Sequence record: MT446408.1
Reading direction: 5' to 3' (one strand)
DNA: 64,000 bases
Origin: Escherichia virus TH35
Shown: positions 1 through 64,000 of the stretch, one piece after another
Numbering within the stretch: position 1 is the stretch's first letter
Layout of the letters: every line of letters starts with the position of its first letter
Made by a program: the position numbers and the translations under genes
Notes under the pieces: generated by a model
The model's database searches: none
Seen by the model: the letters and a program-made list of their open reading frames with translations, nothing else
Told to the model about the DNA's origin: nothing

Positions 1-160
1 TAGGCCAGAAGCTGCTGTTAATCTTTTTGCCGCGCTCGTCGGTCTGCACCGTTGCTTCAGGCGCAAACACGGTCATGACGCGTTCATCTTCTGGAATGCC
101 TCTTTGGAGTTCCGTCAAAAACTCTTCGATTATTTTTGCTTCTTCTCTTAAACTAGCCAT
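1..160 (-). CDS. hypothetical protein, partial (runs off window start)
   Basis: ATG at 160-158 on reverse strand preceded by GAAGGA RBS; open to position 1 (MASLREEAKIIEEF...); divergent from gene at 321. Confidence 0.4.
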   Translation of the reverse strand, partial: MASLREEAKIIEEFLTELQRGIPEDERVMTVFAPEATVQTDERGKKINSSFWP

Positions 161-320
161 CTTTCTTTCCTTCGGTGATCAATACCTGCAGTATAATATT
201 GAGTGATACAAAGTCAACAATATTTACCATTTAGTTCACAATTTCGATTTACTTTGCTTTATACTATATCTGCAATTATACTATCAGAAAATATTTCCGC
301 ACTAACAAAGGTCGCCTGAA

Positions 321-647
321 ATGAACGAAAAAGAGACGAAGCAACGCGAACGTGCAACACACGTCGGAATCGTTGAGTCCTTCCTTAATACAAGATTGAA
401 TTCAAGCCTGACAATCATGCGATTCCTGGGTCAACCAGACAGAATCAAATTTATTTTTGCCGCAAATCCGGTATCGCTGTACATCCCTGTTGAATCCATG
501 GCGTACTTAGTGCGCGACGAGAAAGGATGGAAGATACCAAACACAACTGTTTTCTTCAGCCATGTTGATGGTGAGATGTTTGAACGAAAAGAAGATTGCC
601 ATTTTATTCCAGTATATCTGGACCTTGAAAGCGTAGTGGAGTTATAA
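321..647 (+). CDS. hypothetical protein (108 aa)
   Basis: ORF with AAAGG RBS 9 nt upstream; TAATG stop/start overlap with downstream helicase. Confidence 0.55.
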   Translation: MNEKETKQRERATHVGIVESFLNTRLNSSLTIMRFLGQPDRIKFIFAANPVSLYIPVESMAYLVRDEKGWKIPNTTVFFSHVDGEMFERKEDCHFIPVYLDLESVVEL

Positions 648-1831
648 TGAACATTCCAGAATTTAATGATGAGCCAGTGATTCAGTTTAACGCGCAACAA
701 ATCGACGCCATCGAGAAAGCCGTTGCATGGTACAAGCGATTGCAGGACGGTAAAACGACGAAGCGCGTGTTTTTCATCGCTGGCTATGCAGGGACTGGTA
801 AAACCTCTATTGCTCGCGAGATTGTGCGCCGCTGTGTCGGTGAGTACGGCGCTATCTATATTGCGCCGACCGGAAAGGCTGCAAGCCGATTAAAGCAAAA
901 AGGCTGTCGTGGCGCTAAGACCCTTCACCAGTTCATCTATAACGTGCGCGGCGTAAATGACGACAATGAGCCAATCTTTTCGAGAAAGTCAAAGCTGGAT
1001 GAAAGGCCGCACCTTGTTGTACTCGATGAAGCGTCGATGGTTGGCGAGTGGGACACAGAGCGCCTTCTTGATCACCGCATCCCTGTCCTGGCATTAGGCG
1101 ACATTGGACAAGTCCCTCCGGTAAAAGCCGCCGCCTACTTTACTGAAGATGCCGTTGACGTACTGTTAACCGAAATCATGCGGCAAGGGAAAGAGTCCAA
1201 CATAATCCGCGCCTCCTTCTTCGTGCGCCAAGGCAACCGCCTTCCTCCGCGTGAATACGATGACGTCAAAGTATTGGCAGAATCGCCGCGCGTTACTGCA
1301 TTGAAGAAATTCATGGGCGAAGATGATCAAATTATTTGCTCCTATAATAGCACCAAAGATAAATGGAATTCATTATTACGGCAAGTGAGCGGACGTATAA
1401 CGCCAATGCCAGGAATCGGCGAGAAGGTTATTTGCACCTTCAACCAACACGGGCCAGGATTCTGTAATGGCGAGCAAGGGATTGTTATTAGCTATGAGCC
1501 AGTGCCGGACTTTGAAAGGGATGAAGACGAGTCGAATGAAATAATGTATGTCAACTTACGTTCATTAACTGATGGTAAAGATATAAAGGTGAAGATCAAT
1601 CCTCTTTCCTTCTCTACTGATCAGGAAGTGCGCAAAGAAGCGCAACGCGCTGTTGGTGGGATGGACTATGGCTATGTCATCACGGTGCACAAATCGCAAG
1701 GCAGCGAGTGGGACAATGTGTGCGTGCTGGAAGAAATCTTGCGCGGCGTTCCGTACTCCAAGATGATGTACACCGCTATCACCCGTGCTAAGAAGAATCT
1801 GACCGTGTACCGTGATTTGAAAGCGCGTTAA
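647..1831 (+). CDS. SF1 DNA helicase, Dda/RecD-like
   Basis: Walker A GYAGTGKT, Walker B VVLDEASM, C-terminal VITVHKSQGSEWDNV motif typical of RecD/Dda-type helicases. Confidence 0.85.
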   Translation: MNIPEFNDEPVIQFNAQQIDAIEKAVAWYKRLQDGKTTKRVFFIAGYAGTGKTSIAREIVRRCVGEYGAIYIAPTGKAASRLKQKGCRGAKTLHQFIYNVRGVNDDNEPIFSRKSKLDERPHLVVLDEASMVGEWDTERLLDHRIPVLALGDIGQVPPVKAAAYFTEDAVDVLLTEIMRQGKESNIIRASFFVRQGNRLPPREYDDVKVLAESPRVTALKKFMGEDDQIICSYNSTKDKWNSLLRQVSGRITPMPGIGEKVICTFNQHGPGFCNGEQGIVISYEPVPDFERDEDESNEIMYVNLRSLTDGKDIKVKINPLSFSTDQEVRKEAQRAVGGMDYGYVITVHKSQGSEWDNVCVLEEILRGVPYSKMMYTAITRAKKNLTVYRDLKAR

Positions 1832-1990
1832 TGTTGACGTAAATTTACGAAAAATAAAACTGAAAATCAGTTTAATTAAAGTGGCATTGCCGCCATAGTT
1901 TTTAGTTGCTACTGGCGGCGACTGAAGGCATAATTAAGTTATCCCAAACGGGGAATATAAAATAAACTAATTTATTTAAGGACTGTGAAT

Positions 1991-2830
1991 ATGGCCGAAG
2001 CAATCAAAGTATTATCTAAAGAAGAAAAACAAGCAGCCGCAGCAGAACGTCGTCGCGTGGCTGAAGAAAAACGCCTGGCTAAAAAGAAAGAAGCCGAAGA
2101 AAAACGCCAGAAGCGTGAGCAGGAAAAACAAGCCAAGCGTGAAGAAGCTGCGCTGAAACGCAAGCAGGCTGCTGATGAGAAGGCTCAGAAGCGTGCTGAA
2201 GAAGCAGCTAAGAAAGCTAAAGAGCGTGCAGAAAAGGCTGCTGCTAAGAAAGCAGAGCGTGAAGCCGCTAAAGCAGCAAAAGAAATCGAAAAGGCAAAGG
2301 CTAAAGAAGAAGCCAAGCGCCTGAAAGCTGAGCAGGCTGCGGCCAAGAAAGCAGAGCGTGATCAAGCCCGTGCTGCAGCGAAGGCCGAAAAAGAGAAGGC
2401 CAAAGAAGAAGCTAAAGCGAAACGCAAGGCAGAGCGTGAAGCTGCTAAGATTGCGGCGAAAGAAGCTGCAGAACAGCAGAAAGAACAGCGTAAGAAAGAA
2501 GCTGAAGAACGTCGCAAAGCCATCGCAGAACGTAAGGCTGCTAAAAAGGCAAACGGTCAGCGTCGTGCAAAAGCCACTCACTTCATCTACACTGGCAATG
2601 GCCTGAGCCAGCCGCAAGAGCATTCCACCCGTGGACGCGTTCTGGCGGCGATCAAAGAAGGCGAAGTTGGCGTGGCGCAGTCTATCGATGAGCTGGGCGA
2701 AAAAGTTAAAGATCAACTGTTTGGCGCTTCCGTTCGCTCCTACCTGAGCAAGCTGGAAGAGATGGGCCACATCGAGTTTGTCGATGTTGAATCCAACGAC
2801 GATGCCGAAGACGGTGATCAAGCGGAATAA
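1991..2830 (+). CDS. Lys/Ala/Glu-rich low-complexity charged protein with small acidic C-terminal domain
   Basis: ATG 1991 with AAGGA RBS (track start 1985 is GTG); about 200 aa of KAE repeats then HFIYTGNGL...DDAEDGDQAE; promoter-like TTGCTA-17-CATAAT upstream, terminator downstream. Confidence 0.65.
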   Translation: MAEAIKVLSKEEKQAAAAERRRVAEEKRLAKKKEAEEKRQKREQEKQAKREEAALKRKQAADEKAQKRAEEAAKKAKERAEKAAAKKAEREAAKAAKEIEKAKAKEEAKRLKAEQAAAKKAERDQARAAAKAEKEKAKEEAKAKRKAEREAAKIAAKEAAEQQKEQRKKEAEERRKAIAERKAAKKANGQRRAKATHFIYTGNGLSQPQEHSTRGRVLAAIKEGEVGVAQSIDELGEKVKDQLFGASVRSYLSKLEEMGHIEFVDVESNDDAEDGDQAE

Positions 2831-2856
2831 CCTGTAGGACGGTTATAGCGGTAATT

Positions 2857-2884
2857 GACCCACACTTGTTGTGGGTCTTTTTTT
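2857..2884 (+). terminator. rho-independent terminator
   Basis: hairpin GACCCACA-cttgtt-GTGGGTC followed by T7 run. Confidence 0.6.
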
Positions 2885-2969
2885 CGTCTGTACTAAATAG
2901 AAATGACTTGTTGCTGTAAAATAATTTAGCTATTATACTTCTCATATCACCCACAAAGGACAAATGAAC

Positions 2970-3959
2970 ATGAAACAACCTGTAATGATTATCGGCGGCG
3001 GTTTGGCAGGACTTATTACCGCGTGTCACTTCCCGAACTCCATTGTGTACGAAGCAGGGGAACGAGCGCCACAGCACAAGGCGCTGCTACGCTTTCGCGG
3101 CGAAGAAGTAAGCCGTATTACCGGAATCCCTTTTAAGGCCGTGACAGTCGATAAGGCTGTGTATTTTCGTGGTAACTACTATCACGACCACTGCCCGATT
3201 AACCTTGCCAACATGTACTCTATGAAAGTCACCAACCAGTTTGGCAGCCGCTCAATCATGAAGCTTCAAACCGCTACGCGCTACATAGCGCCGGATGACT
3301 TTTATGATCAACTTGTCGATAAGCTTGGCGACCGTATATTCTTCAATACTCCGGTCGACACCCTCTGCGGCTATAGCGAGACGCCAATCATCAATACATC
3401 GCCGCTGCCCGTCATGATGAAGCTTGCTGGCATTGATCAAAAGCTCGACTTCTCGTTTGATAAGGCAAATATACGCGTTTATCGTTTTAAGATTAAGCGC
3501 AAGTGTGAACTGTATCAAACAATTTACTTCCCTGACTATTCTGTAAGGACTTACCGCGCATCAATTACTGGTGACACGCTGATTATCGAAACAATTCCAT
3601 TGGTAAGCGTCAGCGCGGCAGCAGTTGAAGCCGCTGGCGGCATTACCCGTTATCGCGACATGAAGTTGCGTGCAGAAGTGGACGAAGTTCTGACCGCTTT
3701 TGGTCTTTCATGGAATGACATCTCTTTGGAAGAAGTTGAAAAGGTTGACCAGAAGTATGGCAAGATTGTCGACATTCCTAAAGACTTGCGCCACGCCTTA
3801 CTGCTCCAGCTGACTATGGATTTGAACGTGTTTAGTGTCGGTCGATTTGCTACATGGCGCAACATCTTGCTTGATGACGTAGCTCATGACCTTGTTGAAG
3901 TTGAAAAACTCATCAAAGCAAATAACTATCAAAAATTTGCTTATATTGCTAATAAATAA
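2970..3959 (+). CDS. FAD/NAD(P)-binding Rossmann-fold oxidoreductase
   Basis: N-terminal GxGxxG dinucleotide-binding motif VMIIGGGLAGL; start taken at second ATG (2970) for RBS spacing, track start 2964. Confidence 0.6.
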   Translation: MKQPVMIIGGGLAGLITACHFPNSIVYEAGERAPQHKALLRFRGEEVSRITGIPFKAVTVDKAVYFRGNYYHDHCPINLANMYSMKVTNQFGSRSIMKLQTATRYIAPDDFYDQLVDKLGDRIFFNTPVDTLCGYSETPIINTSPLPVMMKLAGIDQKLDFSFDKANIRVYRFKIKRKCELYQTIYFPDYSVRTYRASITGDTLIIETIPLVSVSAAAVEAAGGITRYRDMKLRAEVDEVLTAFGLSWNDISLEEVEKVDQKYGKIVDIPKDLRHALLLQLTMDLNVFSVGRFATWRNILLDDVAHDLVEVEKLIKANNYQKFAYIANK

Positions 3960-4004
3960 TTTGCTTTCTGCTTCAATGAGAGTATACTTTAATCATTGAA
4001 GCAG
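3960..4004 (+). promoter_or_regulatory. sigma70-like promoter with 12-bp inverted repeat bracketing the -10
   Basis: TTTGCT(3960-3965)-17 bp-TATACT(3983-3988); palindrome CTGCTTCAATGA 3968-3979 / TCATTGAAGCAG 3993-4004. Confidence 0.4.
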
Positions 4005-4025
4005 AACTCATAAGAGGAAATGAAG

Positions 4026-4472
4026 ATGAAACGCATCACTGGAATCGCGCTTGCCGCAACTGCTATTCTCGGAACCATGTATATGGAAGCGACTGAAGCC
4101 GCTGTCCGTACTTCCGATTCAATCGCTGTTTACGATTGCGAAGCGATGGACGGCAAGACCGCAGCGACGACTGGCGCAACAATTACCACTTACATCGGTG
4201 TGAACGAGCAAGAAGGTCTGAATATTCAGATTCAGGGATTCACCGGAAAAGGTGCCAACCGGACTCCGTGGATGCAGCGTTTCACTTTCGTTCAGCCTCG
4301 TTCAACTGGCGGCTTTATCAACCTGATTGGTGAAAACCGTTCTGGTGCAGAAATCTTTACATCAATTAGTTCTAATAATGAACCAAAGAAAAGTTTTCAG
4401 TTGCTTTATAACGCACAATTCGTTTATCATTGCACCTTCTCTGGTGATCAGCAACTAGTTAACTACCGTTAA
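4026..4472 (+). CDS. secreted/periplasmic protein of unknown function
   Basis: N-terminal signal peptide MKRITGIALAATAILG...ATEAA; AAGAGGA RBS 7 nt upstream of ATG 4026 (track start 4020). Confidence 0.6.
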   Translation: MKRITGIALAATAILGTMYMEATEAAVRTSDSIAVYDCEAMDGKTAATTGATITTYIGVNEQEGLNIQIQGFTGKGANRTPWMQRFTFVQPRSTGGFINLIGENRSGAEIFTSISSNNEPKKSFQLLYNAQFVYHCTFSGDQQLVNYR

Positions 4473-4485
4473 TAGGATAATTAAA

Positions 4486-5289
4486 ATGAAAGTTGAATTA
4501 ATTCGATACACCCAAGATGCACTTGACCTTTTGCTGGAAACAAAGAATACGCGCATGACTGGTAAGCCAGTCTCTGAGATGACAGAATCAGAGAAGCAAG
4601 AGCACTGGCGCTACATGCTTGACACCATCAAGTCACCTTTCGACTTTGTTGACTATATCTTTGACATCACTGATGTATCAAAGAATATGACTCATCAGAT
4701 GGTGCGCACACGAACAGGTGCATATCAAGAACGCACAAGCCGCGCTCAGGAGTCGTCAGCATTTGATGCGATTCGTCCTGCCAAATTTACTTACCCAGAG
4801 GATGATCCAAAGGGATGGACTCGTCATGACGAGAAGGCTGCTGAACTGGCAGAGAAATGGGATGATGCAATGGCAACCATTGACGCCCTATACCAAGAAC
4901 TTCGCGCGGCTGGCGCAGAGATTCAAGATGCACGTGCCGTGTTGCCTTCTAATATGCAAACGCATATCATGGCAAAGTTTAATTTGCGCACCCTGCAGCA
5001 AATGGCCTCTAACCGCTTGTGCACACGTACTCAAGGCGAGTATCAAGAAGTATTCCGTGCAATGGTTGCGGAAGTCCTTAAGGTGCACCCGTGGGCTAAT
5101 CCTTTACTACAGCCGCAGTGCATCGGTATGGGTAAGTGCGCATTCCCTCGTCACGGTAAGGCCCATTGCCCATGGTATCGTGATTGGATGGATACCACTG
5201 CACAGCAAGAAGAATTACGCATTCAGTTTTGGAATGCAATGCCAATCACCAATAATCCAGTGGCCAAAGATGGAGTATCAAAAGGATGA
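4486..5289 (+). CDS. thyX: flavin-dependent thymidylate synthase-like protein (ThyX family), non-canonical RTR motif
   Basis: ThyX-like blocks PFDFVDYIFDI, ARAVLPSNMQTHIMAKFNLRTLQQM and C-terminal HCPW; signature reads RTR-x7-T instead of RHR-x7-S. Confidence 0.7.
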   Translation: MKVELIRYTQDALDLLLETKNTRMTGKPVSEMTESEKQEHWRYMLDTIKSPFDFVDYIFDITDVSKNMTHQMVRTRTGAYQERTSRAQESSAFDAIRPAKFTYPEDDPKGWTRHDEKAAELAEKWDDAMATIDALYQELRAAGAEIQDARAVLPSNMQTHIMAKFNLRTLQQMASNRLCTRTQGEYQEVFRAMVAEVLKVHPWANPLLQPQCIGMGKCAFPRHGKAHCPWYRDWMDTTAQQEELRIQFWNAMPITNNPVAKDGVSKG

Positions 5290-6158
5290 GTATCAAAAAT
5301 AACCAAATCTTAAACGTATTCGACCTTGACGGAACTCTGTTTGATGACCGTTGGCGCTTAGACCGCATCAAGGTGGCAGGTCCGTTGTCAGACTATGATG
5401 ATTATCACAGCGGTATTGGTTATGATCAGTTCTATCCTCACATTGCATCAGCAGTAGAGTCGGCATCTCTTCGCGGTGAGGCGGTTGAATATTGGACTGC
5501 AAGGCCAGAAAAATACAGACAAGTGACTTTTGAACGTCTGGACAATGTTTTTCCTTTTGATGAATTTACAATCAAGATGAGAGACTATGGCGACAAACGT
5601 CCATCAACTATTATGAAATCTGCATGGCTATCGCACGCTTTGCGGCACGGCGATTATCGAATCATCAATGTATTCGACGACCGACAAGACGTACTCGCGC
5701 GGATGCAAGATGAAGCATTGTGTTATAATTCCGTTGCTCAAAATAAAATCGCTTTTACATTTAATCTTTGCAAGGCAGGTGAAGTGGTGCAACAATTAGC
5801 AATTGATCCAAGCGCAACAGGGCAAGAAGAGACTAAGTCTGTGGAAGTTGAACAATCTCCGGCAACTGCCGCCGATATTCTTGATGCAATGGCAGCAACC
5901 TTCCGTGAGCGCAACGCTGTCTATGGCGATAACGCTGTGATGGTAGGTCAGGTTATGCAAGTGCTTTTCCCTAATGGCGTGACGTTGAAAACGCCGGAAG
6001 ACTACCACATGTGGCATCTGTTCGAGCTTAAGATTGTCAAGCTTACACGCTTCGCAATCAGCGGCCTGAAGCACGAAGACTCTATACACGATGATGGTGT
6101 TTACAGCGCCATGTGTGAACGTCTTGTTAACACCCATAATATTAATTTCAATAAATAG
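5286..6158 (+). CDS. HAD-superfamily phosphatase with C-terminal domain of unknown function
   Basis: HAD motif I FDLDGTLFDD near N-terminus; ATGA overlap with thyX-like gene. Confidence 0.6.
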   Translation: MSIKNNQILNVFDLDGTLFDDRWRLDRIKVAGPLSDYDDYHSGIGYDQFYPHIASAVESASLRGEAVEYWTARPEKYRQVTFERLDNVFPFDEFTIKMRDYGDKRPSTIMKSAWLSHALRHGDYRIINVFDDRQDVLARMQDEALCYNSVAQNKIAFTFNLCKAGEVVQQLAIDPSATGQEETKSVEVEQSPATAADILDAMAATFRERNAVYGDNAVMVGQVMQVLFPNGVTLKTPEDYHMWHLFELKIVKLTRFAISGLKHEDSIHDDGVYSAMCERLVNTHNINFNK

Positions 6159-6202
6159 TTTACTTGTGCGTTTCGATGAGTTATCTTTATCTCATCGAAA
6201 CG
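6159..6202 (+). promoter_or_regulatory. sigma70-like promoter with perfect 12-bp inverted repeat bracketing the -10
   Basis: TTTACT(6159-6164)-17 bp-TATCTT(6182-6187); CGTTTCGATGAG 6169-6180 / CTCATCGAAACG 6191-6202; downstream CATCGAAACGAA shared with promoter at 13088. Confidence 0.4.
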
Positions 6203-6222
6203 AAGTCCAAAAGGATAAATAA

Positions 6223-6906
6223 ATGAAAAAAGTAATTGTTGTAACTGGCTGCAATTCCGGTCTTGGTAAATCCATTTTTGACACCCTTGGCGCTTACGGT
6301 CATGAAGTTGTCGGTATTGATTTGGAGAACGGCTATGACATCCGTAACGCGAAACAGATGAAAGAGCTTCTCTCTCAATACGACGTAGAAGGCTTGATCA
6401 ACTGCGCTGGCGTCAACTCCAACAACTGGTTCGAAGATGTTAACTACGAAGAGTTCAATCGCGTTATGCACACCAACGCCTTCTCTTTCGTCAACACGAC
6501 TCAGGCCGCGCTGAAAAGTCTTATTGACAACAAAGGTTTTGTGATCAACATCGTTTCCAACGCTGCGCATATTCCTATGACGTCCAGCTTGTGTTATAAT
6601 GCTTCCAAGGCTGCTGCGCTCATGATTAGCAAGCAGATGGCTCACGAGCTTACGCCTAAATACGGGATCACGGTGTTCTCTATTAGTCCTAACAAGCTAC
6701 GTGGTACTGGCATGTCCAAACAGATTGAAGATGCTGTTTGCGCGACTCGCGACTGGACTCCTGAGTATGCTGCTGAATACCAGAAAAAGGCGTTGATGAA
6801 TGGATTGGAGACTGAGCCGCAAGTAATTGCTGACTTCATTCGACATATCTTAATTACGGGCGCATGGCGCTTTATGTCTGGTACTGATATTCCATTTGGG
6901 AAATAA
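6223..6906 (+). CDS. short-chain dehydrogenase/reductase (SDR) family oxidoreductase
   Basis: TGxxxGxG cofactor motif VTGCNSGLGK, NCAG, catalytic YxxxK (YNASK). Confidence 0.7.
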   Translation: MKKVIVVTGCNSGLGKSIFDTLGAYGHEVVGIDLENGYDIRNAKQMKELLSQYDVEGLINCAGVNSNNWFEDVNYEEFNRVMHTNAFSFVNTTQAALKSLIDNKGFVINIVSNAAHIPMTSSLCYNASKAAALMISKQMAHELTPKYGITVFSISPNKLRGTGMSKQIEDAVCATRDWTPEYAAEYQKKALMNGLETEPQVIADFIRHILITGAWRFMSGTDIPFGK

Positions 6907-6909
6907 ATC

Positions 6910-7080
6910 ATGACTATCAAAGTTGTTGTAGAAGTGATTGGCGACTTGGCAGAAGTGAAGATTGATCAAGAAGGCGTTGGATTTGAAGTAATAAGAATCG
7001 AAAACGCAAAGATTAACCACGAGCGCGTCGGTTCCATTGAGACTTATTCCATAGAAGGCAACACAGTAATTAATCAATAA
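6910..7080 (+). CDS. small hypothetical protein (56 aa)
   Basis: ORF below track threshold found by reading the 6907-7100 gap; MTIKVVVEVIGDLAEV...; weak RBS. Confidence 0.35.
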   Translation: MTIKVVVEVIGDLAEVKIDQEGVGFEVIRIENAKINHERVGSIETYSIEGNTVINQ

Positions 7081-7100
7081 TATTTAATTAAGGAAACAAA

Positions 7101-7652
7101 ATGCCACATTTTAAAATTGAACAAATCGCCCTGTCAATTCCATGTGCTCAGCGCGCACAGAATTTCCTGGCTAAAATCGGCCTGACAGAATGGTTCCATG
7201 ATCACGTTGTTGCTACTGGTCGCGTATTTGAAGCTGATGTCTTTAAGGGTCAGCGCGGCGATTGCACCAACGAAGCTGACTTGCGCTTCAACTATCAGGC
7301 TGGCAACGGCACCGATGGCGGCGCTGGTAAGCCTCTTGAGCTTGAAATTCTTGACTATACAAAAGGTTGCAACTGGATTCACGAAAACATCGAATACATC
7401 GATGCGCACGACAATCAGGTTAGCCATCTTGGTATGCACGTGACTGCCGCTGAACTTGCTGAATGGCGTAAGTTCTTTAAAGAAGAAGGTATTCAGGTTG
7501 CACAGGAAGTTGTAACTGACTCTCATACCAACCCGAACATTGCTGGTCAACGTCGTTACAACTATGTGATCTTTGATACGCGTGAAATCATCGGCGTTGA
7601 TTTGAAGTTTATCGTGCGCTTGAATCAAGACGGTACTCCGTACACTGTATAA
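7101..7652 (+). CDS. putative VOC (glyoxalase/bleomycin-resistance/dioxygenase-like) family protein
   Basis: two beta-alpha-beta-like modules starting FKIEQIALSIP and SHLGMHVTAAEL; AAGGAAA RBS; assignment by fold-pattern only. Confidence 0.4.
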   Translation: MPHFKIEQIALSIPCAQRAQNFLAKIGLTEWFHDHVVATGRVFEADVFKGQRGDCTNEADLRFNYQAGNGTDGGAGKPLELEILDYTKGCNWIHENIEYIDAHDNQVSHLGMHVTAAELAEWRKFFKEEGIQVAQEVVTDSHTNPNIAGQRRYNYVIFDTREIIGVDLKFIVRLNQDGTPYTV

Positions 7653-7668
7653 CGAATCGTGAATCTGT

Positions 7669-7693
7669 GGCCGTCCTAATGGGCGGCCTTTTT
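7669..7693 (+). terminator. rho-independent terminator
   Basis: GGCCGTCC-taat-GGGCGGCC hairpin followed by TTTTT. Confidence 0.6.
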
Positions 7694-7706
7694 GTAGGAG
7701 GCTAAT

Positions 7707-8249
7707 GTGTTATTTCTCCCTTATGACTTCGAAACAACCGGATTGACCGTGCACCCGAAAGCGCCGCTTGGGATGCAGCCGCGCCCTATTGAATTTGCAG
7801 GTCTGTTGACAGACGGCAAAGAGATTCTTGAAACGTTTGAATTCATAATTAATCCTGAAATCGTGATTGAAGAAATTATCACAAAGATTACCGGATTAAC
7901 AAATGAAGACCTTGAGTGCAATCCACCATTCATCAATTTTGTCCCGCAGCTAAAAGAAATCTTCAAGAAGACGGATGCCACTATCGCGCACAACCATGCG
8001 TTCGATAAAAACATTCTTGATTATGCACTACAGCGCGAAGGACTTACGCTTGATGGTGTTAATTTTCCAGAAATAAACATTTGTACAGTTGAGCAAACCT
8101 TGCCTATTTTTGGCCGAAGAGTTAAGCTTCAAGAGCTGTATGAATTATATTTCGGAAAATATGAACAGAAACACCGTGCATTAGACGACGTAATATTACT
8201 GCACAAAGTCTGCCAACAAATTGGCGTATATGACATCTGGAGTAAATAA
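7707..8249 (+). CDS. DnaQ-like 3'-5' exonuclease (proofreading epsilon-like)
   Basis: Exo I motif DFETTGL, Exo III motif HRALDDV; GTG start with AGGAGG RBS; stop overlaps polymerase start. Confidence 0.75.
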   Translation: MLFLPYDFETTGLTVHPKAPLGMQPRPIEFAGLLTDGKEILETFEFIINPEIVIEEIITKITGLTNEDLECNPPFINFVPQLKEIFKKTDATIAHNHAFDKNILDYALQREGLTLDGVNFPEINICTVEQTLPIFGRRVKLQELYELYFGKYEQKHRALDDVILLHKVCQQIGVYDIWSK

Positions 8250-11146
8250 TGTTTCCACAATTGAGAGTTCGCAGCGGTTACACGTTCAAAGAAGTTTATG
8301 GACGGCATCCTGAAATTATAGCACGGCTCAAAGAGTTGGGCTGCGAAGTCGCGGCATTAGTTGATAACAACACATGGGGTCACGTTCGCTGGGAAAAGGA
8401 ATGCCAGAAAAATGATATTAAGCCTATGTTTGGGATGGAGATTCCAATCATCGACCCTGATGCGGACCCGAAAAAGGGATTCAAACCGAAGGCTTGGATA
8501 TTGGCCCTTGACTTGAAATCTTTTTACAATGCTACAACACTTGCAACGCAGCGCGGTGGACTTACCCGTTCAGAGTTCGGTGCGCTCGATGGCGTCGTTA
8601 AATTCTGTGGCGGTGCCGTGGAGTTGCTGCGGCCAGAGGACTACGACTATATAGACGTCAACCCATCATCGTTCCTTTTGGCAAAGCGCCAGGCATTGGC
8701 TCATCGTAGCAGTGGAAGGCCGCTGGTTTTAACCGGATACAATCACATGCCTTCACCTGAGCACGTTGACTTTGCTTATGCGTGGGAAGTGCGCGACACG
8801 GTTAAGCCGCATTGCATCGTTGACGTTGAAGACTTGCGCAAACAGCTTAAAGGCATCTTGACTGAAGATGAACTTGATCAGGCAACGGCCAATGCTGTGG
8901 ACATCGCAAACGGCATAGTCGGGCTTGACTTGAAATTGCGTAAGGCACCGATTATTCACCTTGCTGGTGACATGGTAAAGCTTGCTCGCGAGGGTATGGA
9001 GTACCGTCTAAAAGCAGGTCACATCAAAGAATGGACTCAGGAATACGAGGACCGCTTCAACGAAGAAATTCACCAGATTCAGCTGAAAGATTTCGACTCA
9101 TACTTTCTGGTGGTAGCGGACCTTGTACGATTCGCAAAAACAAAAATGCTCGTCGGTCCTGCGCGCGGCTCATCGGCTGGTTCACTTGTTTGCTATTGCC
9201 TCGGCATCACGGAAGTGGACCCAATCCCGTATAAGCTGCTGTTTGCCCGATTCATCGACGTAAGTCGCGCCGACCTTCCTGACATCGACATCGACTTTGA
9301 AGATACCAAACGCTATATGGTGTTTGATTATCTCAAAGAGAAATACGGCGAAATGAATGTTGCAAAGCTTGGCAACATCAACACGCTTAAGGCCAACTCA
9401 GTAATGGCGCAGGTTGGTAAGAAGTTCAACATTGGATACCACGAAACGGCCAACATTAAAAACGCACTGCTTGAATACTCATCCGGTGACGCCCGTTATG
9501 GTCACGGCCTGGAGGATACCTTTGCAACAACGACCACGGGCCAAGAGTTCGTGGCGAAATATCCTGACGCCGCGCGTTGCATGGGTGACCTTGAGATTCA
9601 CCCTTCCCACACAGGGGTGCACGCAGCGGGAATCATCGTGTGTAATGACCCAATCTCTGATTACTGTACTGTAACTGCGGAAGGGATTGCGCAAATCGAT
9701 AAGCCTGACAGCGAGTACCTTAACCTTTTGAAGCTTGATGCACTGGGCCTTCGTACTCTCGGCATTATTTCTGATACAGGCGTTATTGATGCTGAAACGC
9801 TCTACGGAATCAAGCTTGATGATCAAAGCGTACTTGACATTCTTAACGAAAACAAGATGTCAGGCATCTTCCAGTTTGAAGGTGACGCTGTACGCTCAGT
9901 AACAAACTTTGTGCACGTCGACAACTTTAACAAAATCGACAACCTGACAGCTTTGGGTCGACCTGGCCCGTTGTCATCCGGTATGGCCCAGAAATACATT
10001 GAACGCGCGGCAGGGCGTGCGCCGATTGAGTACGACGTGCCGCAGCTTGAGCCGTACTTGAAAGAGACTTACGGCGTGTTTCTTTACCAAGAGCAAATCA
10101 TGGCCGTGGTTAAAGAGATTGGTTCATTTGACTGGGCGAAAACGTCAGCTGTGCGTAAGGCGATGTCAGGCCGTAAGGGTGAAGAATACTTTAACAAGCT
10201 TGGCGAGGACTTTGTTGCAGGCGCAATCAATAACGGCGTACCGGAAGCGGATGCAAGAAAGCTTTGGCAAGCGATGGCCACGTTCGGGTCATGGGGCTTT
10301 AACAAGTCACACTCCGTGTCATACGCGGTCGTGACCTACTGGACCTTGTGGCTTAAGCGACACTACCCGTTGGAATTTGCCGCTGCCTGCTTACGCGCTG
10401 CTAAGGACGAAGACCAGACGATTGCGATATTACGTGAACTAGCGAAGGAAGGCGTGGATTATGTGCCAATCGACCCTGATCACTCTTCGATGAACTGGAC
10501 CATCGCGAACGGAAAGCTAATCGGCGGCATCATGAACGCGAAAGGATACGGAATGGTGAAGGCGATGAAGTATATCGAAGCGCGTGAAGCCGGAACCTTA
10601 ACGCAAAAGCAAAAGGACGCATTGGCCAATGCTGAAGTCAAATACGGCGACCTTACAGAGATGCACACAAAGTTCGGCTGGGCGTATAATGACCCGTATC
10701 TGATTGGTGTGACGTCCGGCGCTTCAATACGCCAGATGAAGGAAGTCGGTGATGACGAGCGTGCAATAGTAATCGGCAAGTTGACAAAGAAAGTGCTTGC
10801 AGACGAGAACGAAGCGACACGCATCCGTAAACGACTTGAGCGCGGCATCTATACAAAGCACGGCAAGCTTAAAAAAGGTCTTCAAGCTGATGGCCGCTAC
10901 GCAGAGTTTGACCAGTACGGAAACAAGCTTGAGACTCAGTTCATCGACCTTATGTGCAAAGACGACTCGACCGACTCGCCAATGCGCTTCAGGATTCGTC
11001 CAGAAAAGTTCCAGAAGTACGGGAAATACATTGCTGAAAACGTCGGGAACGGCGCATTCTTCCTGATGAAAGGTCGCAAGCTTGAAGGCATTGACATGTT
11101 CATAGTCGACGTTATCAAACAGGTGTATCCAGATGGCAACAAATAA
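8249..11146 (+). CDS. dnaE: DnaE-type (Pol III alpha-like, family C) DNA polymerase
   Basis: motif GPARGSSAGSLVCYCLGITEVDPIPYKLLFARFIDVSRADLPDIDIDFE matching the Pol III alpha active-site region; 965 aa. Confidence 0.85.
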   Translation: MFPQLRVRSGYTFKEVYGRHPEIIARLKELGCEVAALVDNNTWGHVRWEKECQKNDIKPMFGMEIPIIDPDADPKKGFKPKAWILALDLKSFYNATTLATQRGGLTRSEFGALDGVVKFCGGAVELLRPEDYDYIDVNPSSFLLAKRQALAHRSSGRPLVLTGYNHMPSPEHVDFAYAWEVRDTVKPHCIVDVEDLRKQLKGILTEDELDQATANAVDIANGIVGLDLKLRKAPIIHLAGDMVKLAREGMEYRLKAGHIKEWTQEYEDRFNEEIHQIQLKDFDSYFLVVADLVRFAKTKMLVGPARGSSAGSLVCYCLGITEVDPIPYKLLFARFIDVSRADLPDIDIDFEDTKRYMVFDYLKEKYGEMNVAKLGNINTLKANSVMAQVGKKFNIGYHETANIKNALLEYSSGDARYGHGLEDTFATTTTGQEFVAKYPDAARCMGDLEIHPSHTGVHAAGIIVCNDPISDYCTVTAEGIAQIDKPDSEYLNLLKLDALGLRTLGIISDTGVIDAETLYGIKLDDQSVLDILNENKMSGIFQFEGDAVRSVTNFVHVDNFNKIDNLTALGRPGPLSSGMAQKYIERAAGRAPIEYDVPQLEPYLKETYGVFLYQEQIMAVVKEIGSFDWAKTSAVRKAMSGRKGEEYFNKLGEDFVAGAINNGVPEADARKLWQAMATFGSWGFNKSHSVSYAVVTYWTLWLKRHYPLEFAAACLRAAKDEDQTIAILRELAKEGVDYVPIDPDHSSMNWTIANGKLIGGIMNAKGYGMVKAMKYIEAREAGTLTQKQKDALANAEVKYGDLTEMHTKFGWAYNDPYLIGVTSGASIRQMKEVGDDERAIVIGKLTKKVLADENEATRIRKRLERGIYTKHGKLKKGLQADGRYAEFDQYGNKLETQFIDLMCKDDSTDSPMRFRIRPEKFQKYGKYIAENVGNGAFFLMKGRKLEGIDMFIVDVIKQVYPDGNK

Positions 11147-11555
11147 CCGTGAGCAGAAATACATATTCGTGCCTTTAAAGAAGCATTCAGAGTCAGTATT
11201 GAAGCTTCAACGAATCGAGTCGATGACTGGTGATGGCGTGCCGGACGTAATCGGCACCAACCGGAAAGGGCGCGGCTTTTGGCTTGAAATGAAGTTCTTT
11301 GAATCGTGGCCTGCAAGGGCCACCACTGCACCTTTCAGAAATGCATTTGAGAAAGGTCAATGCAGCTTTCTTTCTTCGTGGAATGATTGGAAATACCCAT
11401 CATTTGTTCTGCTTAAGGTTGATTCTGAGAAGATGTTTTATTTAGTCCACCCTTCTATTGAATTAAAGCGTTATAATACTGCAGACGTTCAACGTGAGAT
11501 AATCGTGAAGGGAACTATTCATCACATCATCAAGTATTTAGAGGAATTGTCGTGA
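11133..11555 (+). CDS. VRR-NUC domain nuclease (PD-(D/E)xK)
   Basis: GDGVPDVIG...GRGFWLEMK matches VRR-NUC D...E-x-K core; overlaps polymerase end and SNF2 start. Confidence 0.6.
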   Translation: MATNNREQKYIFVPLKKHSESVLKLQRIESMTGDGVPDVIGTNRKGRGFWLEMKFFESWPARATTAPFRNAFEKGQCSFLSSWNDWKYPSFVLLKVDSEKMFYLVHPSIELKRYNTADVQREIIVKGTIHHIIKYLEELS

Positions 11556-13075
11556 AAACACAAGGAATGCGCCACCAATTATTGGCGCTTGATAAAGCAG
11601 GCCGCAGAAAATACTTTGCTTATTTCATGGAGCAGGGTCTTGGCAAAACCTGGACCGCTTTGGCAGAGTTTGAAAAGCATTTTACCGCTGGCGCATTTGA
11701 TGCCATGGTTGTAATCGCTCCTAACGGTGTACACTCAAACTGGATTCGTCGTGAAGCACCAGAGCACCTTTCCATTAAATGGATTGGTCATTACTGGCGC
11801 GGCAATGACAAAATGAAAACTAAAAAGGGCAAGGCGCTTTGGGAGAAGATGTTTGCTGATCACTATCCTGAAGGCGAAGTGCCTGCACGAATCTTCTCAT
11901 TCAACATTGACACGGTGAACACGCCAGTCGGTTATCAACACATTGAGTCCGTACTGAAGAAGTACCGCTGTTTGATGATCATTGATGAATCGACGCGTAT
12001 CAAAAATAACACAGCCAAACGCTCCATCAAGGTTGTGGAATTGGGACGGCTGGCAAAGGCCCGTCGAATCCTTTCCGGTACGCCGCTGCCGCGCTCGCCT
12101 GCTGATATTTACATGCAGTATCACTTCCTTGAAGCTGGCTTGCTTGGCACAAAATCGTTCCGTGCATTCAACTCTGAATTTACAGTCCTGCTTGAAGCGC
12201 ACGACCCAGAGATGCAGGCCATTCTCAAGAAAATCGGCGGCAACGGTTATGGCATTCCGCAAGTGCCGCGCAAAGACCATTTTGGCCGACCGATGTACAA
12301 AAACCTTGACAAGCTTATCCGGCTGATGGAACCGCACTATTTTCGTGCGACAAAAGCGGAATACTTGCCGGACCTTCCAGAGAAGGTGTACAAGTTTATT
12401 GACTTCGAGTTGTCGCCTAAACAACGCGATGTTTACGATGAACTCAAGAATGAGTACAACTATCTGATGGAGTACAAAGGCGAAGAAGAAAACGTTAAGT
12501 TTGAGATGATCGCATCTCGCACTAAGATGAAGCAGGTGACATCAGGCTTTGTTAAGGTGTATGATGAGATGGTCTACATGGAAGACAACCCACGATTCAC
12601 GGCCTTTAAGGACTATGTGGAAGGGGTGCTGGAAGACGACCCAGAGCGCAAATTCATTGTTTGGGCCATCTTTAAGGAAGAGATGAACCAGATTAAGGAC
12701 TGGCTTGAGTCTGAAGGCGTGGTCACTGGTGTATATAACGGTGAAACATCAAAAGAGCAGCGCGAGTTCTTGATTGATGACTTCCAGAAGAACACAGTTG
12801 AGAACGGTGGAACGCAAGTCTTAGTTTGTCACGCTGCAGCGGCAGGCATCGGAATCACGCTTACCGCCGCCGACTTGGCAATCTATTATTCTTGCAACTA
12901 TGACAACGAGTTGCGCAAGCAATCCGAAGACCGAAATCACCGCATCGGCACCAAATCAAGCGTGTTGTATGTTGATTTTATTGGGGTTGATACCATCGAC
13001 GAAGAAATTCAGCGTTCATTGAGTATGAAGTCTATGCTTGCTGATCACATCCTCGACGGCAAAAAGATGAATTAA
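11552..13075 (+). CDS. SNF2-family DNA helicase/translocase
   Basis: Walker A QGLGKT, DExx box IIDESTRIK, LSGTP motif, C-terminal helicase domain; GTG start with GAGGA RBS. Confidence 0.8.
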   Translation: MKTQGMRHQLLALDKAGRRKYFAYFMEQGLGKTWTALAEFEKHFTAGAFDAMVVIAPNGVHSNWIRREAPEHLSIKWIGHYWRGNDKMKTKKGKALWEKMFADHYPEGEVPARIFSFNIDTVNTPVGYQHIESVLKKYRCLMIIDESTRIKNNTAKRSIKVVELGRLAKARRILSGTPLPRSPADIYMQYHFLEAGLLGTKSFRAFNSEFTVLLEAHDPEMQAILKKIGGNGYGIPQVPRKDHFGRPMYKNLDKLIRLMEPHYFRATKAEYLPDLPEKVYKFIDFELSPKQRDVYDELKNEYNYLMEYKGEEENVKFEMIASRTKMKQVTSGFVKVYDEMVYMEDNPRFTAFKDYVEGVLEDDPERKFIVWAIFKEEMNQIKDWLESEGVVTGVYNGETSKEQREFLIDDFQKNTVENGGTQVLVCHAAAAGIGITLTAADLAIYYSCNYDNELRKQSEDRNHRIGTKSSVLYVDFIGVDTIDEEIQRSLSMKSMLADHILDGKKMN

Positions 13076-13087
13076 TATCAAAAATAA

Positions 13088-13133
13088 TTTGACTTGTCAC
13101 GGAAGATGAGTCATAATTACTTCATCGAAACGA
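13088..13133 (+). promoter_or_regulatory. sigma70-like promoter plus conserved leader
   Basis: TTGACT(13088-13093)-17 bp-CATAAT(13111-13116) then CATCGAAACGAA (13122-13133) as at 6191. Confidence 0.45.
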
Positions 13134-13149
13134 AACAGAGGAATACAAA

Positions 13150-13413
13150 ATGGTACGCATCCTTGAACGTTACAAAAATGAAGCTACTGGCGCAATCGCT
13201 TTCAAACGTCTTTTGGTCAAAGAAATTGACGGAATGTTTCGCATTGTTAAAGAGTTTGATTATGGCAACGGTGCTGGGGTGAATACCGTTATCATGCCTG
13301 GCATCAAGGCGTATAAAACCTTAAAAGGCGCTGAGAAGGCTTTGTCGGCTTGGAAACCTGAACGTTATCAAATGACCCGTGTTGAAGGGCTAATGCAAGA
13401 AGGTAAAATATGA
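13150..13413 (+). CDS. hypothetical protein (87 aa)
   Basis: ORF after promoter at 13088; ATGA overlap with next gene. Confidence 0.5.
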   Translation: MVRILERYKNEATGAIAFKRLLVKEIDGMFRIVKEFDYGNGAGVNTVIMPGIKAYKTLKGAEKALSAWKPERYQMTRVEGLMQEGKI

Positions 13414-13967
13414 GCAATATTAATTGGGAAGATGATTTGCCGCAGGTCGCTCCTGAGAGCATTCAAGAGCGCCTTGCGCGCTTAGTATCTGAATTGGCAG
13501 AACGCCAAGAAGCTTTGACAGAGCTTGAAGATGAAGCTGATATGCAAAAGCAGCGCATCAGTGAAATCAAGACTGTTTTACTTCCTGGCGTCATGGATGA
13601 GCTTGGCGTGTCTGAAATCAAGCTTGAAGACAAGACCAAAATCAAGGTCGAGTCGAAAGTGAATGCTTCAATCAAGAAAGAAAACGAATTAAAAGTTTTC
13701 GATTGGCTTGTCAACAACGGTTACGGCGGCCTGATCAAGTCCAGCGTCACGGCTGAGTTCGGTCGCGAAGAAATCGAACAGGCGCAAGAGATTGTTGCCG
13801 CGCTGCGTGAAGATGGTGTTGAAGCAACGTTGAAACAAGGCGTTCATTCTGCTACACTGAAGTCATTTGTAAAAGAACAACTGGAAGCGGGCAATCCAGT
13901 TAGTGAAGATATTAGCGTTTTTGAATACAAAGAAGCTAAAATAACCTTGCCTAAAAGCAAAAAGTAA
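13410..13967 (+). CDS. hypothetical protein with N-terminal coiled coil
   Basis: 185-aa acidic protein in the replication/recombination module; no motif recognised. Confidence 0.5.
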   Translation: MSNINWEDDLPQVAPESIQERLARLVSELAERQEALTELEDEADMQKQRISEIKTVLLPGVMDELGVSEIKLEDKTKIKVESKVNASIKKENELKVFDWLVNNGYGGLIKSSVTAEFGREEIEQAQEIVAALREDGVEATLKQGVHSATLKSFVKEQLEAGNPVSEDISVFEYKEAKITLPKSKK

Positions 13968-14026
13968 TTTAACCTTTATCTTGAAATCAGGTTGCCACGA
14001 AACTTGATACTATAGGAAAATATCAA

Positions 14027-14887
14027 ATGTCTAAGAAAGAAACTACCGAAGTTGCAGTGAAAAACACCCAGATGTCCGCTATGGCTGATTTTGTCGACAT
14101 GACCGATTTTGGCGCTGGTTTTGAAGGTGCCGATGCCGATGCGTATGCCATTCCTTTTATCGTCGTACTGCAGAAGATGTCTCCTATGGTCGACGAAGAT
14201 GATCCAAAACACGTTCCTGGCGCAAAAGCTGGCATGCTTTACAACACCGTTACTGGTGAGTTGTATGACGGCAAGAAAGGCGTGCAGATCATCCCTTGCG
14301 CATTCAAACGCACCTTCATCCTTTGGGGCGGTCGCGAGTCCGACGATAAAGGCTTTAAAGGTGAATTCACCAAAGAGCACGTTGATGCAGAAGTAGCGGC
14401 AGGCCGCGCTGTTGAGATCAACGGTAAAGTGTTTGTGCCGGACGAAAACGGCAAAGTGCACGAGAAGAAATCGCCTTACTACGCAGATACACGTAACCAC
14501 TTCGTAATTCTGTTGAACGAAGAAACTGGTGAATTTGGTAGCGCAATGTTGTCTTTGACTTCTTCGATGATCAAGCCGTCTCGCATGCTGATGACCGCGC
14601 TGCAGCAGAAGAAAGTTCAGACTCCGCAAGGTCTGAAAACGCCGCCGACCTTTATGAACATCGTTCGCATGGGTACTGCATCCCAGTCCAAAGACGGGAA
14701 CACCTGGTCTGTTCTGAAGTTTGAGTTGGAAGGTCTGGTGCAGGACAAAGGTCTGTATGAAGTCGCCAAAGCATTCCACAACGATGTAGTTGGCGGCAAC
14801 GTTAACATTGACCGCAGCAAGCAGGAAGAAGCAAGCGGTGCCGCTGGCCCTGTTAATGAAACTCCGACCGACGCAGAAGAGTTTTAA
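14027..14887 (+). CDS. hypothetical protein; possible ssDNA-binding/annealing protein
   Basis: 286 aa ending in acidic tail ...ETPTDAEEF (terminal Phe) reminiscent of phage SSB C-termini; function inferred only. Confidence 0.45.
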   Translation: MSKKETTEVAVKNTQMSAMADFVDMTDFGAGFEGADADAYAIPFIVVLQKMSPMVDEDDPKHVPGAKAGMLYNTVTGELYDGKKGVQIIPCAFKRTFILWGGRESDDKGFKGEFTKEHVDAEVAAGRAVEINGKVFVPDENGKVHEKKSPYYADTRNHFVILLNEETGEFGSAMLSLTSSMIKPSRMLMTALQQKKVQTPQGLKTPPTFMNIVRMGTASQSKDGNTWSVLKFELEGLVQDKGLYEVAKAFHNDVVGGNVNIDRSKQEEASGAAGPVNETPTDAEEF

Positions 14888-14905
14888 TCGACAATCAAAT
14901 CAACA

Positions 14906-14930
14906 AGGCTGCCGATTGGCGGCCTTTTAT
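14906..14930 (+). terminator. rho-independent terminator
   Basis: AGGCTGCC-gatt-GGCGGCCT stem (one G-U pair) followed by TTTT. Confidence 0.5.
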
Positions 14931-14944
14931 TTATCTGGTGCATC

Positions 14945-15463
14945 ATGATAGAAAGAATTGTACCACTCCTGAAGATTATGGCCCTTGTTGGCGCGTTTGC
15001 CGCTGGATCATACGTTGAAGACCTGCAGCAAACCAACGCATCACTGGCCAAGGATAACCAATATCTGACATCGCTTAATGAGCGTAAGGACAAGATAAAT
15101 GCACTCGAAGAGCAAATTGCATCTTTACAGGTTGAATCGGCATCGGCATATGAGAAAGGTCGCCAGGAAGCGCAACTGGTTGCTGATGACACTATTGCTC
15201 GTTACAAGTCTGGGAATATCAAGTTGCGCGAGCAACTCAGCTGCTCCCGTGAGTTACTCAGGAGTGTGCCCGACTCTGCGACCACTGGACGCCTCTCTAT
15301 CCCAGAAGGAAACTGTGGACTATCAGAAGAAGATGTCAGATTTCTTGTTCAGTTCGCCGCAGAAACAAACCGATTAAAAGATAAAGTTAATAGCTTGATT
15401 GATACTTATAATCAGGCTAAAATAAAAATCGATCAATTCAATGCATCAAAGGAAAATAAATGA
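14945..15463 (+). CDS. i-spanin (Rz-like)
   Basis: N-terminal TMD IVPLLKIMALVGAFAAGSYV, periplasmic coiled coil, conserved Cys; carries embedded +1-frame lipoprotein ORF. Confidence 0.6.
   Translation: MIERIVPLLKIMALVGAFAAGSYVEDLQQTNASLAKDNQYLTSLNERKDKINALEEQIASLQVESASAYEKGRQEAQLVADDTIARYKSGNIKLREQLSCSRELLRSVPDSATTGRLSIPEGNCGLSEEDVRFLVQFAAETNRLKDKVNSLIDTYNQAKIKIDQFNASKENK
15150..15377 (+). CDS. o-spanin (Rz1-like) lipoprotein, embedded in i-spanin gene
   Basis: ATG 15150; signal MRKVARKRNWLLMTLLLVTSLGISS-C with lipobox ISSC; short Pro-containing mature part; wholly inside 14945-15463 in another frame. Confidence 0.55.
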   Translation: MRKVARKRNWLLMTLLLVTSLGISSCASNSAAPVSYSGVCPTLRPLDASLSQKETVDYQKKMSDFLFSSPQKQTD

Positions 15464-16053
15464 AACAGATTTATGCAAACATTCGCCAGTGGGCTTCTGA
15501 CCGTAACATCATCCAAGGTTGCGACCTTAAGGACCAATACCCGAAGCTTATCAGCGAGTTTGGGGAGTTAACCGACCACGTTGATCAACTCCATGACCTT
15601 GTGTTCTTTGACCATGAAATTGAATATACAGAGCAGGCCATCTGTGACCTGCAGGCCGCAATCAAGGACGACATTGGTGATTGTCTTGTTGTATTGACTA
15701 TCCTTGCCGCGCAAAATGGTGCAAAAATCGAAGACATCAACGGCGGCGGTTGCGCTGACAAAGGTGCCCACCCTCACTCGTTTATCCTTCGCTTGGCAAA
15801 GACTCTCGGACGGCTTGGTGACGCCATTGCTAAAAATCAGAGCATGGATATTGATGTCACCATCATGGTCGCAGTCGATTACCTTTCCGGCGTAGCTCAT
15901 GATTATGGCCTTCGCTTATCCGACTGTGCGCAAGCGGCCTACGAAGACATCAAGGACCGCAAAGGTGTCATGTACAACGGCACGTTTATCAAATCGACTG
16001 ATCAGGCTTACGCCTATGCGCTGGAACAAGTAATGAATGAGGGGAAAGAGTGA
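15460..16053 (+). CDS. MazG-like nucleotide pyrophosphohydrolase (putative)
   Basis: all-alpha NTP-PPase-like motifs KLISEFGELTDHV and DIGDCLVVLTILA. Confidence 0.5.
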   Translation: MKQIYANIRQWASDRNIIQGCDLKDQYPKLISEFGELTDHVDQLHDLVFFDHEIEYTEQAICDLQAAIKDDIGDCLVVLTILAAQNGAKIEDINGGGCADKGAHPHSFILRLAKTLGRLGDAIAKNQSMDIDVTIMVAVDYLSGVAHDYGLRLSDCAQAAYEDIKDRKGVMYNGTFIKSTDQAYAYALEQVMNEGKE

Positions 16054-17027
16054 TGGCAGGAGAGATCAAAGCGCTTAAGCCAATGAAAGGCTGTCAACGT
16101 AAGCAAATCATCGAACGCGGTGAAGACGTTCCGTTACCTTGCGGATTGTCATTTAAGGTTGATGGCATACGTGCTATGGCTTATGACAAGCTTCCTATGG
16201 GTACGTCTGGAATGCCGCTGCGAAACGTTCAAATCAAGAAAGAGTTCCTTTTCTTGGGCGATTTGATTTACGGCCTTGATGGTGAACTCATCGACGGCAA
16301 TCCTAATGACAAGAACGTCATGCAGCAGGCATATACTGCGTGCATGAATACTGATGCAATAACTAACTTTACATGGTGGGTGTTTGATGACTTCAGCGAC
16401 CCCGATTTACCTTTTGAAAAGCGTTATGCGAACTATCGGGCTAGAGTTGCTGAGGTCAATCAGTATCTCTTGGACCATGGCCACAGACCATTCCTTCGCG
16501 CCCTTGAATACCGAAACATTGAGAATATGGATCAATACGCGGCAATGCAAGTCGAAGCGGACCAGCTTGGATATGAAGGCTTATACGGCAAATCGTGGAC
16601 GGGCAAATACAAGCATGGTCGCGCAACGCCGAAGTCGCGTGATGTATGGAAAGACAAGCCGTGGACCGACGAAGAAGGACAGATCATAGATTTCGTCGAG
16701 ATGATGGAGAATAACAACGAAGCGTTCATTGATGAGCTTGGTCGCACAAAACGATCAAAGGAAGCTGAAGGACTCGTTGCCAAGGGTTATCTCGGATCAT
16801 TTGTCGTAGTCAATCCAAAGTATGTAGATGAGAAGGGTGAGATGATTCCTTTCCGTGTGTCCGCAGGTTCAATGCCTATGGCAGAGCGGAAGATGCTTTG
16901 GGATAATCGCGAAAATTATCGCCACAAATACTTGACGTATAAATTCTTTAACTTTGGCATCGTTGACGTGCCGCGCTCTGCGCTTTATAAATGCTTCCGT
17001 GATATTACCGATATGGAGTATTTTTAA
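16050..17027 (+). CDS. ATP-dependent DNA ligase
   Basis: motif I KVDGIR (adenylation Lys), motif III GLDGEL, motif IV EGLYGK, motif V K-x-K. Confidence 0.85.
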   Translation: MMAGEIKALKPMKGCQRKQIIERGEDVPLPCGLSFKVDGIRAMAYDKLPMGTSGMPLRNVQIKKEFLFLGDLIYGLDGELIDGNPNDKNVMQQAYTACMNTDAITNFTWWVFDDFSDPDLPFEKRYANYRARVAEVNQYLLDHGHRPFLRALEYRNIENMDQYAAMQVEADQLGYEGLYGKSWTGKYKHGRATPKSRDVWKDKPWTDEEGQIIDFVEMMENNNEAFIDELGRTKRSKEAEGLVAKGYLGSFVVVNPKYVDEKGEMIPFRVSAGSMPMAERKMLWDNRENYRHKYLTYKFFNFGIVDVPRSALYKCFRDITDMEYF

Positions 17028-17100
17028 CACACTGGATAAATAATTGTTGCGTATAATCTATCGCGCCGTTTTATAGAATTTAATATACAGTGTATACATA

Positions 17101-17131
17101 AAGCCGGAAATTTCCGGCTTTTCTTTTATTT
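17101..17131 (+). terminator. rho-independent terminator
   Basis: AGCCGGAAA/TTTCCGGCT perfect hairpin followed by T-rich run. Confidence 0.65.
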
Positions 17132-17202
17132 ACTTTCGGCGTATTTACTTTCAAAACCTTAAGCCTATACTATTAATATTCATAATCAAAAGGTGAATTA
17201 TA

Positions 17203-17745
17203 ATGAAAGCGAACAAATTAAAGATTGTTTTGATCATCATCATGGCTATGCTGACAGTTATATTCTTCACCAAGACTGCATCGGCTGAAAATATGTTCAC
17301 GCCGCCGAATGGAAGTGCAAAAGTTTTGACAAGATATTTCAACAATGGGCAGTCATTTGAGTTTTGCTGGAATAAATACGACGTAATAAAAGAAAGATTT
17401 GACAAAGAAAAGATGTGCGTAATGAATGATCGCGGTCGGCAGGTCGTGTCGTTTGTGTTCGGAATGTCGATGGCAAAAGTTGATGCCCCTGAAATCGTTG
17501 TCAGGTATAATACATTGGACAGCGGCCTTGTCGACAAGACATACCCTGTTGCAGTAGACAGCAGGACAGGCGGCGCACTAATACTCACTCCAGAAGATAA
17601 ATCAGATGTCGTTAACATGCTCATCAACAGCAAAGACGTAATCGTGTTTTATCACATTGAAGGCGTATCAGACTACCAAATGGCCTACTATCCACTGCCC
17701 TTGAGAGATGCTTCAGGTAATGTTAAGACACAGGAAGTGCGTTGA
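17203..17745 (+). CDS. secreted/periplasmic protein of unknown function
   Basis: signal peptide MKANKLKIVLIIIMAMLTVIFFTKTASA; own transcription unit between two terminators. Confidence 0.55.
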   Translation: MKANKLKIVLIIIMAMLTVIFFTKTASAENMFTPPNGSAKVLTRYFNNGQSFEFCWNKYDVIKERFDKEKMCVMNDRGRQVVSFVFGMSMAKVDAPEIVVRYNTLDSGLVDKTYPVAVDSRTGGALILTPEDKSDVVNMLINSKDVIVFYHIEGVSDYQMAYYPLPLRDASGNVKTQEVR

Positions 17746-17759
17746 CATGGGTGGTAGTT

Positions 17760-17972
17760 ATGCAGAAAGATTTGGAAGAAAACAAAAGGCTGAAAAAGGC
17801 TTTGACGTCTCAAATCTTGTCCCTGTTGGTAAAGCTTATTGGGGAGTCAATTAGCAACAAGGTGGCACGGGCCGCGATTGTAGGTGTGATTGGTATGGCG
17901 GGGTATTACTTCGACTTGCCAGACATTGATACAAGTTCCGCTCCGCCCGTCCAAGTTGAAGCCGTAAAATAA
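17760..17972 (+). CDS. small single-TMD membrane protein (holin candidate)
   Basis: ATG 17760 (track start 17742 is TTG); hydrophobic segment ARAAIVGVIGMAGYYF; convergent with endolysin. Confidence 0.4.
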   Translation: MQKDLEENKRLKKALTSQILSLLVKLIGESISNKVARAAIVGVIGMAGYYFDLPDIDTSSAPPVQVEAVK

Positions 17973-17974
17973 AC

Positions 17975-17996
17975 AAAGGCCCATATGGGCCTTTTT
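17975..17996. terminator. bidirectional rho-independent terminator between convergent genes
   Basis: AGGCCCA-tat-TGGGCCT hairpin flanked by A-run and T-run. Confidence 0.65.
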
Positions 17997-17997
17997 C

Positions 17998-18642
17998 TTA
18001 CATGACTGCTAGTGCATCCTTGTAACGCTTTCTTCGCAACTCACCGTGGTTCGCTGCGTTCGGCGCGGCCCCATTAATCCGCTTAACGGTTGAATCAAAA
18101 TTCCCTGCATCCGCAAGAGGAATACAACCACTATTCTTAAAGAACCATGCCGCGCTGTCGGCAATGTATTTTGGTTCAGTCAGAATATCAGGATTGTTCA
18201 ATGCATCATAGCCTGATTGACGCGTATATTCAGCATAGTTCGCTTTGCCAGTCAGCTGAATGGCACCACGGCCACGGTACTTCCAACCGTCGCCAGATGC
18301 TACCGAACCGTTGCCCATGCGGTTTGCGTATGTATTATTGGCGATTTCCATAGGTTTACGTGCAATCGACAGGGCCAATGAGTTCGGGGCGCTTCCAGCA
18401 CGACCGTTGACGCTGTAACGACTAGGCCATGTATTGGCAAGGCCCTGTGCAGAGTAGTTGAGATTTTCCACAAAGGTCTTCAAGCCGCCCGTCTCTACTC
18501 CTACGTTTGCAAGGAATGCTGCAATGGCATTCTTGCTTTTTATTCCGTAGTGCTCACAAGCCTGCTTGAAAGGATCCACCCAATTTTCTGCAACATCCGT
18601 GCTGCATCCTGTCCCTTTAGATATTACGTTTGCATTAATCAT
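17998..18642 (-). CDS. endolysin, glycoside hydrolase family 19 (chitinase-like)
   Basis: AAFLANVGVETGG and KYRGRGAIQLTGKANY match GH19 catalytic-region motifs; AAGGTG RBS. Confidence 0.8.
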   Translation of the reverse strand: MINANVISKGTGCSTDVAENWVDPFKQACEHYGIKSKNAIAAFLANVGVETGGLKTFVENLNYSAQGLANTWPSRYSVNGRAGSAPNSLALSIARKPMEIANNTYANRMGNGSVASGDGWKYRGRGAIQLTGKANYAEYTRQSGYDALNNPDILTEPKYIADSAAWFFKNSGCIPLADAGNFDSTVKRINGAAPNAANHGELRRKRYKDALAVM

Positions 18643-18650
18643 AAATCACC

Positions 18651-20438
18651 TTATGCGCTTCTGTACCAGCCATTCAAAACAACGTATCGCGGCAAAGTCG
18701 CAACAGCCGTTGGCACCGACTGCCCTGCATTGCCAGTGTTACCGACCACATCGTGAGTGTGAGCGGGAAGGGTATAGCTGTGGCTGTGATTGCCAGCGTA
18801 ATTTATATTCAACCCATGGGTGTGTGATCCAGAAGATTGAATATTATGAACGTGGTTGCCATTAGTTGACGTATTGTATTTGTAGTTATCCCAGTCGCCG
18901 CCTTTGCGACTTCCGAAGTTGTTGTGTGTCCCATCATAAACGCCGTACCGCGCATCGCTAGTATTGGCTTCACCCCAGCTACTGTCATGGTGGTGGTTGC
19001 CTGCCGTGTCCATTCCGTGCACGTGAGCGCCGTTTTGACTGGTATCGCCTGTGTGGTTGTGGTTGCCTGCGTCTCCAGTGGTATTGGACCATGGACCACT
19101 TTGTCGCGTGGTAATGTTCACGCTGTGATTGTGGAGAGGAAGCATGGCGGCGGTAAGGGTAACAGAGTCTGCTCCGCCTGTATCAAGACCGTTTCGTGCA
19201 GCGCCGGACGTGCGAATCACCATGTTATCAGGCAGTCGTGTCCATACCTGGCCGTAAGCGCCCAGTTTAGTATTCGGGTTGGTCCCGTTGGTGAGGAATC
19301 GAGTCTCACCGACTTCGAACACATCACCCATAGTGATCAACTTCGCAGCCAAAGCATCGAGTTGGCGCTTTGTAACAAACTGTTGCGGCTCAGTAGCATC
19401 AACGCCGATTTGCGCCGCGCCAAACGCCTGAAGGAGACGCCAAACAGTTCCGTCATAAATGATGGTGAATGGCAGCAATCCTACGATAGCGCCAGCTGGC
19501 AACTCGCCGCCGTCGAATCCAAGAACGGCAACTTTGTTTACACCAATGGTCACGGTGACAGGTCCGGTAGTCGTTACATCATTGACGATTGTCAGGCGAC
19601 TACCTGCTGACGGAGGCCATGAATACCCTGCTGGAACGGTGAGAATTATATCTTGCGCGCCTTTACCTGATGCAAGATTCGGCGTTCCAATTTGCACATC
19701 TTGAACAGTGGCATTTTGAATCCAAGCACTCCAAGCACCAGAAGTATAAGAGCGAGTAAACAAATAGCCATTCATTGATGTATATTGCTGCAAGGCAAAG
19801 GTTTGCGCATCGACCTGCCAAGCGCAGACCTGCAGTCGACCTGCAACCTTCGTTGCGCCAACCGCATTCGGGATGTTAGAGCACAGAGCGGCGACGGCAT
19901 CGGATTGAATGACGATAGTTGTGGATGTCGTGATGTTATCGAAGTCCACAAAACTTGAAATCAATCCGCGAACAAAGTACGGGTTTTGCGCATCGCCGCC
20001 AGCAGGCATCGGAATGTATTTTCGCGCTTCGCTGGGCAGTGTTAATTCCTGCCAAGATTCCGTTTCTCCGTTAGCTGGGACGGCGCTTGTGTTGCCGTCG
20101 ACCACGCTCTGAAAGATGCGCCACTCAGGTGCTGAAGGCGTTCCAGAGTTGCTGACAACGATGGCATTTTTCGGGTATCCATCAGGCTTCAAGTCAGAAG
20201 AGAAATATTGTTGAGCGCCATGATCTTGAATAAACATAAGGTTGTCTGTGATCAAATTCAGCAACCAGTTCATCGATTCGCGCTCAACAGCTTTCGCGGC
20301 GACGTTTCCAGCCTCCAGAGCAAGCGCATAGTCAGGGGTGTAGCCGCGCTGGAAGTTTACATAACCGCTTGGGCTTGCATCCGGCACCACGGATACATCA
20401 CCGCTTTGCGCGAAAGGTCTGTTAATAAGTGTTGGCAT
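18651..20438 (-). CDS. tail fiber protein with His-rich HxH repeat C-terminal region
   Basis: start set at ATG 20438 (GAGGAA RBS, clears upstream stop at 20449); C-terminal NHNH/GNHSH/HTH repeats as in T4 gp37/gp12-type fiber tips. Confidence 0.7.
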   Translation of the reverse strand: MPTLINRPFAQSGDVSVVPDASPSGYVNFQRGYTPDYALALEAGNVAAKAVERESMNWLLNLITDNLMFIQDHGAQQYFSSDLKPDGYPKNAIVVSNSGTPSAPEWRIFQSVVDGNTSAVPANGETESWQELTLPSEARKYIPMPAGGDAQNPYFVRGLISSFVDFDNITTSTTIVIQSDAVAALCSNIPNAVGATKVAGRLQVCAWQVDAQTFALQQYTSMNGYLFTRSYTSGAWSAWIQNATVQDVQIGTPNLASGKGAQDIILTVPAGYSWPPSAGSRLTIVNDVTTTGPVTVTIGVNKVAVLGFDGGELPAGAIVGLLPFTIIYDGTVWRLLQAFGAAQIGVDATEPQQFVTKRQLDALAAKLITMGDVFEVGETRFLTNGTNPNTKLGAYGQVWTRLPDNMVIRTSGAARNGLDTGGADSVTLTAAMLPLHNHSVNITTRQSGPWSNTTGDAGNHNHTGDTSQNGAHVHGMDTAGNHHHDSSWGEANTSDARYGVYDGTHNNFGSRKGGDWDNYKYNTSTNGNHVHNIQSSGSHTHGLNINYAGNHSHSYTLPAHTHDVVGNTGNAGQSVPTAVATLPRYVVLNGWYRSA

Positions 20439-20448
20439 TGCCGTTCCT

Positions 20449-23187
20449 CTACACGATGTATTTAATTTTTGATAAAAGGGTCGATGCCCAATCACCAGTC
20501 AAGTCAGTTATATTCATGCTTGAAACATAACCGCCAGCAGCACTTCTTGGAAAGTTTACTGTCGCTACAACATCACCATTCGAAGCTATCAATTGAACTC
20601 CAGTCGCCAGTGACCCTGGGTTTTTGATGTATATAGAAGTTGCAGTTTTCTTTGCAAAATCTTCGCTTGTTGAAATCGCAAGCGCATTCATCGTATTACC
20701 AGAAACAAGCATCAAGCTTAAAATATCAAGTTCAAGAGTCGTACCAACTTCGGTCGGCAAGTCTTTCCCTGATATCAAACCAATGCTGATTCCACCTGTC
20801 GAACCATCCCAAGTCGTTCCTGCAACAATCTCAGCGGCAAGGTCAATTTCGATACGTTGCAAATCACCTGCGCCTATGCTGTAGAATTTAGGGATATAGC
20901 CGCCCATACCATCCGGTACGGTTACGAAAAGTTTTTGACCGTTTACCGTGTTGTTTTTAACTATTGCGATAAATGACAAAGGACCAGTCAGGTTGCCAGT
21001 GTATTTAGTAGCAAGTACAGCGCGTGCATAACCGGACGCTGGCACAGTCCCTATTGTAGCGGAAAGCTTGAATGATGGGAACTGGTTGGGCACACCGCTG
21101 ATTGGCGTCGCCGTTACCGTGTTATCTCCGTCCTTGATGATATTGCCAAAAGATGTGCCGTCATTGGGCTGTGTGTATCGCCAGTAGTTTGTGATCGCGG
21201 CACGTGGGATTTCACGACCAAAGTCATCTCTTGATGCTTTTGAGATTGAATAGTCGTTGACAAGCGCGCCATCGATAACTTGGTTAACACCTTTCAGAGA
21301 CTCAAGCTGTCGTATTACGCCTTTAAAGTTGTTCAGCGGCCACTCGTTTATGCCGCCAACTCTGATGATCCCGTCAGTGTTAATCCATGCGACACCTTCC
21401 GTTTCGAATCCAACTCGCGTGTCTGTTATGTTGCTGACAGTCAAATCAATATCAGATAAGTCTGCGACTTCTTGGTAAAGTTGCCAACGTATTCCGGCAT
21501 TTGCTGGCAAGAATCCTTCATTCCTGTCGCCAACTAGCGTCTTAAAGTTATCAGACAAGTTGTTGGCGAAATAAGGTCCGATAACATATTCCATGTAATA
21601 GTCAGCGGTCGGCGGCGGCGGTACTCCGTCCAATCGGCTAACGTTCCATGAGCGTCTGATTCCGTCTGTTTCTGCGATTAGAGTGGCGTTTCCTGGGTAC
21701 GGGTAGCCGCCGATTGAACCAGAGTACGCAAGTGATGACCCAGGCTGCATAAATGACTCGCCCACCACGCCATTTCTTGTCGTCAACGGACCGTTTGCGC
21801 AAGAAATGTTGTTGAGCGTTCCTGCCGTAACAGACAAAATTGCTGTGCCATCTGCAGGCGGATTTTGAGTCCCATAGAAATAAGGCTCAGGCCCATTAGG
21901 ATTCTGAACAGGGTCGCAAACACAAATTGAGTATCCAAAAAGAAGCGCATCAGACCCTTCAGGCAATTCGCGAGTCTGAGTTGATCCAGCGGCAGTCGCT
22001 TTCAACTCAATTGAAAAGCTTGTGTTTACCCCAGCTGTCGCGTTCGCAGTTTGTTCTACAATCCAGATTCTGTACCAATCGCCGCCGATTGCCTTGATGC
22101 CACCACGGTTTGATTCCCTTCTCACACCGTCGAACTTGCCTGTGATGAAATAACTCAAAGAAGAGTCAAGGTTGAACTGCCCAGTCACTGGGTCGAAAAG
22201 TTTTCCATTACTCGATGCATCACTATTCTCTGTTACGGAAACAGAAGCCACGTTTTCAGAAAGCACTTTTATGTAGAAGCTATAGCAAACGTTGACACCA
22301 GCCTGAGAAGGAAGCGCAATAGATTGGGCGCTTGGATTGCTGGCCAAAGAATACACAGGCTCGCCGCTGGAAGCGGTTTTGATGACCCGTACTGCGTTGG
22401 CGAAATTCTCTATGGCTTCTCCTGGGTAATCACCACACAGCTGGCCGTAATAGTCAGGGCCGCCATATTGGCGTGTATCACCGCCGACAATACCAGTGCC
22501 GGACCCGTTACCCCATGAATACCAGTCTGGGTGTGCCATTCGCGAAACGGTCCCTGCCACCCCACTTATGGTAAGTCCTGCGTTGTTGCCGTGACTCAAA
22601 AGAACTTGTTTATAATCGTGCTGAATCTCAGTTGACCCCTGCCAGTCGTACAGAAGGAATGAACCGTTTGTTGATTCAGAAGAAGACACCGCGCCTTGAG
22701 TATTGTCTGTCACGTATGCATAGCGCGATGAAGAGTAATCCCAATCTTCTCCACGGTTAAAAATCCACTTAAGCATACGGTTGATGCTTTCGATGCGGCC
22801 ATCACTTGTAAGCGTCAGATAACGAAGCTTCAGAAGGATGCGCGCTTCTTCAATGTTTTTCACAACCTTTCCGCCAGCACCAAAGAAGTTGCCGCCGATA
22901 TTGTCCGGCCCTTCAAAGTTGTCGCGTGTTGGCCCGAATGCCCAGTTGTGCTCATAGTTACTTAAGTCAACAAAGTCTCTTGGGATGCATAGGATGTCGC
23001 ACCAAATATAAATGCCCATTGCGTCACAAGTATCAATGTTGAATATGTTCTTGTACCAGTCAATCCAAAACTGATCTTGATATCGCTCATACCAGTCACT
23101 TTTCTTCTGAACCAAAGATGTGATGTTTGGCGCGTTGTTTTGCATCCACTTAAGGTTTTGCAACAGGTTTGTGTCAAACTTTTGCAT
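20449..23187 (-). CDS. large tail/baseplate protein (912 aa)
   Basis: position between baseplate genes and fiber; Gly/Ser/Thr-rich; GAGGA RBS. Confidence 0.55.
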   Translation of the reverse strand: MQKFDTNLLQNLKWMQNNAPNITSLVQKKSDWYERYQDQFWIDWYKNIFNIDTCDAMGIYIWCDILCIPRDFVDLSNYEHNWAFGPTRDNFEGPDNIGGNFFGAGGKVVKNIEEARILLKLRYLTLTSDGRIESINRMLKWIFNRGEDWDYSSSRYAYVTDNTQGAVSSSESTNGSFLLYDWQGSTEIQHDYKQVLLSHGNNAGLTISGVAGTVSRMAHPDWYSWGNGSGTGIVGGDTRQYGGPDYYGQLCGDYPGEAIENFANAVRVIKTASSGEPVYSLASNPSAQSIALPSQAGVNVCYSFYIKVLSENVASVSVTENSDASSNGKLFDPVTGQFNLDSSLSYFITGKFDGVRRESNRGGIKAIGGDWYRIWIVEQTANATAGVNTSFSIELKATAAGSTQTRELPEGSDALLFGYSICVCDPVQNPNGPEPYFYGTQNPPADGTAILSVTAGTLNNISCANGPLTTRNGVVGESFMQPGSSLAYSGSIGGYPYPGNATLIAETDGIRRSWNVSRLDGVPPPPTADYYMEYVIGPYFANNLSDNFKTLVGDRNEGFLPANAGIRWQLYQEVADLSDIDLTVSNITDTRVGFETEGVAWINTDGIIRVGGINEWPLNNFKGVIRQLESLKGVNQVIDGALVNDYSISKASRDDFGREIPRAAITNYWRYTQPNDGTSFGNIIKDGDNTVTATPISGVPNQFPSFKLSATIGTVPASGYARAVLATKYTGNLTGPLSFIAIVKNNTVNGQKLFVTVPDGMGGYIPKFYSIGAGDLQRIEIDLAAEIVAGTTWDGSTGGISIGLISGKDLPTEVGTTLELDILSLMLVSGNTMNALAISTSEDFAKKTATSIYIKNPGSLATGVQLIASNGDVVATVNFPRSAAGGYVSSMNITDLTGDWASTLLSKIKYIV

Positions 23188-23193
23188 AGTTCC

Positions 23194-24465
23194 TCACACA
23201 AATTTAACGTTGATGAAGCCGCGCATAGTATTGGCCTTATCCCAAGGATTGGCAATCCACTCGCTGCCATAATCGGAAGGGTAAGTTGGCGCTGCCTGTC
23301 CGCTTTTAACTGCTGCAATTTTGCAATCTTTGATATAAAGTCCTGGATATTCGCAGGATACTGCTGAAGCAATTTCAAAAGAAGATTGAGATTGACCTAC
23401 TGTATATCCCTGCTCACCGTTAAAATTGCCATTGCCGTAATTCAGCACAGCGGCAATGATAGACTCAGCATCAGCGGTCGCCGTTCCTCTTGAAACGGTT
23501 ATATCAACATACAAATCATATATCACTGCAGTGTTAAATTTGACGAAATAAGACAACTGTGATTCTGCATCGACCACTTCGATTCCATCAGGCGAGTTTA
23601 CCGGATTGCCTTGATTAGTGGCACCAAAGTCCCAAGGTTGACCGCCCATCTTCGCCTTGAATATCGTCTCCGCAAACACTTGCTTGTCAAATGTTCCGCT
23701 TGCGCACACCCAAACACCGTTAGGCGTTGAGAAGGTAATGCCGCGCACCGTTCCAGGCACTCCTGTGTCATTCTCCACGACCATCACAGACTCTACACCG
23801 TCGACCGACATGGCGCGAGCGCGGATGGCACCAAGCGATGCAATGCCCTGCTGGTAAAGACGCTTAACGCGAGCGGCCTTTAATGCTCCGTCGCCCATGT
23901 ATTGTGTTCCTGGCACGGTCGTCGTTTCCGACGTTGAATAAGTTCTTGACCATCCGATGACGTCATAACCTTGCACCACTGTGAACTCTTCATCAGGTGC
24001 AACAGTGAATGATCCATAGTCTTTTGACGCAAGAGTCATATTGCTTGTCTTGCCAGTCGAAGCGATTTGAACGTCTTCCAGCACATACCAGTATGTACCA
24101 TTTGAATCAGTAAGAAGACTTCCAGCAGGAATTTCCAGCAGCGGCGTTCCCTCTGCAGTCACACCTTTCAGCATCGTGCTTACGTTTTTTGTGCGCTCGA
24201 TACCAAGAAGCGCCGCGATTGCATCAAGATATACTCCATATGAGTAGTTAGGGTTGATGAGACTTCCCAATTCGGCATTGTTCTTCATCACTGAAGTTCT
24301 TGCCAACGTCTCTGTTGCGATTAGCGTGCCTTGCGGCGTCGAAGCATCAACATCAAGCCCGACCCCTAAAGACTCAATCCATTCACCTTGAACATCAGCC
24401 AATAAATCTGCCGTGTCAATGGTGATCACACCAGTGCTTACTATGTAAGAATATTGTGCACTCAT
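23194..24465 (-). CDS. putative baseplate protein (J-like)
   Basis: 423 aa, synteny in baseplate module; no motif confirmed. Confidence 0.45.
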   Translation of the reverse strand: MSAQYSYIVSTGVITIDTADLLADVQGEWIESLGVGLDVDASTPQGTLIATETLARTSVMKNNAELGSLINPNYSYGVYLDAIAALLGIERTKNVSTMLKGVTAEGTPLLEIPAGSLLTDSNGTYWYVLEDVQIASTGKTSNMTLASKDYGSFTVAPDEEFTVVQGYDVIGWSRTYSTSETTTVPGTQYMGDGALKAARVKRLYQQGIASLGAIRARAMSVDGVESVMVVENDTGVPGTVRGITFSTPNGVWVCASGTFDKQVFAETIFKAKMGGQPWDFGATNQGNPVNSPDGIEVVDAESQLSYFVKFNTAVIYDLYVDITVSRGTATADAESIIAAVLNYGNGNFNGEQGYTVGQSQSSFEIASAVSCEYPGLYIKDCKIAAVKSGQAAPTYPSDYGSEWIANPWDKANTMRGFINVKFV

Positions 24466-25190
24466 TCTATCATATTCCCAGTTCTGTTTCCAGGCCCGTT
24501 ACCGATATGCCCGTGAGTGGATACATCAATGCCGCCGACCGTTGTGCCAGTCGGAAGCGTTGCCGTCGTTCCTTCTTTGCCTTCTATCCCGCCATTGAAT
24601 GTTGCCTTTCCATTTACTATCAATTGTTGATCGATAGTGGTTATCGGGGTCTTGACGTTTACTCCAGCAGACGCAGTTATGTTTATTGAGTCATCGCTTA
24701 GTGCAATTCTCACAGCGCCGCTGAGGGATTGAATTACCATTGACCCCGCATCCTCTCCGCTTATGGTGTATTTTCGGAATACATCCGGTATGAACAGTCC
24801 ATCAGCGAAAGTTTTTACACGGCCATTGGTAGGCGCGGTCGGCTTCAATTCTTCAAGGAATGTCGACAACTCGCGGTCGCCAGCGAATATCCAGCCCAAG
24901 TCGCCTTCCTTCAAAGGGAAGTTGATCACGAATCCGCCGCCGCCGATTGCCAGTACCGGAATTGACACCAAAGGTTGACGCTCCACTGGCTTATCATCAA
25001 GACTTACGAAATGAATAACAGGTTTTATGACTGCTAAATTTTTCTTGCGGTCATAAGATATTACTTGCGCAGGAATCATGCCATCAGTGGTATACTTGCC
25101 ACGGTCCAGCATTCCCTGAAGCGCGGCAAACATACTTGATTTGTCAGTTTGGTTGGGGCTTGTAAGTTGGGTTAACTTTTCTGCCATCAT
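24462..25190 (-). CDS. putative baseplate central spike/hub protein
   Basis: start at ATG 25190 after AAGGAG RBS; C-terminal Gly-rich tip with STHGHIGNG (HxH). Confidence 0.4.
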   Translation of the reverse strand: MMAEKLTQLTSPNQTDKSSMFAALQGMLDRGKYTTDGMIPAQVISYDRKKNLAVIKPVIHFVSLDDKPVERQPLVSIPVLAIGGGGFVINFPLKEGDLGWIFAGDRELSTFLEELKPTAPTNGRVKTFADGLFIPDVFRKYTISGEDAGSMVIQSLSGAVRIALSDDSINITASAGVNVKTPITTIDQQLIVNGKATFNGGIEGKEGTTATLPTGTTVGGIDVSTHGHIGNGPGNRTGNMIE

Positions 25191-25247
25191 AGACTCCTTA
25201 TATCTGATCAACAAATTATAATCTATAAGGAGTCTATAAGCAATATT

Positions 25248-25769
25248 TTAGCGATTTGACTTTGATTCTTTAATGGCAGCTTCGTTTGAGTAGGCTTCAT
25301 TAAGTGATTTTGCTATTAAACCATCAAACATGGCAAATGCATCACGCAGTGAATAGTATTCTTCCAACTCCTTTAAAGATGCAAGGCCGTTATTTATTAG
25401 ACTTGCAACCATTGGCTCAAGATAATTAGGCTCTACTGTCGGTGCATCAGCCAAGAATCTATTTGGAATTTTGGTGCTTTTCCAATCGCTAAGGAATCCA
25501 AAGTTGTGCTTTTTAACGGCTTCCATCAATACTTTCAACACAAGATTAGGCGGCAAGTGATTAGGAATACTTTTCACTTCCTCACTAATTACTTTTTCAG
25601 AATTAAGCCTTACTTTGGACCCGTCATATTTGATCACATAACATTCACTCAATAATTCAAGTGGAGTTAATATACTTATGTCATCCACCATTTCAAATGC
25701 ATCTATTGCGCTAAATTGATGAATTTCATAAGTCACGCCAAACAAGTCGATTATTTTATTCTTTCTCAT
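25248..25769 (-). CDS. hypothetical tail protein (173 aa)
   Basis: ORF in tail module. Confidence 0.45.
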   Translation of the reverse strand: MRKNKIIDLFGVTYEIHQFSAIDAFEMVDDISILTPLELLSECYVIKYDGSKVRLNSEKVISEEVKSIPNHLPPNLVLKVLMEAVKKHNFGFLSDWKSTKIPNRFLADAPTVEPNYLEPMVASLINNGLASLKELEEYYSLRDAFAMFDGLIAKSLNEAYSNEAAIKESKSNR

Positions 25770-25771
25770 AT

Positions 25772-26644
25772 TTATGCCGATGGTGCAACGCCGCCCGTCA
25801 CCGTAAATATATCATCACGACTCGCTAAATCATATTCAAGTTGCATGATGACAAATGTGGTGTCGTTCAAGCTTGGGTTTAAGACTGATTTGAATTTAAC
25901 ACCTTGTGCAAGCTTCAAATCTGCGTTATACATACAAGTGAAGTCTGCACCCCACTCGTTCCACATCGGTATTCCGACAAATTCCTCAATGACCGTAATC
26001 TGGTCTGGATTTAGAATTTTGTCTTTATCCTTGACAATTAACGTATCGTCATCAATGTATGCCGCGATGGAGTTGCGTTGATAGTTCTGGATCTCAAGCA
26101 GCAGCGCAGCAGCAACATATGTCGTTCTTCCTGGATTCACAAGTCGCTGATTGTTAATCGACGTATCACAAATAACAGTATCGATGTCCATTTGTTTTGC
26201 AGACCATTCCACAAACTCTTTGAAAGTCGGGTTGGATGGCGCAGCTTGAGTGATGAACTTAGTTCTGTTTATTTGGTTGGTGTAGCAAGTGATTCTGATG
26301 ACAATATTCGGCGGCGGCGCTGTTATCTCAACTGTCGTCACCTGTCCCTTGTATACCAAGTTGCTGCTGATGACACTCCCTTCTCTGTATCCAGCTTCAA
26401 TAGTCACGTTGACGTAGTTCGCCGCCAGCTGGCCTTGATCACGCAGACGTTTGTTGAATGCCGTGAAGTTGGAAAGCAGGTACTCTCTCAAGTACCCTGT
26501 TAATCCTGCGACTTCAATCGTTGCCTTATTCTGAACGGAAAGTGCTGCCTTTTTGATTCGGCATCTAAGCATCAATCCTTCGTCAAGCACTTGACTTGTG
26601 CCATCCGGCATGGATAAGGTGACTTTAAGGATTCTCTTTTTCAA
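25772..26644 (-). CDS. hypothetical tail/baseplate protein (290 aa)
   Basis: ORF immediately downstream of tape measure gene. Confidence 0.45.
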   Translation of the reverse strand: MKKRILKVTLSMPDGTSQVLDEGLMLRCRIKKAALSVQNKATIEVAGLTGYLREYLLSNFTAFNKRLRDQGQLAANYVNVTIEAGYREGSVISSNLVYKGQVTTVEITAPPPNIVIRITCYTNQINRTKFITQAAPSNPTFKEFVEWSAKQMDIDTVICDTSINNQRLVNPGRTTYVAAALLLEIQNYQRNSIAAYIDDDTLIVKDKDKILNPDQITVIEEFVGIPMWNEWGADFTCMYNADLKLAQGVKFKSVLNPSLNDTTFVIMQLEYDLASRDDIFTVTGGVAPSA

Positions 26645-26648
26645 ATGA

Positions 26649-28829
26649 TCACCACTTCAAAGGTGTAGCAGTAAGGTTGTTTATGTCGTTGATATCATCT
26701 TGTTCAAGCACGCGCTTAGTCTCAATAGCCGTGCTTCGTGGGTCTTGAGCGCCGTTGACGTTGATGACAACGTTTTTCTGACCCATAGTAATATCACGCC
26801 CACCAGGTCGACTATTCGCGGAGAGGTCGCTGCCGTATTTCTGGAACGCCTCAAGCTGGAATGCGGCAAGACGAGCATTCTTCATCGCTTCGGCCTGAAT
26901 GTTCGGTCTTACGCCTGGAGTTGAAGCCAACTGCATGTTTTTAATATAATCCCTTTGCGTTCCAAGTTTAAGGTAAGTTTGAGCAAAGTCAATATCGCCT
27001 TTGTTAACTTGCCCTTGCATCAACTGCTCAACTGGCACGTTTAGGTATCCTGCAATGGCTTCTTGCAACTGTCTGTATTGCACCGTTTGGCGGGATTGGC
27101 CTTGTACTGGTGCATAGCTTCCTTTCGGCGCTTCTGCTCCGCTACCGCTAAGCACTGGAGTAACTGGTGCACCTTGCGGCGCTCCTGTGGCGTATTCTCC
27201 ATTCGCCTGTCGGTCGAGAGCGGCCATCACCTTGCCAGGATATGCACGGGTGTTCTTTCCCCATCCGCTTCGGTCATATCCACCGTGATACATAGTCAGC
27301 GCAAGATTCCAATCGCCATTGGCAGCTGTTAAATATTCCTTGAGAAGTTGAGCGCCGCCCATAATGTTTTGTCTTGGGTCGTTACCGTCAGTGATTCCAA
27401 GACCCTTGAAGTTGGAAGGCATTATTTGCATCAATCCGGTCGCGCCTGCTCCGCTCACAGCATTAGGGTTGAATCCAGATTCGACTTCTGTGACGGCCTT
27501 CATCATCGCAACAGGGATTCCATAACGCTTGGAGGCTTCCTCATAGATTGAGTCATATGCAGTCGGATTTCCTGACCCCAAGTTGTTGCCTACGGTCGCA
27601 CCAGTGCTTAGTGCTGGCGTGCCAGGCATTGCGGATTGGCCTGCGCTTCGTCCTATCTCACCAGCCCATGCAGCCCACGCTTGTCGCTCATCAATAACAC
27701 CAGCAAAGGTTGAAACGGCGCTTGAAAACAGGTTTATATCGCGAGTGAAAAGTGCTTGCGCAGAACGTTGTTCAGCCGCGTTTTGCTCCTGGTTCCTCTG
27801 GCGCTTCACATCGCCGTCAGCCATCTGAGTTATCCATCTATCAACTGCACGCTCGTGACGCTCGTTAACAGCCGCCTGTTTATCGAACGGGTGTTTCAAA
27901 TCAGCAATGAAATTGTCGACAAATTCAGACCATCCATCAGACATCCTTTGGAACATCATCTGGAATCCTTCGACTGTATCGGCGGTCTTGCTGACAAGCG
28001 TCGAGAATGCAGGCATCACGTTCTCACCGATTACCAGTCCAATGCGTCGCCAGTCTTCTTGAATTTGGCCCATGCTGTTTCGTATCGTTTCAAGCGCAGC
28101 CTGCTGTCTTTGCAGCTTCGCCGTTTCTTCGTCGCTTATACGGGTGCTTTCTTTGACTGATTGATTTCGCTCACGAAGCGCACGGACTTCATCGGCGGTA
28201 AAACCTGCCAGAGCACCAATAGCACGAGCGGTTTGCTCATTCACACTTCTCAGCTTTGTGCCAATTTCATCAAGAAGCTGGTTTGTGTCTTTGATGCCGC
28301 CGTTACTATTGAAAGGACTGGTCCCCATCTTGTTCAGCAACAAGTTGTCCTTGTTCATCACATCTGGGTTGGTGTATGCGTTAAATGCGAGATTAGAAGC
28401 CTTGCTGATTAAATCCCTTGACCCTTGCGCACCAAGAACTCCGCCTGAACTCTCATTCAATTGTCGCTGTAATTGCTCCACGCCAATTGGTGAAAGTCCT
28501 GCTTCAAATCCAAGCTTCCTTTGCGCTTCATATTCTTTTCGAACATCAACGATTGATTTAACGACAACAGCCAATCCTGCGACAACAGGAACGAGCGCGG
28601 CAAAGCGGTAAGTAAGCCGCGCAAGGATTCCGTCAATGGACCCCAGTTCAGCTGTGAGAGGCTTCAGCTCACCAAACACATCTTTGAATGCTCCGGTGAA
28701 GTCCTTGCCAGCGGCCTTTGCCTTTTTGTTTGTCTGATCAACCTTATCTTGCAATTGCTCAAGACGATTGATGGACTCTTTCAAGTCCACCGTGTATTGA
28801 AGAACAAATTTTTCTAATGAGTCAGACAC
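26649..28829 (-). CDS. tail tape measure protein with lytic transglycosylase (SLT) domain
   Basis: N-terminal coiled coil; SLT motif EVESGFNPNAVSGAGATGLMQIMP; 726 aa between tube/chaperone genes and baseplate. Confidence 0.7.
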   Translation of the reverse strand: MSDSLEKFVLQYTVDLKESINRLEQLQDKVDQTNKKAKAAGKDFTGAFKDVFGELKPLTAELGSIDGILARLTYRFAALVPVVAGLAVVVKSIVDVRKEYEAQRKLGFEAGLSPIGVEQLQRQLNESSGGVLGAQGSRDLISKASNLAFNAYTNPDVMNKDNLLLNKMGTSPFNSNGGIKDTNQLLDEIGTKLRSVNEQTARAIGALAGFTADEVRALRERNQSVKESTRISDEETAKLQRQQAALETIRNSMGQIQEDWRRIGLVIGENVMPAFSTLVSKTADTVEGFQMMFQRMSDGWSEFVDNFIADLKHPFDKQAAVNERHERAVDRWITQMADGDVKRQRNQEQNAAEQRSAQALFTRDINLFSSAVSTFAGVIDERQAWAAWAGEIGRSAGQSAMPGTPALSTGATVGNNLGSGNPTAYDSIYEEASKRYGIPVAMMKAVTEVESGFNPNAVSGAGATGLMQIMPSNFKGLGITDGNDPRQNIMGGAQLLKEYLTAANGDWNLALTMYHGGYDRSGWGKNTRAYPGKVMAALDRQANGEYATGAPQGAPVTPVLSGSGAEAPKGSYAPVQGQSRQTVQYRQLQEAIAGYLNVPVEQLMQGQVNKGDIDFAQTYLKLGTQRDYIKNMQLASTPGVRPNIQAEAMKNARLAAFQLEAFQKYGSDLSANSRPGGRDITMGQKNVVINVNGAQDPRSTAIETKRVLEQDDINDINNLTATPLKW

Positions 28830-28832
28830 AGT

Positions 28833-29249
28833 TTACCCCTTGTTTGGAGTCTCGCCGCTGAGGAATGGCGCGATTAATCGCATCGATTCGCCAATAAATG
28901 CTGCAGCCATTTCGCCGCCAGCTTGCTCCCAGTATCCTTCACGTTCAGCGTGAGTCTCTGGGTTGATTCCGTTTTCCATCAACACTGCTTCGAAAACCAA
29001 TTTCAAGTTTTCCCAGTCGCCAAGATGGTTGTCAATAAGTGCGCCAGTGCTCAGAGGAATTTCTTGCCCGACATCAAGTTCAACCTTCGCAAAGCTTAAT
29101 ACTTCCATTGTGTATTCTGAACGAAAGGCAGGGTCTTTTGACATCGCAAATTCGATGAATCGGCGCTGTATGTTCCAACCTTCCATCGCAGTCATTTTGC
29201 TGATTTTAATTTCTACTTTGCGACCAGTTTGTTTATTGGTGATCTTCAT
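28833..29249 (-). CDS. hypothetical tail assembly protein (138 aa)
   Basis: ORF upstream of tape measure. Confidence 0.45.
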   Translation of the reverse strand: MKITNKQTGRKVEIKISKMTAMEGWNIQRRFIEFAMSKDPAFRSEYTMEVLSFAKVELDVGQEIPLSTGALIDNHLGDWENLKLVFEAVLMENGINPETHAEREGYWEQAGGEMAAAFIGESMRLIAPFLSGETPNKG

Positions 29250-29250
29250 T

Positions 29251-29811
29251 TTATATTCCTACTGTTGATTTTATTTTATTATATAACGAACTCACAGTTG
29301 TAGTCAAACTGACTGGCTCTTTAATAGCCACGCCATTTGACGATTCATCTGCGGACTGTTTAGGGTCAAAGCTTCCTTGAATACTAAATGACGTCTGTTC
29401 AAATGTTATTACAATTGAGACTCCATTCAGGTTTTCTTCTGACTGAGTTATTTCGACATCAGACATCGACATTTTGCTTGCAATTATGCTTCGAGAAGTT
29501 ATCGAAAATGTGACTTCATCATTGTCGAATGTATTAATTATGTTTTCAATAGTCGATTGGTCGTTGCAAATTACGTTTAGCGCCATGTGCGCTGGCATTA
29601 TTACTTTTGCCGCCTGTAAATTGCTTACTGAGGATGTGCTTGATACTTCCACCACCTGCATCGCCGTTCCAGCAAGGGGAAATTGAGTAGTTTCTGCTGG
29701 TGATGTTATTTCTGCAGACACTGGAGAAAGCCTTGTCCAGACAGGAAGCCCTGTCGACTCGTTCGTTATGGTCAGAGATTGACCAGAAAGCAGAATCGAA
29801 ACAAAGTCCAT
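29251..29811 (-). CDS. hypothetical tail protein (186 aa)
   Basis: ORF; TGATG overlap with upstream gene. Confidence 0.45.
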   Translation of the reverse strand: MDFVSILLSGQSLTITNESTGLPVWTRLSPVSAEITSPAETTQFPLAGTAMQVVEVSSTSSVSNLQAAKVIMPAHMALNVICNDQSTIENIINTFDNDEVTFSITSRSIIASKMSMSDVEITQSEENLNGVSIVITFEQTSFSIQGSFDPKQSADESSNGVAIKEPVSLTTTVSSLYNKIKSTVGI

Positions 29812-30344
29812 CAGAACATCCCCTTGATGCCATTCATCACCTTTGTTGCAACGCCAGTGACGCTGGCAGTAGTCTCTTTTATATAAGCGATGCCGCGCTC
29901 AATGACAGTGGAGTCGGCTGCTTGCGCTGTTTGAATAGACACATCCTGCTGTGTTAATATCTCATGGAAGACCAGTTGTATGGGTTGTGAAGTTATATTG
30001 TCAGCATCTTGGCTGAAATTGTTATTTTGCAGCACCATACGTTCAAATATTAGCCCACGAGAATTTATTGTGTATATCGTGGACCTGTTCTGCAACATCT
30101 TTGCGATTGCGTCGGATGCGCTTTTTGTCTGTGCTATTACAGTCACAGTCAATATTCTAGGCATTTTGACTCTGCCATCGACAATATAGCTTCCATCTTC
30201 CCTTTGGTTCTTGAATATCTTTGCTTGGAGTCTTATTTTAACGTTAACAATTGCCCAACCAAGCGTTGACACTTCCCCAAGGTTGAAGCTTCTTATTGTG
30301 AAGCTTCTGTTGGAAAGACTATATGACAATAAATCGATAGCCAT
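29811..30344 (-). CDS. hypothetical tail protein (177 aa)
   Basis: ORF in tail module. Confidence 0.45.
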   Translation of the reverse strand: MAIDLLSYSLSNRSFTIRSFNLGEVSTLGWAIVNVKIRLQAKIFKNQREDGSYIVDGRVKMPRILTVTVIAQTKSASDAIAKMLQNRSTIYTINSRGLIFERMVLQNNNFSQDADNITSQPIQLVFHEILTQQDVSIQTAQAADSTVIERGIAYIKETTASVTGVATKVMNGIKGMF

Positions 30345-30841
30345 TAAATTGACCCCAATATGCTCTGCACCACGCCTTTTGCAATTTGCGATGTGCTCTG
30401 TGCGCCGCCGTAGCTGGCAAACACGAATGTGTATCTGTTTGTCTTACGACGACCGGATTGCTCAATGGAGTCGCCAAGCGGACCGCTGATGATGGTTCCG
30501 TTTGAAAATGCCACTCTGCCGCCATCAGGATATGTAATAAGCATTGACGTGACATCCTGTATAGGAAGCCACTTGAATCCGCCTTTACGAGCGGAAAGCA
30601 AAAGCTTTAGGTTTATATCGTCTTCAGTGTTTGGGATCACCGCAATGGATACGCGAACGACGGCGGCCTTGTCATAAATACAAATGCCACCGTCATAAGT
30701 AAGTTGATAGCCTACTGATTCAACTTCCTCAATAATTAGCGAATCCTGGTCATCAGACAAAGAACTGATATTCAGCCCAACAGGGAAAGATTGGAGAGCG
30801 ACAATTCTAATGCTTGTGCCAAATCCACTAATATTGACCAT
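30344..30841 (-). CDS. tail tube protein paralog
   Basis: N-terminus MVNISGFGTSIRIVA closely matches MINVSGFGASIRLVA of 31792-32259. Confidence 0.5.
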   Translation of the reverse strand: MVNISGFGTSIRIVALQSFPVGLNISSLSDDQDSLIIEEVESVGYQLTYDGGICIYDKAAVVRVSIAVIPNTEDDINLKLLLSARKGGFKWLPIQDVTSMLITYPDGGRVAFSNGTIISGPLGDSIEQSGRRKTNRYTFVFASYGGAQSTSQIAKGVVQSILGSI

Positions 30842-30843
30842 GT

Positions 30844-31110
30844 TTACTCCGCAGATGCAGATTTAACTGCCGCAAGAATTTCATCCTTATAAGAAAGACC
30901 TTTGATGTCAATCTCATGTTCCTTTGCATAAGCCTTCAATTCAGAGACGCTCATTGAATCAAAATCAACTTTCGACTCTACTGGCTTCTCTTCTACCTGT
31001 TCTTTCTTTTCCGCAACAGGCTTTGAAGTCTTGTTGAATAATTCCGATGCGTCTTCAAATTTTTCGCCAAATTTCATGACGCCATTAGCAAAATGAATTA
31101 CTTGTGCCAT
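30844..31110 (-). CDS. small protein with HeH/Rho-N-like motif
   Basis: SVSELKAYAKEHEIDIKGLSYKDEILAAV resembles helix-extended-loop-helix (Rho N-terminal/SAP-like) motif. Confidence 0.45.
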   Translation of the reverse strand: MAQVIHFANGVMKFGEKFEDASELFNKTSKPVAEKKEQVEEKPVESKVDFDSMSVSELKAYAKEHEIDIKGLSYKDEILAAVKSASAE

Positions 31111-31466
31111 TATTGATTACTCACCTTTATACGTTCGCCATAAATAGTCACCACTTCAGCGGTAAATCCAAGAATACCGTTTTGGATGGTGACAGTCAAT
31201 GAGTCGATTCCGGCAACGTCTGCTTTCTTCAGAATAGCATCTGCAATCGACTTTCTCGCACCGTCTTCATCAACGGGCGATTTGAAAACAGTGCCCAAAT
31301 AATCGACTCCGTTTTCAACATCGTACAAGTCTTCACCAAGTCGCATTTGATGCGCCGCCTTGATAACTTGTACCATGGCCTTTTCTCCTGACAGAATATT
31401 CAAATTTCTTCCATCAGGCAGAAACAGGTCATTGTTATCATTAACTTCAATCGTTAGAGTTGTCAA
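31110..31466 (-). CDS. hypothetical protein (118 aa)
   Basis: ORF in tail module. Confidence 0.45.
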   Translation of the reverse strand: MTTLTIEVNDNNDLFLPDGRNLNILSGEKAMVQVIKAAHQMRLGEDLYDVENGVDYLGTVFKSPVDEDGARKSIADAILKKADVAGIDSLTVTIQNGILGFTAEVVTIYGERIKVSNQ

Positions 31467-31792
31467 ATTGCAAACTCCGCTTCAGCAGTTTTCTGGAATT
31501 CAGCCAACTCAGATTCTGACATGTAATATAAATTACAGCCGCCAGAGTTAAAATGCTCATAATCGGGCAAGCTGTCAAAAATAAAGTTGCCGTACCCAAT
31601 CATGAGATATTTATAAGGCACCATTGGTATACCACCAAAACAGCGCACCCCTTGAATCAACAATTCGCCATTGCGGTAAACATCTGCGCACATGTGCTCA
31701 ATTGCGGCGAATATGTGCAGTTGCCAATAAGCACCGTCAACGTTAAAGCTGATATTCTGGTTAGGTACGCTGTCAAGTGGTATTTGATACAT
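31463..31792 (-). CDS. hypothetical protein (109 aa)
   Basis: ORF in tail module. Confidence 0.45.
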   Translation of the reverse strand: MYQIPLDSVPNQNISFNVDGAYWQLHIFAAIEHMCADVYRNGELLIQGVRCFGGIPMVPYKYLMIGYGNFIFDSLPDYEHFNSGGCNLYYMSESELAEFQKTAEAEFAI

Positions 31793-32259
31793 TATAAAAT
31801 CTCTTGGTTGCTCACGCCAGTTTTGACTACGTTCTCAAACTTAAAGCGATATTGACGTGTTTTTACACGACCCTGAGACTGGATGCCAGGAATCACTGAA
31901 CCAGTCGTCAAAGTACCCTTGTTCAGTGTGATGACCATGCCAGAAGGATAGGTCAGAATAAGGGTGATCACGTCTTTCGCAGAGTTCTTGCGCTTGCCTA
32001 CACGGTTAGCCGCTGCCAGAACATCTAAGTTTACATCGCTTTCAGAAGTAGGGATGATGTTGACGCCTACTTCAAGAGGGTTGGCACGGTTCCAGACTAC
32101 CAAGTCACCGTTCAATCCCATTGCCGCTTCAGAGATTTGAAGATCAGGCGCGTCAATCGGATCAGCATCGTCTGCGAAATCAGAAAGAGTTACACCATTT
32201 GGAAAAGTGTTTGATGCCACTAAACGAATCGAAGCGCCAAAACCGGAAACGTTAATCAT
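31792..32259 (-). CDS. tail tube protein
   Basis: 155 aa directly downstream of sheath gene; paralog of 30344-30841. Confidence 0.55.
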   Translation of the reverse strand: MINVSGFGASIRLVASNTFPNGVTLSDFADDADPIDAPDLQISEAAMGLNGDLVVWNRANPLEVGVNIIPTSESDVNLDVLAAANRVGKRKNSAKDVITLILTYPSGMVITLNKGTLTTGSVIPGIQSQGRVKTRQYRFKFENVVKTGVSNQEIL

Positions 32260-32306
32260 TACAGATTCCTCTCAGAGAGATGGCCGCCAGTTACGGCGGC
32301 AATTAT

Positions 32307-33845
32307 TTAGATAAGAACGTCACGACCTTCAACGCGACGCACAGCATCATCTTTAGAGTAGATTAGCGTGTATGTTGCATAGTATTCGGTGCGTCCATCG
32401 GAAGTGGTTTCAGTATCAAAATCTACAGTCAGCCAGTAACCGATAGTTTCAACCTGTCGCCAAGCAGTGTTGTCACCGGAAGTTTGCGTGATGTATTGTT
32501 TCTGAATCTCAGTCAGCGCCTTGCCAACAGAGATGGTGCCGTTTACTTTTGCGTTATCCACAGCAACCTGAATCATGGCTTGTACAGTCGCTTTCCCTTC
32601 TTCGTTAGCAGGCACGCGACCCAGATTCAAGAACATGCTAAACAGCTGAGATGTAATAGCAGACTTTAGCCACATTTCGTTGGCATAAGTGTTCATATCA
32701 ACTGCTGCAGTTGAACCGCCCATCAATACGCCGCGCTGGAAGAATGCCAAGGTTTGTCCGGCCTGCTGAGTAGCACCGATGTAGTTCGCACGGTTTTGAT
32801 CAGCAGTATCTGCGCGAGAGTCAGTTGAAACAGTCACGTTGCGAGTATCAAACTGATAATACATGTAGTTTTGAGTCGCATTTACAGTATTATAGTTTGT
32901 TGCCGCGAGGATTTCAGCAGGTGCTTGGTCGATGTAATCGTTGGCAAGGTTAGTTGCACGAATCATCATGCCAACGCCTGAGTACCCTTTCAGAGCGGTG
33001 TAGTATGACCCGATATTGGCGAACGAAGTCGAGAATAAATACATGTACATATTATTCTGCGAATGAGTCCACGCTGCCACAGCGGTAATTTCTTCCAGAG
33101 TTCGGTCAGCCCCAGCAAAAAGGAATGAGCCGAAGTTGTTGGAGATTTCCACAGATGCTGCGATTGCTTCTACCGGACTTGAAACGCCCTGGCCTGCAAC
33201 GGTTACAGTGCCAGTGGTGGTCCAACCTAATGCTTGAGACGGGTCGGTCGGTTGGCCTGTGACATTGATAGACAGATTGCCTGCACCAGCGGTCGACGGC
33301 GCTGCTTCCAGCGTGAACTGCTGAGTATTAGCGTTCCAATACACTTCTGCATCAGCAAGTGCAGGCACCGACATGCCACCTTCTGCTGCAAATTTAGTAT
33401 TGATTGCCGTTTCCAGAAGTTCAGCCACATTTGCCAGACTTGTTGCCGCTGAAAGGTTAATTGCGTCAGTCAGGTAGTCTGTGCCGTCATAAGTGATGCT
33501 TAAAATAGCGCCAGTAAACGCTTGAAACGTAGCAAGCACTTTAGGCTCAGTATCACCGATTACCATCGCTGGAATCGCAGTTGAAACAATACGCGAGAAG
33601 CTGATTGAATCAGGCGAGTTAATTTGCTTGCTGATGAATCCAAAATATAATGCTGCGCGCTTATATTCTTCGGAAGAATAACCGAAATATGATCCAACAG
33701 CATCAGCCGTTGAAAATTCTGCTACAATGCCTGGCGGCAGAACTGTATTAGAAGTCATGACGCGAAGCGACAGTTTGCGAACTGCAACAGCCGCGCCTGC
33801 TCCGACCCCTGATACAATTTTAATATAACGAGATTGACTGATCAC
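32307..33845 (-). CDS. tail sheath protein
   Basis: 512 aa upstream of tube gene; GTG start with AAGAGGA RBS; contractile-tail arrangement. Confidence 0.65.
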   Translation of the reverse strand: MISQSRYIKIVSGVGAGAAVAVRKLSLRVMTSNTVLPPGIVAEFSTADAVGSYFGYSSEEYKRAALYFGFISKQINSPDSISFSRIVSTAIPAMVIGDTEPKVLATFQAFTGAILSITYDGTDYLTDAINLSAATSLANVAELLETAINTKFAAEGGMSVPALADAEVYWNANTQQFTLEAAPSTAGAGNLSINVTGQPTDPSQALGWTTTGTVTVAGQGVSSPVEAIAASVEISNNFGSFLFAGADRTLEEITAVAAWTHSQNNMYMYLFSTSFANIGSYYTALKGYSGVGMMIRATNLANDYIDQAPAEILAATNYNTVNATQNYMYYQFDTRNVTVSTDSRADTADQNRANYIGATQQAGQTLAFFQRGVLMGGSTAAVDMNTYANEMWLKSAITSQLFSMFLNLGRVPANEEGKATVQAMIQVAVDNAKVNGTISVGKALTEIQKQYITQTSGDNTAWRQVETIGYWLTVDFDTETTSDGRTEYYATYTLIYSKDDAVRRVEGRDVLI

Positions 33846-33857
33846 GTCGGTGTCCTC

Positions 33858-34343
33858 TTATTTAATGACTTGGCTGCTGACAGATTGCCACATGAGGCTA
33901 GTGTGAATCAAAGGCTTGTCGAATCCCTTCACACGTACAGTATATCTGGCGTTTGGTTGCCACGGTCCGTTTTTAATTGATTCGACAATCTTTGCTTCCA
34001 TCGCAAGCCCAATTTGACCTAATGCCTGTCTAGCGTCTATTTTACCGGAAAAAATCTTTTTAGCAATTTTATTCTCTATTTCACTGCGCTCACTAACGAA
34101 TAATTCATAGGCATATCTCATGAATGGTCTGGGTGGAACTTCTACCCTGACTGGCCCTTGTCCAAAGTTCAAAACGGCTATGTGACCAAACTCGTTAAGC
34201 CGCGCGACTTCTGACACCAGTATTCCTTCTCCACCAGTTTCTGAAGGGTATCTGGTAGAATCAAACCATCCTGCCTCAACAGTAAGACCCTTCATAGACT
34301 GAAGCGCCTTAATCTGTTTCTCTATCATTTTTGATTTTGTCAT
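33858..34343 (-). CDS. hypothetical head-tail joining protein
   Basis: start set at ATG 34343 (MTKSK...) to clear upstream stop. Confidence 0.45.
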   Translation of the reverse strand: MTKSKMIEKQIKALQSMKGLTVEAGWFDSTRYPSETGGEGILVSEVARLNEFGHIAVLNFGQGPVRVEVPPRPFMRYAYELFVSERSEIENKIAKKIFSGKIDARQALGQIGLAMEAKIVESIKNGPWQPNARYTVRVKGFDKPLIHTSLMWQSVSSQVIK

Positions 34344-34344
34344 A

Positions 34345-34926
34345 TTACACCGGAATATCACCCAAATCATTATTAACAGCTCTTGCAACAGCAGGAGTAT
34401 CAATTGAAATTGCGTTTCTGTGAAGTATTACCAAATCAAAAGAAGGGAATGATTCAAATTGCGACATGTCATCATAAAACTTTTCATTATTATTCATGTC
34501 GATTCGATATACTGATGCCTGATGCTTTTTGAACCAATCCCTCAAATTCGCTTTATGAGTTATGAATCTTGCCAAATAAGTCAATACGTCATTAGCAGTA
34601 GGCTTTTCTGGATTGCCAGGAACTTCTGGAAATAAGCCGCTGATTTGAAAACGTGTAGCGTATATTTGATCTTCAACATCTTTGAATTTTCCGTTTACAA
34701 ATTGAGACTCATCATTGACAAATTCACTTTTCCTCATGGACCATCCAAACGGAACTGAGAATAAAAGGTTAAACCAAATTTGGTCACCAGTCGGAAGACC
34801 CTGTTGAGTCGGTTGATACTTTTTCTGGACCGGAACAGCAGAAAGGTCTGCACGACTATACGCCGCCAGACCTTCTTCAATTCGCGTTGCCAGCATGTCA
34901 ATCAGGTCGACATCTGTCATATACAC
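34345..34926 (-). CDS. hypothetical head-tail joining protein (193 aa)
   Basis: ORF between capsid and sheath genes. Confidence 0.45.
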   Translation of the reverse strand: MYMTDVDLIDMLATRIEEGLAAYSRADLSAVPVQKKYQPTQQGLPTGDQIWFNLLFSVPFGWSMRKSEFVNDESQFVNGKFKDVEDQIYATRFQISGLFPEVPGNPEKPTANDVLTYLARFITHKANLRDWFKKHQASVYRIDMNNNEKFYDDMSQFESFPSFDLVILHRNAISIDTPAVARAVNNDLGDIPV

Positions 34927-34927
34927 C

Positions 34928-35314
34928 TCAAGTAGACACTGGAAAGCTTTGTTTTATTTCCACGGCAAGGCAAGTCGTCCAACCATCTTGGTCAAACCAT
35001 GTCGTTTCATCTTCCATTTTATACGTTTTCCCACCAAACACAAAATAGTCGCCGGAAGCGTCGCGGTCAAGGTCAACAATGTCTTTGTCTACCCAGATTT
35101 TGACATAGTTCTTTTGAAGCTCCAATCCAAGCTCGACGTATTGATTTCGAAGAACAGCCTGCACCGAAGCAAGTAGCGTGATTGGTTCTTCATAAGTGGT
35201 AACGTAGTTGCGCATTTTATCAAGGGTGCGCCCCTTGTACATGTAATATTGAATCGGTTGGCGACCGATGACCTTTGTCGCAACTCGATATAAGTTTACG
35301 CCAGGAATCCTCAC
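34928..35314 (-). CDS. hypothetical protein (128 aa)
   Basis: ORF between capsid and sheath genes. Confidence 0.45.
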   Translation of the reverse strand: MRIPGVNLYRVATKVIGRQPIQYYMYKGRTLDKMRNYVTTYEEPITLLASVQAVLRNQYVELGLELQKNYVKIWVDKDIVDLDRDASGDYFVFGGKTYKMEDETTWFDQDGWTTCLAVEIKQSFPVST

Positions 35315-35775
35315 CAGAATACCCCACCAATTTTACGAAATCCTTCGCGCTCTGGAAGACCGCCAAACGACAAGCCGCCGACAGCCAGTGCTTGCAGAAG
35401 CGCCCAAAGCGCCATGCCATAAGGAGTGCTTGAAAGCCAGTATTCCCAACCATCACTTGCAGGCGGCGCTACCTTATTCACGGTGATGTCACCGATTGTT
35501 GCACCAGTCACGAAGCCGCCTTGTTCAACTCCGTCACCAGAAGACACAGACACCTGTTGGTCTGTGGCTATGCATAAAAGATGAGCCGTCATATATTCCA
35601 ATGCCAGCTCCAATTTACTGCCATTTAAAACACGACAAGGACTGTCTTGTGATTCAATAAATTCACATGCCATGTCATAGAATACTTGAAGCGTTGTGTC
35701 AGGGAATTTTACCTGATCAGCAAACTGTGGAAATTTTATTCTGAACTTTTCGTAATCTAATGACATGGCATTCAC
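35311..35775 (-). CDS. hypothetical protein (154 aa)
   Basis: ORF between capsid and sheath genes. Confidence 0.45.
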   Translation of the reverse strand: MNAMSLDYEKFRIKFPQFADQVKFPDTTLQVFYDMACEFIESQDSPCRVLNGSKLELALEYMTAHLLCIATDQQVSVSSGDGVEQGGFVTGATIGDITVNKVAPPASDGWEYWLSSTPYGMALWALLQALAVGGLSFGGLPEREGFRKIGGVFW

Positions 35776-35780
35776 CTTAT

Positions 35781-36245
35781 TTAAACGCGGAACAAATCAT
35801 CTTCTTGTTCGCCGCTCAATTTAACCTTGATGCGCTTGTCAGCCGTCTCACGCGTCATAGGTGCGAACGGGTCATCTGACATGCCGCGCACTTCTTTAGC
35901 GACAGCTTTATGATTGCCAACGATGTCGTGGTTAACCACTTTAACCAGACCTTTTTCAAGGTGCTGCTTGAATACGTGATGATCTTTTAAATGTTCAAAA
36001 TCAGCATCGCTTACAACGGTGACGATTCCTTCAGGAGTCCACAAAGGTGCACCATCAGCGCCTTTTGCCATTTCACCAAAGCCGGAAGTTGCCGAAGTAA
36101 GACCAGCACCGCCCTTGATCAGAATCTGTTTGCGAATATTTGGAAGAGCGCCTGAACCAGCTTTTGCATTCGGGTTTTCTTTCACTTCCGTATAGAAAGT
36201 GTAGTTGACTGACATAGACATAGTTGAAACGATGTATTTTGGCAT
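35781..36245 (-). CDS. hypothetical head protein (154 aa)
   Basis: ORF immediately downstream of capsid gene. Confidence 0.45.
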   Translation of the reverse strand: MPKYIVSTMSMSVNYTFYTEVKENPNAKAGSGALPNIRKQILIKGGAGLTSATSGFGEMAKGADGAPLWTPEGIVTVVSDADFEHLKDHHVFKQHLEKGLVKVVNHDIVGNHKAVAKEVRGMSDDPFAPMTRETADKRIKVKLSGEQEDDLFRV

Positions 36246-36360
36246 TTTGTAGTCCTATTTATATAAGCCTCAGATAAGCCCCTACAGCCCTTGAGGTCTA
36301 TTGATATGGGGCGAAGCCTTTCGACCACGCCCCATGTGTTTTACTGTGTAATCACAGCAA

Positions 36361-37500
36361 TTAGATACCAGTCATACGGACGACTGCGAAAGGACGCTTG
36401 AGCAGAACGCCTGCTGTTGCGTTTGCGTAGTCTTCAACGTAGCTCTTAGCGCGTTTCTCAACGCCCAGAGTCATAAACTTAGTCTGGACCAGCTGACTGA
36501 ATACGGAACCATCATCGCTTGAGCCATCAATTGAGGAATCGATGTGATCAGCGTACAGATATGCCACGTTCAGGAAAGTCGGGTCACTGCCAAGTGCACC
36601 GTTGAGTTCCGGTGCAGATTTGATCTTCATCTTCGGATAAGTCTGGGTGATCCAGTCACGTACAGAAATACCGAAGTCGGTGGTGTTTGACAGCCAATCA
36701 ATAGAGTTGGTCGGCAGCGCCAGAGTCATATCAACCTTCTCTGGATCAATCTGGTCCTGAGAGTTGACACGGATTTGACGAACCATCAAACGGATGTCTG
36801 CAGTCACCTGTTGGAAGGTCGCAGTAGCCCAGCCGGAAGTGGTGTTTGAAGTCATTGCCGCTGGCAGGTTTGGATCATTCAGGAAGCCGAACGTGCGGTT
36901 GTTCCCGTTATACCAACCATAGAAGCCGATTGCGTTACGCATGATTTCCAGAGATACAGCAGCCTGCTGGCGCTTGGTCTCTGCAGAGTTCAGACGCATC
37001 GCAGACGCGCGGCCTTCTTCCAGCATGCCGACTGCCATGCCCATTTCACCGCGAACGATGGAACGGCGTTCAAAGTTCACGTTCCAGCTTGCCAGAGGAA
37101 TAGAGGTGAAATCACCATATTCAACTGCGGTGCCAGCTGGTTCAACGATGCCCTGAACGATTTCTGCATCTTCCCACTGACCAACGGTGTCAATACCAAC
37201 CAGCTCGTCAATTTTACGGGCAGCGGTCATGATTTTGACGAAGCCAGGCAGCCACTGTTGCAGGAACTGCAGCGGGGTCGGGATTGATGGCGTGGTTTGC
37301 GGCGCAGTAAATGCGGCGTCACCTACGCGGAAAGCGCCTGCACGGTTTAAGTGCTCAATCTGATCACGCACAATCGCGGAATCAAACACAATACCGATAC
37401 GCGCAAGCTGGGAAACAGCCGCGTCGGTCACGGATTGCATATCAAAAGGGCGCACCTTGCTCGCTGGGAGGCGAGAGTGTGTTTGGCTAATGCGAGTCAT
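36361..37500 (-). CDS. major capsid protein (putative)
   Basis: 379 aa, AGGTG RBS, downstream of scaffold/protease gene in a portal-MuF-scaffold-capsid order. Confidence 0.6.
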
Positions 37501-37514
37501 TATTCACCTGCCTA

Positions 37515-38132
37515 TTAACGAGTCAATTGTACAATGGTATAAGTGGAAGACTGGACGCTTGGGCCGGAAAGGGCAATAGTCGTCGGGTCAATCACAATAC
37601 CGCCTGGGATGGCAACCATGCCAGTTGGCAATGAGCCAGTATAGGCGATAATTGCACCAATAGGCAAGTTGTTCGGGTTGTTACCGCTGGAAATGCCTTT
37701 AGGTACATAAGCAAGCAGGTCGCCATAGTTAAGCGTCTGCGGACTGGTGCTTGGGTTGAATACTTCAACTACGAGGCCCGTGCACATATCATAGAACTCG
37801 CCTTCGCTATATTGAGGCAGAACCATGCTGGCACCCAAAGGACCAGTAGAGTTGCCATACAGCGCGTAACGCTTGCTATTGCCGAGGATGCCGTAGTAGT
37901 TAGTGCCGCCCAGCTCAACTTCAAAGTCCTGCGCGCCCAAAGTTTTGGTTTGACCAGTACCCATTAAGGATACGTCAGTCTTAAAACCGAACACACGGCT
38001 GATGGCGTTTACGTTTGCGCCTTCGTTAGCGTTGGCAATTCGGCCTGGCTTCCCACGCTGTGGGCCGTCGCGAACGATGTCGCCAGGAAAGCCAGTTGTA
38101 TATTGACGGCCTACACTAGTTTGGAAAGTCAT
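37515..38132 (-). CDS. hypothetical capsid-associated protein (205 aa)
   Basis: start set at ATG 38132 with AAGGGGA RBS; lies between scaffold and capsid genes. Confidence 0.45.
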   Translation of the reverse strand: MTFQTSVGRQYTTGFPGDIVRDGPQRGKPGRIANANEGANVNAISRVFGFKTDVSLMGTGQTKTLGAQDFEVELGGTNYYGILGNSKRYALYGNSTGPLGASMVLPQYSEGEFYDMCTGLVVEVFNPSTSPQTLNYGDLLAYVPKGISSGNNPNNLPIGAIIAYTGSLPTGMVAIPGGIVIDPTTIALSGPSVQSSTYTIVQLTR

Positions 38133-38134
38133 GT

Positions 38135-39553
38135 TTATTCCCCTTTCAACCAAGCTTCAAACGCTTCGTCAGTTGCTGCAGAATCCGCAGCGGCCTTTTG
38201 TTTTGCGACTACACGCTGTTTTTGACCGTGTTCAACGCCGCGCAGATAATTATCCACCACGTCAAACTCAGCACCATCAACGCACTTCAAGCCTAACTTT
38301 TTAGCGCCATATTTCGCTACGGACTTGGAGTCCATAGTTGCATGATCAAAGGCACCAACAACTTTAGACAGGCGCTGGTAGAGGCTATTCTTACGAGCAG
38401 AATCAGCGTAGAAAGCAGCAACTGCTGAATCAGATGCCATTGAGTGTTCCCCTTTTGCTGGACCTGGCGACGCTTTCGCCGCTTTTGTCGGTTTGTCATC
38501 TTTTTCGACCGAAGCCCCCTTTACGTTGCTGTTTTGCAGGCCGCTAACCACATCTTCAGCTTTGTCGCAAGGTGATACATCTTCAGCCTTGACTTCAACT
38601 TCTTCGTCTTTGACTTCGGCTTCAACTTCTTCTTCATCACCTACCGCGCCACCTTTCAGTTTTGCAATAAGTGCTTCGATTTGGCTGATCAGTTGCGGAA
38701 GCTCGCCGCCAGCGTGAGATTCAGTTTCAACTTCAAACTTCTCTTCACCTTCTGGAGTCTCTTCAGCTTCTGCTTTGACTTCTGGATCAACCATCACTTC
38801 TTCACGTTCTTCGGTTGAATCCTTCTCTTCTGCTTTCACTTCAACTTCGTCCTGATGAGCAGCTTCGGTGCTCTCTTCATTCAGAAATTGTTCGAGCGCA
38901 GGGATCAGTGATTTCAGCTGTTCAACAGCATTATCACGCGCTTTACCTTTTAACGGTTTTGGCATGTCTAAATCCTCGTTGGATGGTGTTACAGTCGTCA
39001 AACAAAGATGGTCAAAGCAACGACCATCCAGCACCCGTGCACCTGGTACTCGACCAACGTCCACGAGAGCAATGTGGTTGCCGCGAAGAGTTGTCTGTAC
39101 CACTTCATACGGCTGCCCGTCAAACTCTCCAGACTGTATGATGAATTCACAGTCATAGCCCAAAGACAAGTCAACCTTTCCAGAATCGATGGCCTTCTTC
39201 AGACGACGGCTAAAAACTTTAAGGTCGCCGCGCATCCATGGCTTGTCATAATAAACATTGCCAGTTAGAACGCCATCAACGCCATACTCTTCGGGTGCTG
39301 TGTTATCCTCATCACCTTCGAATCCAGAAAGCATTTCGTGATTGTCGATGAAAGGGATATTTTTGAATGAATCTATCGCTTCGGGGTCTTTCACCGCTGA
39401 CTCTGGGCGATAAACTTTTACGATGCGATTCGGATCACCATCAAGTCCAACCTGACCTGCAGAATAATCAAAAATGCCAAATGACGAAATGGGACAACCC
39501 ACAATCGTCAAGAATCCATTTTTGTCAATTTCGCGTGCCGTTTGCATTCGCAT
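38135..39553 (-). CDS. putative prohead protease/scaffolding fusion protein
   Basis: globular N-terminal domain followed by Glu-rich low-complexity region (EVEVKAEEKD...EEKFEVETE). Confidence 0.5.
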   Translation of the reverse strand: MRMQTAREIDKNGFLTIVGCPISSFGIFDYSAGQVGLDGDPNRIVKVYRPESAVKDPEAIDSFKNIPFIDNHEMLSGFEGDEDNTAPEEYGVDGVLTGNVYYDKPWMRGDLKVFSRRLKKAIDSGKVDLSLGYDCEFIIQSGEFDGQPYEVVQTTLRGNHIALVDVGRVPGARVLDGRCFDHLCLTTVTPSNEDLDMPKPLKGKARDNAVEQLKSLIPALEQFLNEESTEAAHQDEVEVKAEEKDSTEEREEVMVDPEVKAEAEETPEGEEKFEVETESHAGGELPQLISQIEALIAKLKGGAVGDEEEVEAEVKDEEVEVKAEDVSPCDKAEDVVSGLQNSNVKGASVEKDDKPTKAAKASPGPAKGEHSMASDSAVAAFYADSARKNSLYQRLSKVVGAFDHATMDSKSVAKYGAKKLGLKCVDGAEFDVVDNYLRGVEHGQKQRVVAKQKAAADSAATDEAFEAWLKGE

Positions 39554-39659
39554 CCACCCTCAAATAAGTATTGTGTATTATATCTAATGAAAAAAACTTA
39601 GGCAAACAATAATTATGGTTTGAATATGTATAACAACCGATATAGCCGCGCCTTAATTA

Positions 39660-39930
39660 GTGTGATACGGATGATACGGATAAAATGAGGCGTATTTTTA
39701 TCCGTATCGGTGTATAAGCCGCGCTATCACTGGTGTGCTACGGATGATACGGATGATACGGATACTTTTCATATATAAGAGTTTATAAAAAAAAATAAAA
39801 TTAAATTAGATATATAATTTTAAATTAATTTATTTGAATTCCTATAAAGTATCGCGGCAACGCGTATCATCCGTATCATCCGTAAGATTCTTTTGAAAAC
39901 AACTACTTACTTGATACGGATGATACGTCA
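39660..39930. repeat. iteron-like region: TACGGATGA/GATACGGAT 9-bp repeats in inverted clusters around an AT-rich core
   Basis: GATACGGATGATACGGAT 39664-39681; ATCCGTATC 39700-39708; (TACGGATGA)x3 39739-39766; AT-rich 39770-39850; GTATCATCCGTATCATCCGTA 39864-39884; GATACGGATGATACG 39913-39927. Confidence 0.6.
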
Positions 39931-39971
39931 TTATACGCGTAAAATCCTGCGGCAATCCATTGCCAGGCGAT

Positions 39972-40109
39972 TCAGTGAATATTAAAAAGCACTCCAGCAA
40001 CTAAAACGCCAATCAGCATCGAGTCGTAAACAGCCCATTTCCAAGAAAGCAAAGAGTTGCAATTAATATTTCGCACTTTAACGTAACGTGACTGAATAAT
40101 CTTTTGCAT
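39972..40109 (-). CDS. small putative membrane peptide (45 aa)
   Basis: ATG 40109 with AAGAGGA RBS; hydrophobic C-terminus SMLIGVLVAGVLF; below track threshold. Confidence 0.35.
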   Translation of the reverse strand: MQKIIQSRYVKVRNINCNSLLSWKWAVYDSMLIGVLVAGVLFNIH

Positions 40110-40119
40110 AACTTCCTCT

Positions 40120-41040
40120 TTAGTTCAACTTAATTGCGGTGATCTGTCCGTAAACGGTAGATGTCAATGCGTCTGTGCATTGATAGTTTAGATACACGTT
40201 GCCAGGCGCGGCAAGAGTAATTATCTTTGTTGGAATATTGCCGCCGAAACGACCTGCAGCCCGAATGCCAGCAGACATCGTGAATGCATCATCCGTAATA
40301 TCTGAATTACTTGTTGACAATTTTACTGTAATTCCGGTATTCGCTTGAACTCCTTCTGTTGCTACAGTCAACTGACTTGCTGTCACAAGCCATTTCCCTG
40401 CAGGCAGGTTTAATGTTGCCAGATTCACCAGAGTTGTCGGAGGATTGCTTACACTATTGCTTGTGTTTTGCACATTGCTTGCAGCAGCATTAAGAACTCC
40501 AGAACCATCAATTGATAGTGTCGTTCCTACTTTTACGCCACCCAAGGTTGATGCTGATGCAATCGGTAACGAGTATTGAGTAACACTAATTGTACCGTCA
40601 CCTGCAACACTTATGCCACTTCCTATCTTGACGCCGCCGAGAATAGAAGCCGTTGCCGCTGGTAACGTGTATTGGTTGCCGCTGGATTTGACTACCTTAA
40701 CGGCGACAGCATTCTTGGAACCTCCAGACTCCATGCCTATAATCACTGCTTCTCCAAAAGCGATGGTGATTGTAGATGCAGTTAAACCAGTCTGCACGTC
40801 TGTTATGTTCATTTTGGGAACTGAAAGTGTCAGATTCGGCTTGCTGGTAGAATCGCCATCATTACCGATCATAAAGAATTGACCAACTGAATTGTATCCA
40901 GACGCCAATGGCGGACTCAATGGAACAATCAGGTTTTTATCGGATGTAAATTCTGAAACAATCGCCAAACCGTTAGCATATACAGCAGGCAATACTGGCG
41001 TTTGTCCAGATAGAGGAAACGTGCTGATTGGTATCGTCAT
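40120..41040 (-). CDS. fiber-like protein with tandem LGGVK repeats
   Basis: repeats YTLPAATASILGGVKIGSGISV / YSLPIASASTLGGVKVGTTLSI; start set at ATG 41040. Confidence 0.55.
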   Translation of the reverse strand: MTIPISTFPLSGQTPVLPAVYANGLAIVSEFTSDKNLIVPLSPPLASGYNSVGQFFMIGNDGDSTSKPNLTLSVPKMNITDVQTGLTASTITIAFGEAVIIGMESGGSKNAVAVKVVKSSGNQYTLPAATASILGGVKIGSGISVAGDGTISVTQYSLPIASASTLGGVKVGTTLSIDGSGVLNAAASNVQNTSNSVSNPPTTLVNLATLNLPAGKWLVTASQLTVATEGVQANTGITVKLSTSNSDITDDAFTMSAGIRAAGRFGGNIPTKIITLAAPGNVYLNYQCTDALTSTVYGQITAIKLN

Positions 41041-41047
41041 AATGACC

Positions 41048-41899
41048 TCAAATGATTGGTATTTTTCTGCACTTGCAGTGTATTGCCCATCCAGGAGGAC
41101 CGATGTCACCCTTTTTGAACTTCAATTCGCCGCCAACTTCCCATAGGCGCTTGTCATCAAGTTTGAATCTCATTCCGTCGACGTGTTCATGAGAGATTCG
41201 CGGCTCCTTTCCTGCTCCTGAGTGCGCCCACTCAAATTCTTCGACTCCATTCTGGCGCATCCTTTCATCGCTTAGAACGCAATACAATTTGCTTGTCTGG
41301 TCTTTAGCGATCAAGTCGACTCTCTTTGCAGAGAAGTGTTTTACGTTTCGCAATGCCGCCTGAATGCCTGACGTGCCTTGCTGGGCTGGGTCGGGAGAAG
41401 TCAGCGAAAGCATGACTGCTTCGTACACTCTGTTGTGAATATCCTCGCCGACCTTAGTCACTAGAGTCGTGTTAAACTTCTCGCTTGTTCTAAGAGTGTT
41501 CTCAACGAATTTGTTATATGTGGCCTTTGGCGCTTCTATGCCTGCGGACTTAAGGCTTGCGAATGTAGCAGAAGTGGCACCCTTTTCGACCGATTTGATA
41601 AAATCAGCGGCAATCTTCGACCCAACACGTGCAAACGCCTTTGCCCATTTCAGTTGCAGCCGTTTCATAAGGGTCTGGAATGTCGAATCAGCAGAGTCCT
41701 GCGCAAAAAACTTCTGCACCTGCTTCTTGTCAAGCCATTCTGAAATGCCTGCCTGATAGTCATCAATCATCGCATAGCAAAGACCTTTCATCTCACGACG
41801 GTAGGCCATCGCAATAGCGTTTGATGGGATTATCGGACTGCCGCGCCCGATTCTATCGGGTGAGCGGCGTTCACGTTTTTTCGAAGCTTTAAAAGCCAT
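41048..41899 (-). CDS. Mu F-like / SPP1 gp7-like minor head morphogenesis protein
   Basis: C-terminal ...WAIHCKCRKIPII (H-x-C-x-C) typical of Mu F family; directly follows portal; start at ATG 41899. Confidence 0.65.
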   Translation of the reverse strand: MAFKASKKRERRSPDRIGRGSPIIPSNAIAMAYRREMKGLCYAMIDDYQAGISEWLDKKQVQKFFAQDSADSTFQTLMKRLQLKWAKAFARVGSKIAADFIKSVEKGATSATFASLKSAGIEAPKATYNKFVENTLRTSEKFNTTLVTKVGEDIHNRVYEAVMLSLTSPDPAQQGTSGIQAALRNVKHFSAKRVDLIAKDQTSKLYCVLSDERMRQNGVEEFEWAHSGAGKEPRISHEHVDGMRFKLDDKRLWEVGGELKFKKGDIGPPGWAIHCKCRKIPII

Positions 41900-41900
41900 A

Positions 41901-44276
41901 TCAACCTTGCTTCGGTGAATTAGTAGGATTATTGAGTGCTCCGTATGCTTGAGAGCAATCACCCTTCAACCACTCCTTGAATGAGTTCACATCTAATTCG
42001 TGGATTGAGTCGAATCCGTTCCAACCGTTACCAAATGATGCTTGATAAGCTTCTTTCGCTTCTTCTGCTGAATCGAATCCAAGCATACACTTGTGTTCAT
42101 CAAACTCGCCAGAGTAGTTATCGTTTTGGTTCACGATAAAGACTTTCGGCGACTTCAGATTTGGACCCACAAAGCAGTCGACTTCATCACCGTCTGCGCC
42201 CTTGGTGCCCTTGATGAATCCGTAGTGGTGCGGCATCTTCACGGCCCATTCACCGTCAAGGCTGTTTCCTCTACGAATGCTGTTTCGCGGATTCTCAATG
42301 CCAAGAATCATTCCGTGCAACTTCATCTTAGGTAATGATGCTGCGTCCATTTTACCCACGTTGTGGCGTAAGTTGACGACGTGTCCTTTAACGCTTGGAA
42401 GGGTAGACGGTTGCACCGACCGTGAATCTTTTTGAGGGTCAAAATCCACATCCTGACCTTCTTTCAGGTAGTAATCCGCAATACCCTCCAGCCCTTCTTT
42501 CAACTGCGTTAGGACATCAACCTTATGGCTTGATTCATCATCGGTATCGTCCATGTTGATTTCGACAGGCGCTTTGTCAGGGTTTTCCGCCAACTCACCA
42601 CGCGCGGCACCCTCTGGCATAATACCTGTTTCGCTATAGAACTGGCCGCCCATCTTAACGACATCAGCTTTCGCCTGTTCAATATCGGCCTTACCTTGCA
42701 GGACTTCACCAGCAGACTTGCCAAGCAATGCCATATTCTCTGGAGACATCCCTGGGGTTTCTTCTGCCGCGTCTTCCGGCAGACGGTTGTAGCCGCTGTT
42801 TTTGTCGTCTTTGATGCGGTCGCGCTCTTCATCAGGAGAAATGACGCCAGCATCAATAAGAGTTTTGCCAGTGTTGGCTCGCTTATCATTGATTTCTGCA
42901 AGTTGAGTAGCAGTAAGTGAGCCAACTGGTTCCCATGCAACCTTAACATCGACATCCACCCCTTCTGATTTGAGAAGGATTTTGTAATGGCGGTCGAGAA
43001 TTTTTGTCAGGTCATGCTGCTGGCACGTTTCCAACTCTTCGTGATAGCTGACCATCTCGAATTCACCAGTGGCGTTAAAGCCTTTTGGCGAAGTCCCAAG
43101 CAGTTTGGTCGACGGAACTTTTGCGATTGCGGCCACAAGCTGGTACTGGTTCATGATGATGCTGTCGAAGTCTGACAAGTTGATGTCAAACTGGTCCATC
43201 TCTTCTTTTTGGCCAAGCACTTTGACTGCATAGTTGTCGCGGTACTTGATCCACATCATCAGACGTTCTGCAAAAGACCGCTCATTGGCAATAGCCTTGT
43301 CAACGTCGGTCCGCAGCGTCGTTGTACGCTTGGACATCGCCAGCAATGGCGCTTCGTTGGCGGTACGTTCAGCGGCATAGATGCGTTCATAAATCTGCTG
43401 AGTCAGAGGAATGCCGCCGTAAATATAAGTCGGCTTGAGAATATCAGCTGGCTCATCGTTGCGCAAGATTATGAGGTGGCTGCGATGATAACGTTGTCCG
43501 CTGATTACCCAATATTCTGGGTCATAGAAGTGCTGTGATGCAGGGTCTGCTGTGTTTTCAGACGTCAGAAACGGCATCATCCAATAAGGGTCAACCTGAA
43601 TGATTCCCTTATAAGACCCCTTTGTCACACCATCAATGTTAAAAGGCTTGCTGTAATATTCTGGGTCATCGCTACGCACATCAAATATGATGACGCGGAT
43701 ACCAAAAATATTTTTGAATCGTTCGGCTTCAACTAAGTGCTCTTTGATATTAAATTCTTTATCAATTTGCTTTAGGCGTTCGCTTGCCTGTACTGACAAT
43801 TCTGACTCAGAACTGGATTTGACTTCCCAGCCTTTACGGACTGCATCGCGGCCTACCATGGAACACGCTTTGTTCACCAGCCAGTGCTGCGCGATGATTG
43901 CGCAAGCTTGATAGCCGATGAATGACTGTGACAAATACCAGTTTTGAAGTTGAATAGGTACTGTGTATGGGTTGACCTGCCCTTCTGAACTGATGTTCTT
44001 CAAGGCATTATCCATAACTTTTTTGGATACTGTTGCGGAATCGACTGAACGACCTTTTATGATAGCAACACCGTCGCCATTAATATCAGGCTCATACAAA
44101 GGGAAGTCATCAACCGTTTTAAAGGTAGGTCGATTGCTTTCAGTCTTTTCCCAGCGTTGACCGCTGCCGCGCCTTTCAAGGCGTTCAAACGGTGCCAATG
44201 GGTCGCCTGGCGGCATCTCCGCTGGTTCGGCTTCTGGTTGCGTCTTCTCCCAGAGTTTTATGCCAAGAATTTTCAT
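41901..44276 (-). CDS. portal protein with C-terminal inorganic-pyrophosphatase-like domain
   Basis: 791 aa from ATG 44276 (AGGTGG RBS; track start 44309 is TTG); position between terminase and Mu F; C-terminal HHYGFIKGTKGADGDEVDCFV and DEHKCMLGF match family I PPase motifs. Confidence 0.6.
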   Translation of the reverse strand: MKILGIKLWEKTQPEAEPAEMPPGDPLAPFERLERRGSGQRWEKTESNRPTFKTVDDFPLYEPDINGDGVAIIKGRSVDSATVSKKVMDNALKNISSEGQVNPYTVPIQLQNWYLSQSFIGYQACAIIAQHWLVNKACSMVGRDAVRKGWEVKSSSESELSVQASERLKQIDKEFNIKEHLVEAERFKNIFGIRVIIFDVRSDDPEYYSKPFNIDGVTKGSYKGIIQVDPYWMMPFLTSENTADPASQHFYDPEYWVISGQRYHRSHLIILRNDEPADILKPTYIYGGIPLTQQIYERIYAAERTANEAPLLAMSKRTTTLRTDVDKAIANERSFAERLMMWIKYRDNYAVKVLGQKEEMDQFDINLSDFDSIIMNQYQLVAAIAKVPSTKLLGTSPKGFNATGEFEMVSYHEELETCQQHDLTKILDRHYKILLKSEGVDVDVKVAWEPVGSLTATQLAEINDKRANTGKTLIDAGVISPDEERDRIKDDKNSGYNRLPEDAAEETPGMSPENMALLGKSAGEVLQGKADIEQAKADVVKMGGQFYSETGIMPEGAARGELAENPDKAPVEINMDDTDDESSHKVDVLTQLKEGLEGIADYYLKEGQDVDFDPQKDSRSVQPSTLPSVKGHVVNLRHNVGKMDAASLPKMKLHGMILGIENPRNSIRRGNSLDGEWAVKMPHHYGFIKGTKGADGDEVDCFVGPNLKSPKVFIVNQNDNYSGEFDEHKCMLGFDSAEEAKEAYQASFGNGWNGFDSIHELDVNSFKEWLKGDCSQAYGALNNPTNSPKQG

Positions 44277-44438
44277 TGTTAACGCCACCTGACAGTGAAA
44301 GGGAATCAATCTATATTATAAATATTCATGTGTTTGTAAGCAAATGATATGTATGGTGATCATAAATAGTTCATAAAATATTTTGCTTTTGTATCATTTT
44401 GAGTTATATTTTAGTTAACCAAACGAAAGGAGATTGAA

Positions 44439-44855
44439 ATGAGCACAACAATTGTATTTGTCGTCTTGAATAAAGGCGAAGTCGTTAACGTATGTGAATA
44501 TGAAGAACTGGCAAAGGCCACTGCTGCGCGATACGAAGGTGCTATTATTGACCCGTGGATTTTAGATGCGCGCAACGTCTTGCAGGCGACTTTGGATGAG
44601 TGGTTGTTGGGCCGCAAGGTCTATCCAGTAGACAACATCGACTCAATTCAAGGTGAAACAGTATACTTTGAAGATGAATGCGTTCGCGGAATCGGCAAAT
44701 TTATGGGATTGTGCCCATCTTCATCCAAAAATAAATTCTATCGTATTCAAGTTGAAGAAAACGATATGTTTGATAAAGTCACGCGCTCGATTGTTCCTGG
44801 CGGCGGAACTCCAATCTTTATGGCAGAATCAGACATCAAGGGGATTATCAAATGA
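44439..44855 (+). CDS. hypothetical protein (138 aa), opposite-strand cassette
   Basis: AAAGGAG RBS; own promoter-like TTGCTT-16-TATATT upstream; no motif recognised. Confidence 0.5.
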   Translation: MSTTIVFVVLNKGEVVNVCEYEELAKATAARYEGAIIDPWILDARNVLQATLDEWLLGRKVYPVDNIDSIQGETVYFEDECVRGIGKFMGLCPSSSKNKFYRIQVEENDMFDKVTRSIVPGGGTPIFMAESDIKGIIK

Positions 44856-45091
44856 GAACTTTAACCGAACTCGATGTTTTGAAAGACGTTGCAGCCGCGC
44901 TGGGCGTTGAAGTCTCTGAAAAGTCGACACTGGGTGCTCTGCGTCGTGATTTACTCGAAGCCGTCGACCGCAACGATTTTGATCGTAAGTGTTTGCAAAA
45001 GAAGATTCGACAGGCAGTAAGGGCGGGTAAGCGATTCCGTGCCAGGTCGTTTGCCGCAAGAAAACTCGACCTTCAGCACGGAATGCTTTAA
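44852..45091 (+). CDS. hypothetical basic protein (79 aa)
   Basis: ATGA-coupled to 44439-44855; ends 3 nt before convergent terminase stop. Confidence 0.45.
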   Translation: MRTLTELDVLKDVAAALGVEVSEKSTLGALRRDLLEAVDRNDFDRKCLQKKIRQAVRAGKRFRARSFAARKLDLQHGML

Positions 45092-45094
45092 TTG

Positions 45095-46555
45095 TTAAAG
45101 GTTAGAGAAGAAGCCGGATGCTGCAACAATTGGTTTCATCAACGCCATGATTGCTGCGTCCGCTTTGTTAGGCGATTTGACTCCACGCTTTGCCATATCC
45201 TTTTTCGATTCAACTTTAAACTTACCAAGCACAGACGTGTCTTTGCGCGGCGCTGACATCTCAAAAAGAAATGTCTCAATTTCTTCCGCAGACCAAGCAG
45301 GAATCCCAAGTTCTGGAATGCCGTCTGTGTCGATGGAAATCAGCTCATCAGTCGGGTATACAGCCTGCCCTGTTGCATACTCATATGTCTTCCTGAATCG
45401 TTCGGCAATCTCAGTCCATTTTTGCGCTTTTATGTTTGCGAAATGGTCTTTATTGAGTATTTCAACGTGTGGTAACTCAAGGAAGACGTCATCAGGATCA
45501 TCAACAGCACCTTGCGCGTTGAACGCATTAAATTCGATTCTTGGGAATGTTGGATTTTCATGGATTGCATACTCATTAAGCTCATCAAATTTTGAACCAG
45601 CAAATGCACCAACACCGATGGCGTCATAGGTAATTGATGCGCCGAATGTTAATGCATCTTTCCAAACTCCGCTTGCGGACTTAAGCAATTCATCTTCCAG
45701 ACCTTCCCATGTCTTGATGCCGCGCAATACGTTGCCCGTGACAAATGCTGTGGCGTTTAAGTCGTCGCCGTCGTCTGCCACGTCAAAGCCTATACGGTTA
45801 GACCCTGACAAGCTCCATCCCAACGTAGGGTGTTTGTGGAGGTTTAGCGCGGCCTTGACGAATGCACGGTTGATGACCGACTTGTCGCCGCCTGTCTTCG
45901 GTACTCCGCCATAAACGTGTTCTGCCTTTTTCGGGTCGCGCTCATACATGCCAGCGATAACGTCCAGCATTGTTTGCGACAAGAATGGATTGTCCTGCCA
46001 GTTAATCTTCTTAACAATGGCATTTTTAGGCGGTCGCATAACAAAGTTCTGGTAGACGAAATCAGCCTCTTCATCAGGGTTAAATATGATCCATATTTCG
46101 GACCCTTCCTTACGAATTGTCGGCTCAATAATATCCCACTGCTCTTCAGTCAGCGCGTGCGCTTCTTCAAGCCAAAGAACGTCAACACCTTCTGTTGATT
46201 TGATTTCGTCAACGTTGCGTGCGATACCGTAAAATAAGAATTCAGATTTTGTTCTTTTGTGTTCAATGGAGTTCTTTAATAAGTTGAACTCATCTTTGAA
46301 ATCAGAAATTTCTATTTTGTCTTTTAATAGCGTATATACTGATTCAGAAATCTTGTTCTGGAATTGTCGAACGCAAAGGAATTTTAATTTAAAATTTGCC
46401 GCCAAATAAATAGCAAAACCAGCGGCATCATGCGATTTGGAAGATGCACGACCGCCGTATATAACTTTGTATCGCGCTTTCGTCTTCCAGACTTCTCTTA
46501 AAGCAGGATTCAACTGGTACATGACTTTCCAATTATGTGTTAATATTTTATTCAT
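45095..46555 (-). CDS. terL: terminase large subunit
   Basis: N-terminal ATPase with P-loop-like YGGRASSKS and Walker B VLWLEEAH; C-terminal nuclease-like domain; 486 aa. Confidence 0.8.
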   Translation of the reverse strand: MNKILTHNWKVMYQLNPALREVWKTKARYKVIYGGRASSKSHDAAGFAIYLAANFKLKFLCVRQFQNKISESVYTLLKDKIEISDFKDEFNLLKNSIEHKRTKSEFLFYGIARNVDEIKSTEGVDVLWLEEAHALTEEQWDIIEPTIRKEGSEIWIIFNPDEEADFVYQNFVMRPPKNAIVKKINWQDNPFLSQTMLDVIAGMYERDPKKAEHVYGGVPKTGGDKSVINRAFVKAALNLHKHPTLGWSLSGSNRIGFDVADDGDDLNATAFVTGNVLRGIKTWEGLEDELLKSASGVWKDALTFGASITYDAIGVGAFAGSKFDELNEYAIHENPTFPRIEFNAFNAQGAVDDPDDVFLELPHVEILNKDHFANIKAQKWTEIAERFRKTYEYATGQAVYPTDELISIDTDGIPELGIPAWSAEEIETFLFEMSAPRKDTSVLGKFKVESKKDMAKRGVKSPNKADAAIMALMKPIVAASGFFSNL

Positions 46556-46674
46556 ATTATAGTTTGCTTGCGACAGCTATATCAAGTAAAATTATGATTC
46601 CAGCTTAGTAGTGGATAAAGGATGATCTTTTCGGCCAGATTCTTTCTGGCCATTTTTTTTATCAGGAGTAAATC

Positions 46675-46905
46675 ATGGCCCTAGTAAATATTCAACTCAC
46701 TCCATCTTACACTTCCGTTCTTTCTGTTGCTGAAAACGTATCAGGCGCACTTATTCAAGTTCGCGGCGGTGCCGCAGAGATCTGTTTCGAAGAAAAAGCC
46801 GATGACAAGTTGATCGGCATCGCAGTTGTTGGCACGGTCACAATCCCGCCAGGCGTTGAGATTTTCGCGAAAGGAAGCGGCACATTAGTCGTGTCTTCTC
46901 ACTAA
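46675..46905 (+). CDS. hypothetical protein (76 aa)
   Basis: ORF with AGGAG RBS. Confidence 0.45.
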   Translation: MALVNIQLTPSYTSVLSVAENVSGALIQVRGGAAEICFEEKADDKLIGIAVVGTVTIPPGVEIFAKGSGTLVVSSH

Positions 46906-46994
46906 TCATTTGCCATGGACGGCATAAATTCACAAAAAGTTTGCCTTTCTGAAACTCTGCGTTATAATCATATTAACTCAAAACCGGAGGTAAT

Positions 46995-47210
46995 ATGAAA
47001 CTCATCGACCGTGCCATCAAAGCCATTGATAACCACTCCACCGCGCTTGCTTTCGTGATGGGATTTTGTTTCACTGCTGCGTTTGGCGACGTTCACACAT
47101 TCAAGTCTGTCATCTTGTGCTGGTCCATCTGGTCCCTTATTTCTCTGGTTTTGATTCTTCCGATGACGTGGCTTGTTCTTACTTGTCTTGAATCTCAAGG
47201 TGAAGACTGA
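46995..47210 (+). CDS. small two-TMD membrane protein (holin candidate)
   Basis: hydrophobic segments ALAFVMGFCFTAAFG and VILCWSIWSLISLVLILPMTWLVLT; GGAGG RBS. Confidence 0.4.
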   Translation: MKLIDRAIKAIDNHSTALAFVMGFCFTAAFGDVHTFKSVILCWSIWSLISLVLILPMTWLVLTCLESQGED

Positions 47211-47431
47211 TGAGACTATCAATCAAAGAGCGGGCAAAGCGACCCAAAAGGAGTGAGCCAAAGGCCAAATACATATGCGTTGGCGGACCGTTCGACGGTC
47301 AAGCGATGTGGCTTTCAAAATCTAATCCATCGACGGTTGAGTTCAGCCTTCATGGAATGCGCGGCAGGTATCTGCTAAACAGAGAAACAAGCGGCAGCAC
47401 ATTTGTGGAGTGGAAAGAAAATGGCAAGTGA
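47210..47431 (+). CDS. hypothetical protein (73 aa)
   Basis: ORF coupled (TGATG) to upstream membrane protein gene. Confidence 0.4.
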   Translation: MRLSIKERAKRPKRSEPKAKYICVGGPFDGQAMWLSKSNPSTVEFSLHGMRGRYLLNRETSGSTFVEWKENGK

Positions 47432-47654
47432 ATTATCAATCGAAGTACCGAAAGAATGGCTGGATAAGGCATACGCAGATTCTGTAAAAGAACTTGCTGT
47501 TGTGCTTGGAATCGAAAATGAGTTTAACGTTCAACTTCAATTCCTAAAAGATACTCTTCAAATCAAAGAGAATAGAGAAGCTGGCGGCGGTGCGCCTTTG
47601 GCTCTGGCAATAATCTATGCGGGATTAATTTTGAAGTCTGGAGGCGAACTGTGA
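47421..47654 (+). CDS. hypothetical protein (77 aa)
   Basis: start at ATG 47421 (MASELSIEV...); short overlap with upstream gene. Confidence 0.4.
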   Translation: MASELSIEVPKEWLDKAYADSVKELAVVLGIENEFNVQLQFLKDTLQIKENREAGGGAPLALAIIYAGLILKSGGEL

Positions 47655-47850
47655 ATCGTTGGTGCAGTTGGAAGTTGAAACGTCTCGCCTGGGCCAATGC
47701 CGCCAATTCTGCTGGCCCAATCACCGCTGGTGTTGGGTCGATATGGGACGGCGAAGGACGTTGGGACTCTCTGTGTGGCACGCGCCTATTCTTTCGCTTA
47801 AAATAACATTCGCCCTTCCCGATATGGGAAGGGAATTTAAAGAGGTTATC

Positions 47851-48192
47851 ATGAACAATACTTTATCACAACTGCTAATCTGGACAATTGCTGCTATCAT
47901 CGGCACCGTTATTATGATGTCGAGTGCAAAGGCCGATACGGATATTTGCGGCAGACTTATTTCTGAGAATGGCGAGATTTATTATGGCAACTCAAAAGGC
48001 GATTATATATCGCCTGAGGTTTGCGCTCAGAAGAAAGCAGAAATGCAAAAGCAGTATCATGAAGATCAATCTATATCTCAAGCCGCGCTGATTGAATTAA
48101 GTATATCAGCCATCATCTTTCTAATCGTTTTTATGCTCATTATTAAACCAGATAATGGCAGCCACCGTCATATTCCTCTCAAAAGAAATTAA
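47851..48192 (+). CDS. membrane protein with N-terminal signal/anchor and C-terminal TMD
   Basis: start at ATG 47851 after AGAGG RBS (track ORF begins 47659); LLIWTIAAIIGTVIMM and SISAIIFLIVFMLII. Confidence 0.45.
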   Translation: MNNTLSQLLIWTIAAIIGTVIMMSSAKADTDICGRLISENGEIYYGNSKGDYISPEVCAQKKAEMQKQYHEDQSISQAALIELSISAIIFLIVFMLIIKPDNGSHRHIPLKRN

Positions 48193-48230
48193 GGTTATAA
48201 TACGGTTGTCGACAAAACGAGGACCGTAAA

Positions 48231-50573
48231 ATGCCAAGGCTAATATTCAAAAACAACTTTGAGGTCGCGCTGGCTCAACCAACGACGACTTCAGACACCA
48301 CAATCACAATTCGCTCAGGGTCGGGCTTTCCGACTTTGGGCGCAAACGAGCGTGTAGTGGCGACAATCGTCGACGCTGCAACAGGCCTCCAATTCGAAAT
48401 CGTCACAGTAACAGCCGTGGTTGGAAACGTCCTGACCGTGCAGCGTGCTCAAGAAGGAACTGCAGCGCGTGCATGGGCTGCTGGTGACATGCTTTCCATT
48501 CGAACTACTGCCGCGACTTTGACGGGTACTGTCCGAAACTTTGGCGCTGTTCCATCCGGTATGAATTTGAACGCTCTTACTGGCAGCTGGTTTGGGCAAT
48601 ATTATCAGAACTCTGACGGCGCAGCCTCTTCTGGGTTGAACTATCCTGTTGAGCAGGCAGGAGTCCTAGAGGTGTTGCAAACAGGAGTATCGACCGAAAG
48701 TTGCATCCAAAAATACACATCATATTCCATCAACAACACTTACCAAAGAAGATTCAATGCGCAAAATAGCACATGGTCTCCTTGGGTGATGATTTATTCA
48801 GAATCAAGCGTCATACCTGTGTCCAACGGCGGCACGGGTCAAACAACCATTCAGGGGATGAAGTCCGCGTTTGGATTCGGTACAGTTGCTGATCAGAATG
48901 TCGTCCCTACTTCCATGGGCGGTACGGGCTCAGCAGACAATGCACAAGCATGGCTGAATATTCGTCCACAAGGGTCAACGCCGCTCGCTGGTGACCCAGT
49001 TAACGATTATGATGCCGCGACCAAGCGTTGGGTTGAAAACTTAGTTAACACAGGCACCATTGGTCCAAGCATGAACGGTGTCATGAACTATGGCGTTGGT
49101 GATTTTCACTTACGCGACAGTCGTGCATATATTCAACCGTATGAAGTCGTTGCTGATGGGCAGTTATTAAACCGCGCTGACTGGCCTGAACTTTGGTCAT
49201 ATGCGCAAATGCTGTCGCCTATTGCAGATGCTGACTGGCTGGCGGACCCGCAAAAGCGCGGAAGATATTCCTTGGGGAATGGCACCACCACATTCCGAGT
49301 GCCAGACCGCAACGGCGTCCAGACAGGGTCAATAAAAGAGCTTTTCTGCAGAGGTGATGGCGGCAACCCGACAAACGATGGAATGGTGTATAATGCTGCT
49401 GCGCCTAACATACTTGCCTATACGCCTCACACAGTGCTCACCGCTGCCAGTGCAAAAGGCCAAGTGGCCACTGATGGGTCTTTCACATCAACGACATCCA
49501 CTAGTGGTGTTTGGCCTACGTCCGGTGGCGAAGGCCTGTATGCGAATATCCGTTTCGACGCTTCCCAATCATCTCCATTGTATGGTCGATACGGAATCGT
49601 GGACAACCTGATACCAAAGAACTTTATTGGCGTTTGGGTGATTCGTGCATCGGGTGGATTTGTTGCCGCGAATACGTCTTGGAGTGTTATAAATGGTGAT
49701 GGCACAAGACCGCCTGGCGGGACGAGAGTTGAATCAGGGAAAGTAAGCGTTGAATACAAGATTGGAACTTCCATTGAAGCGCAAGGAACGGTTTACACAT
49801 CAGCAACGATGGGTGGTTCATACTCCACCCAGTTGTCCGTAAAAAACGTCACTGCAGGTAAAGAAAAAGACATCAGCTTGACTGATGACGGTCTATTGTG
49901 GTCTGACCGATTTGCGGCACGTTACGGAACATTGATGTCATGGGCTGAAACAGGTTCAAAGTCAGGCACCTTCTCGATGACGAGACAGGCACTTGGTCAA
50001 AACTATGGCTTTAACAGCCTTATCAGCGGTAGTCAATCTGTTAATACAGGATACGCAACTACTGTTCACCATGGCATGATTCACAACAACAATGGAAGTT
50101 TTGCGCAAGCTACGTGGATTGCTTCTGGTGATGATGATGCAAAGTATCAAACAAAGATGCAAATCCAGCCTAACGTAGAGGATGTATTTTTTTCAGTATC
50201 CGTTCCAGGCTCTGACAGCTTCTTTACTCTTCAAAAGAATGCCATCTCTGATGAGAATTTGAAGCATGACATACGACCAGGAACGGTTGAAAAAGCATGG
50301 AGCAACCTTTCATCGCTGGAGTATGTAACGTTCATATACAACAATGATGAAAAGGAAAGGATAAGAAGGGGTATTATCGCTCAACAGGCAGAGATTATTG
50401 ACCCTTTGTATGTTAAGACGATTAAATTCTATCCGAGTGAAGGTGTCGAAGTTGAACAAAAACAACTTGACACGACACCTATGCTTTTGGATACGATGCA
50501 CGTGGTGCAGGAGTTGATGAAAAAAGTTGAATCCCTAGAGGCAGAGATAGCCGCGCTGAAAGCAGCAAAATAA
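48231..50573 (+). CDS. tail fiber/spike protein with C-terminal intramolecular chaperone (peptidase S74-like) domain
   Basis: C-terminal SDENLKHDIRP...GIIAQQAEIIDPLYV...LLDTMHVVQELMKKVESLEAEIAALK matches the auto-cleaving chaperone domain of endosialidase/L-shaped fibers. Confidence 0.7.
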   Translation: MPRLIFKNNFEVALAQPTTTSDTTITIRSGSGFPTLGANERVVATIVDAATGLQFEIVTVTAVVGNVLTVQRAQEGTAARAWAAGDMLSIRTTAATLTGTVRNFGAVPSGMNLNALTGSWFGQYYQNSDGAASSGLNYPVEQAGVLEVLQTGVSTESCIQKYTSYSINNTYQRRFNAQNSTWSPWVMIYSESSVIPVSNGGTGQTTIQGMKSAFGFGTVADQNVVPTSMGGTGSADNAQAWLNIRPQGSTPLAGDPVNDYDAATKRWVENLVNTGTIGPSMNGVMNYGVGDFHLRDSRAYIQPYEVVADGQLLNRADWPELWSYAQMLSPIADADWLADPQKRGRYSLGNGTTTFRVPDRNGVQTGSIKELFCRGDGGNPTNDGMVYNAAAPNILAYTPHTVLTAASAKGQVATDGSFTSTTSTSGVWPTSGGEGLYANIRFDASQSSPLYGRYGIVDNLIPKNFIGVWVIRASGGFVAANTSWSVINGDGTRPPGGTRVESGKVSVEYKIGTSIEAQGTVYTSATMGGSYSTQLSVKNVTAGKEKDISLTDDGLLWSDRFAARYGTLMSWAETGSKSGTFSMTRQALGQNYGFNSLISGSQSVNTGYATTVHHGMIHNNNGSFAQATWIASGDDDAKYQTKMQIQPNVEDVFFSVSVPGSDSFFTLQKNAISDENLKHDIRPGTVEKAWSNLSSLEYVTFIYNNDEKERIRRGIIAQQAEIIDPLYVKTIKFYPSEGVEVEQKQLDTTPMLLDTMHVVQELMKKVESLEAEIAALKAAK

Positions 50574-50654
50574 TTCACTCAAGGCGCTGAAAAGCGCCTT
50601 TACTTTATGCGCAATTAAGTTATACTCATTATACGTTAACAAGTGAGGTGATTT

Positions 50655-50942
50655 ATGAAATTTGAAGATATTGATAAGGCTCAGAAAGCAAAGACTCTTC
50701 CAAAATACTTAATTTGCGGCATCGACCCTGCGGACAAGCGCCTTGTCTTTTTGAAAGCCGTCAAGGGTGATGAACATGGCAACGCAGTTGATTGGTGCAT
50801 CCCGCTCTTTGAGACAAAGGGAGAAGCCGAACAGGCATTGTTAGAAAGCAAGATGCCTTCGCATTACAAAGTCAGGACTCAAGATGAAATTCCAACCTTG
50901 ATTTTGGACAACATTAACAGCGGAGAAGGCTCTAATGGATAA
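50655..50942 (+). CDS. hypothetical protein (95 aa)
   Basis: ORF with GAGG RBS. Confidence 0.45.
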   Translation: MKFEDIDKAQKAKTLPKYLICGIDPADKRLVFLKAVKGDEHGNAVDWCIPLFETKGEAEQALLESKMPSHYKVRTQDEIPTLILDNINSGEGSNG

Positions 50943-51036
50943 AGAGGCACGACGCTTTGCATTTTGGGGCACGGTTTGTGTTGTCGCCCTGTTAGGAATT
51001 GTTTACGCAATAATTCATGCTGCTGCGGCATAAATC

Positions 51037-51432
51037 ATGATCATTGATATTGAAAAGGCGCTTAAGCGCGAACTGACGCCAGGTGCAACTCCTGGTGAAG
51101 AGGCTTATTACCGGCCCAAGCCGCAACGCACTAATGATATTCCGGTCTTCAAGCGTACAGTGAATAAAAACGGTCAGCGGTCGCGACCGCGCTCTATCCG
51201 GTCCGGTGAGAAGCTGAAAACGATTCGCCAGTGTCTACAACGACTCGAAATCATGGGTTGTCGCGCTTATATCGACCCTGATGGAAAGGTTCTGGTGAGA
51301 ATTGGCAATAGTACACATCTACAGGACGGATTGCCCTGCGGCGAATCCAGACCCATAGCCAAGACCGACCGTGTGGCTACTGGCCGCGAGATTGAGGAAA
51401 GTTGGTTGGGTGCTTTCTTATTAAAATATTGA
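51037..51432 (+). CDS. hypothetical basic protein (131 aa)
   Basis: ORF; Arg/Lys-rich. Confidence 0.45.
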   Translation: MIIDIEKALKRELTPGATPGEEAYYRPKPQRTNDIPVFKRTVNKNGQRSRPRSIRSGEKLKTIRQCLQRLEIMGCRAYIDPDGKVLVRIGNSTHLQDGLPCGESRPIAKTDRVATGREIEESWLGAFLLKY

Positions 51433-51439
51433 GGATTAT

Positions 51440-51688
51440 ATGAATCAAAATGAATCAGTAGCATTCTTACAATGGCTGGAAGGTGTGGTGGAGTATAACG
51501 CAGCAAACGACCGCTTCATCTTTCAAGGTAAAAGTTACAAGCGCAAAGGTCAAGCCCAGAAAGCTGCGCGCAAGTACTGGAAAGAAGTTTATTCAGAATT
51601 TTTCTCTCAGATGGGTATCGTCGGCGCTACTGTTCACGGCGACCCAGCACAATTGGTATCGATTGATGAATCCAATCGTCACAATTAA
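51440..51688 (+). CDS. hypothetical protein (82 aa)
   Basis: ORF with GAGGA RBS. Confidence 0.45.
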   Translation: MNQNESVAFLQWLEGVVEYNAANDRFIFQGKSYKRKGQAQKAARKYWKEVYSEFFSQMGIVGATVHGDPAQLVSIDESNRHN

Positions 51689-51761
51689 CAAACCGATTTG
51701 AATGCCGCGCCATGCGACTTTATTATAGTTATTGTTAATCACCCTCATGAAAGGTAATGAT

Positions 51762-52142
51762 ATGTCAAATAAGAATGATTCTATTCACAATACATATACT
51801 AAAGGCAGCGGAATGGCCTTTGGTGGCAGTATCAAAATTGACGTTCCATCTTGCGATTCTGATGGATTGGAAGTCGGCAACCGCGACTTAACATGGGTTT
51901 TACGTCGCCAATCTGATTTAGAAGAGAAGCTGGAAAATATTGAGCGTTCTCTCGAAAGTTTGCGCGATCAGCTTTTTGGTTGTTCTGAAGATGATTCACA
52001 ACCTGGACCATATGCAGCCAATCATGGTTTGATTGATAATATGCTTGCTATTACCGCTCGATCAATTGGTAAAACTGTGTCCATTGAATCATTGATCAGC
52101 CAGATTGCGGATGGCTTTGGTGATGCCCATAAGAGCGAATAG
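51762..52142 (+). CDS. hypothetical protein (126 aa)
   Basis: start at ATG 51762 after AAAGG RBS (track start 51732). Confidence 0.45.
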   Translation: MSNKNDSIHNTYTKGSGMAFGGSIKIDVPSCDSDGLEVGNRDLTWVLRRQSDLEEKLENIERSLESLRDQLFGCSEDDSQPGPYAANHGLIDNMLAITARSIGKTVSIESLISQIADGFGDAHKSE

Positions 52143-52212
52143 TGGGTGGATGTTGCTTTAACCGTGAATCGTGGGTCGCTGTGGCGGCCCTTTATTTTGC
52201 CTGCCGCGCAGG

Positions 52213-52325
52213 AGTGTACTGCAAATTTACTGTGGGCACAAAATAGTACGGTACTGTCTAGGACTTTTTCTTTGAAAAGTTAGTGGACCAAATGTGTCGT
52301 ATTTTGATTAGTGTACTGCAAATTT
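52213..52325. repeat. two copies of AGTGTACTGCAAATTT, variant of the ATAGTGCAAAT family
   Basis: identical 16-mers at 52213-52228 and 52310-52325. Confidence 0.6.
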
Positions 52326-52414
52326 CATCAAGTACCAAAACGCACCAAAAGACCCATGCCCTAAAAACCACACGAACGCAATAATCAATCGCCGTTACAG
52401 TTTCCAGCGTTACA

Positions 52415-52674
52415 ATTCGAAAGCGAATGATTCGATACACAATAATATGAAGCATAATGATTCGAAAGCGAATGATTGCGTGTAGTATAATATCGGTGGG
52501 GATTATTCTAGATGCATGTAATTTCGCATGCGTACTATTTTCGGACGAAGGGTCGGCATATTCCTCGTTTTAGTTCGGAACGAAGGGAAAGTTTTGCGCC
52601 TTTATAAAACAACGACTTACGCAACCCGCCCTAACGGTCCGATATAGGTGTCTATATAAAACAAGGACTTACGC
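52415..52674. repeat. short direct repeats in a non-coding stretch
   Basis: ATTCGAAAGCGAATGATT at 52415-52432 and 52460-52477; TATAAAACAA[C/G]GACTTACGC at 52603-52622 and 52655-52674; recurring CGAAGGG words. Confidence 0.5.
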
Positions 52675-52840
52675 GATGTTCTCCATTTAACGTAATACCC
52701 GTTATGCGAACTAAGGAGCATCTCGAAGAAGATTATGAGGCGACGAAGGGAAGGATAAAGGAGTTTTCGCGGAGAAGCGCATCGAGATAGGGACGAAGAA
52801 AAGCCGCGACTAAGCGCGGCCTATTAGTAACGGAAGGATA

Positions 52841-53131
52841 TTATAAGGAGACAATTTTAAAATAAGTTACTTCGCCGCCGAGTTGCGGTACAGCGATATA
52901 TTCGCCGCCGATTTCGGTAATCGTATAAACGAAGCCGTTAATCGTTACGCGATAGGATACGATGTCCTCGTCGCGATACTTGTAAAGGTCGAGGAAGTTG
53001 ATCGGCTCATAAATAGACTCGATAATCGCGTCGACGTTAGAGAGATAAACGCTCTCTAAGGTTTCGCCAAATACGTTAGAGTTTTCGGAAGTTTCGACGC
53101 GAGCGGAACGGATAGCGGCTAAAGTAATCAT
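52841..53131 (-). CDS. small protein, paralog family member A (96 aa)
   Basis: MITLAAIRS... similar in N-terminus and overall pattern to 53767-54051 and 53239-53541; AGGAG RBS. Confidence 0.5.
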   Translation of the reverse strand: MITLAAIRSARVETSENSNVFGETLESVYLSNVDAIIESIYEPINFLDLYKYRDEDIVSYRVTINGFVYTITEIGGEYIAVPQLGGEVTYFKIVSL

Positions 53132-53155
53132 AATAATCTCCTAGTTGGTCGGGCG

Positions 53156-53176
53156 GGTAGCGACCTATTCGCTACC
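53156..53176 (-). promoter_or_regulatory. conserved 5' UTR stem-loop (copy 1)
   Basis: on coding strand GGTAGCG-AATAGGT-CGCTACC preceded by GGGATGAG; same loop and architecture as copy at 53721-53741 with compensatory stem changes. Confidence 0.5.
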
Positions 53177-53198
53177 TCATCCCCTCTCGATATAAAAC

Positions 53199-53227
53199 AT
53201 TATAGTATTAGTGTACGAAGAAGTAAA
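53199..53227 (-). promoter_or_regulatory. sigma70-like promoter for 52841-53131
   Basis: reverse strand TTTACT (53227-53222) - 17 bp - TATAAT (53204-53199). Confidence 0.55.
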
Positions 53228-53238
53228 GCACTTTTTCG

Positions 53239-53541
53239 TTATTTTGCGATAAAATGTTTATAAGCTTTATCGCCTTCTACGTCGATATACTCGACGATAA
53301 TTAACGCTTCGTCGCGAGGCGTAACCGTCTCGATAAGGGTAACGGCTTCGTCGTCGGTCTTCGCGAAGCGGATGGCGCTACGTTCGGCGTATTTCATATC
53401 GTCGAAGGAAAGGCCGACGAAGGCGAACGCGCGGACCTTAATAGCGGTCCCGTCTAGTTCCGCGTTAACGGCTTTAAGAAGAGAAGCGACGGTTAAGCGG
53501 TCTTCGTCGTAAGTAAGGATAGAAGAGATTAAAGTGGTCAT
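53239..53541 (-). CDS. small protein, paralog family member B (100 aa)
   Basis: start set at ATG 53541 after GGGAG RBS (track start 53598 is TTG and overlaps the promoter); MTTLISSILTYDED... Confidence 0.45.
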   Translation of the reverse strand: MTTLISSILTYDEDRLTVASLLKAVNAELDGTAIKVRAFAFVGLSFDDMKYAERSAIRFAKTDDEAVTLIETVTPRDEALIIVEYIDVEGDKAYKHFIAK

Positions 53542-53597
53542 AATAAAACTCCCGATGCTAGTAGAAGGAAGGGCCATCGCCCGTCTCGATATAAACA

Positions 53598-53625
53598 AGT
53601 ATACGCGAGTGTACGAAGAAGTAAA
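53598..53625 (-). promoter_or_regulatory. sigma70-like promoter for 53239-53541
   Basis: reverse strand TTTACT (53625-53620) - 16 bp - TATACT (53603-53598); near-identical to promoter at 53199-53227. Confidence 0.5.
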
Positions 53626-53679
53626 GAAAAAAGATAAAATAATTTATCTCATTTTTATCGAAAAAGTGCTTTACTTTTT

Positions 53680-53707
53680 TCTACACTATATTATAATGTA
53701 CTCATAT
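53680..53707 (+). promoter_or_regulatory. sigma70-like promoter for 53767-54051
   Basis: TTTACT (53680-53685) - 16 bp - TATAAT (53702-53707); shares CTTTACTT...TACAC core with the two reverse promoters. Confidence 0.55.
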
Positions 53708-53710
53708 CGG

Positions 53711-53748
53711 GACGGGATGAGTTAACGAATAGGTCGTTAACGCCCGTC
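53711..53748 (+). promoter_or_regulatory. conserved 5' UTR stem-loop (copy 2)
   Basis: GACGGGATGAG-GTTAACG-AATAGGT-CGTTAAC-GCCCGTC immediately upstream of AGGAG RBS. Confidence 0.5.
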
Positions 53749-53766
53749 GAGAACTAGGAGTTTAAA

Positions 53767-54051
53767 ATGGCTATTCTTAACGTTTCTTCCATCCGTAACG
53801 CTATCGTCGAGAACTACGGCGTAAAACAAATTTTATCCGAAGTCTACGCCGCGAACGTAGACCAAACTATCGAGGCAGGTGGGGTAACGGTCGCCGAGGC
53901 TTTTAAACTTTACGCGGCGCTACCGGAATCGGACCGCGAAGCCTTCGAAGTAAACGTTAACGGATACTTCTTCGAAGCGGTCGAAATCGGTAACACCTTA
54001 CTCGTTATGGGCGAAGAAGAATTTGAGACCTTCTCCCTCGTCGAAGCGTAA
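53767..54051 (+). CDS. small protein, paralog family member C (94 aa)
   Basis: MAILNVSSIRNAIVE...; paralogous to 52841-53131 (shared NVD..IE, VNG.F, EIG, E.E.TF positions). Confidence 0.5.
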   Translation: MAILNVSSIRNAIVENYGVKQILSEVYAANVDQTIEAGGVTVAEAFKLYAALPESDREAFEVNVNGYFFEAVEIGNTLLVMGEEEFETFSLVEA

Positions 54052-54131
54052 GAGAGGATTTTTAGAGCGTCGTGCGCGACGCTTTAATAAAATTCTTTCG
54101 CGCCTAGCGCCCTAACAAATAGGAGTTTATT

Positions 54132-54758
54132 ATGGTTAGCTTAAATCGTTTCTCGACTAGCGGCGACGTTATCGCAACTAAGACCGCCGACCTCGTTGCA
54201 TTTTATAATGCAAATTCCGGTTCGAAGCCGATTAAGAAATTTTCGGACCGCCGGACCGCCGAGGCTCGCGTAATAGCGTTAATCGAGTCCTTAAACGCGC
54301 TCGATGAGCCGTCCAACGAATCGCCCATCCCAGACGCGAAGTCGCGCGAGGAAGTGCCCAGCGATGTAAAAACGCATAAGGCGCGTGCGGTCGTTAAAAA
54401 GTCCGAGCCGACCCAGGAAGAACTCGACGCGATGACCGACGAAGAGTATGAAGCCTTCGTTAAGAGCGGTTTAAACGATAGTGCAAATTGCGTAGTGCAA
54501 AATGGAACTCCTTCCCATCGCCGTTCAAATAGCGAAGGTATTGCGAAAAGTTGGGATAACAAGGAAGTGGCGCAAAAGCGTCTCACGCGTAACGGCGTTA
54601 TGGTCGAGGGTGTAGGCGAGTTCAAATCGGTCCGCGTAGCGTTTGCTGCGCTGGGCTTACCGGATAGCAAGCACATTCGCTTCCGCATGAAGCTTAAAGA
54701 AGCTGGACGATTGAACTTTGAGTTCGGCAACAAGTCCTACACCTTCCAGATCATCTAA
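54132..54758 (+). CDS. hypothetical protein (208 aa)
   Basis: ORF with AGGAG RBS; hairpin at 54064-54081 upstream; contains first ATAGTGCAAAT copies. Confidence 0.5.
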   Translation: MVSLNRFSTSGDVIATKTADLVAFYNANSGSKPIKKFSDRRTAEARVIALIESLNALDEPSNESPIPDAKSREEVPSDVKTHKARAVVKKSEPTQEELDAMTDEEYEAFVKSGLNDSANCVVQNGTPSHRRSNSEGIAKSWDNKEVAQKRLTRNGVMVEGVGEFKSVRVAFAALGLPDSKHIRFRMKLKEAGRLNFEFGNKSYTFQII

Positions 54759-54808
54759 TCGAATGGCGGCCCTTCGGGGTCGCTTTTCATAGTGCAAATT
54801 GGTGGCTT

Positions 54809-55072
54809 ATGAATACGCTTATTCTTATCGCTACGTTGTCCATCGGAAGTGGTCGCACCTTATCCCTTTATGATCATAGTGCAAATTGCGCTTACCCAAC
54901 GCGCGTTGCGGTGATAGTTAATAGTGCAAATCGAATGCTATTCGAGACTTGTTGGCGGGTCGATAACGAGAAAGGTCGGGTAGTCTTAGGTTATAGTGCA
55001 AATCTGCTGGTGGAGTCGTTCGATTGGACGGTTGAAGGCCGTAAATTGTTACGGAAAGTGACTAAAAGATGA
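54809..55072 (+). CDS. doubtful ORF spanning three in-phase repeat copies
   Basis: 87-aa ORF whose HSANCA, NSANRM and YSANLL segments are each encoded by an ATAGTGCAAAT copy; may be non-coding. Confidence 0.3.
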   Translation: MNTLILIATLSIGSGRTLSLYDHSANCAYPTRVAVIVNSANRMLFETCWRVDNEKGRVVLGYSANLLVESFDWTVEGRKLLRKVTKR

Positions 55073-55133
55073 CTTATAATAATACACTTTCTAACGCGTT
55101 TATGGTTGTAACCTTCCCCGTCGTATTACCGAT

Positions 55134-55173
55134 GGCCCTAGAAGTGGAGAAAATGTGTTCTAGGGCCGTTTTA
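55134..55173 (+). terminator. rho-independent terminator for the forward unit
   Basis: GGCCCTAGA (55134-55142) / TCTAGGGCC (55159-55167) 9-bp stem followed by GTTTTA. Confidence 0.5.
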
Positions 55174-55186
55174 TAGTGCAAATTGG

Positions 55187-55675
55187 CTAGTGGCGGGAGA
55201 ATTGCTCACCTTCTTTGGCCGCCTCTCCAAAATCCTTGTAGAAATCGTCCATAGAACGGCCCATTTTACTATTGCCGTTTTCATCAATCATCGTGATGCC
55301 GTAGATGATATTCAGTTCACGAATAGCATTAAGCTTGGCTGATGCCGCGACTTCTGGATCACGCACAAGCTTGACCAAATTGTGAATTGCACCTTTTACG
55401 CTCCACAAATCCTTTAGCGGCATTTCTTCCATACGCTTTTTGAAGCGCATTTTGTAGTACGGATTGCGTTGTGCGCAAAGGATTCGCTGGCCAGTGTAGT
55501 TATCCGTTGCAACTTCCATTCCAAATACTAGTGCAAAAGCTGCGCGCATGTCATGGCCCTGAATAACAAGGTCAATGAACTCATCGAATAAGGCCTGATT
55601 GTGCTCTGCAAATCGCGGGTCTTCAAAGTCTTCAGGCATCGCTACATAGTCTTGACTCATAGTGCAAAATCCCAT
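55187..55675 (-). CDS. hypothetical protein (162 aa)
   Basis: ORF; start codon region itself formed by two ATAGTGCAAA copies (reverse strand ATGGGATTTTGCACTATG). Confidence 0.5.
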   Translation of the reverse strand: MGFCTMSQDYVAMPEDFEDPRFAEHNQALFDEFIDLVIQGHDMRAAFALVFGMEVATDNYTGQRILCAQRNPYYKMRFKKRMEEMPLKDLWSVKGAIHNLVKLVRDPEVAASAKLNAIRELNIIYGITMIDENGNSKMGRSMDDFYKDFGEAAKEGEQFSRH

Positions 55676-55889
55676 AGTGCAAATTAATAGTGTGAATTAT
55701 ACAATGGATGAACATTATATTCAAGTGCAGATTGATGTTCATTATGGCTATAAACGTACACAAATCATATTGCGGAATGAATAGCGGACCGTGGTGCGTG
55801 GTGTACTGTTTGATACGTATAAAAGAAATCCATCCCTTTCGCCGCTTGTTATGCAAATCAATGACTTAGCCGCTGCTGGCTGGTTTAAG

Positions 55890-56230
55890 CGTATCATGAC
55901 GTATCATCCGTATTGCCGCAAGTCTTTGTTTTTACTTATATCTTACGGATAATACGTATAAATATAAGTTTAGTATAAGTATGAGGATATGAAAAAAATT
56001 AATTTAAATGTTTTTAAAATGGAGTTTATTTATTTTTGGAGTTTTATATATAACGATGCCCAGTTTTATCCGTATCATCCGTAAGATTAATGTACAAGCC
56101 AGGCGCGGCAAGGGCTGTACACTGATACGGATAAAAAAACATGACGTATCATGACGTAAGGGTGTACCACTTTGGAAAAGAGGAATCCAGGAACGGTGCG
56201 GCCTGCAGCCATGATACGCTTAAATTTTAG
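55890..56230. repeat. second iteron-like region, related to 39660-39930
   Basis: GTATCATGACGTATCATCCGTAT 55891-55913; AT-rich core 55960-56060; TTTTATCCGTATCATCCGTAAGATT 56064-56088 shares 21-mer ATCCGTATCATCCGTAAGATT with 39864-39890; GATACGGAT 56124-56132. Confidence 0.6.
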
Positions 56231-56490
56231 CCGTATTTTAGGCGTATCAAATGTGTGCAAACAACACGTTTCACGACACTAAAATTTCAATCCATAGATA
56301 ATTCCTAACAAACACCACGGACCAATAGACACGATCTATGAAATATATTTCTAAATATTTCCGCACAATTAATAAATAAAACACAACCTCATAATTATTC
56401 CATCGCAAAACACGACCCAAACGACAAAAGGCCGCATAAAGCGACCCATTGCACACATTCCATTCTTCAAAACACACAAATCAATGTTCT

Positions 56491-57027
56491 TTATCCGCTG
56501 ACCTTCCAGTCACCATTCCTTTTATCACGCTTCTTTAACTCCGTTTTAATGACATTATTATCCACAATAACTCCTAAACGGCGCAATTCACACATGACCT
56601 TGTGGCGATATTGTCGAAGCTTTTTGACGTCCATTGTGCTCCTTGAATAAGATAGTACCATAAAAATAATATCATCATTCATTTTGTAACGCATACAAGT
56701 TTTATAATGCCTTTTGAAAATTGCATTTACGGCATCTGTTTTCAGCAATTCATCCATTAATTCTGGATTCCCTTCACAGACGTTAATGACCCATTCATCC
56801 CTTGATTTTGCCGCTTTCAATCCCCTTAGAGTTAATAACTCATATAATGCCTTTCTGCACTTAGAGCAATCACCAATTGTCAAACTTGATTCCATTTCTT
56901 GAGCATCGGTCAACTCTGTATTGCCTTTGTTGAATTTACCGCACAAGCTGATTTGCTCGCCGTTGTCAAAGTAGTGGGCAAGTTTTGAGTATCGCGGCTT
57001 GCCCCATCCTGCAACGTTACCCATCAC
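56491..57027 (-). CDS. hypothetical Cys-rich protein (178 aa)
   Basis: ORF with paired-Cys motifs CGKFNKG...CSKCRK. Confidence 0.5.
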   Translation of the reverse strand: MMGNVAGWGKPRYSKLAHYFDNGEQISLCGKFNKGNTELTDAQEMESSLTIGDCSKCRKALYELLTLRGLKAAKSRDEWVINVCEGNPELMDELLKTDAVNAIFKRHYKTCMRYKMNDDIIFMVLSYSRSTMDVKKLRQYRHKVMCELRRLGVIVDNNVIKTELKKRDKRNGDWKVSG

Positions 57028-57449
57028 CCCTCCTTAACGACCCGATAAGCAACAATCTTTGCACCAGTCGGGCTTGTGACTTTATCCCATGTCAAACTAT
57101 CCGAAGGAACGGCCTCTTTTGATTTATAACCGTTGAGTAATTCAAACTCAACCATCTTCCCAGGCACCGGATTCGCGCCACCAAACCACACGATCCACAT
57201 TTCCTCCTTCGGCGCATCATCATCCACGCCTATAGTAGCAACAACGTCATGCAACTGCTTAACAAGCGCTGACGCATCACGGACCTGTGAGCGTAATGCG
57301 ACCAACTCGCGTTGCGCTTCACTATATTTCGCTTCCAGCGCGGCATAGTCCTCATATGCAACAAAACGTCCTTCGTGACTTTCTGGAACAGGAGTGATGT
57401 CGAAATCTTCTGTCGCCACATCGTATGTCAGGTCATAACGTTGTATCAT
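57024..57449 (-). CDS. hypothetical protein with shared NPVPGK C-terminal domain (141 aa)
   Basis: C-terminus MWIVWFGGANPVPGKMVEF...AYRVVKEG paralogous to C-terminus of 58333-58842. Confidence 0.5.
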   Translation of the reverse strand: MIQRYDLTYDVATEDFDITPVPESHEGRFVAYEDYAALEAKYSEAQRELVALRSQVRDASALVKQLHDVVATIGVDDDAPKEEMWIVWFGGANPVPGKMVEFELLNGYKSKEAVPSDSLTWDKVTSPTGAKIVAYRVVKEG

Positions 57450-57666
57450 TTAACTTCTCCAAAATTTCAATAGCGATTTGCGTTTTCTTCTCAAGAGCTA
57501 GACGCAGCATATCAATTTGCAAGTCACGATGGGCCAGTTCAGCGGCAATGTCCGACTTGCTGTAAAGACCTTCATGCGTCATGGCATAGATGTGGCGCGT
57601 ATAATAGCCGCCCTCGTCGAGTTGCTCGATGTCACGCTGCCCGACTGCGTATTGTTTATCGGTCAT
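57433..57666 (-). CDS. hypothetical protein (77 aa)
   Basis: ORF in tightly packed early-type operon. Confidence 0.45.
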   Translation of the reverse strand: MTDKQYAVGQRDIEQLDEGGYYTRHIYAMTHEGLYSKSDIAAELAHRDLQIDMLRLALEKKTQIAIEILEKLNDTTL

Positions 57667-57995
57667 GATGCATCCTTAGTTGGATAGAATTTAGGGTTGT
57701 TCTTATAGAACGCCTTGAGCCATGCCTTTGCTTCAGCAATGCTGCTGAACTCTTCTTTGGAGAGTCCGGTGCGGTCCTCACCTGCGACCTTGAAATGGAT
57801 GCGCACCTTGAGCCGAAGGTTGGTTGCTCTCGCGTAGTGGCCTTCATAGCCGTCATGATTAAGACTTACTATCGCGGCGAGCATCTCGCAGTCTTCTTTA
57901 TCGGGATTGCCGCTGTAACAAATCGGCCAGCCACGACGTTGGAATGACCTGTATTGGCCTGTCGGCTCAGGGTCCACATACCATTTCAATTTCAT
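57663..57995 (-). CDS. hypothetical protein (110 aa)
   Basis: ORF, ATGA-coupled. Confidence 0.45.
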   Translation of the reverse strand: MKLKWYVDPEPTGQYRSFQRRGWPICYSGNPDKEDCEMLAAIVSLNHDGYEGHYARATNLRLKVRIHFKVAGEDRTGLSKEEFSSIAEAKAWLKAFYKNNPKFYPTKDAS

Positions 57996-58333
57996 TCAAC
58001 CTTCTCCAATTGGAATCTTGTTTCTGGAAAACCTGCGACAAACATGTCACGGCCCTCGACATCACGCTTCACAAACCAACGCATTCCGCTGACTACCGTG
58101 AAGACAATTTGCCTTCCATCAATAATAAGTCCTTTTGCCTCATAAAGCAAATAGGTTTGACCGACCTTGAAGCTTGAAAGCTCTTTGCTTGCGCTGGTGC
58201 ACTTGAGCCGCCACTGGGTGAGATTGGATTCGCTTGCCTCGATGTCAACAACCTTACCGCGCAGCGGCGATGTGCGCTGAAGCTCTTGCATCTGCTCGTC
58301 GAAAGTTAGCTCACGACCTTCTTGCTCTTCCAT
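57992..58333 (-). CDS. hypothetical protein (113 aa)
   Basis: ORF, ATGA-coupled. Confidence 0.45.
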   Translation of the reverse strand: MEEQEGRELTFDEQMQELQRTSPLRGKVVDIEASESNLTQWRLKCTSASKELSSFKVGQTYLLYEAKGLIIDGRQIVFTVVSGMRWFVKRDVEGRDMFVAGFPETRFQLEKVE

Positions 58334-58842
58334 TATTCCTCCACGACTTTGTATTTGATGACATCGCCGTCGCGGTGGCGCTCAATCTTCTCCCAGCGCA
58401 ATTCATTTGATGCAATCGGCTTTGTCGCTGTAGCACCGTCGCGCAGCATGTAAAGCACCTTCTTTCCTGGTACTGGATTCAAGTCGCCGCCGTCCCAATC
58501 AATCCAGCCGTCATCTGTCGTTGACTTCTCCTTTAAGTGGTCGTACTTCTCACCGATGTGGGCGATTGGCTGGTTGCTTTTGTAAAAGAATCCAAGTGCA
58601 ACGTCGTAGCACGGGTGACTATGAGAAAGGCAAATGTCATCACACCAAAGCTCCATGGTGCGCGACTTAAGAGTCATCATATTAGTATACCACTCGATGG
58701 TGTAGTGGTCATTAAGGTTGCCGACAATATAGAAGTTGCGACAAAAGTGCGCGGCATCATCCGACTTCTCGCGGCTATAGCTTCTGATTGCGCCTGCCTT
58801 TACAGCCATTTCCAATACTGCTTCGAGTTGTTCGATTTTCAT
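58333..58842 (-). CDS. hypothetical protein with shared NPVPGK C-terminal domain (169 aa)
   Basis: C-terminus GWIDWDGGDLNPVPGKKVLY...KYKVVEE. Confidence 0.5.
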   Translation of the reverse strand: MKIEQLEAVLEMAVKAGAIRSYSREKSDDAAHFCRNFYIVGNLNDHYTIEWYTNMMTLKSRTMELWCDDICLSHSHPCYDVALGFFYKSNQPIAHIGEKYDHLKEKSTTDDGWIDWDGGDLNPVPGKKVLYMLRDGATATKPIASNELRWEKIERHRDGDVIKYKVVEE

Positions 58843-59006
58843 TGTTGTCTTCTCCTATTTATTTGATGGATGTTGTGTAAGAATATACCTTCTTGCGACG
58901 CTTTGCCTTGTAAAGACAACGGTCGCCGCTGCGGTTGTAGATGTTAAGCCAGGTACGCTTGCTAATCTTGTACGGCACATGCGGCTTTATGAATAGTAAA
59001 CGGGCT

Positions 59007-59303
59007 TTAAGGTTGGATGTCATAATAGTATTTTCCTTCTCTCATATTCTTTTTAATTCCTTGTAATGCCTCGCGCCCCTTCTTTGTCATCACCACAAAT
59101 GAATATAGTCTTGGGTCTTTTTCTCCTTGAACCGCCCAATCAACAAGCCCAAGGCGAAACAAAACAGGGATTGATGGTGCATTGACGTCATAAAACGGCG
59201 ATGGGCGCTTCTCATGAGCCTTCTTGCAATCGCCACGCAACATATATCGCGTCCCGTCTTCCATACGGTATAATGTTTGGACTTGTGCTAAACTTAGTTT
59301 CAT
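59007..59303 (-). CDS. hypothetical protein (98 aa)
   Basis: start set at ATG 59303 (ATGA overlap with upstream stop); track start 59318. Confidence 0.45.
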   Translation of the reverse strand: MKLSLAQVQTLYRMEDGTRYMLRGDCKKAHEKRPSPFYDVNAPSIPVLFRLGLVDWAVQGEKDPRLYSFVVMTKKGREALQGIKKNMREGKYYYDIQP

Positions 59304-59485
59304 TGCTGTCTTCTCCAAACTGCATGTAATGTTTTCTGGTCAAACTTGGACAGCGTTTCACGCTCCGAAGCCTTAAGGAAGCGCGTGCCAAAGAACAGCA
59401 TGCCTTGCGGCGTTTTAACGAGAGACACGCCTTTGTTACGGTAAAAGCTTACCATTGCTGAAGCGTTATGGACTTCGGTACTCAT
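59300..59485 (-). CDS. hypothetical protein (61 aa)
   Basis: ORF, ATGA-coupled. Confidence 0.4.
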   Translation of the reverse strand: MSTEVHNASAMVSFYRNKGVSLVKTPQGMLFFGTRFLKASERETLSKFDQKTLHAVWRRQQ

Positions 59486-59787
59486 AAATTCCCTCCAAAC
59501 GTTGCAACACGGATGGCGCGACGCTCAAATGCCAACATAGGATTAAGGCCGTCGGCACAAGTGATGAATGCATCATCAGCGACAAGGTCGTAACCGCCGA
59601 CGCAAAGAATAAATGTATCATCACTATTCTTTAATAGCATGATTGCCGCTACACCGTCCTTTTTATTCTTAAAGAAGAATACTGGCTCACCGCCTTCTTG
59701 AGTCTCCTTGAACTCTTTAATGGCACCACAGTTCACGGCTTCTTGCAAAGTGTTCAAAATCTTTTTCTTCATTGCTTCGGTACTCAT
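59482..59787 (-). CDS. hypothetical protein (101 aa)
   Basis: ORF, ATGA-coupled. Confidence 0.45.
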   Translation of the reverse strand: MSTEAMKKKILNTLQEAVNCGAIKEFKETQEGGEPVFFFKNKKDGVAAIMLLKNSDDTFILCVGGYDLVADDAFITCADGLNPMLAFERRAIRVATFGGNL

Positions 59788-60086
59788 AGCTCACCCTCTT
59801 TAAAAACAAATCCGCTGATAACAGATTGATAGTAGTTCACGCCGCGCACCTCTACAACCTTGCACCGATGAGCCTGACCCTTGTATTCTATCCACCAGAC
59901 TTCCATGTCAGGCAAGTTGTTGCGACGCGTCAACCAGCCGTGAAACAGCTTGTATGTTTCGCCGACCTTAAAAGGTTTCAGCGTACCGTAAGAATCAACC
60001 TTGAATGCGCAGACAACATCTTTGCTGTCTTTGTGTACAGCGTCATGAAATAATCCGCTTCTGCCAAACCTTTCGTCGTAACTCAT
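59784..60086 (-). CDS. hypothetical protein (100 aa)
   Basis: start set at ATG 60086 (MSYDERF...) 8 nt after AAGGAG; track start 60146. Confidence 0.45.
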   Translation of the reverse strand: MSYDERFGRSGLFHDAVHKDSKDVVCAFKVDSYGTLKPFKVGETYKLFHGWLTRRNNLPDMEVWWIEYKGQAHRCKVVEVRGVNYYQSVISGFVFKEGEL

Positions 60087-60133
60087 AATCATTTCTCCTT
60101 TGCTTGATGAACTAAGTATAATGCAGGCAAATA

Positions 60134-60163
60134 AAAAGGCAAGCATTTAGCTCACCTTTTTGA
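60134..60163 (-). terminator. rho-independent terminator (reverse strand), copy 1 of a duplicated element
   Basis: reverse transcript AGGUGAGC-UAAAU-GCUUGCCU (two G-U pairs) followed by UUUUU; identical 30-mer at 61663-61692. Confidence 0.5.
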
Positions 60164-60164
60164 A

Positions 60165-60425
60165 TTAAATATTCTTCGCCTCTTCGTGAAGGCCGACCGA
60201 CCTTAGTTTGCGCCGCAAGTAAGCTTTCTTTTCGCTCTCCCGCCCTTTCGGAGTAACGCGCCAGCGTAATGTGTTCTCCAGATTCTTGCGTCGGTTGTGC
60301 TCGTCGAGTAGCTCTACCAGTGCCTTTGCGTCGTCGAGTGTTAACACCACGGGCCGCGACCCATTAACGGCTTGTCGAAGCTTCCGCGCGGCAACGGCTA
60401 ACTTAGTCATCGGACCCTTGTTCAC
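60165..60425 (-). CDS. hypothetical basic protein (86 aa)
   Basis: ORF, ATGA-coupled. Confidence 0.45.
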   Translation of the reverse strand: MNKGPMTKLAVAARKLRQAVNGSRPVVLTLDDAKALVELLDEHNRRKNLENTLRWRVTPKGRESEKKAYLRRKLRSVGLHEEAKNI

Positions 60426-60805
60426 GGCAACTCCTTATTCATCGGTGTGATAGACAACACCTTCACTTCAGTGATGTCACGGTTGTATTCGCGCTTGATT
60501 TGTAGAATCTGAGATTGGATGCGCGCAATAAAGTGCGGCGTGATTCCTTCCTTAACGTTAATCCAAGCCGCAAGCTGAATTGAGTCGATGTCGCTTCTCA
60601 ATGTTGTTGGACAGTAAATCGTACTTGGTGCGCCGTAAGAACGTTGCACTTCATAAGCAGAAGCTTTGAATGACACCAAGAACATTCTTTCTTCAAGTTG
60701 GCTTTCGCTATTAGGATTCTTATCACAGTTAGTCATGTGCTGCACAAACTCTTCGTGTGGAAGGTGCATCACATCGTGGCAGTAAGGGCAACGCTTCATT
60801 CTCAT
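60422..60805 (-). CDS. putative zinc-finger protein, tandem paralog 1 (127 aa)
   Basis: N-terminus MKRCPYCHDVMHLPHEEFVQHMTNCDKNP (C-x2-C...H...C). Confidence 0.5.
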   Translation of the reverse strand: MRMKRCPYCHDVMHLPHEEFVQHMTNCDKNPNSESQLEERMFLVSFKASAYEVQRSYGAPSTIYCPTTLRSDIDSIQLAAWINVKEGITPHFIARIQSQILQIKREYNRDITEVKVLSITPMNKELP

Positions 60806-60806
60806 T

Positions 60807-61091
60807 TCACACCTCGTGCAAGAAAGATAAAGATTTAATGCAGACTATTTCTTTGCCAGACACTTCCTTGATTGTATCCAGCAGGCTTTCATACGCCTTT
60901 TTGGTGATCACCATTTCTTTCGTAGTGACGATGCCTGTTGCGCCTGAGCCGTCTTCTGCTTCCGCATGATAATGATAATAGTAACGTGTCGAGTTTTCAG
61001 GATTAGCATCACAAACGTTAACGTGATGTAAATATTCTTCAGCAGTAAGCCGCATCGTGGACAAGCAATGGGGACATCTTTGCATCTTCAT
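60807..61091 (-). CDS. putative zinc-finger protein, tandem paralog 2 (94 aa)
   Basis: N-terminus MQRCPHCLSTMRLTAEEYLHHVNVCDANP, same pattern as 60422-60805. Confidence 0.5.
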   Translation of the reverse strand: MKMQRCPHCLSTMRLTAEEYLHHVNVCDANPENSTRYYYHYHAEAEDGSGATGIVTTKEMVITKKAYESLLDTIKEVSGKEIVCIKSLSFLHEV

Positions 61092-61306
61092 TTTGCATAC
61101 TCCATAGCATATTGCTGCAGCTTGAATGCAGCATGTTGTAATTGTTTACGACGCTCATTCAATTCTTTCCATTCTTCTTCAGGACAATTTAGAGAGTATG
61201 CCTTGTTTGCAATCTTGATTAGTGATAAATGCGTTTGTTGAAAGCGCGATACCATGCGCAACTCATTACGCTTATTGAATGGCAACTTACCCAGCGCGGC
61301 GTTCAT
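61088..61306 (-). CDS. hypothetical protein (72 aa)
   Basis: start set at ATG 61306 (GAGGTG RBS, ATGA overlap); track start 61324. Confidence 0.45.
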   Translation of the reverse strand: MNAALGKLPFNKRNELRMVSRFQQTHLSLIKIANKAYSLNCPEEEWKELNERRKQLQHAAFKLQQYAMEYAK

Positions 61307-61620
61307 AATTGCACCTCGACACACGATTCACTAGCCTCGAAGCTCCAGCCTTCCAGACCGACTTCGCCGCAGTAACGCGCCATTGCACGCTCGTCCAAAA
61401 ACCAACCGTGATATTGCTCTATATACTTTGGTTTTTCCGAATAACAGTGAATGACTCCGTCGTCATCAATGGCCACGTAACGCGTGCCAGGAGCGACTGG
61501 GACAACAACGTCTGGGTGGGCGATTGGCCAAGGCTTGATGTGTACAGCTGTGTCCAACTTAACGTTTGGCACCCTTGAAAGGTCTTTGTAAGCACCCTCG
61601 TCCATTCCTAAGTAAATCAT
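61303..61620 (-). CDS. hypothetical protein (105 aa)
   Basis: ORF. Confidence 0.45.
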   Translation of the reverse strand: MIYLGMDEGAYKDLSRVPNVKLDTAVHIKPWPIAHPDVVVPVAPGTRYVAIDDDGVIHCYSEKPKYIEQYHGWFLDERAMARYCGEVGLEGWSFEASESCVEVQL

Positions 61621-61662
61621 GATTCACCTCACTTGTTAGTCTTGATGAAAAGAGTATAAGTA

Positions 61663-61692
61663 TTGATAAAAGAAAAGGCAAGCATTTAGCTC
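61663..61692 (-). terminator. rho-independent terminator (reverse strand), copy 2
   Basis: same 30-mer AAAAGGCAAGCATTTAGCTCACCTTTTTGA as 60134-60163. Confidence 0.5.
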
Positions 61693-61705
61693 ACCTTTTT
61701 GATAT

Positions 61706-62038
61706 TCATTTTACATAGTGGAGTAGGTCAATCTCTATCTGGTCACGCGTCCTTGTTATCTTTGTATCACCCGTCCGGTGAGAGAATCGATAGATGGTCA
61801 ACTCTCCGTCATTTCCTCTATCGAACTTCATGCTGGCTAGTCGACAAGCATATATTGCATTAAGCTTTTCGCCATAAGACAGAAGATTAAAAGTCAATAC
61901 TGTGTTGCCCATTCTTGCATTTTCTTTTATGCACTTCTTTAAGAAGTAATAAGAATCAGCAAAAGCATTGGCCTTCTTCCACACTTCTTTTATTAATCCA
62001 CGCTCATGCGCGACGAGTATCTGATCACGGGTCATCAC
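61706..62038 (-). CDS. hypothetical protein (110 aa)
   Basis: ORF. Confidence 0.45.
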   Translation of the reverse strand: MMTRDQILVAHERGLIKEVWKKANAFADSYYFLKKCIKENARMGNTVLTFNLLSYGEKLNAIYACRLASMKFDRGNDGELTIYRFSHRTGDTKITRTRDQIEIDLLHYVK

Positions 62039-62274
62039 TGCACCTCTGTTATTCCGGTAATTCGAACGATGACGGTGTCATCCAAATTGAACTGCTGCCG
62101 CGCGACGCGTTTGATGTCGTCCTTAAGGTCAGAAATCAACTCCCTTGTTAACACTGTACGCTCTGAAACGTCATATTGAACGTCAAAGGTATACTCGCCA
62201 TAGAATACCGCGCCATTCGGAAGTTGCACGACATAGAATGCCATATACATAGCGTTGATATAATCTTCCATCAT
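62035..62274 (-). CDS. hypothetical protein (79 aa)
   Basis: start set at ATG 62274 (ATGA overlap with upstream stop); track ORF extends to 62385 into the upstream gene. Confidence 0.4.
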   Translation of the reverse strand: MMEDYINAMYMAFYVVQLPNGAVFYGEYTFDVQYDVSERTVLTRELISDLKDDIKRVARQQFNLDDTVIVRITGITEVQ

Positions 62275-62618
62275 ACATTCTCCACGGGTCGACGGATGAG
62301 TTTGCGTAATCCTTCGGGCCATACCTTCTTGATCACGGCTTTCGCTGGGCTGGATGAAAGTTTCTTCAGCTTCAATAGGACACATCCTTCATCATCGTTC
62401 GGTTGTACCTGGATAACGACGCGCGCTTGTCGGTCGATGACCATGACATCGCCAATGCGAATGTCTTTTACCAACACGCCCATCTCCTTCGTGCCGGATA
62501 CGCCGTTGATGTGATCAAAACCTTTTCGCAGCGACTTCACTCTTTCTTCTCCTGCCATTTCTCTGACACGTTTCTTAATCTCTGCGCCAAACAACACTTC
62601 GTCTTTAACATGAGCCAT
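62271..62618 (-). CDS. hypothetical protein (115 aa)
   Basis: ORF. Confidence 0.45.
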   Translation of the reverse strand: MAHVKDEVLFGAEIKKRVREMAGEERVKSLRKGFDHINGVSGTKEMGVLVKDIRIGDVMVIDRQARVVIQVQPNDDEGCVLLKLKKLSSSPAKAVIKKVWPEGLRKLIRRPVENV

Positions 62619-63099
62619 GGTCGAGTACCTTATAAAGAGTGCAAGAAGGACTGTTGAATTCCCTTAATGCGTAAGCCACGTTCAAGCTGCCAGGTTCTTT
62701 CTTTGCGTTTGTCACTTCCATGTGTTGGCAGCCGTTTATACTGTATCGTCTTACTACAACAGCATTGAAAATCTGACTGCCGTAATAGACGCAGACGATA
62801 ACATCACCGACTTCTATTTTATCAGCCGGAACAGGCTTAAGGCGCGGCTTTTTATCAACATAAGTCTTGATAGGAGCTTGTACGCAACGAGATTGATGGT
62901 AAATAGGTCTTGTTGCACCCTTGACGTTGCGCTTCAGCAATTCATCAATGGCATAGTCAACATCATCACTTTCGAACTGCTTCATAATGAAGCCTCTTAC
63001 CTTTACGCGAAGTTTAACATCTGCTTCTGCACGTCTCAATGCGTGTAAAATTTCTTTAGCTTCTTCTTTCTTTAACATTAAAGGGCGATGGATGATCAT
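62605..63099 (-). CDS. hypothetical protein (164 aa)
   Basis: ORF with GAGG RBS. Confidence 0.5.
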   Translation of the reverse strand: MIIHRPLMLKKEEAKEILHALRRAEADVKLRVKVRGFIMKQFESDDVDYAIDELLKRNVKGATRPIYHQSRCVQAPIKTYVDKKPRLKPVPADKIEVGDVIVCVYYGSQIFNAVVVRRYSINGCQHMEVTNAKKEPGSLNVAYALREFNSPSCTLYKVLDHGSC

Positions 63100-63101
63100 A
63101 A

Positions 63102-63257
63102 TTAACCTCTGATTTGTGACACAAAACGTTTATAATGTTCTTTGGCTAGGACGCGTGCACGCTCTTTCGTATGGCCGCTGGCTTCAAGTACGCGACGAAG
63201 CTGCTTGATTGCATCCGCCTTACTGATTTTATTATCGCTAAATTGATATTTATTCAT
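63102..63257 (-). CDS. small hypothetical basic protein (51 aa)
   Basis: found in 63100-63253 gap; ATG 63257 overlaps upstream stop (ATGA); MNKYQFSDNKISKADAIKQLRR... Confidence 0.35.
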   Translation of the reverse strand: MNKYQFSDNKISKADAIKQLRRVLEASGHTKERARVLAKEHYKRFVSQIRG

Positions 63258-63475
63258 GCTTCACAAGCCGCCTTAATTTGACGTGGAGTAACGATGACCA
63301 CTTCACCAACCATTGACTTGTCATCTTCTTTTACTGTATCGATTCTTACACGGTAATGATTGCGACCGCGAGAATCGGTAAGGTATTCATCCAGCTCAAG
63401 GATGGTGCCCGCACGCATGTGCTGTCCTGACACCCAACGGATACGGTCGCCAGCCTTAAGGGTTTTCTTGCTCAT
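63254..63475 (-). CDS. hypothetical protein (73 aa)
   Basis: start set at ATG 63475 (MSKKTLKAGDRIRW...); track ORF to 63640 overlaps the upstream gene. Confidence 0.4.
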   Translation of the reverse strand: MSKKTLKAGDRIRWVSGQHMRAGTILELDEYLTDSRGRNHYRVRIDTVKEDDKSMVGEVVIVTPRQIKAACEA

Positions 63476-63482
63476 CTTCAAC

Positions 63483-63761
63483 TCACTTATAATATTTAAA
63501 CATTGCCGCGCAGAAGTCTTGCATGGCATTCTTAATGTGCTTCTTAAACAACGGGTCGTGCATATTTTCGACATTGGTCTTGAGTCGCACATGACCGACG
63601 ACCTCAAACGCAGTCGCTGGCATAGGTTCATAGATGTCATAATCGTTCAAGATTATATCGATATTTGGATTGGAAATCACGCAATAGTTTTTACCAGCAG
63701 TAAATTGGTCATCAATGGATGATGTGCACTTGACAAAGAACACTTTGTATGTAGTAATCAT
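63483..63761 (-). CDS. hypothetical protein (92 aa)
   Basis: ORF, ATGA-coupled with 63758-63967. Confidence 0.45.
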   Translation of the reverse strand: MITTYKVFFVKCTSSIDDQFTAGKNYCVISNPNIDIILNDYDIYEPMPATAFEVVGHVRLKTNVENMHDPLFKKHIKNAMQDFCAAMFKYYK

Positions 63762-63967
63762 AGCGAGTCCTTCGGGCCGCAGTAGCGCCCGTCCAGGTAG
63801 CGGTCGTATTGGATTAAAGCGAATGTCTTCAATGAAAGGTTACGGCGCTTAAACAGGTGACCCGTTGATGGATTCTGCTCGTGCGCCGTTGGATAAAGGC
63901 GTGACAGGTAGTGGATGAGGACTTGTAAAGCCCTACGTTGCTTTGTTATTCTCCCTTGTGTATTCAT
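63758..63967 (-). CDS. hypothetical basic protein (69 aa)
   Basis: ORF near window end. Confidence 0.4.
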   Translation of the reverse strand: MNTQGRITKQRRALQVLIHYLSRLYPTAHEQNPSTGHLFKRRNLSLKTFALIQYDRYLDGRYCGPKDSL

Positions 63968-64000
63968 GGCTGAATCTACCCTCTGTCAATATCCGGTCGT

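Follow-up and report, generated by a model that had tools for sequence, protein, structure and literature searches.

The C-terminal part of the portal protein of Escherichia virus TH35, a Wifcevirus of E. coli, is very probably an InPase domain (Pfam PF18823) fused to the portal. In the window analysed here (64,000 nt of sequence record MT446408.1), the entire portal-InPase gene occupies positions 41901..44276 of the (-) strand and, according to the ORF list, encodes 791 aa followed by a TGA stop, just as the original prediction had it. The underlying ORF (41901..44309, (-)) specifies 802 aa if translation begins at a TTG (44309), and 791 aa if it begins at the ATG (44276), the latter being the start used in the annotation of relatives; the annotated orthologues in Bas99 and other Wifcevirus genomes likewise comprise 791 aa. 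The stop codon lies at 41903-41901, with none earlier in the ORF, and a match to PHROG 4660 spans aa 16-777 of the protein. The gene sits between the terminase large subunit gene and a MuF-like head-morphogenesis gene (41048..41899, (-); Pfam PF04233, sequence and synteny), as part of a terminase-portal-MuF-protease module. The ATG of the MuF-like gene is found one base past the portal stop, and the portal/MuF synteny is kept across five genera. Database records often label the portal gene "hypothetical" or "minor head protein".

Three parts can be distinguished in the protein. The portal core (aa 122-468; 42873..43913, (-)) matches Pfam PF06381 (Phage_portal_3/DUF1073) above threshold, with an E value of 3e-88 and 296 bits over model positions 1-353 of 357, and identifies the protein as a portal. 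The following segment (aa 469-648; 42333..42872, (-)), delimited by inter-genus comparison and by the homologues of phages E217 and Pa193, begins with a conserved barrel-helix region that carries a SGYN...SPEN motif and passes into an acidic linker that measures about 120 aa and varies in length. The InPase domain itself (aa 649-771; 41964..42332, (-)) has a family I pyrophosphatase-like fold. Twenty-eight Wifcevirus genomes carry the fusion intact, as do Pseudomonas, Serratia, Burkholderia and Xylella myoviruses, and the domain occurs in all Wifcevirus and Pbunavirus-type portals examined. Between genera, identity amounts to 63-66% in the portal core and 55-63% in the InPase domain, but to just 27-35% in the linker segment, which also contains many indels. 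By these alignments, the InPase domain is conserved on a par with the portal core.

The match to PF18823 (E 3e-46, 157-160 bits, gathering cutoff 26.8 bits) covers aa 649-771 and model positions 12-135 of 135, a resemblance far above chance. The last 170 or so residues had initially been taken as a domain with the motifs of family I soluble pyrophosphatases (PPases). An InPase domain is indeed present there, but it comprises about 123 aa only, the rest being linker and a 20-aa tail; similarly, the Asp triad, the fold and the PF18823 assignment bear out the proposed kinship, while the profile of the classical enzymes (PF00719, gathering cutoff 23.5 bits) stays below threshold, at 18.0 and 20.4 bits, and aligns with aa 679-703 only. 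Membership in the classical Ppa group was therefore rejected, since the hhalign alignment to E. coli Ppa (prob 90.8) is also restricted to the Y55-V73 block. The AlphaFold2 model of the domain (pLDDT 91, pTM 0.84) shows the OB-like beta-barrel of PPases, and the top 50 Foldseek matches in the PDB belong without exception to the family I PPases, the best with an E value of 1.5e-4 and prob 1.0. Profile and structure comparison, the checks suggested at the outset, thus support a divergent domain with the family I PPase fold.

The short N-terminal part of the domain had also been recognised correctly, as E661 and Y685 lie 24 residues apart, compared to 35 for E20 and Y55 of E. coli Ppa. This fits a deletion, but a short hairpin (aa 667-680) is still present in the AlphaFold2 model. 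Iyer, Burroughs, Anand, de Souza and Aravind, who defined the InPase domain (J Bacteriol 2017, PMC5512222), explained the shorter N-terminal region by loss of a beta-hairpin relative to classical family I PPases; in their description, members of PF18823 are hairpin-less relatives of the family I (OB-fold) inorganic pyrophosphatases. The domain of TH35 is a divergent member of the family I fold which possesses the Asp triad. Classical members (PF00719; e.g. E. coli Ppa, PDB 1INO, and M. tuberculosis Rv3628) are larger (about 175 aa), have the longer E-to-YG segment and form free hexamers, whereas the InPase domain is a tethered part of a dodecameric portal.

Two blocks of the domain carry putative active-site residues. 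The first, KMPHHYGFIKGTKGADGDEVDCFV, was read from the sequence at aa 680-703 (42168-42239, (-)), close to the expected location near 42181-42240; the second, NDNYSGEFDEHKCMLGF, corresponds to aa 718-734 (42075-42125, (-)). Within the first block, DGDEVD (aa 695-700; 42177..42194, (-)) is the metal-binding Asp triad, which in hhalign and HMMER alignments to PPases lines up with D65, D67 and D70 of E. coli Ppa. Extended by one residue (DGDEVDC, aa 695-701), it matches the PROSITE signature of family I PPases (PS00387, D-[SGDN]-D-[PE]-[LIVMF]-D-[LIVMGAC]), a signature matched strictly by 15 of 32 aligned family members. In these 32 sequences, which are 32-57% identical and over which conservation was scored, D700 never varies, D695 occurs in at least 90%, and position 697 is usually D or E. 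The second block contains D726-E727-H728-K729 (42090..42101, (-)), which on alignment to the H. pylori PPase and by its conservation represents a second acidic/Lys motif. It aligns with the D102-x-K104 strand of PPases, and D726, E727 and K729 are found in 32/32 members. E661 in the IENPR strand (42294..42296, (-)), nearly invariant (at least 90% of the 32), is by strand order in the model a candidate for the E20 of PPases. Together with Y685 and R668, these residues (D695, D700, D726, E727, K729 and E661) make up the invariant or near-invariant set. The acids of the PF18823 two-metal site are accounted for by D700, D726, E727, E661, D695 and D697, and the domain thus keeps the two-metal acidic core.

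Comparison with the roughly 14 active-site residues of E. coli Ppa (E20, K29, E31, R43, Y51, Y55, D65, D67, D70, D97, D102, K104, Y141 and K142) gave an incomplete set. Conserved candidate equivalents were found for E20, Y55, D65, D67, D70, D102 and K104; R668 may correspond to K29, and Y743, conserved in most members, to Y141; beyond the Y55-D70 block, these equivalences are tentative, as they derive from sequence alignment and strand order. The equivalent of D97 (D719) is clearly variable in the PF18823 family, and those of E31, R43 and K142 likewise appear variable in the tentative strand-order alignment. In E. coli Ppa, these four residues are ligands of PPi or of the third and fourth metal.

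The domain is part of the virion, as had been anticipated. Mass spectrometry data on CsCl-purified virions of phages ECML-117, 99.5% identical to the window, and vB_Eco4M-7 have been published (PMC7048862, supplements), and re-reading of these tables yielded portal peptides from aa 12 to aa 789, five of them in the InPase domain. The linker is covered near-continuously over aa 542-637, the uncovered segments being aa 530-541 and 638-652 only. No non-tryptic peptide ends were found in the same tables, which is compatible with cleavage as well as with its absence; since all peptides are fully tryptic and the linker is covered almost throughout, the data give no hint that the domain is released by proteolysis. 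The portals of the Pseudomonas phages E217 and Pa193 (Pbunavirus; gp19, PDB 9B41) are orthologous 765-aa dodecamers, about 65% identical to the TH35 protein in the core and about 59% in the InPase domain (PDB sequence match, E 3e-50), with the same synteny with MuF and head protease genes and a linker that differs in length and sequence. Their barrel juts into the capsid, and residues 529-765 lack cryo-EM density (PMC10329688, PMC11456595); PDB 9B41, considered as a solved structure of the InPase domain, contains the homologous sequence, but these residues are unmodelled. A pyrophosphatase domain is nowhere mentioned in the two structure papers. Given the location of the domain C-terminal to the barrel, the capsid interior probably holds twelve copies of it, each attached to the portal by a linker of some 120 residues. 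The portal would then act as the anchor through which an enzyme module is packaged. The reach of the linker is at most about 43 nm, compared to a tail of 107-120 nm, and an uncleaved domain would thus be unable to get into the cell.

The InPase module is widespread, with 12,251 cluster representatives (50% identity; E <= 1e-3). Among the best 150 of these, most exceed 1,000 aa and reach up to about 6,000 aa, and the large proteins are probably polyvalent phage proteins; some of the very large multidomain proteins do bear polyvalent-protein domains. In the four scanned architectures with a second enzymatic domain, InPase is combined with, among others, 2H phosphoesterases, a LigD phosphoesterase, an acylphosphatase and a lysozyme. 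The domain is also joined to another portal family (PF04860), and PHROG matches place it within DarB-like giant proteins. Moreover, stand-alone, portal-free phage proteins of about 200 aa exist, whose gene neighbours are mixed (baseplate, glycosyltransferase, QueC/7-deazaguanine and nucleotide metabolism genes). Certain of these genes lie beside QueC, dCMP deaminase and ribonucleotide reductase genes, away from virion genes. Considered as a clue to function, such mixed neighbourhoods were not decisive.

The explanation that we favour, with slightly less than even confidence and on the basis of family and fold, active-site conservation, purifying selection, virion peptides, portal topology and the distribution of the module, is that the portal-tethered InPase domain is an active enzyme, a predicted Mg2+-dependent phosphoanhydride hydrolase packaged in the capsid. 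It would act at the outset of infection, once freed from the portal and leaving with the DNA, or alternatively in the producing cell prior to assembly. The substrate might be PPi, whose removal would drive the nucleotidyl-transfer reactions of early infection, or a pyrophosphate-bearing molecule that resembles a nucleotide, for example an alarmone or an immune signal. As several PPi- and metal-binding residues are unconserved, the substrate may differ from PPi; PF00719 also stays under its cutoff. The fully tryptic peptides and a tether shorter than the tail likewise speak against this explanation. The interpretation of Iyer et al. agrees with the packaged-enzyme view (PMC5512222).

It is tempting to speculate further that the domain is an anti-defence or takeover enzyme, cut off at maturation or ejection, that destroys a pyrophosphate-containing signal or nucleotide instead of PPi, but we regard this as unlikely. 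Candidate targets would be alarmones, immune messengers (derived from ADP-ribose or otherwise) and modified NTPs, and the enzyme would enter the cell before or together with the DNA. The portal would in that case, for which the prospects are modest, be the delivery vehicle of a first-strike enzyme.

According to a rather improbable alternative, the domain is a PPase relic that has lost catalysis, remains attached to the portal as long as the particle exists and plays a structural role in the head, for example in ordering the last-packaged DNA end, in sensing headful pressure with the barrel, or in nucleation of procapsid or scaffold. The peptide data, without semi-tryptic ends and with a continuously covered linker, agree with such a role, as do the tether too short for passage through the tail to the host, several unconserved PPi-binding residues, and the vicinity of the barrel, which touches DNA in E217 (PMC10329688). 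Nevertheless, the residues that remain invariant are the metal-site acids and the Lys and Tyr of the PPase active site, and they do so across portal fusions, giant polyvalent proteins, lysozyme fusions and stand-alone genes, the last of which exist without any portal. A purely structural, portal-specific role would leave this pattern unexplained.

Another alternative, for which the lack of cleavage signs in the peptides speaks, is an enzyme that is active in the producing cell only, on free or assembling portals late in infection or in the procapsid, and is never delivered to the next host. Its task would be removal of PPi or of a nucleotide by-product, and the location of some stand-alone InPase genes among genes of nucleotide metabolism and DNA modification points in this direction. 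However, a structural protein of 12 copies is a poor vehicle for a bulk metabolic enzyme, and recurrent fusion to virion proteins (portals, MuF-neighbouring and polyvalent ones) suggests that encapsidation is the selected trait. In addition, E. coli has abundant Ppa of its own, and terminase-driven DNA packaging yields Pi rather than PPi. This explanation retains a slim chance.

An artefact of annotation or sequencing (missed stop, frameshift) or a recent cryptic fusion devoid of function, envisaged in the original prediction, has practically no chance of being correct and is refuted by the undivided 791-codon ORF in seven Wifcevirus genomes that were sequenced independently, with uninterrupted counterparts in four other genera (11 genomes, 5 genera in all), by coverage of at least 80% of the gene in 28 database records, by strong purifying selection on the InPase domain (dN/dS of 0.018, compared to 0.014 for the whole gene), by virion peptides on either side of the junction and over it, and by the experimental work on the homologous gp19 of Pa193 and E217; a search for support gave nothing beyond the uninformative record names.

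Contrary to the initial assumption that no portal-PPase fusion had been described, such fusions were reported by Iyer et al., who cited BcepF1.124 and suggested injection into the host (PMC5512222). The fusion was thus already known from this computational description and from the Pfam entry, and its finding in TH35 as such repeats both. The TH35 gene is the Wifcevirus orthologue of BcepF1.124, with the same order of portal and InPase in a myovirus head module, a full-length 157-bit match, the short N-terminal region and the conserved acids, and it differs from the 2017 description in nothing essential. What is added here is a confident structure model, an analysis of selection, the proposed placement of the domain in the capsid interior and the re-reading of virion proteomics. 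A literature search for experiments on InPase/PF18823 returned Iyer et al. only, and no enzymatic assay of any member. A measurement of activity would reveal what this widespread module of virions does, and would put to the test the proposal made in 2017 of injected enzymes borne by portals.

Coupling of an enzyme module to a head component and its packaging with the DNA are features shared with T4 Alt and other internal proteins, with MuF-toxin fusions and with DarB of P1. Experiments have demonstrated packaging, processing and ejection for those proteins, whereas the portal-InPase protein is known from sequence, model and virion peptides; it also differs in that its anchor, the portal, remains in the capsid. 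Pbunavirus and Wifcevirus represent a large, therapeutically used group of phages, and Pseudomonas therapy phages carry the InPase portal.

The portal protein of Escherichia virus TH35 carries at its C-terminus a virion-borne, well-conserved domain of inorganic pyrophosphatase (PPase) fold, which is real and detectable from raw sequence alone. Its gene lies on the minus strand at 41901..44309 of the window, which represents most of a Wifcevirus genome, and would yield 802 aa if translation began at a TTG. From the ATG at 44276, which is the annotated start in Bas99, Bas98, WFC, FEC19, SP13 and vB_Eco4M-7 and the origin of the residue numbers used here, the product has 791 aa. Nucleotide identity of the gene is 99.5% with Escherichia phage ECML-117 and 91-99% with 27 further E. 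coli/Shigella myoviruses. Pfam assigns residues 122-468 to Phage_portal_3 (PF06381, E 3e-88) and residues 649-771 to InPase (PF18823, E 3e-46, 157 bits; cutoff 26.8), and the identity of the C-terminal domain as InPase is highly probable. The original prediction of a PPase-like domain was thus borne out by the HMM search through PF18823 at 157 bits, but not through the classical pyrophosphatase family PF00719, which aligned to residues 679-703 only and remained, at 18-20 bits, under its cutoff of 23.5. The two peptide strings on which it relied were read in the sequence at residues 680-703 (nt 42168-42239) and 718-734 (nt 42075-42125). PHROG 4660 ("minor head protein") spans residues 16-777, so that the entire portal-InPase fusion forms a single established family of phage proteins; taken alone, the C-terminus matches segments of giant PHROGs whose annotations are DarB-like, endolysin or unknown.

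Both the Pfam family and the portal-InPase architecture have been described previously. InPase was defined by Iyer, Burroughs, Anand, de Souza and Aravind in 2017 (PMC5512222) as a member of the type I PPases without a beta-hairpin, with the proposal that it acts on a nucleotide-like substrate or clears PPi, favouring early replication and transcription. The central idea of the original prediction was correct, but had been anticipated by these authors in nearly every respect, shortened N-terminal region included. No experimental test of any InPase member was found in the literature searched. Its interest lies only in the biochemistry and fate of the domain, in phages that matter in practice.

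Only one base (TGAtATG, 41899-41903) intervenes between the stop codon of the portal gene (TGA, 41903-41901, minus strand) and the ATG (41899) of the MuF-like head morphogenesis gene 3' of it, a sign that the two head genes may be translationally coupled; the junction is annotated likewise in all relatives. Genes for large terminase, portal, MuF, head-fibre-like, DUF2213 protease/scaffold and cement protein follow one another, as is ordinary for a head module. Within this module, a 329-aa ORF (40120-41109, minus strand; ~306 aa as annotated in relatives) matches the phi29 head-fibre family PF11133 (E 1.6e-7); its Bas99 counterpart is annotated "tail fiber protein", and its product was seen by MS in virions as "unknown protein" (vB_Eco4M-7_38). 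Between large terminase and portal, the opposite strand (44439-45091, plus strand) holds two short ORFs, of 138 and 79 aa; the former has no Pfam match, and both are kept in Bas99 as hypothetical proteins. ARAGORN detected no tRNA or tmRNA genes across positions 1-64000.

A single intact portal-InPase ORF is found in seven Wifcevirus genes and in four orthologues, from Serratia phage MTx (757 aa), Pseudomonas phage JG024 (765 aa), Burkholderia phage WTB (843 aa) and Xylella phage MATE2 (839 aa), with MuF and head protease next in all of them. Between genera, identity amounts to 63-66% in the portal core and 55-63% in the InPase domain, and to 27-35%, with many indels, in the intervening residues 469-648; within Wifcevirus, dN/dS is 0.006 for the core, 0.018 for InPase, 0.021 for the linker and 0.014 overall. 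This pattern of conserved core and InPase with a divergent, indel-rich middle indicates two constrained globular parts on a flexible tether, passed down by vertical inheritance since the common ancestor of this phage group. Residues 469-648 (42333-42872, minus strand) feature a motif SGYN-L...(G)-SPEN-(M/L/I)A kept in five phage genera, shortly past which the modelled barrel stops in Pseudomonas phages E217 and Pa193.

For structure prediction, residues 640-791 were aligned with 31 homologues from a metagenome protein search. In the model (pLDDT 91, pTM 0.84), a beta-barrel precedes two helices, and the top 50 Foldseek matches in the PDB are all family I inorganic pyrophosphatases (best E 1.5e-4, probability 1.0, TM 0.46-0.52). 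The predicted PPase fold is thereby supported, as a distant yet specific relationship to this family. Profile and HMM alignments to PPases are secure only over Y685-G686...D695-G-D697-E-V-D700, corresponding to Y55...D65, D67 and D70 of E. coli Ppa. The string DGDEVDC matches the signature of classical PPases, and the Ppa sequence used here agrees with textbook residue numbering. Among 32 family members, 32-57% identical to the query, Y685, G686, D700, G704, D726, E727, K729 and A740 are invariant, G655, E661, R668, G675, W677 and D695 are at least 90% conserved, and position 697 is mostly D or E. Outside the DGD block, equivalences are tentative since they follow strand order rather than coordinate superposition: E661 would correspond to E20 and D726/E727-x-K729 to the D102-x-K104 strand, while D719, the candidate D97 equivalent, and the equivalents of E31, R43 and K142 are variable. 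By this distribution of conserved and variable residues, the domain retains its two-metal core and some of the shell that binds phosphate, whereas the residues for metals three and four and for the leaving phosphate appear not to be kept. Such a site fits a working hydrolase, which may act on a substrate other than free PPi.

Presence of the domain in particles, which the original prediction raised as a possibility, is documented by LC-MS/MS of CsCl-purified ECML-117 and vB_Eco4M-7 virions (Necel et al. 2020, PMC7048862). The 22 peptides listed for the ECML-117 portal in the supplementary tables, mapped onto the TH35 protein, extend from residues 12-32 to 772-789, with near-continuous coverage of the linker (residues 542-637) and five peptides within InPase (LHGMILGIENPR, MPHHYGFIK with 174 spectra, GADGDEVDCFVGPNLK, VFIVNQNDNYSGEFDEHK and CMLGFDSAEEAK). 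All mapped portal peptides are fully tryptic and no maturation cleavage is indicated, a test blind to cleavage at Lys/Arg or within the uncovered residues 530-541 and 638-652. In spectral counts (tables S2/S3), linker and InPase peptides dominate and portal-core peptides are rare, with 172-174 PSMs for MPHHYGFIK and up to 135 for LHGMILGIENPR; this excess may reflect easier digestion of a flexible region, or surplus free C-terminal fragment. Cryo-EM models of the orthologous 765-aa portals cover residues 97-528 (E217, PMC10329688) and 94-528 (Pa193, PMC11456595), with the C-terminal helical barrel directed into the head; residues 529-765 of Pa193 are reported to lack density, and neither paper mentions a pyrophosphatase domain. 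By homology, the twelve InPase domains would sit in the capsid interior, above the barrel, and would be either disordered or arranged without C12 symmetry.

In the reading that we tentatively prefer, at somewhat below an even chance, the portal would be the anchor by which a small, metal-dependent phosphoanhydride hydrolase is encapsidated, for use as infection begins. Delivery is its main difficulty: the 120-residue linker reaches at most ~43 nm compared to a tail of 107-120 nm, and the portal remains in the capsid, so that InPase would have to be cut free. Were the domain instead tethered for good, possibly inactive, it would have a structural or DNA-organising role, which we consider unlikely; an enzyme active solely in the producer cell or procapsid appears slightly more doubtful still. 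A missed stop, frameshift or cryptic fusion is excluded by intact single ORFs across five genera, constrained dN/dS and peptides along the whole protein.

Beyond this group, tblastn detected InPase in 470 of 50,697 phage records (294 Pseudomonas, 70 Vibrio, 26 Escherichia, and others), and 12,251 of 1.84 billion representative proteins matched in a profile search at E <= 1e-3, most of the best 150 exceeding 1,000 aa, up to ~6,000 aa. Sampled architectures join InPase to LPD38, to 2H phosphoesterase, to tail lysozyme, or to 2H, LigD 3'-phosphoesterase and acylphosphatase together. In proteins P0130 (821 aa), P0062 (3063 aa) and P0187 (851 aa), InPase occurs with phosphoester-chemistry domains (2H-SAK, LigD 3'-phosphoesterase, acylphosphatase, 2'-5' RNA ligase-like) and a tail lysozyme, which hints at nucleotide or RNA-end substrates. 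Another match (P0168, 742 aa) is a portal belonging not to PF06381 but to PF04860 (Phage_portal), with C-terminal InPase, suggesting that InPase was joined to portals more than once, probably independently. The 2,684-aa "putative portal" of Achromobacter phage CF418P1 (OQ817832.1, L015:123-8174), with InPase (residues 835-971), LPD3 and LPD38, has no portal domain by Pfam at E <= 0.001 and is a giant polyvalent protein. InPase also occurs as stand-alone genes of ~200 aa in mixed contexts. One, on a metagenomic phage-like contig (L004:6001-6669), adjoins a DNA modification set of the 7-deazaguanine type (QueC, amidotransferase, radical SAM), and another, in Vibrio phage D493 (L016:5866-6474), lies near genes for dCMP deaminase, PhoH and anaerobic ribonucleotide reductase; judging from these neighbours, both contexts are those of nucleotide metabolism rather than of the virion.

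Follow-up and report, generated by a model that had tools for sequence, protein, structure and literature searches.

A conserved opposite-strand gene pair between the large terminase and portal genes of Escherichia virus TH35, with a small terminase homologue encoded elsewhere in the genome

Two genes, here termed gpA and gpB, lie between the genes for the large terminase (TerL) and the portal protein of Escherichia virus TH35 (MT446408.1), on the strand opposite to both. The reading that we slightly favour is that they make up a small, conserved operon of non-structural genes under a promoter of its own, an operon that represents the reduced Wifcevirus form of an ancient opposite-strand block of the Pbunavirus–Kylevirus–Wifcevirus lineage. 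Neither is considered to be the small terminase (TerS), because the true TerS gene is found at 55187–55675 of the window, the 64,000-nucleotide stretch of DNA that was analysed.

The 2.6-kb stretch around the gene pair shares 99.8% identity with Escherichia phage ECP_WGS_SA1 and 91–99% with 27 other Wifcevirus records, which places the phage among the Wifcevirus myophages. The records compared include ECML-117, WFH, WFC, FEC19, Mansfield, vB_Eco4M-7 and the BASEL phages Bas98–101; Pantoea phage Kyle gave the only DNA-level match of this stretch outside the genus. Wifceviruses are myoviruses of E. coli and Shigella with genomes of 66–72 kb. Their relationship to the Pseudomonas Pbunaviruses is a distant one (PMC11990801). 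An Rfam scan of the whole window returned no RNA family.

The coordinates and ribosome-binding sites given for the two genes in the initial annotation were read again from the sequence and are correct (Table 1). A Shine–Dalgarno sequence, AAGGAG (44427–44432), precedes the gpA start by 6 nt, and another, AAGGGG (44838–44843), precedes the gpB start by 8 nt. The two reading frames overlap by 4 nt (ATGA), the gpB start codon lying on the gpA stop codon, an arrangement that suggests translational coupling. The gpB stop codon (45089–45091) lies 3 nt from the convergent TerL stop codon (45095–45097), as had been noted; the junction contains no terminator-like hairpin and no significant RNA structure (fold z-score 0.47). 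The Mansfield annotation, mapped onto the window, places the portal start at 44276 and the TerL start at 46522. The ATG at 46522 is the likely true start of TerL, and a promoter, TTGATA-18-TATAAT (46585–46556; scan score 11/12), lies upstream of it.

Table 1. Features of the gene pair, its flanks and the small terminase region (window coordinates)
Feature	Position	Strand	Details
Portal protein	41901–44276 or 44309	−	Phage_portal_3 (Pfam E 3e-88); C-terminal InPase-like domain; divergent from gpA
Intergenic region	44277–44438	.	Back-to-back divergent sigma-70-like promoters
Portal promoter (predicted activity)	−35 44338–44343; −10 44315–44320	−	TTGCTT, 17 nt, TATAAT (both as reverse complement)
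Conserved box	44346–44354		GATATGTAT; between the two divergent promoters
gpA/gpB promoter (predicted activity)	−35 44383–44388; −10 44405–44410	+	TTGCTT, 16-nt spacer, TATATT
gpA	44439–44855	+	138 aa
gpB	44852–45091	+	79 aa
Large terminase TerL	45095–46522 or 46555	−	Terminase_3 (Pfam E 3e-37)
Terminal-repeat equivalent	~52348–56020	.	blastn of Mansfield repeat, 94.8% identity, one copy; predicted by homology; contains TerS
Small terminase TerS	55187–55675	−	157 aa from ATG 55660 or 162 aa from 55675

The promoter activity of the intergenic region is inferred from its sequence. The promoter-like element previously described ahead of gpA is present, although it matches the sigma-70 consensus at only 8 of 12 positions and falls under the scan threshold. 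An alignment of eight intergenic sequences, five taken from Wifceviruses, two from metagenomic relatives and one from Kyle, showed that the −35 and −10 boxes of both divergent promoters, and the GATATGTAT box between them, are conserved across four lineages, which is better evidence for the gpA/gpB promoter than its consensus score. The GATATGTAT box is not enriched in the rest of the window; it was rejected as a recurring phage-specific motif, with 13 matches window-wide against 12.7 expected.

The pair was found in all 28 Wifcevirus records, at 93.5–99.3% identity for gpA and 96–100% for gpB (93.5–100% over the whole range). Pairwise dN/dS values across six Wifceviruses are 0.02–0.10 for gpA and 0–0.18 for gpB, with dS reaching 0.5, and homologues in other genera extend down to approximately 25% identity. 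Both are taken as real genes because of these low dN/dS values together with the homologues in other genera. The GC content over the pair (0.43–0.49) is the same as that of the flanks. Neither protein has a transmembrane segment or signal sequence, and PADLOC gave no meaningful defence-related hit for either. The pair is ordinary in kind, consisting of conserved hypothetical genes that 28 public records already contain.

gpA is acidic (pI 4.7) and is a member of PHROG 5124 (match E 1.8e-4), where the annotation is unknown function; the PHROG 5124 HMM matches 12 of the 12 aligned members of the gpA family, with a best E value of 2.9e-88. Profile searches with gpA bring back the Kyle and Pbunavirus members, and its orthologues comprise Pbunavirus ORF16 (LBL3 gp14, 14-1 gp17 and E217 gp18), Kyle gp28 and vB_Eco4M-7 gp35; one relative with a frameshifted C terminus (P0008) was left out of the alignments. 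The AF2 models of gpA and gpB are both confident. The predicted gpA model is mostly β-strand, and consists of an N-terminal β-β-α-β domain and a C-terminal SH3/Tudor/Sm-like β-barrel, connected by a flexible linker. Nearly all of its invariant residues are hydrophobic or glycine, and they contain no catalytic motif. A profile search of PDB sequences with gpA returned noise only.

Several candidate assignments were discarded. A CarD/TRCF RNA polymerase-interacting Tudor-like domain (PF02559) at the C terminus of gpA was rejected at an hhalign probability of 1.3% and a sub-threshold Pfam score. The PADLOC REase_II match of gpA (E 0.015) is weak and was taken as chance, as were all the other sub-threshold hits obtained with both proteins and their family alignments in Pfam, PHROG, NCBIfam and PADLOC (CarD_TRCF_RID, WGR, Ubiquitin_TPR1 and JIP_LZII).

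gpB is basic (pI 10.3), its C-terminal half more so (pI 11.6). The AF2 model (pLDDT 88) is composed of a short helix (residues 6–17), a loop (residues 18–26) and one long helix (residues 27–77). No significant match to gpB was obtained in the PDB or Pfam, by fold or by profile, and all Foldseek hits had E values of at least 2. A word-indexed homologue search returned near-identical proteins only; an exhaustive profile search placed the family in only 5 clusters among 1.84 billion representatives. The gpB family is restricted to Wifcevirus and the Kyle-like phages. The N-terminal pattern LxxLxxhAxxLGh...LxxxL, together with its modelled helices, may recall a helix-extended loop-helix (HeH) motif, as a resemblance only: gpB had no hit to SAP, HeH or Rho_N in Pfam at E values up to 0.5, and the LEM/SAP-like domains among its Foldseek matches stand at non-significant E values of at least 6. 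The only match of gpB in Pbunavirus, a weak one to LBL3 ORF11 at 18% identity (E 0.003, from a search of a tiny database), was judged spurious.

The slot between the TerL and portal genes differs in content among relatives. That of Kyle holds five opposite-strand genes, of which the first (K28, 143 aa) is the gpA homologue and the third (K26, 76 aa) the gpB homologue; between them lies a Trypsin_2 protease whose signal sequence, MKKAIALLSLALAGCS, is of the lipoprotein type, and K26 is followed by a 101-aa ORF and then a DUF2786/DUF7168 protein. Two metagenomic contigs (L007 and L012) show the order portal, gpA-like, Trypsin_2, gpB-like, (an ORF of approximately 100 aa), DUF2786/DUF7168 and TerL, and a short contig (L011) carries Trypsin_2 followed by a gpB-like gene. 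In the Kyle-like phages, gpB always follows a trypsin-like protease gene, which Wifcevirus lacks. The Kyle-like cassette retains gpA (24–58% identity) and gpB (31–66%) in the same order and slot as in Wifcevirus, whereas the protease, the 100-aa ORF and the DUF2786/DUF7168 gene have been lost from Wifcevirus, and gpB therefore overlaps gpA rather than the protease gene.

In the Pbunaviruses LBL3 and 14-1 the slot contains approximately 13 opposite-strand genes, the first of which, ORF16, is divergent from the portal gene and is the gpA homologue. Over their full length, gpA and LBL3 ORF16 share 26% identity, and gpA is like the ORF16 proteins in length (approximately 133–143 aa), position and orientation, although strongly diverged; gpB follows gpA directly in Wifcevirus, whereas some 12 further genes follow ORF16 in Pbunavirus. 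No gpB homologue was found in these Pbunaviruses. The DUF2786 protein is common to the Pbunavirus and Kyle slots. The gene count of the slot is therefore approximately 13 in Pbunavirus, 4–5 in Kyle-like phages and 2 in Wifcevirus, and in Wifcevirus, Kylevirus and Pbunavirus alike gpA is the first gene that diverges from the portal. A comparison of the window ORFs with the whole LBL3 genome revealed a backbone of colinear genes for replication, structure and lysis, and gpA is the sole slot gene in this Wifcevirus–Pbunavirus backbone. Because gpA belongs to the backbone and the GC content is ordinary, the pair is read as the conserved residue of a shrunken old block, not as a recent insertion.

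The Pbunavirus slot belongs to the 'early genome region'; when 38 ORFans from there were screened, effects on the host were seen with 14-1 gp12, a transcription inhibitor, and with the YIP peptides of 31 aa, but with no others (De Smet et al., PMC8085984). YIP, the YfiN-interacting peptide, is 14-1 gp11 and LBL3 gp88 (PMC8085984); LBL3 gp88 corresponds to ORF11.1 in the slot. 14-1 gp12 binds the α-subunit of RNA polymerase and may redirect the polymerase to phage-specific promoters (Putzeys et al., PMC10914365). The PB1-like early region resembles the gene pair in its TerL–portal slot, opposite strand, promoter on the portal side and shared gpA orthologue. It differs in that homologues of gp12, YIP, the DUF2786/DUF7168 protein and the membrane proteins are absent from the window, where two genes are left; no homologue of 14-1 gp12 or YIP was found among the window ORFs.

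As a small operon of this kind, gpA and gpB would be transcribed by host RNA polymerase apart from the structural genes. By analogy with the early region of Pbunavirus, they are probably expressed at an early or middle stage; early expression does not follow from the promoter type, because sigma-70-like promoters also drive portal and TerL. The predicted folds resemble small binding proteins rather than enzymes or terminases, and both products may act by binding rather than catalysis. The basic 50-residue helix of gpB could bind nucleic acid, or else an acidic partner, possibly gpA. The likeliest role, at a guess, is that of a small factor, regulatory or associated with nucleic acid, in the service of the phage's own programme; this is preferred over a host-specific weapon because conservation of gpA extends over Pseudomonas, Pantoea and Escherichia phages. 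The conservation of gpA beside the portal gene fits a morphogenetic role equally well.

Such a role would make gpA, possibly together with gpB, a non-virion morphogenetic factor or a portal or prohead assembly factor, co-regulated with the portal through the shared divergent promoter region. Conservation of the divergent gpA–portal layout, and of the sequence between the two genes, extends from Pseudomonas to E. coli phages, and the backbone to which gpA belongs is otherwise made up of structural, replication and lysis genes. Against this, gpA is transcribed opposite to all head genes and bears no likeness to known scaffolds or chaperones in fold searches, and its orthologue gp18 is absent from the E217 virion model. 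Virion mass spectrometry easily misses small proteins; gpA is not in the Wifcevirus particle proteomes. The protein list from mass spectrometry of vB_Eco4M-7 particles does not contain gp34 (gpB) and gp35 (gpA), and the ECML-117 orthologues by gene order, PI34_gp32 and gp33, were likewise undetected in particles (PMC7048862). A C-terminal tag on gpA is, moreover, harmless: vB_Eco4M-7 carrying HiBiT on gp35 gave 336 plaques at reboot compared with 332 for the wild type, and this fully viable phage was one of 13 tagged phages in a luminescence assay (PMC11074155). We regard an assembly factor as fairly unlikely, yet as a serious competitor of the favoured reading. It is also unlikely that gpA is an unrecognised essential core factor, acting as a divergent-promoter switch or as a portal or packaging helper, with gpB as its nucleic-acid-binding partner in the enterobacterial members.

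The initial annotation counted the pair among insertions in packaging modules, which it described as frequent sites of accessory genes (superinfection exclusion, anti-defence, toxin-like); the corresponding proposal is a moron-like accessory insertion acquired into the packaging module. Part of this proposal stands: the genes have their own predicted promoter and opposite orientation, and the cargo of the slot varies across the lineage, including the lipoprotein-type Trypsin_2 protease, the DUF2786/DUF7168 protein, a methyltransferase and, in Pbunavirus members, the host-interference proteins gp12 and gp11/YIP. The proposal does not hold for gpA and gpB themselves, which persist as the remainder of the slot turns over. 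They are invariably present in the 28 Wifcevirus records, they are under strong purifying selection with ordinary composition, and they are syntenic in other genera. The mapped Pbunavirus anti-defence island, 14-1 gp80–88, is at a different locus from the slot (PMC13307970). Nothing in the analyses of the pair points to toxin, superinfection-exclusion or anti-defence activity, and its searches for defence genes, membrane or signal sequences and a terminator were negative as described above. An accessory insertion is accordingly judged improbable.

It is very improbable that gpA or gpB serves as the small terminase, or as a third terminase subunit or packaging-specificity subunit that the phage requires. 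The pair adjoins TerL, most Wifcevirus records have no annotated TerS, and gpB is small, helical and basic, so that DNA binding by it is plausible. These points led to the earlier statements that no small terminase is present and that one of the two genes might be the missing one; the first is true only for the DNA directly beside TerL, and the second is contradicted by the TerS homologue that the window encodes on the strand of TerL, approximately 8.6 kb upstream of it. When the protein of ORF 55187–55675 was compared with PDB sequences by phmmer, 7UXE alone was matched (E 6e-34, residues 6–151). LBL3 ORF76 is the orthologue of E217 TerS, which has been characterised by experiment. ORF76 matches 7UXE with an E value of 2e-121, and its tblastn search of the window gave a single strong match at 55220–55651 on the minus strand (41% identity over 144 aa, E 4e-36). 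The Mansfield orthologue, CPT_Mansfield_002, is already annotated as 'terminase small subunit', 361–834 bp from the left end, inside a direct terminal repeat of 3673 bp predicted by PhageTerm.

PDB 7UXE is the decamer structure of TerS from the Pbunavirus E217, whose TerS gene lies approximately 58 kb from TerL (PMC9611059, citing Lokareddy et al. 2022, J Mol Biol); the separation of the Pbunavirus TerL and TerS genes is repeated in the Banzai paper (PMC12390725). In LBL3 the TerS–TerL gap is approximately 5 kb across the record ends, and the arrangement on the circular map is the same as in the window. The window TerS is thus like that of E217 in sequence and in being non-adjacent to TerL, as in Pbunavirus; it sits outside the cassette, and gpA and gpB share nothing with E217 TerS.

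A TerS protomer has a helix-turn-helix at the N terminus, a helical oligomerisation core and, in some cases, a β-barrel stalk. Profile and structure searches of gpA and gpB for small-terminase folds found none: single sequences and family profiles gave no TerS match in Pfam, PHROGs, NCBIfam or PDB sequences, the predicted folds did not match the TerS protomer, and no TerS occurs among the Foldseek hits of gpB. gpA is instead mostly β-strand, the pair is on the strand opposite TerL, and Pbunavirus uses the same TerL/TerS pair yet has no gpB homologue. The probability that the two ORFs arose by chance, or through faulty annotation of a long intergenic spacer, is negligible: nothing but their small size and lack of database matches speaks for it, and against it stand dN/dS values well below 1 with many synonymous changes, Shine–Dalgarno sites, the apparent translational coupling, the diverged homologues in other genera, the confident AF2 models and the gp35-HiBiT phage.

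Phage therapy makes wide use of Pbunaviruses, and replication of Wifceviruses is reported to be very fast. gpA is a conserved ORFan across the lineage and a reasonable knock-out target, because only a handful of unexplained core genes are left in it. The importance of the present result is mainly one of annotation hygiene. The TerS protein of the window has no Pfam hit, and TerS was therefore missed by Pharokka-type annotations, such as that of Bas99, and in the initial annotation. Most Wifcevirus records label the gene 'hypothetical', and the genes between TerL and the portal should not be relabelled TerS; Wifcevirus genomes, those of Bas98–101 included, do have a TerS, encoded by a 157-aa gene near the left genome end.

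The gene for the small terminase (TerS) appears, by blastn mapping, to lie inside the window equivalent (~52348–56020) of the 3673-bp direct terminal repeat that PhageTerm predicts for Mansfield, another Wifcevirus phage, and two copies of the gene would then be present in packaged DNA. The left genome end would lie a few hundred bp from the TerS gene. On a circular map, TerS is located a few kb upstream of the large terminase gene (TerL), matching the Pbunavirus arrangement, in which the distance of 58 kb between TerS and TerL becomes the same synteny as in the window once the map is drawn as a circle. The ORF convergent with TerS, for which Pfam and NCBIfam returned no match, has a Pbunavirus counterpart in LBL3 ORF77 (54% identity over 78 aa). 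It is probably gp19 of the Wifcevirus phage vB_Eco4M-7 (208 aa, 23.0 kDa), matched to it by length only and not by sequence; gp19 has been seen in mass spectrometry of phage particles (PMC7048862).

Coordinates of features in the window and, where named, in related phages or contigs
Feature	Position	Strand	Remark
Portal protein with InPase-like domain	41901-44276	-	
GATATGTAT	44346-44354		between two divergent portal/gpA promoters
Predicted TerL promoter, TTGATA-18-TATAAT	46556-46585		near-consensus, 11/12
208-aa ORF	54132-54758	+	convergent with TerS
TerS gene	55187-55675	-	within ~52348-56020
Trypsin_2 protease, gp27 of Pantoea phage Kyle	L002 5376-5921		
Trypsin_2 protease, metagenomic contig	L007 6411-7019		
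Trypsin_2 protease, metagenomic contig	L012 5412-6011		

The predicted TerL promoter ends directly adjacent to the start of the longest TerL ORF (position 46555), which favours the shorter start at 46522 that Mansfield and Bas99 are annotated with. This promoter suggests that TerL is a monocistronic unit under its own control. At its other end, TerL converges on gpB, the second gene of the opposite-strand pair between portal and TerL, with 3 nt separating the two stops (45089–45097). In Kyle and L012 the last gene of the cassette overlaps the TerL stop. No terminator-like hairpin was found at the gpB–TerL junction, so transcripts from either side should run antisense into the opposite gene.

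The element GATATGTAT is invariant from Wifcevirus through Kyle in the intergenic alignment, and its recurrence elsewhere in the window is not above chance; it is possibly an operator for a regulator of the promoter pair. In the Kyle-like relatives, a Trypsin_2 protease gene sits between the homologues of gpA and gpB; Wifcevirus is without the protease. The Kyle protease carries a lipoprotein-type signal with an LAGC lipobox. For a phage to encode a protease that is secreted or periplasmic in the TerL–portal slot is unusual.

The InPase-like (inorganic pyrophosphatase-like) domain, PF18823, occupies the portal C terminus (residues ~660–782, E = 3e-46), and according to the PHROG matches this domain also occurs within giant virion proteins or DarB-like proteins. 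In the cryo-EM model of the Pbunavirus phage E217, the portal was built for residues 97–528 only, out of 765.

A metagenomic relative of gpA on a 17.9-kb Logan contig (P0008) is frameshifted after approximately residue 95, entering an alternative frame that is also seen at 44653–44910 in the window; either the contig is misassembled here or the C-terminal barrel has been knocked out naturally.

Follow-up and report, generated by a model that had tools for sequence, protein, structure and literature searches.

A 2.3-kb block of genes in the direct terminal repeat (DTR) of Escherichia virus TH35, an E. coli phage of the genus Wifcevirus, is almost devoid of the dinucleotide CA/TG, and especially of the trinucleotides CAG/CTG (CWG). 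The most likely reason is that this DNA, inferred to carry early genes, is exposed to host restriction enzymes before the rest of the genome is protected, which would also explain a published puzzle concerning the restriction systems that stop these phages. We analysed a stretch of 64,000 nucleotides of the phage genome (record MT446408.1), referred to below as the window, following a preliminary description of a 2.2-kb island depleted in CAG/CTG and enriched in CpG. We found no description of this compositional island in the literature.

The observation made in the preliminary description was confirmed, and the effect is stronger than initially stated. Positions 52400 to 54600 (2,201 bp) contain 6 CAG (52405, 52891, 53876, 54331, 54359, and 54414) and no CTG, whereas about 70 CWG were expected from the 2,058 CWG of the whole window. 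The five CAG positions originally listed are correct, and 52405 is a sixth. The absence of CTG versus 6 CAG is due to chance, since relatives carry CTG as often as CAG. In the core of the island (52450 to 54300; 1,851 bp), CWG is 2, in comparison to 63±13 (minimum 32) in windows of equal size outside the terminal repeat, and CpG is 202, in comparison to 107±13 (maximum 150), with a CpG observed/expected ratio of 2.0 to 2.2. The existence of equally depleted windows elsewhere in the sequence had been set in advance as grounds for rejecting the observation. None was found: the island is the only such outlier in 64 kb (robust z down to -12.4 for CA/TG, +8.5 for CG, and +6.9 for TA). The longest CWG-free runs of the window (985, 486, and 455 bp) are consecutive inside the island, whereas the longest run elsewhere in the phage is 287 bp and the longest in 50 kb of E. 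coli K-12 is 217 bp. The comparison of codon usage, also proposed beforehand, confirmed the distinct codon set (Leu: TTA 13, CTC 9, CTT 9, CTG 1, and TTG 1; Gln: CAA 5 and CAG 2). The claim that repeats flank the island holds descriptively, with TACTGCAAAT at 52217 and 52314 and TAGTGCAAAT from 54206/54479 onward.

CWG is only the extreme of a broader depletion, which the preliminary description did not identify. In the core, CA+TG is 70, in comparison to 272±15 in equal windows elsewhere (0.31x), and TpA is enriched 1.8x. All eight CA-containing trinucleotides are depleted (0.08 to 0.57), NCAG and TCA being the worst contexts and CWG the most depleted trinucleotide (0.03 to 0.08). Total pyrimidine-purine steps are conserved, which points to selection among synonymous transitions. 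The features of the region are as follows.

52300 to 56020 (no strand): DTR of about 3.7 kb; the left physical genome end maps to 56020, and the inner edge, which is the right physical end in the second copy, maps to about 52270 to 52350.
52213 to 52449 (+): right-terminal segment of normal CA/TG composition, with two exact 16-bp repeats AGTGTACTGCAAATTT (52213 and 52310) straddling the DTR edge and a C+A-rich tract at 52330 to 52412.
52406 to 52493 (+): tandem 43-bp modules, each with a sigma-70-like promoter (TCGAAA-N18-AATAAT at 52417 to 52446 and TCGAAA-N18-TATAAT at 52462 to 52491), both reading into the island from the right terminus.
52450 to 54300 (no strand): core of the island; CA+TG is 3.8 per 100 bp (14 to 15 elsewhere), CWG is 2, CpG observed/expected is 2.14, and TpA observed/expected is 1.24 (against 0.66).
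52495 to 52840 (+): non-coding leader with four GRACGAAGRG words and a 23-bp repeat pair; a terminator for the minus-strand genes lies at 52801 to 52822.
52841 to 53131 (-): g96, encoding a 96-residue acidic protein (pI 4.2) of no known family, a paralogue of g94 (27% identity, E 1e-5).
53199 to 53227 (-): promoter copy 1, TTTACT-N17-TATAAT (10/12 to consensus); the -35 hexamer avoids TG and CA.
53239 to 53541 (-): g100, encoding a 100-residue acidic protein (pI 4.7); the mechanical ORF extends to a TTG at 53598, but relatives annotate 303 nt from the ATG, which has a GGGAG ribosome-binding site.
53598 to 53697 (no strand): divergent promoter pair, copy 2 (53598 to 53625, minus strand, TTTACT-N16-TATACT) and copy 3 (53670 to 53697, plus strand, TTTACT-N16-TATAAT), 96 to 100% identical even where the neighbouring genes are 54 to 65% identical.
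53767 to 54051 (+): g94, encoding a 94-residue very acidic protein (pI 4.05), absent from some relatives and replaced by a 54 to 65% identical allele in others.
54132 to 54758 (+): g208, encoding a 208-residue basic protein (PHROG 4730, function unknown); its 5' part is depleted and its 3' part is nearly normal.
54206 to 55684 (+): array of 11 TAGTGCAAAT-type motifs, all in one orientation, starting where the depletion starts to fade.
54301 to 54900 (no strand): decay zone, in which depletion fades gradually (CA+TG 10.3 per 100 bp) inside g208.
55187 to 55675 (-): small-terminase-like gene (annotation of the Mansfield record) in the outer, compositionally normal part of the DTR.

The DTR was located by comparison with related records. 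The WFC record carries both copies (3,784 bp, 100% identity), which map to window positions 52267 to 56020, and the Mansfield record has a PhageTerm-predicted DTR of 3,673 bp mapping to about 52348 to 56020. The 72-kb records show two places per record. The island fills the inner 2.3 kb of the repeat and starts about 100 to 150 bp from the right physical end, a position next to a DNA end that had been overlooked initially. The left edge is sharp and the right edge is gradual, a shape seen in all 12 relatives profiled.

As originally proposed, the bias acts at the DNA level and cannot be accounted for by codon preference. Depletion is equal for CA and TG in the sense strand of genes on both strands and is present in intergenic DNA, ruling out an RNA-level or translational cause. 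It is visible as context-dependent third-position choice (C before G 108:11 and T before A 49:11, against 42% and 40% elsewhere) and as a loss of Gln, His, Cys, and Trp. Recoding the same proteins with the codon usage of the genome gave 151±9 CA/TG, in comparison to 45 observed and a possible minimum of 15. A synonymous shuffle gave 65.8±5.4 CA/TG across codon boundaries, in comparison to 21 observed (z -8.2), whereas the rest of the genome shows an excess. The promoter -35 hexamers are TTTACT or TCGAAA rather than TTGACA. A polar gradient of CWG beyond the repeat was also considered: the ratio of CWG per CA|TG is 0.14 to 0.19 over 56 to 64 kb, against 0.21 on the other side, but this difference, although real, is confounded by codon usage, since off-frame CWG matches the shuffle expectation there.

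Comparison of relatives indicates that the bias is maintained by selection. All 16 relatives hold 3.3 to 5.1 CA+TG per 100 bp, including 54 to 65% identical alleles and extra cassettes. No CWG is fixed in the core; relatives carry 0 to 6 CWG there in either orientation, and sites turn over at low frequency. Transitions that create CA/TG are skewed to singletons (48/97 against 46/157, Fisher P = 0.0014), whereas the flanks gave no significant skew. The purge was not found in IMG/VR relatives with a g208 homologue at 36 to 43% identity, in Pbunavirus PB1, or in T7, and the first-step DNA of T5 has a different signature.

Searches of Pfam, PHROGs, PADLOC, and PDB sequences with the island proteins returned nothing beyond a PHROG of unknown function, and no anti-restriction homology or homologue of T5 A1, A2, or Dmp was detected. 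AlphaFold models were too poor to be used for searches (pLDDT 39 for the g208 product and 54 for the g94 product). The leader had no Rfam match and no excess of RNA structure (z 0.13), and no tRNA was found. Three copies of TTTACT-N16/17-TATAAT(TATACT) and a TCGAAA-N18-TATAAT promoter are each followed by an AGGAG ribosome-binding site and an ORF; these promoters are consensus matches only, expression data being absent.

Published plating data fit exposure of this DNA to restriction. The BASEL phages Bas98 to Bas100 have efficiencies of plating of about 0.3 to 1.5 on hosts producing EcoRI (19 sites), EcoRV (4 sites), EcoCFT_I, and EcoCFT_II (92 sites) but form no plaques on EcoP1_I (89 sites) (PMC11990801). 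We deduced that EcoCFT_II recognizes CACAG from exact site counts in two genomes. EcoRI, EcoRV, and CACAG sites do not occur in the island; among the 16 genomes, the island has 0 EcoRI and 0 EcoRV sites in 15 and 0 CACAG sites in 15. In contrast, the EcoP1I site, AGACC, which lacks CA/TG, occurs 3 to 6 times in the island of all 16 genomes in both orientations, as type III cleavage requires. This is a correlation between site maps and phenotypes rather than the result of site engineering. Among type III sites, EcoP15I CAGCAG, StyLTI CAGAG, and PstII CATCAG contain CAG, whereas AGACC does not (PMC3874151).

We propose that the island is a block of immediately expressed (pre-early) genes, with at least four strong host-type promoters, three small acidic proteins, and one basic protein, located directly inside one physical end of the virion DNA. 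We infer that this is the first DNA to be naked in the cell, as with the first-step-transfer DNA of T5 or the leading end of T7-like phages, and that a function made from it, or delayed entry, then protects the bulk of the genome from restriction. Since the leading DNA itself could not be protected, long-term purifying selection would have removed from it the sequences recognized by the nucleases met by this phage lineage. In this view, the strongest removal concerns CAG/CTG, the core of four of the five enterobacterial type III sites considered here (CAGCAG, CAGAG, and CATCAG, published, and CACAG, deduced here) and of PstI-, PvuII-, and EcoRII-type sites, followed by TCA/TGA and, more weakly, by all other CA/TG steps; replacement by transitions that keep the protein would mechanically double CpG and TpA. 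The analysis establishes the depletion, its DNA-level nature, its position in the repeat, its maintenance by selection, and the match to published restriction phenotypes, whereas early entry and expression, the end that enters first, and the identity of the selecting nucleases are inferred. We assign this explanation a probability of about 0.5.

The interpretation offered in the preliminary description was partly supported. Avoidance of CWG-containing nuclease sites is plausible and is now backed by the published phenotypes, although the target is CA/TG as a whole, whereas recent acquisition from a donor with the same bias was not supported.

Several results weigh against our explanation. No experiment shows which end enters first, that entry is staged, or that these genes are early, and entry was not followed here; the evidence is indirect, consisting of the sharp edge at the terminus with decay inward and the one-orientation repeat array. 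The EcoP1I match rests on one discriminating system, and EcoP1I might simply escape the protection of the phage for another reason. AGACC sites have not been purged from the island (6 against 3.1 expected), although P1-type systems occur in E. coli. Generic restriction avoidance is not seen, since 6-bp palindromes are as frequent as elsewhere (0.266 against 0.255) and TCGA (3x), CGCG (2.8x), and CTAG (7x) are enriched; only CA/TG-containing words are missing. A generic shrinking of the k-mer space to dodge any restriction enzyme was rejected, since the effect is small (5-mers present 0.775 against 0.902) and nil for palindromes. No known restriction repertoire obviously explains depletion of every CA/TG context, T5 and T7 face the same host species without showing such a purge, the outer 1.3 kb of the repeat is not depleted, and the island proteins have no detectable anti-restriction homology.

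The closest parallel is the first-step-transfer DNA of T5 in its 10.2-kb terminal repeat. In both phages, genes with strong host promoters, early in T5 and inferred to be so here, sit in a long direct terminal repeat at the DNA end, and a repeat array lies at the inner end of the exposed segment. The bulk genome of T5 is insensitive to EcoRI and CRISPR, whereas targets in the first-step DNA make it sensitive (10.1101/866236), the same logic as the EcoP1I versus EcoCFT_II/EcoRI pattern. T5 first-step DNA also has its own k-mer signature ending at the stop signal, but it consists of CpG and GCGC enrichment with AG/CT and GA/TC depletion, without a CA/TG or CWG purge. The segment is 2.3 kb here rather than 9.6 kb, there is no protein homology, and two-step entry is unproven for Wifcevirus. 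In Murciavirus, the leading region decides type I sensitivity: the position of a site, not its genome-wide count, is decisive, and protection of later DNA is attributed to early anti-restriction functions (PMC12455610). There, a single type I motif is lost, whereas here a whole dinucleotide class is purged; the T7 leading end shows no such bias. In T7, all 36 EcoP15I sites (CAGCAG) are in one orientation, revealing a phage genome shaped by a CAG-type type III enzyme (PMC3874151); T7 keeps and orients the sites, whereas here they are removed on both strands, only locally, and residual CWG show no orientation bias across relatives. Genome-wide avoidance of palindromic restriction sites in phages likewise involves under-representation of short words attributed to nucleases, but the effect described here is local, and palindromes built from CG and TA are enriched.

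The best-surviving alternative, which we consider possible but unlikely, is that the selecting agent is a single nuclease of very low specificity, cutting at or needing CA/TG steps (YCAG and TCA being the worst contexts), either made by the phage to shred host DNA or present as a core enzyme in most E. coli. The early module would have to survive while that nuclease acts, the solution proposed by Davison for the escape of T5 first-step DNA from A1-dependent host DNA degradation, which is still an open question. Depletion is not limited to known restriction cores, CWG occurs every ~21 bp in E. coli (48 per kb), so that such an enzyme would destroy host DNA, and the word usage of the island is anti-correlated with E. 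coli word frequency (Spearman -0.39 for 4-mers). The absence of the purge in T5 and T7 argues for a lineage-specific agent. However, the rest of the phage genome has normal or high CA/TG and CWG content (observed/expected 1.1 to 1.35) and would need separate protection, no nuclease was recognizable among the island proteins or in the annotations of relatives, and host DNA degradation was not reported for these phages in the papers examined. If this reading were true, Wifcevirus would deliver its DNA in two steps, like T5, with a 2- to 3-kb first-step segment evolutionarily recoded to be invisible to that enzyme. This would be self/non-self discrimination by dinucleotide content alone and would offer a worked answer to the question of how T5 first-step DNA survives host DNA destruction.

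Less likely, the island is shaped to avoid host DNA-binding proteins or spurious promoters. Many host motifs depend on TG/CA steps (the -35 TTGACA, the extended -10 TG, CRP TGTGA, LexA CTGT, the DnaA box, and the IHF site), and purging them would leave only the dedicated promoters active and no roadblocks on very heavily transcribed early genes. TTGA/TCAA is at 0.07 to 0.09, TGAC/GTCA at 0.11, CACA/TGTG at 0, and GTGA/TCAC at 0 to 0.08, the promoters use TG-free -35 hexamers, and strong promoters read the region in both directions. However, this hypothesis does not predict the restriction phenotypes, per-site selection on every CA/TG step is an indirect way to remove 6- to 20-bp motifs, TpA enrichment creates many -10-like words, and the early regions of T5 and T7 show nothing similar.

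A zone free of primase start sites is doubtful. E. coli DnaG starts primers at 5'-CTG-3', and without CTG on either strand the last 2 kb at the DNA end could not be primed, leaving a long single-stranded 3' tail of repeat sequence that would drive strand invasion and concatemer formation. The extreme depletion of CWG and the location of the island at a physical end, in a repeat that must recombine, are in favour of this possibility. However, it explains neither the depletion in non-CWG contexts nor the need for both strands, the phage primase is RepB-type with a VapE-like helicase rather than a DnaG-type trinucleotide reader, relatives carry CTG and CAG alike, and there is no link to the restriction data. 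Modification of phage DNA in a CA/TG-containing context, from which the island would be exempt, for instance to be read by host RNA polymerase, is improbable: no methyltransferase, DpdA, or hydroxymethylase-kinase module was found, the nucleotide-metabolism genes being ThyX, a PNKP-like protein, and an SDR reductase, and such a mark could not protect GAATTC or GATATC, although the phage resists EcoRI and EcoRV. Least likely is a passive relic, acquired from a biased donor or made by an odd mutational process, since, despite the variable gene content of the island among relatives and the lack of homologues of g94 and g96 outside the genus, the right edge is a gradient inside a gene whose distant homologues have normal composition, divergent alleles and extra cassettes keep the bias, CA/TG-creating variants are kept rare, no biased donor was found, and we know of no genome combining a CpG observed/expected ratio of about 2.1 with raised TpA.

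Our proposal provides a concrete and testable explanation for the unexplained observation that Wifcevirus phages ignore EcoRI and a type III system with 92 sites yet are completely blocked by EcoP1I with 89 sites. It predicts that the general anti-restriction function of the phage is to be sought among the three acidic proteins and the basic protein of the island, and it gives a simple sequence signature for finding leading ends and pre-early modules in other phages. For phage therapy and engineering, inserting payloads into this segment or recoding it could make the phage restriction sensitive, whereas removing a few AGACC sites might widen its host range. In this view, selection on first-exposed phage DNA can go far beyond the loss of single sites and purge a whole dinucleotide, reshaping codon choice, amino acid content, and promoter hexamers.

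The counts confirmed the trinucleotide depletion that the preliminary description had reported. Interval 52400-54600 contains 6 CAG and no CTG, whereas about 70 were expected from the 2,058 CWG present in the whole 64-kb window. A k-mer profile showing that equally depleted segments are common elsewhere had been named in advance as one result that would overturn the observation. In sliding 1-kb windows, the observed/expected ratio of CWG fell to 0.04 and that of CpG rose to 2.0 to 2.2 in this region, and nowhere else did the CWG ratio fall below 0.56. A robust scan of all ten dinucleotide classes identified the region as the only strong outlier in the window, with z scores down to −12.4 for CA/TG. 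The remark that the segment uses a distinct codon set (TTA, CTC, and CTT for Leu and CAA for Gln) was also correct.

Word counts in the core of the island (52450-54300, 1,851 bp) and in equal windows outside the repeat
CWG: core, 2; elsewhere, 63±13 (minimum, 32)
CpG: core, 202; elsewhere, 107±13 (maximum, 150)
TpA: core, 171; elsewhere, 88±13 (maximum, 132)
CA+TG: core, 70; elsewhere, 272±15 (minimum, 227)

The unit that is actually depleted is the dinucleotide CA/TG, which is present at 0.31 of its level in the rest of the window, whereas CG is at 1.9× and TA at 1.8×. The three purine-pyrimidine steps and all other classes are unchanged, and the total number of pyrimidine-purine steps is conserved, indicating that CA/TG has been replaced through transitions by CG or TA. 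All eight CA-containing trinucleotides are low, with ratios to the rest of the window of 0.08 for CAG/CTG, 0.20 for TCA/TGA, 0.27 for CAA/TTG, 0.32 for CCA/TGG, 0.33 for CAC/GTG, 0.35 for ACA/TGT, 0.41 for GCA/TGC, and 0.57 for ATG/CAT. In the core, CA followed by G is at 0.03, TCAG, CCAG, and TCAC are absent (0 against 15 to 17 expected each), TCAA is found twice against 32 expected, and CAT/ATG is the most spared. The proportion of CWG per CA|TG is 0.029 in the core against 0.22 to 0.25 in the rest of the genome; CWG is therefore depleted about 8-fold beyond the general loss of CA/TG. A mild local enrichment of the GC dinucleotide was also noted at 1001-2500 (observed/expected ratio of 1.65 to 1.75; robust z of 4.6 to 5.8), which covers the 3′ half of the Dda-like helicase gene and the start of the next open reading frame (ORF).

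The bias acts on DNA rather than on RNA or translation. In the sense strand of each of the four genes of the island, two on each strand, CA and TG are equally rare, and the intergenic DNA is depleted too. At codon boundaries, the third base depends upon the first base of the next codon, since C is chosen before G at 108:11 and T before A at 49:11, in comparison to 1116:1531 and 696:1049, respectively, in the rest of the genome. Shuffling synonymous codons within each gene gave 65.8±5.4 boundary CA/TG against 21 observed (z = −8.2), whereas other gene sets showed an excess. Recoding the same proteins with the codon usage of the genome gave 151±9 CA/TG against 45 observed, the minimum possible being 15. 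NTG and NCA codons are nearly unused, and amino acids whose codons must contain CA or TG are rare (Gln, 1.4% against 4.0%; His, 0.8% against 1.5%; Cys, 0.2% against 0.9%; Trp, 0.2% against 1.4%). Even the promoters use −35 hexamers devoid of TG.

The window belongs to a Wifcevirus, an E. coli/Shigella myovirus, and is 93 to 96% identical to phages WFC, Mansfield, and ECML-117 and to the BASEL isolates Bas98 to Bas101. Records that include both terminal repeats give a direct terminal repeat of 3,784 bp (WFC), and PhageTerm gives 3,673 bp (Mansfield). Both map to window ~52270/52350-56020, and the left physical end maps to 56020 in the WFC and Mansfield records; the ends of the repeat are taken from database records of relatives and not from this isolate. 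The island therefore occupies the inner 2.3 kb of the repeat and begins, in the right-hand copy, about 100 to 150 bp from the physical DNA end. Its edge there is sharp, with a decrease from about 30 to about 10 CA+TG per 200 bp within ~200 bp, whereas the other edge fades over ~700 bp inside the gene encoding the 208-residue protein. This shape is the same in all 12 relatives profiled. The outer 1.3 kb of the repeat, which carries the small-terminase-like gene, is compositionally normal.

Read from the right terminus inward, the following features were identified in and around the island.
52330-52412: C+A-rich 80-bp tract (A33 C26 G11 T13) right at the inner edge of the repeat, which is the right terminus
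52217 and 52314: two TACTGCAAAT motifs inside exact 16-bp repeats (AGTGTACTGCAAATTT) that straddle the inner edge of the repeat
52417-52491: two tandem promoter-like modules reading inward
Noncoding leader of 350 bp, with no Rfam match and no excess structure
52801-52822: terminator of the minus-strand genes
g96 and g100, minus strand: two genes, each with its own copy of a conserved promoter, TTTACT-N16/17-TATAAT(TATACT)
Divergent promoter region
g94 and g208, plus strand: two genes
54206-55684, plus strand: array of 11 TAGTGCAAAT motifs (0 to 1 mismatch), all in one orientation, in the outer half of the terminal repeat
55006-55013, plus strand: the only Chi site (GCTGGTGG) in the window, inside the 87-codon ORF 54809-55072, about 1 kb from the left physical end
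55800-56300: AT-rich zone (27 to 35% GC) with several nested inverted and direct repeats, surrounding the left terminus at 56020

All four genes have ribosome-binding sites of the AGGAG or GGGAG type. The g96, g100, and g94 products are acidic (pI 4.0 to 4.7), and that of g208 is basic. g94 and g96 are paralogues. None of the four proteins matched a family of known function in the searches performed, and the structure predictions were unusable. The TAGTGCAAAT array begins at 54206, where the depletion starts to fade. Together with the two TACTGCAAAT motifs, and with only one other hit in 64 kb, there are 14 matches against 6.6±2.4 expected. These motifs could be small-terminase binding sites or an injection-stop array like the one in T5; by our reading, their reverse complement matches the DnaA box at 7 of 9 positions. 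The C+A-rich tract and the AT-rich zone are both likely to be terminase or end-processing signals.

The 16 relatives examined all hold 3.3 to 5.1 CA+TG per 100 bp in the core. This holds despite the replacement of g96 and g94 in WFC, Bas98, and CWP003 by alleles that are only 54 to 65% identical, and also where relatives lack g94 or carry extra small ORFs. In the region aligned to window 52840-54130, gene content is mosaic: RCIP0363 and ECO71P1 carry an extra 153-bp ORF, Ro157lw and Eco4M-7 carry an extra 210-bp ORF, and g94 is missing in ECML-117, Ro157lw, Eco4M-7, and RCIP0319. The promoter modules stay nearly identical throughout, and the promoter region is 96 to 100% identical next to the divergent alleles. 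This organization is typical of an anti-defense or host-takeover hotspot. No CWG is fixed within the core, where CWG appears at 22 different positions, mostly in one to three genomes. Transitions that create CA/TG are skewed to singletons (48 of 97, in comparison to 46 of 157 for neutral transitions; Fisher P = 0.0014), with no skew in the flanks. Phages from metagenomes that encode a g208 homologue at 36 to 43% identity have a normal composition around it, as does Pbunavirus PB1, of the sister genus. Thus, the bias is made and maintained in place by selection in this genus and was not inherited from a donor. The interpretation offered in the preliminary description, selection or mutation at the DNA level or else recent acquisition from a biased donor, is therefore supported only for its first part.

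In order to identify the most likely mechanism, we compared the published raw plating data for Bas98 to Bas100 with the positions of the restriction sites.

Restriction sites in the Bas99 genome and efficiency of plating of Bas98 to Bas100
EcoRI: 19 sites; 0.3 to 0.9
EcoRV: 4 sites; about 1
EcoCFT_I: 3 sites; about 1
EcoCFT_II: 92 sites; 0.6 to 1.5
EcoP1_I: 89 sites; no plaques

The published site counts were reproduced for AGACC, GAATTC, and GATATC. The recognition sequence of EcoCFT_II was deduced from site counts to be CACAG, because this word gives exactly 92 sites in Bas99 and 51 in Bas01, as tabulated. Mapping revealed that the island has no EcoRI site in any of the 16 genomes and no EcoRV or CACAG site in 15 of the 16. 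In contrast, all 16 genomes carry 3 to 6 AGACC sites in the island, in both orientations, and type III enzymes need inversely oriented sites (PMC3874151). The repeat as a whole holds 5 to 7 AGACC sites. The simplest reading is the logic described for T5, in which EcoRI sites or CRISPR targets matter only in the first-step DNA (10.1101/866236). Similarly, a type I motif matters only in the leading region of Murciavirus (PMC12455610). In this view, the bulk of the genome would be protected by some early function or by delayed entry, and only the first-exposed DNA would be vulnerable. While the depletion, its DNA-level nature, its position, and its maintenance by selection rest on the sequence analyses, this mechanism is inferred: the link between restriction phenotype and site position is a correlation across six systems, with one decisive contrast, and "early" rests on promoter consensus only. 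Four of the five enterobacterial type III sites considered here contain CAG, namely, CAGCAG, CAGAG, CATCAG, and the deduced CACAG, and the exception, AGACC, is the one that stops these phages. The near-absolute loss of CWG therefore fits avoidance of CAG-core nucleases on exposed DNA.

The analysis did not settle which end enters first, since different observations favor each of them. In favor of the right end are the sharp edge of the island at the right terminus, with inward decay, and the lower CWG content of the side that would follow the repeat if this end were to enter first. There, the share of CA/TG steps that are CWG stays at 0.14 to 0.19 for 8 kb (56021-64000), against 0.21 immediately on the other side (50601-52299) and 0.22 to 0.25 in the rest of the genome. 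This difference is confounded by codon usage, as off-frame CWG equals the codon-shuffle expectation in that region, so that lower use of CTG and CAG codons by the small early genes may explain it. In favor of the left end are sigma-70-like promoters reading inward near that end and the Chi site, which is conserved in all 17 sequences and oriented to be read by RecBCD entering from that end.

Several features do not fit restriction avoidance. The purge of all other CA/TG contexts is not explained by any restriction repertoire that we can name. Generic avoidance is absent, since palindromes as a class are not reduced and CG/TA palindromes are enriched. AGACC has not been purged, and T5 and T7, on the same host species, show no such bias. 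A single nuclease of low specificity acting at CA/TG steps, whether made by the phage or a core enzyme of the host, is therefore not ruled out. This possibility echoes the unsolved question of how T5 first-step DNA survives A1-dependent degradation of host DNA, although the rest of the genome studied here has a normal CA/TG content and no nuclease is recognizable. Less support was found for avoidance of host DNA-binding motifs, for a primase-free zone, given that the phage primase is of the RepB type, and for a modification context, for which no genes were found. A passive relic likewise has less support.

Functionally, the island resembles the pre-early segment of T5 and the leading regions of T7-like phages, but it is not homologous to them, and its sequence signature is different in kind and degree. 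The T5 first-step-transfer DNA has a compositional signature of its own, as revealed by comparing positions 1 to 9500 with 10500 to 30000 of the T5 genome (NC_005859). In the former, the CpG observed/expected ratio is 1.34 against 0.79, GCGC is enriched 6.7×, CGCG is enriched 4.7×, AGAG/CTCT is at 0.19×, and AG/CT and GA/TC are depleted. The switch falls at about 9.5 to 10 kb, at the injection stop signal and repeat end. We know of no description of this T5 signature, and the literature search returned no published description of the Wifcevirus island. Restriction avoidance concentrated on first-exposed DNA is already known; what is new here is a purge at the level of a dinucleotide, which reaches into amino acid content and promoter hexamers.
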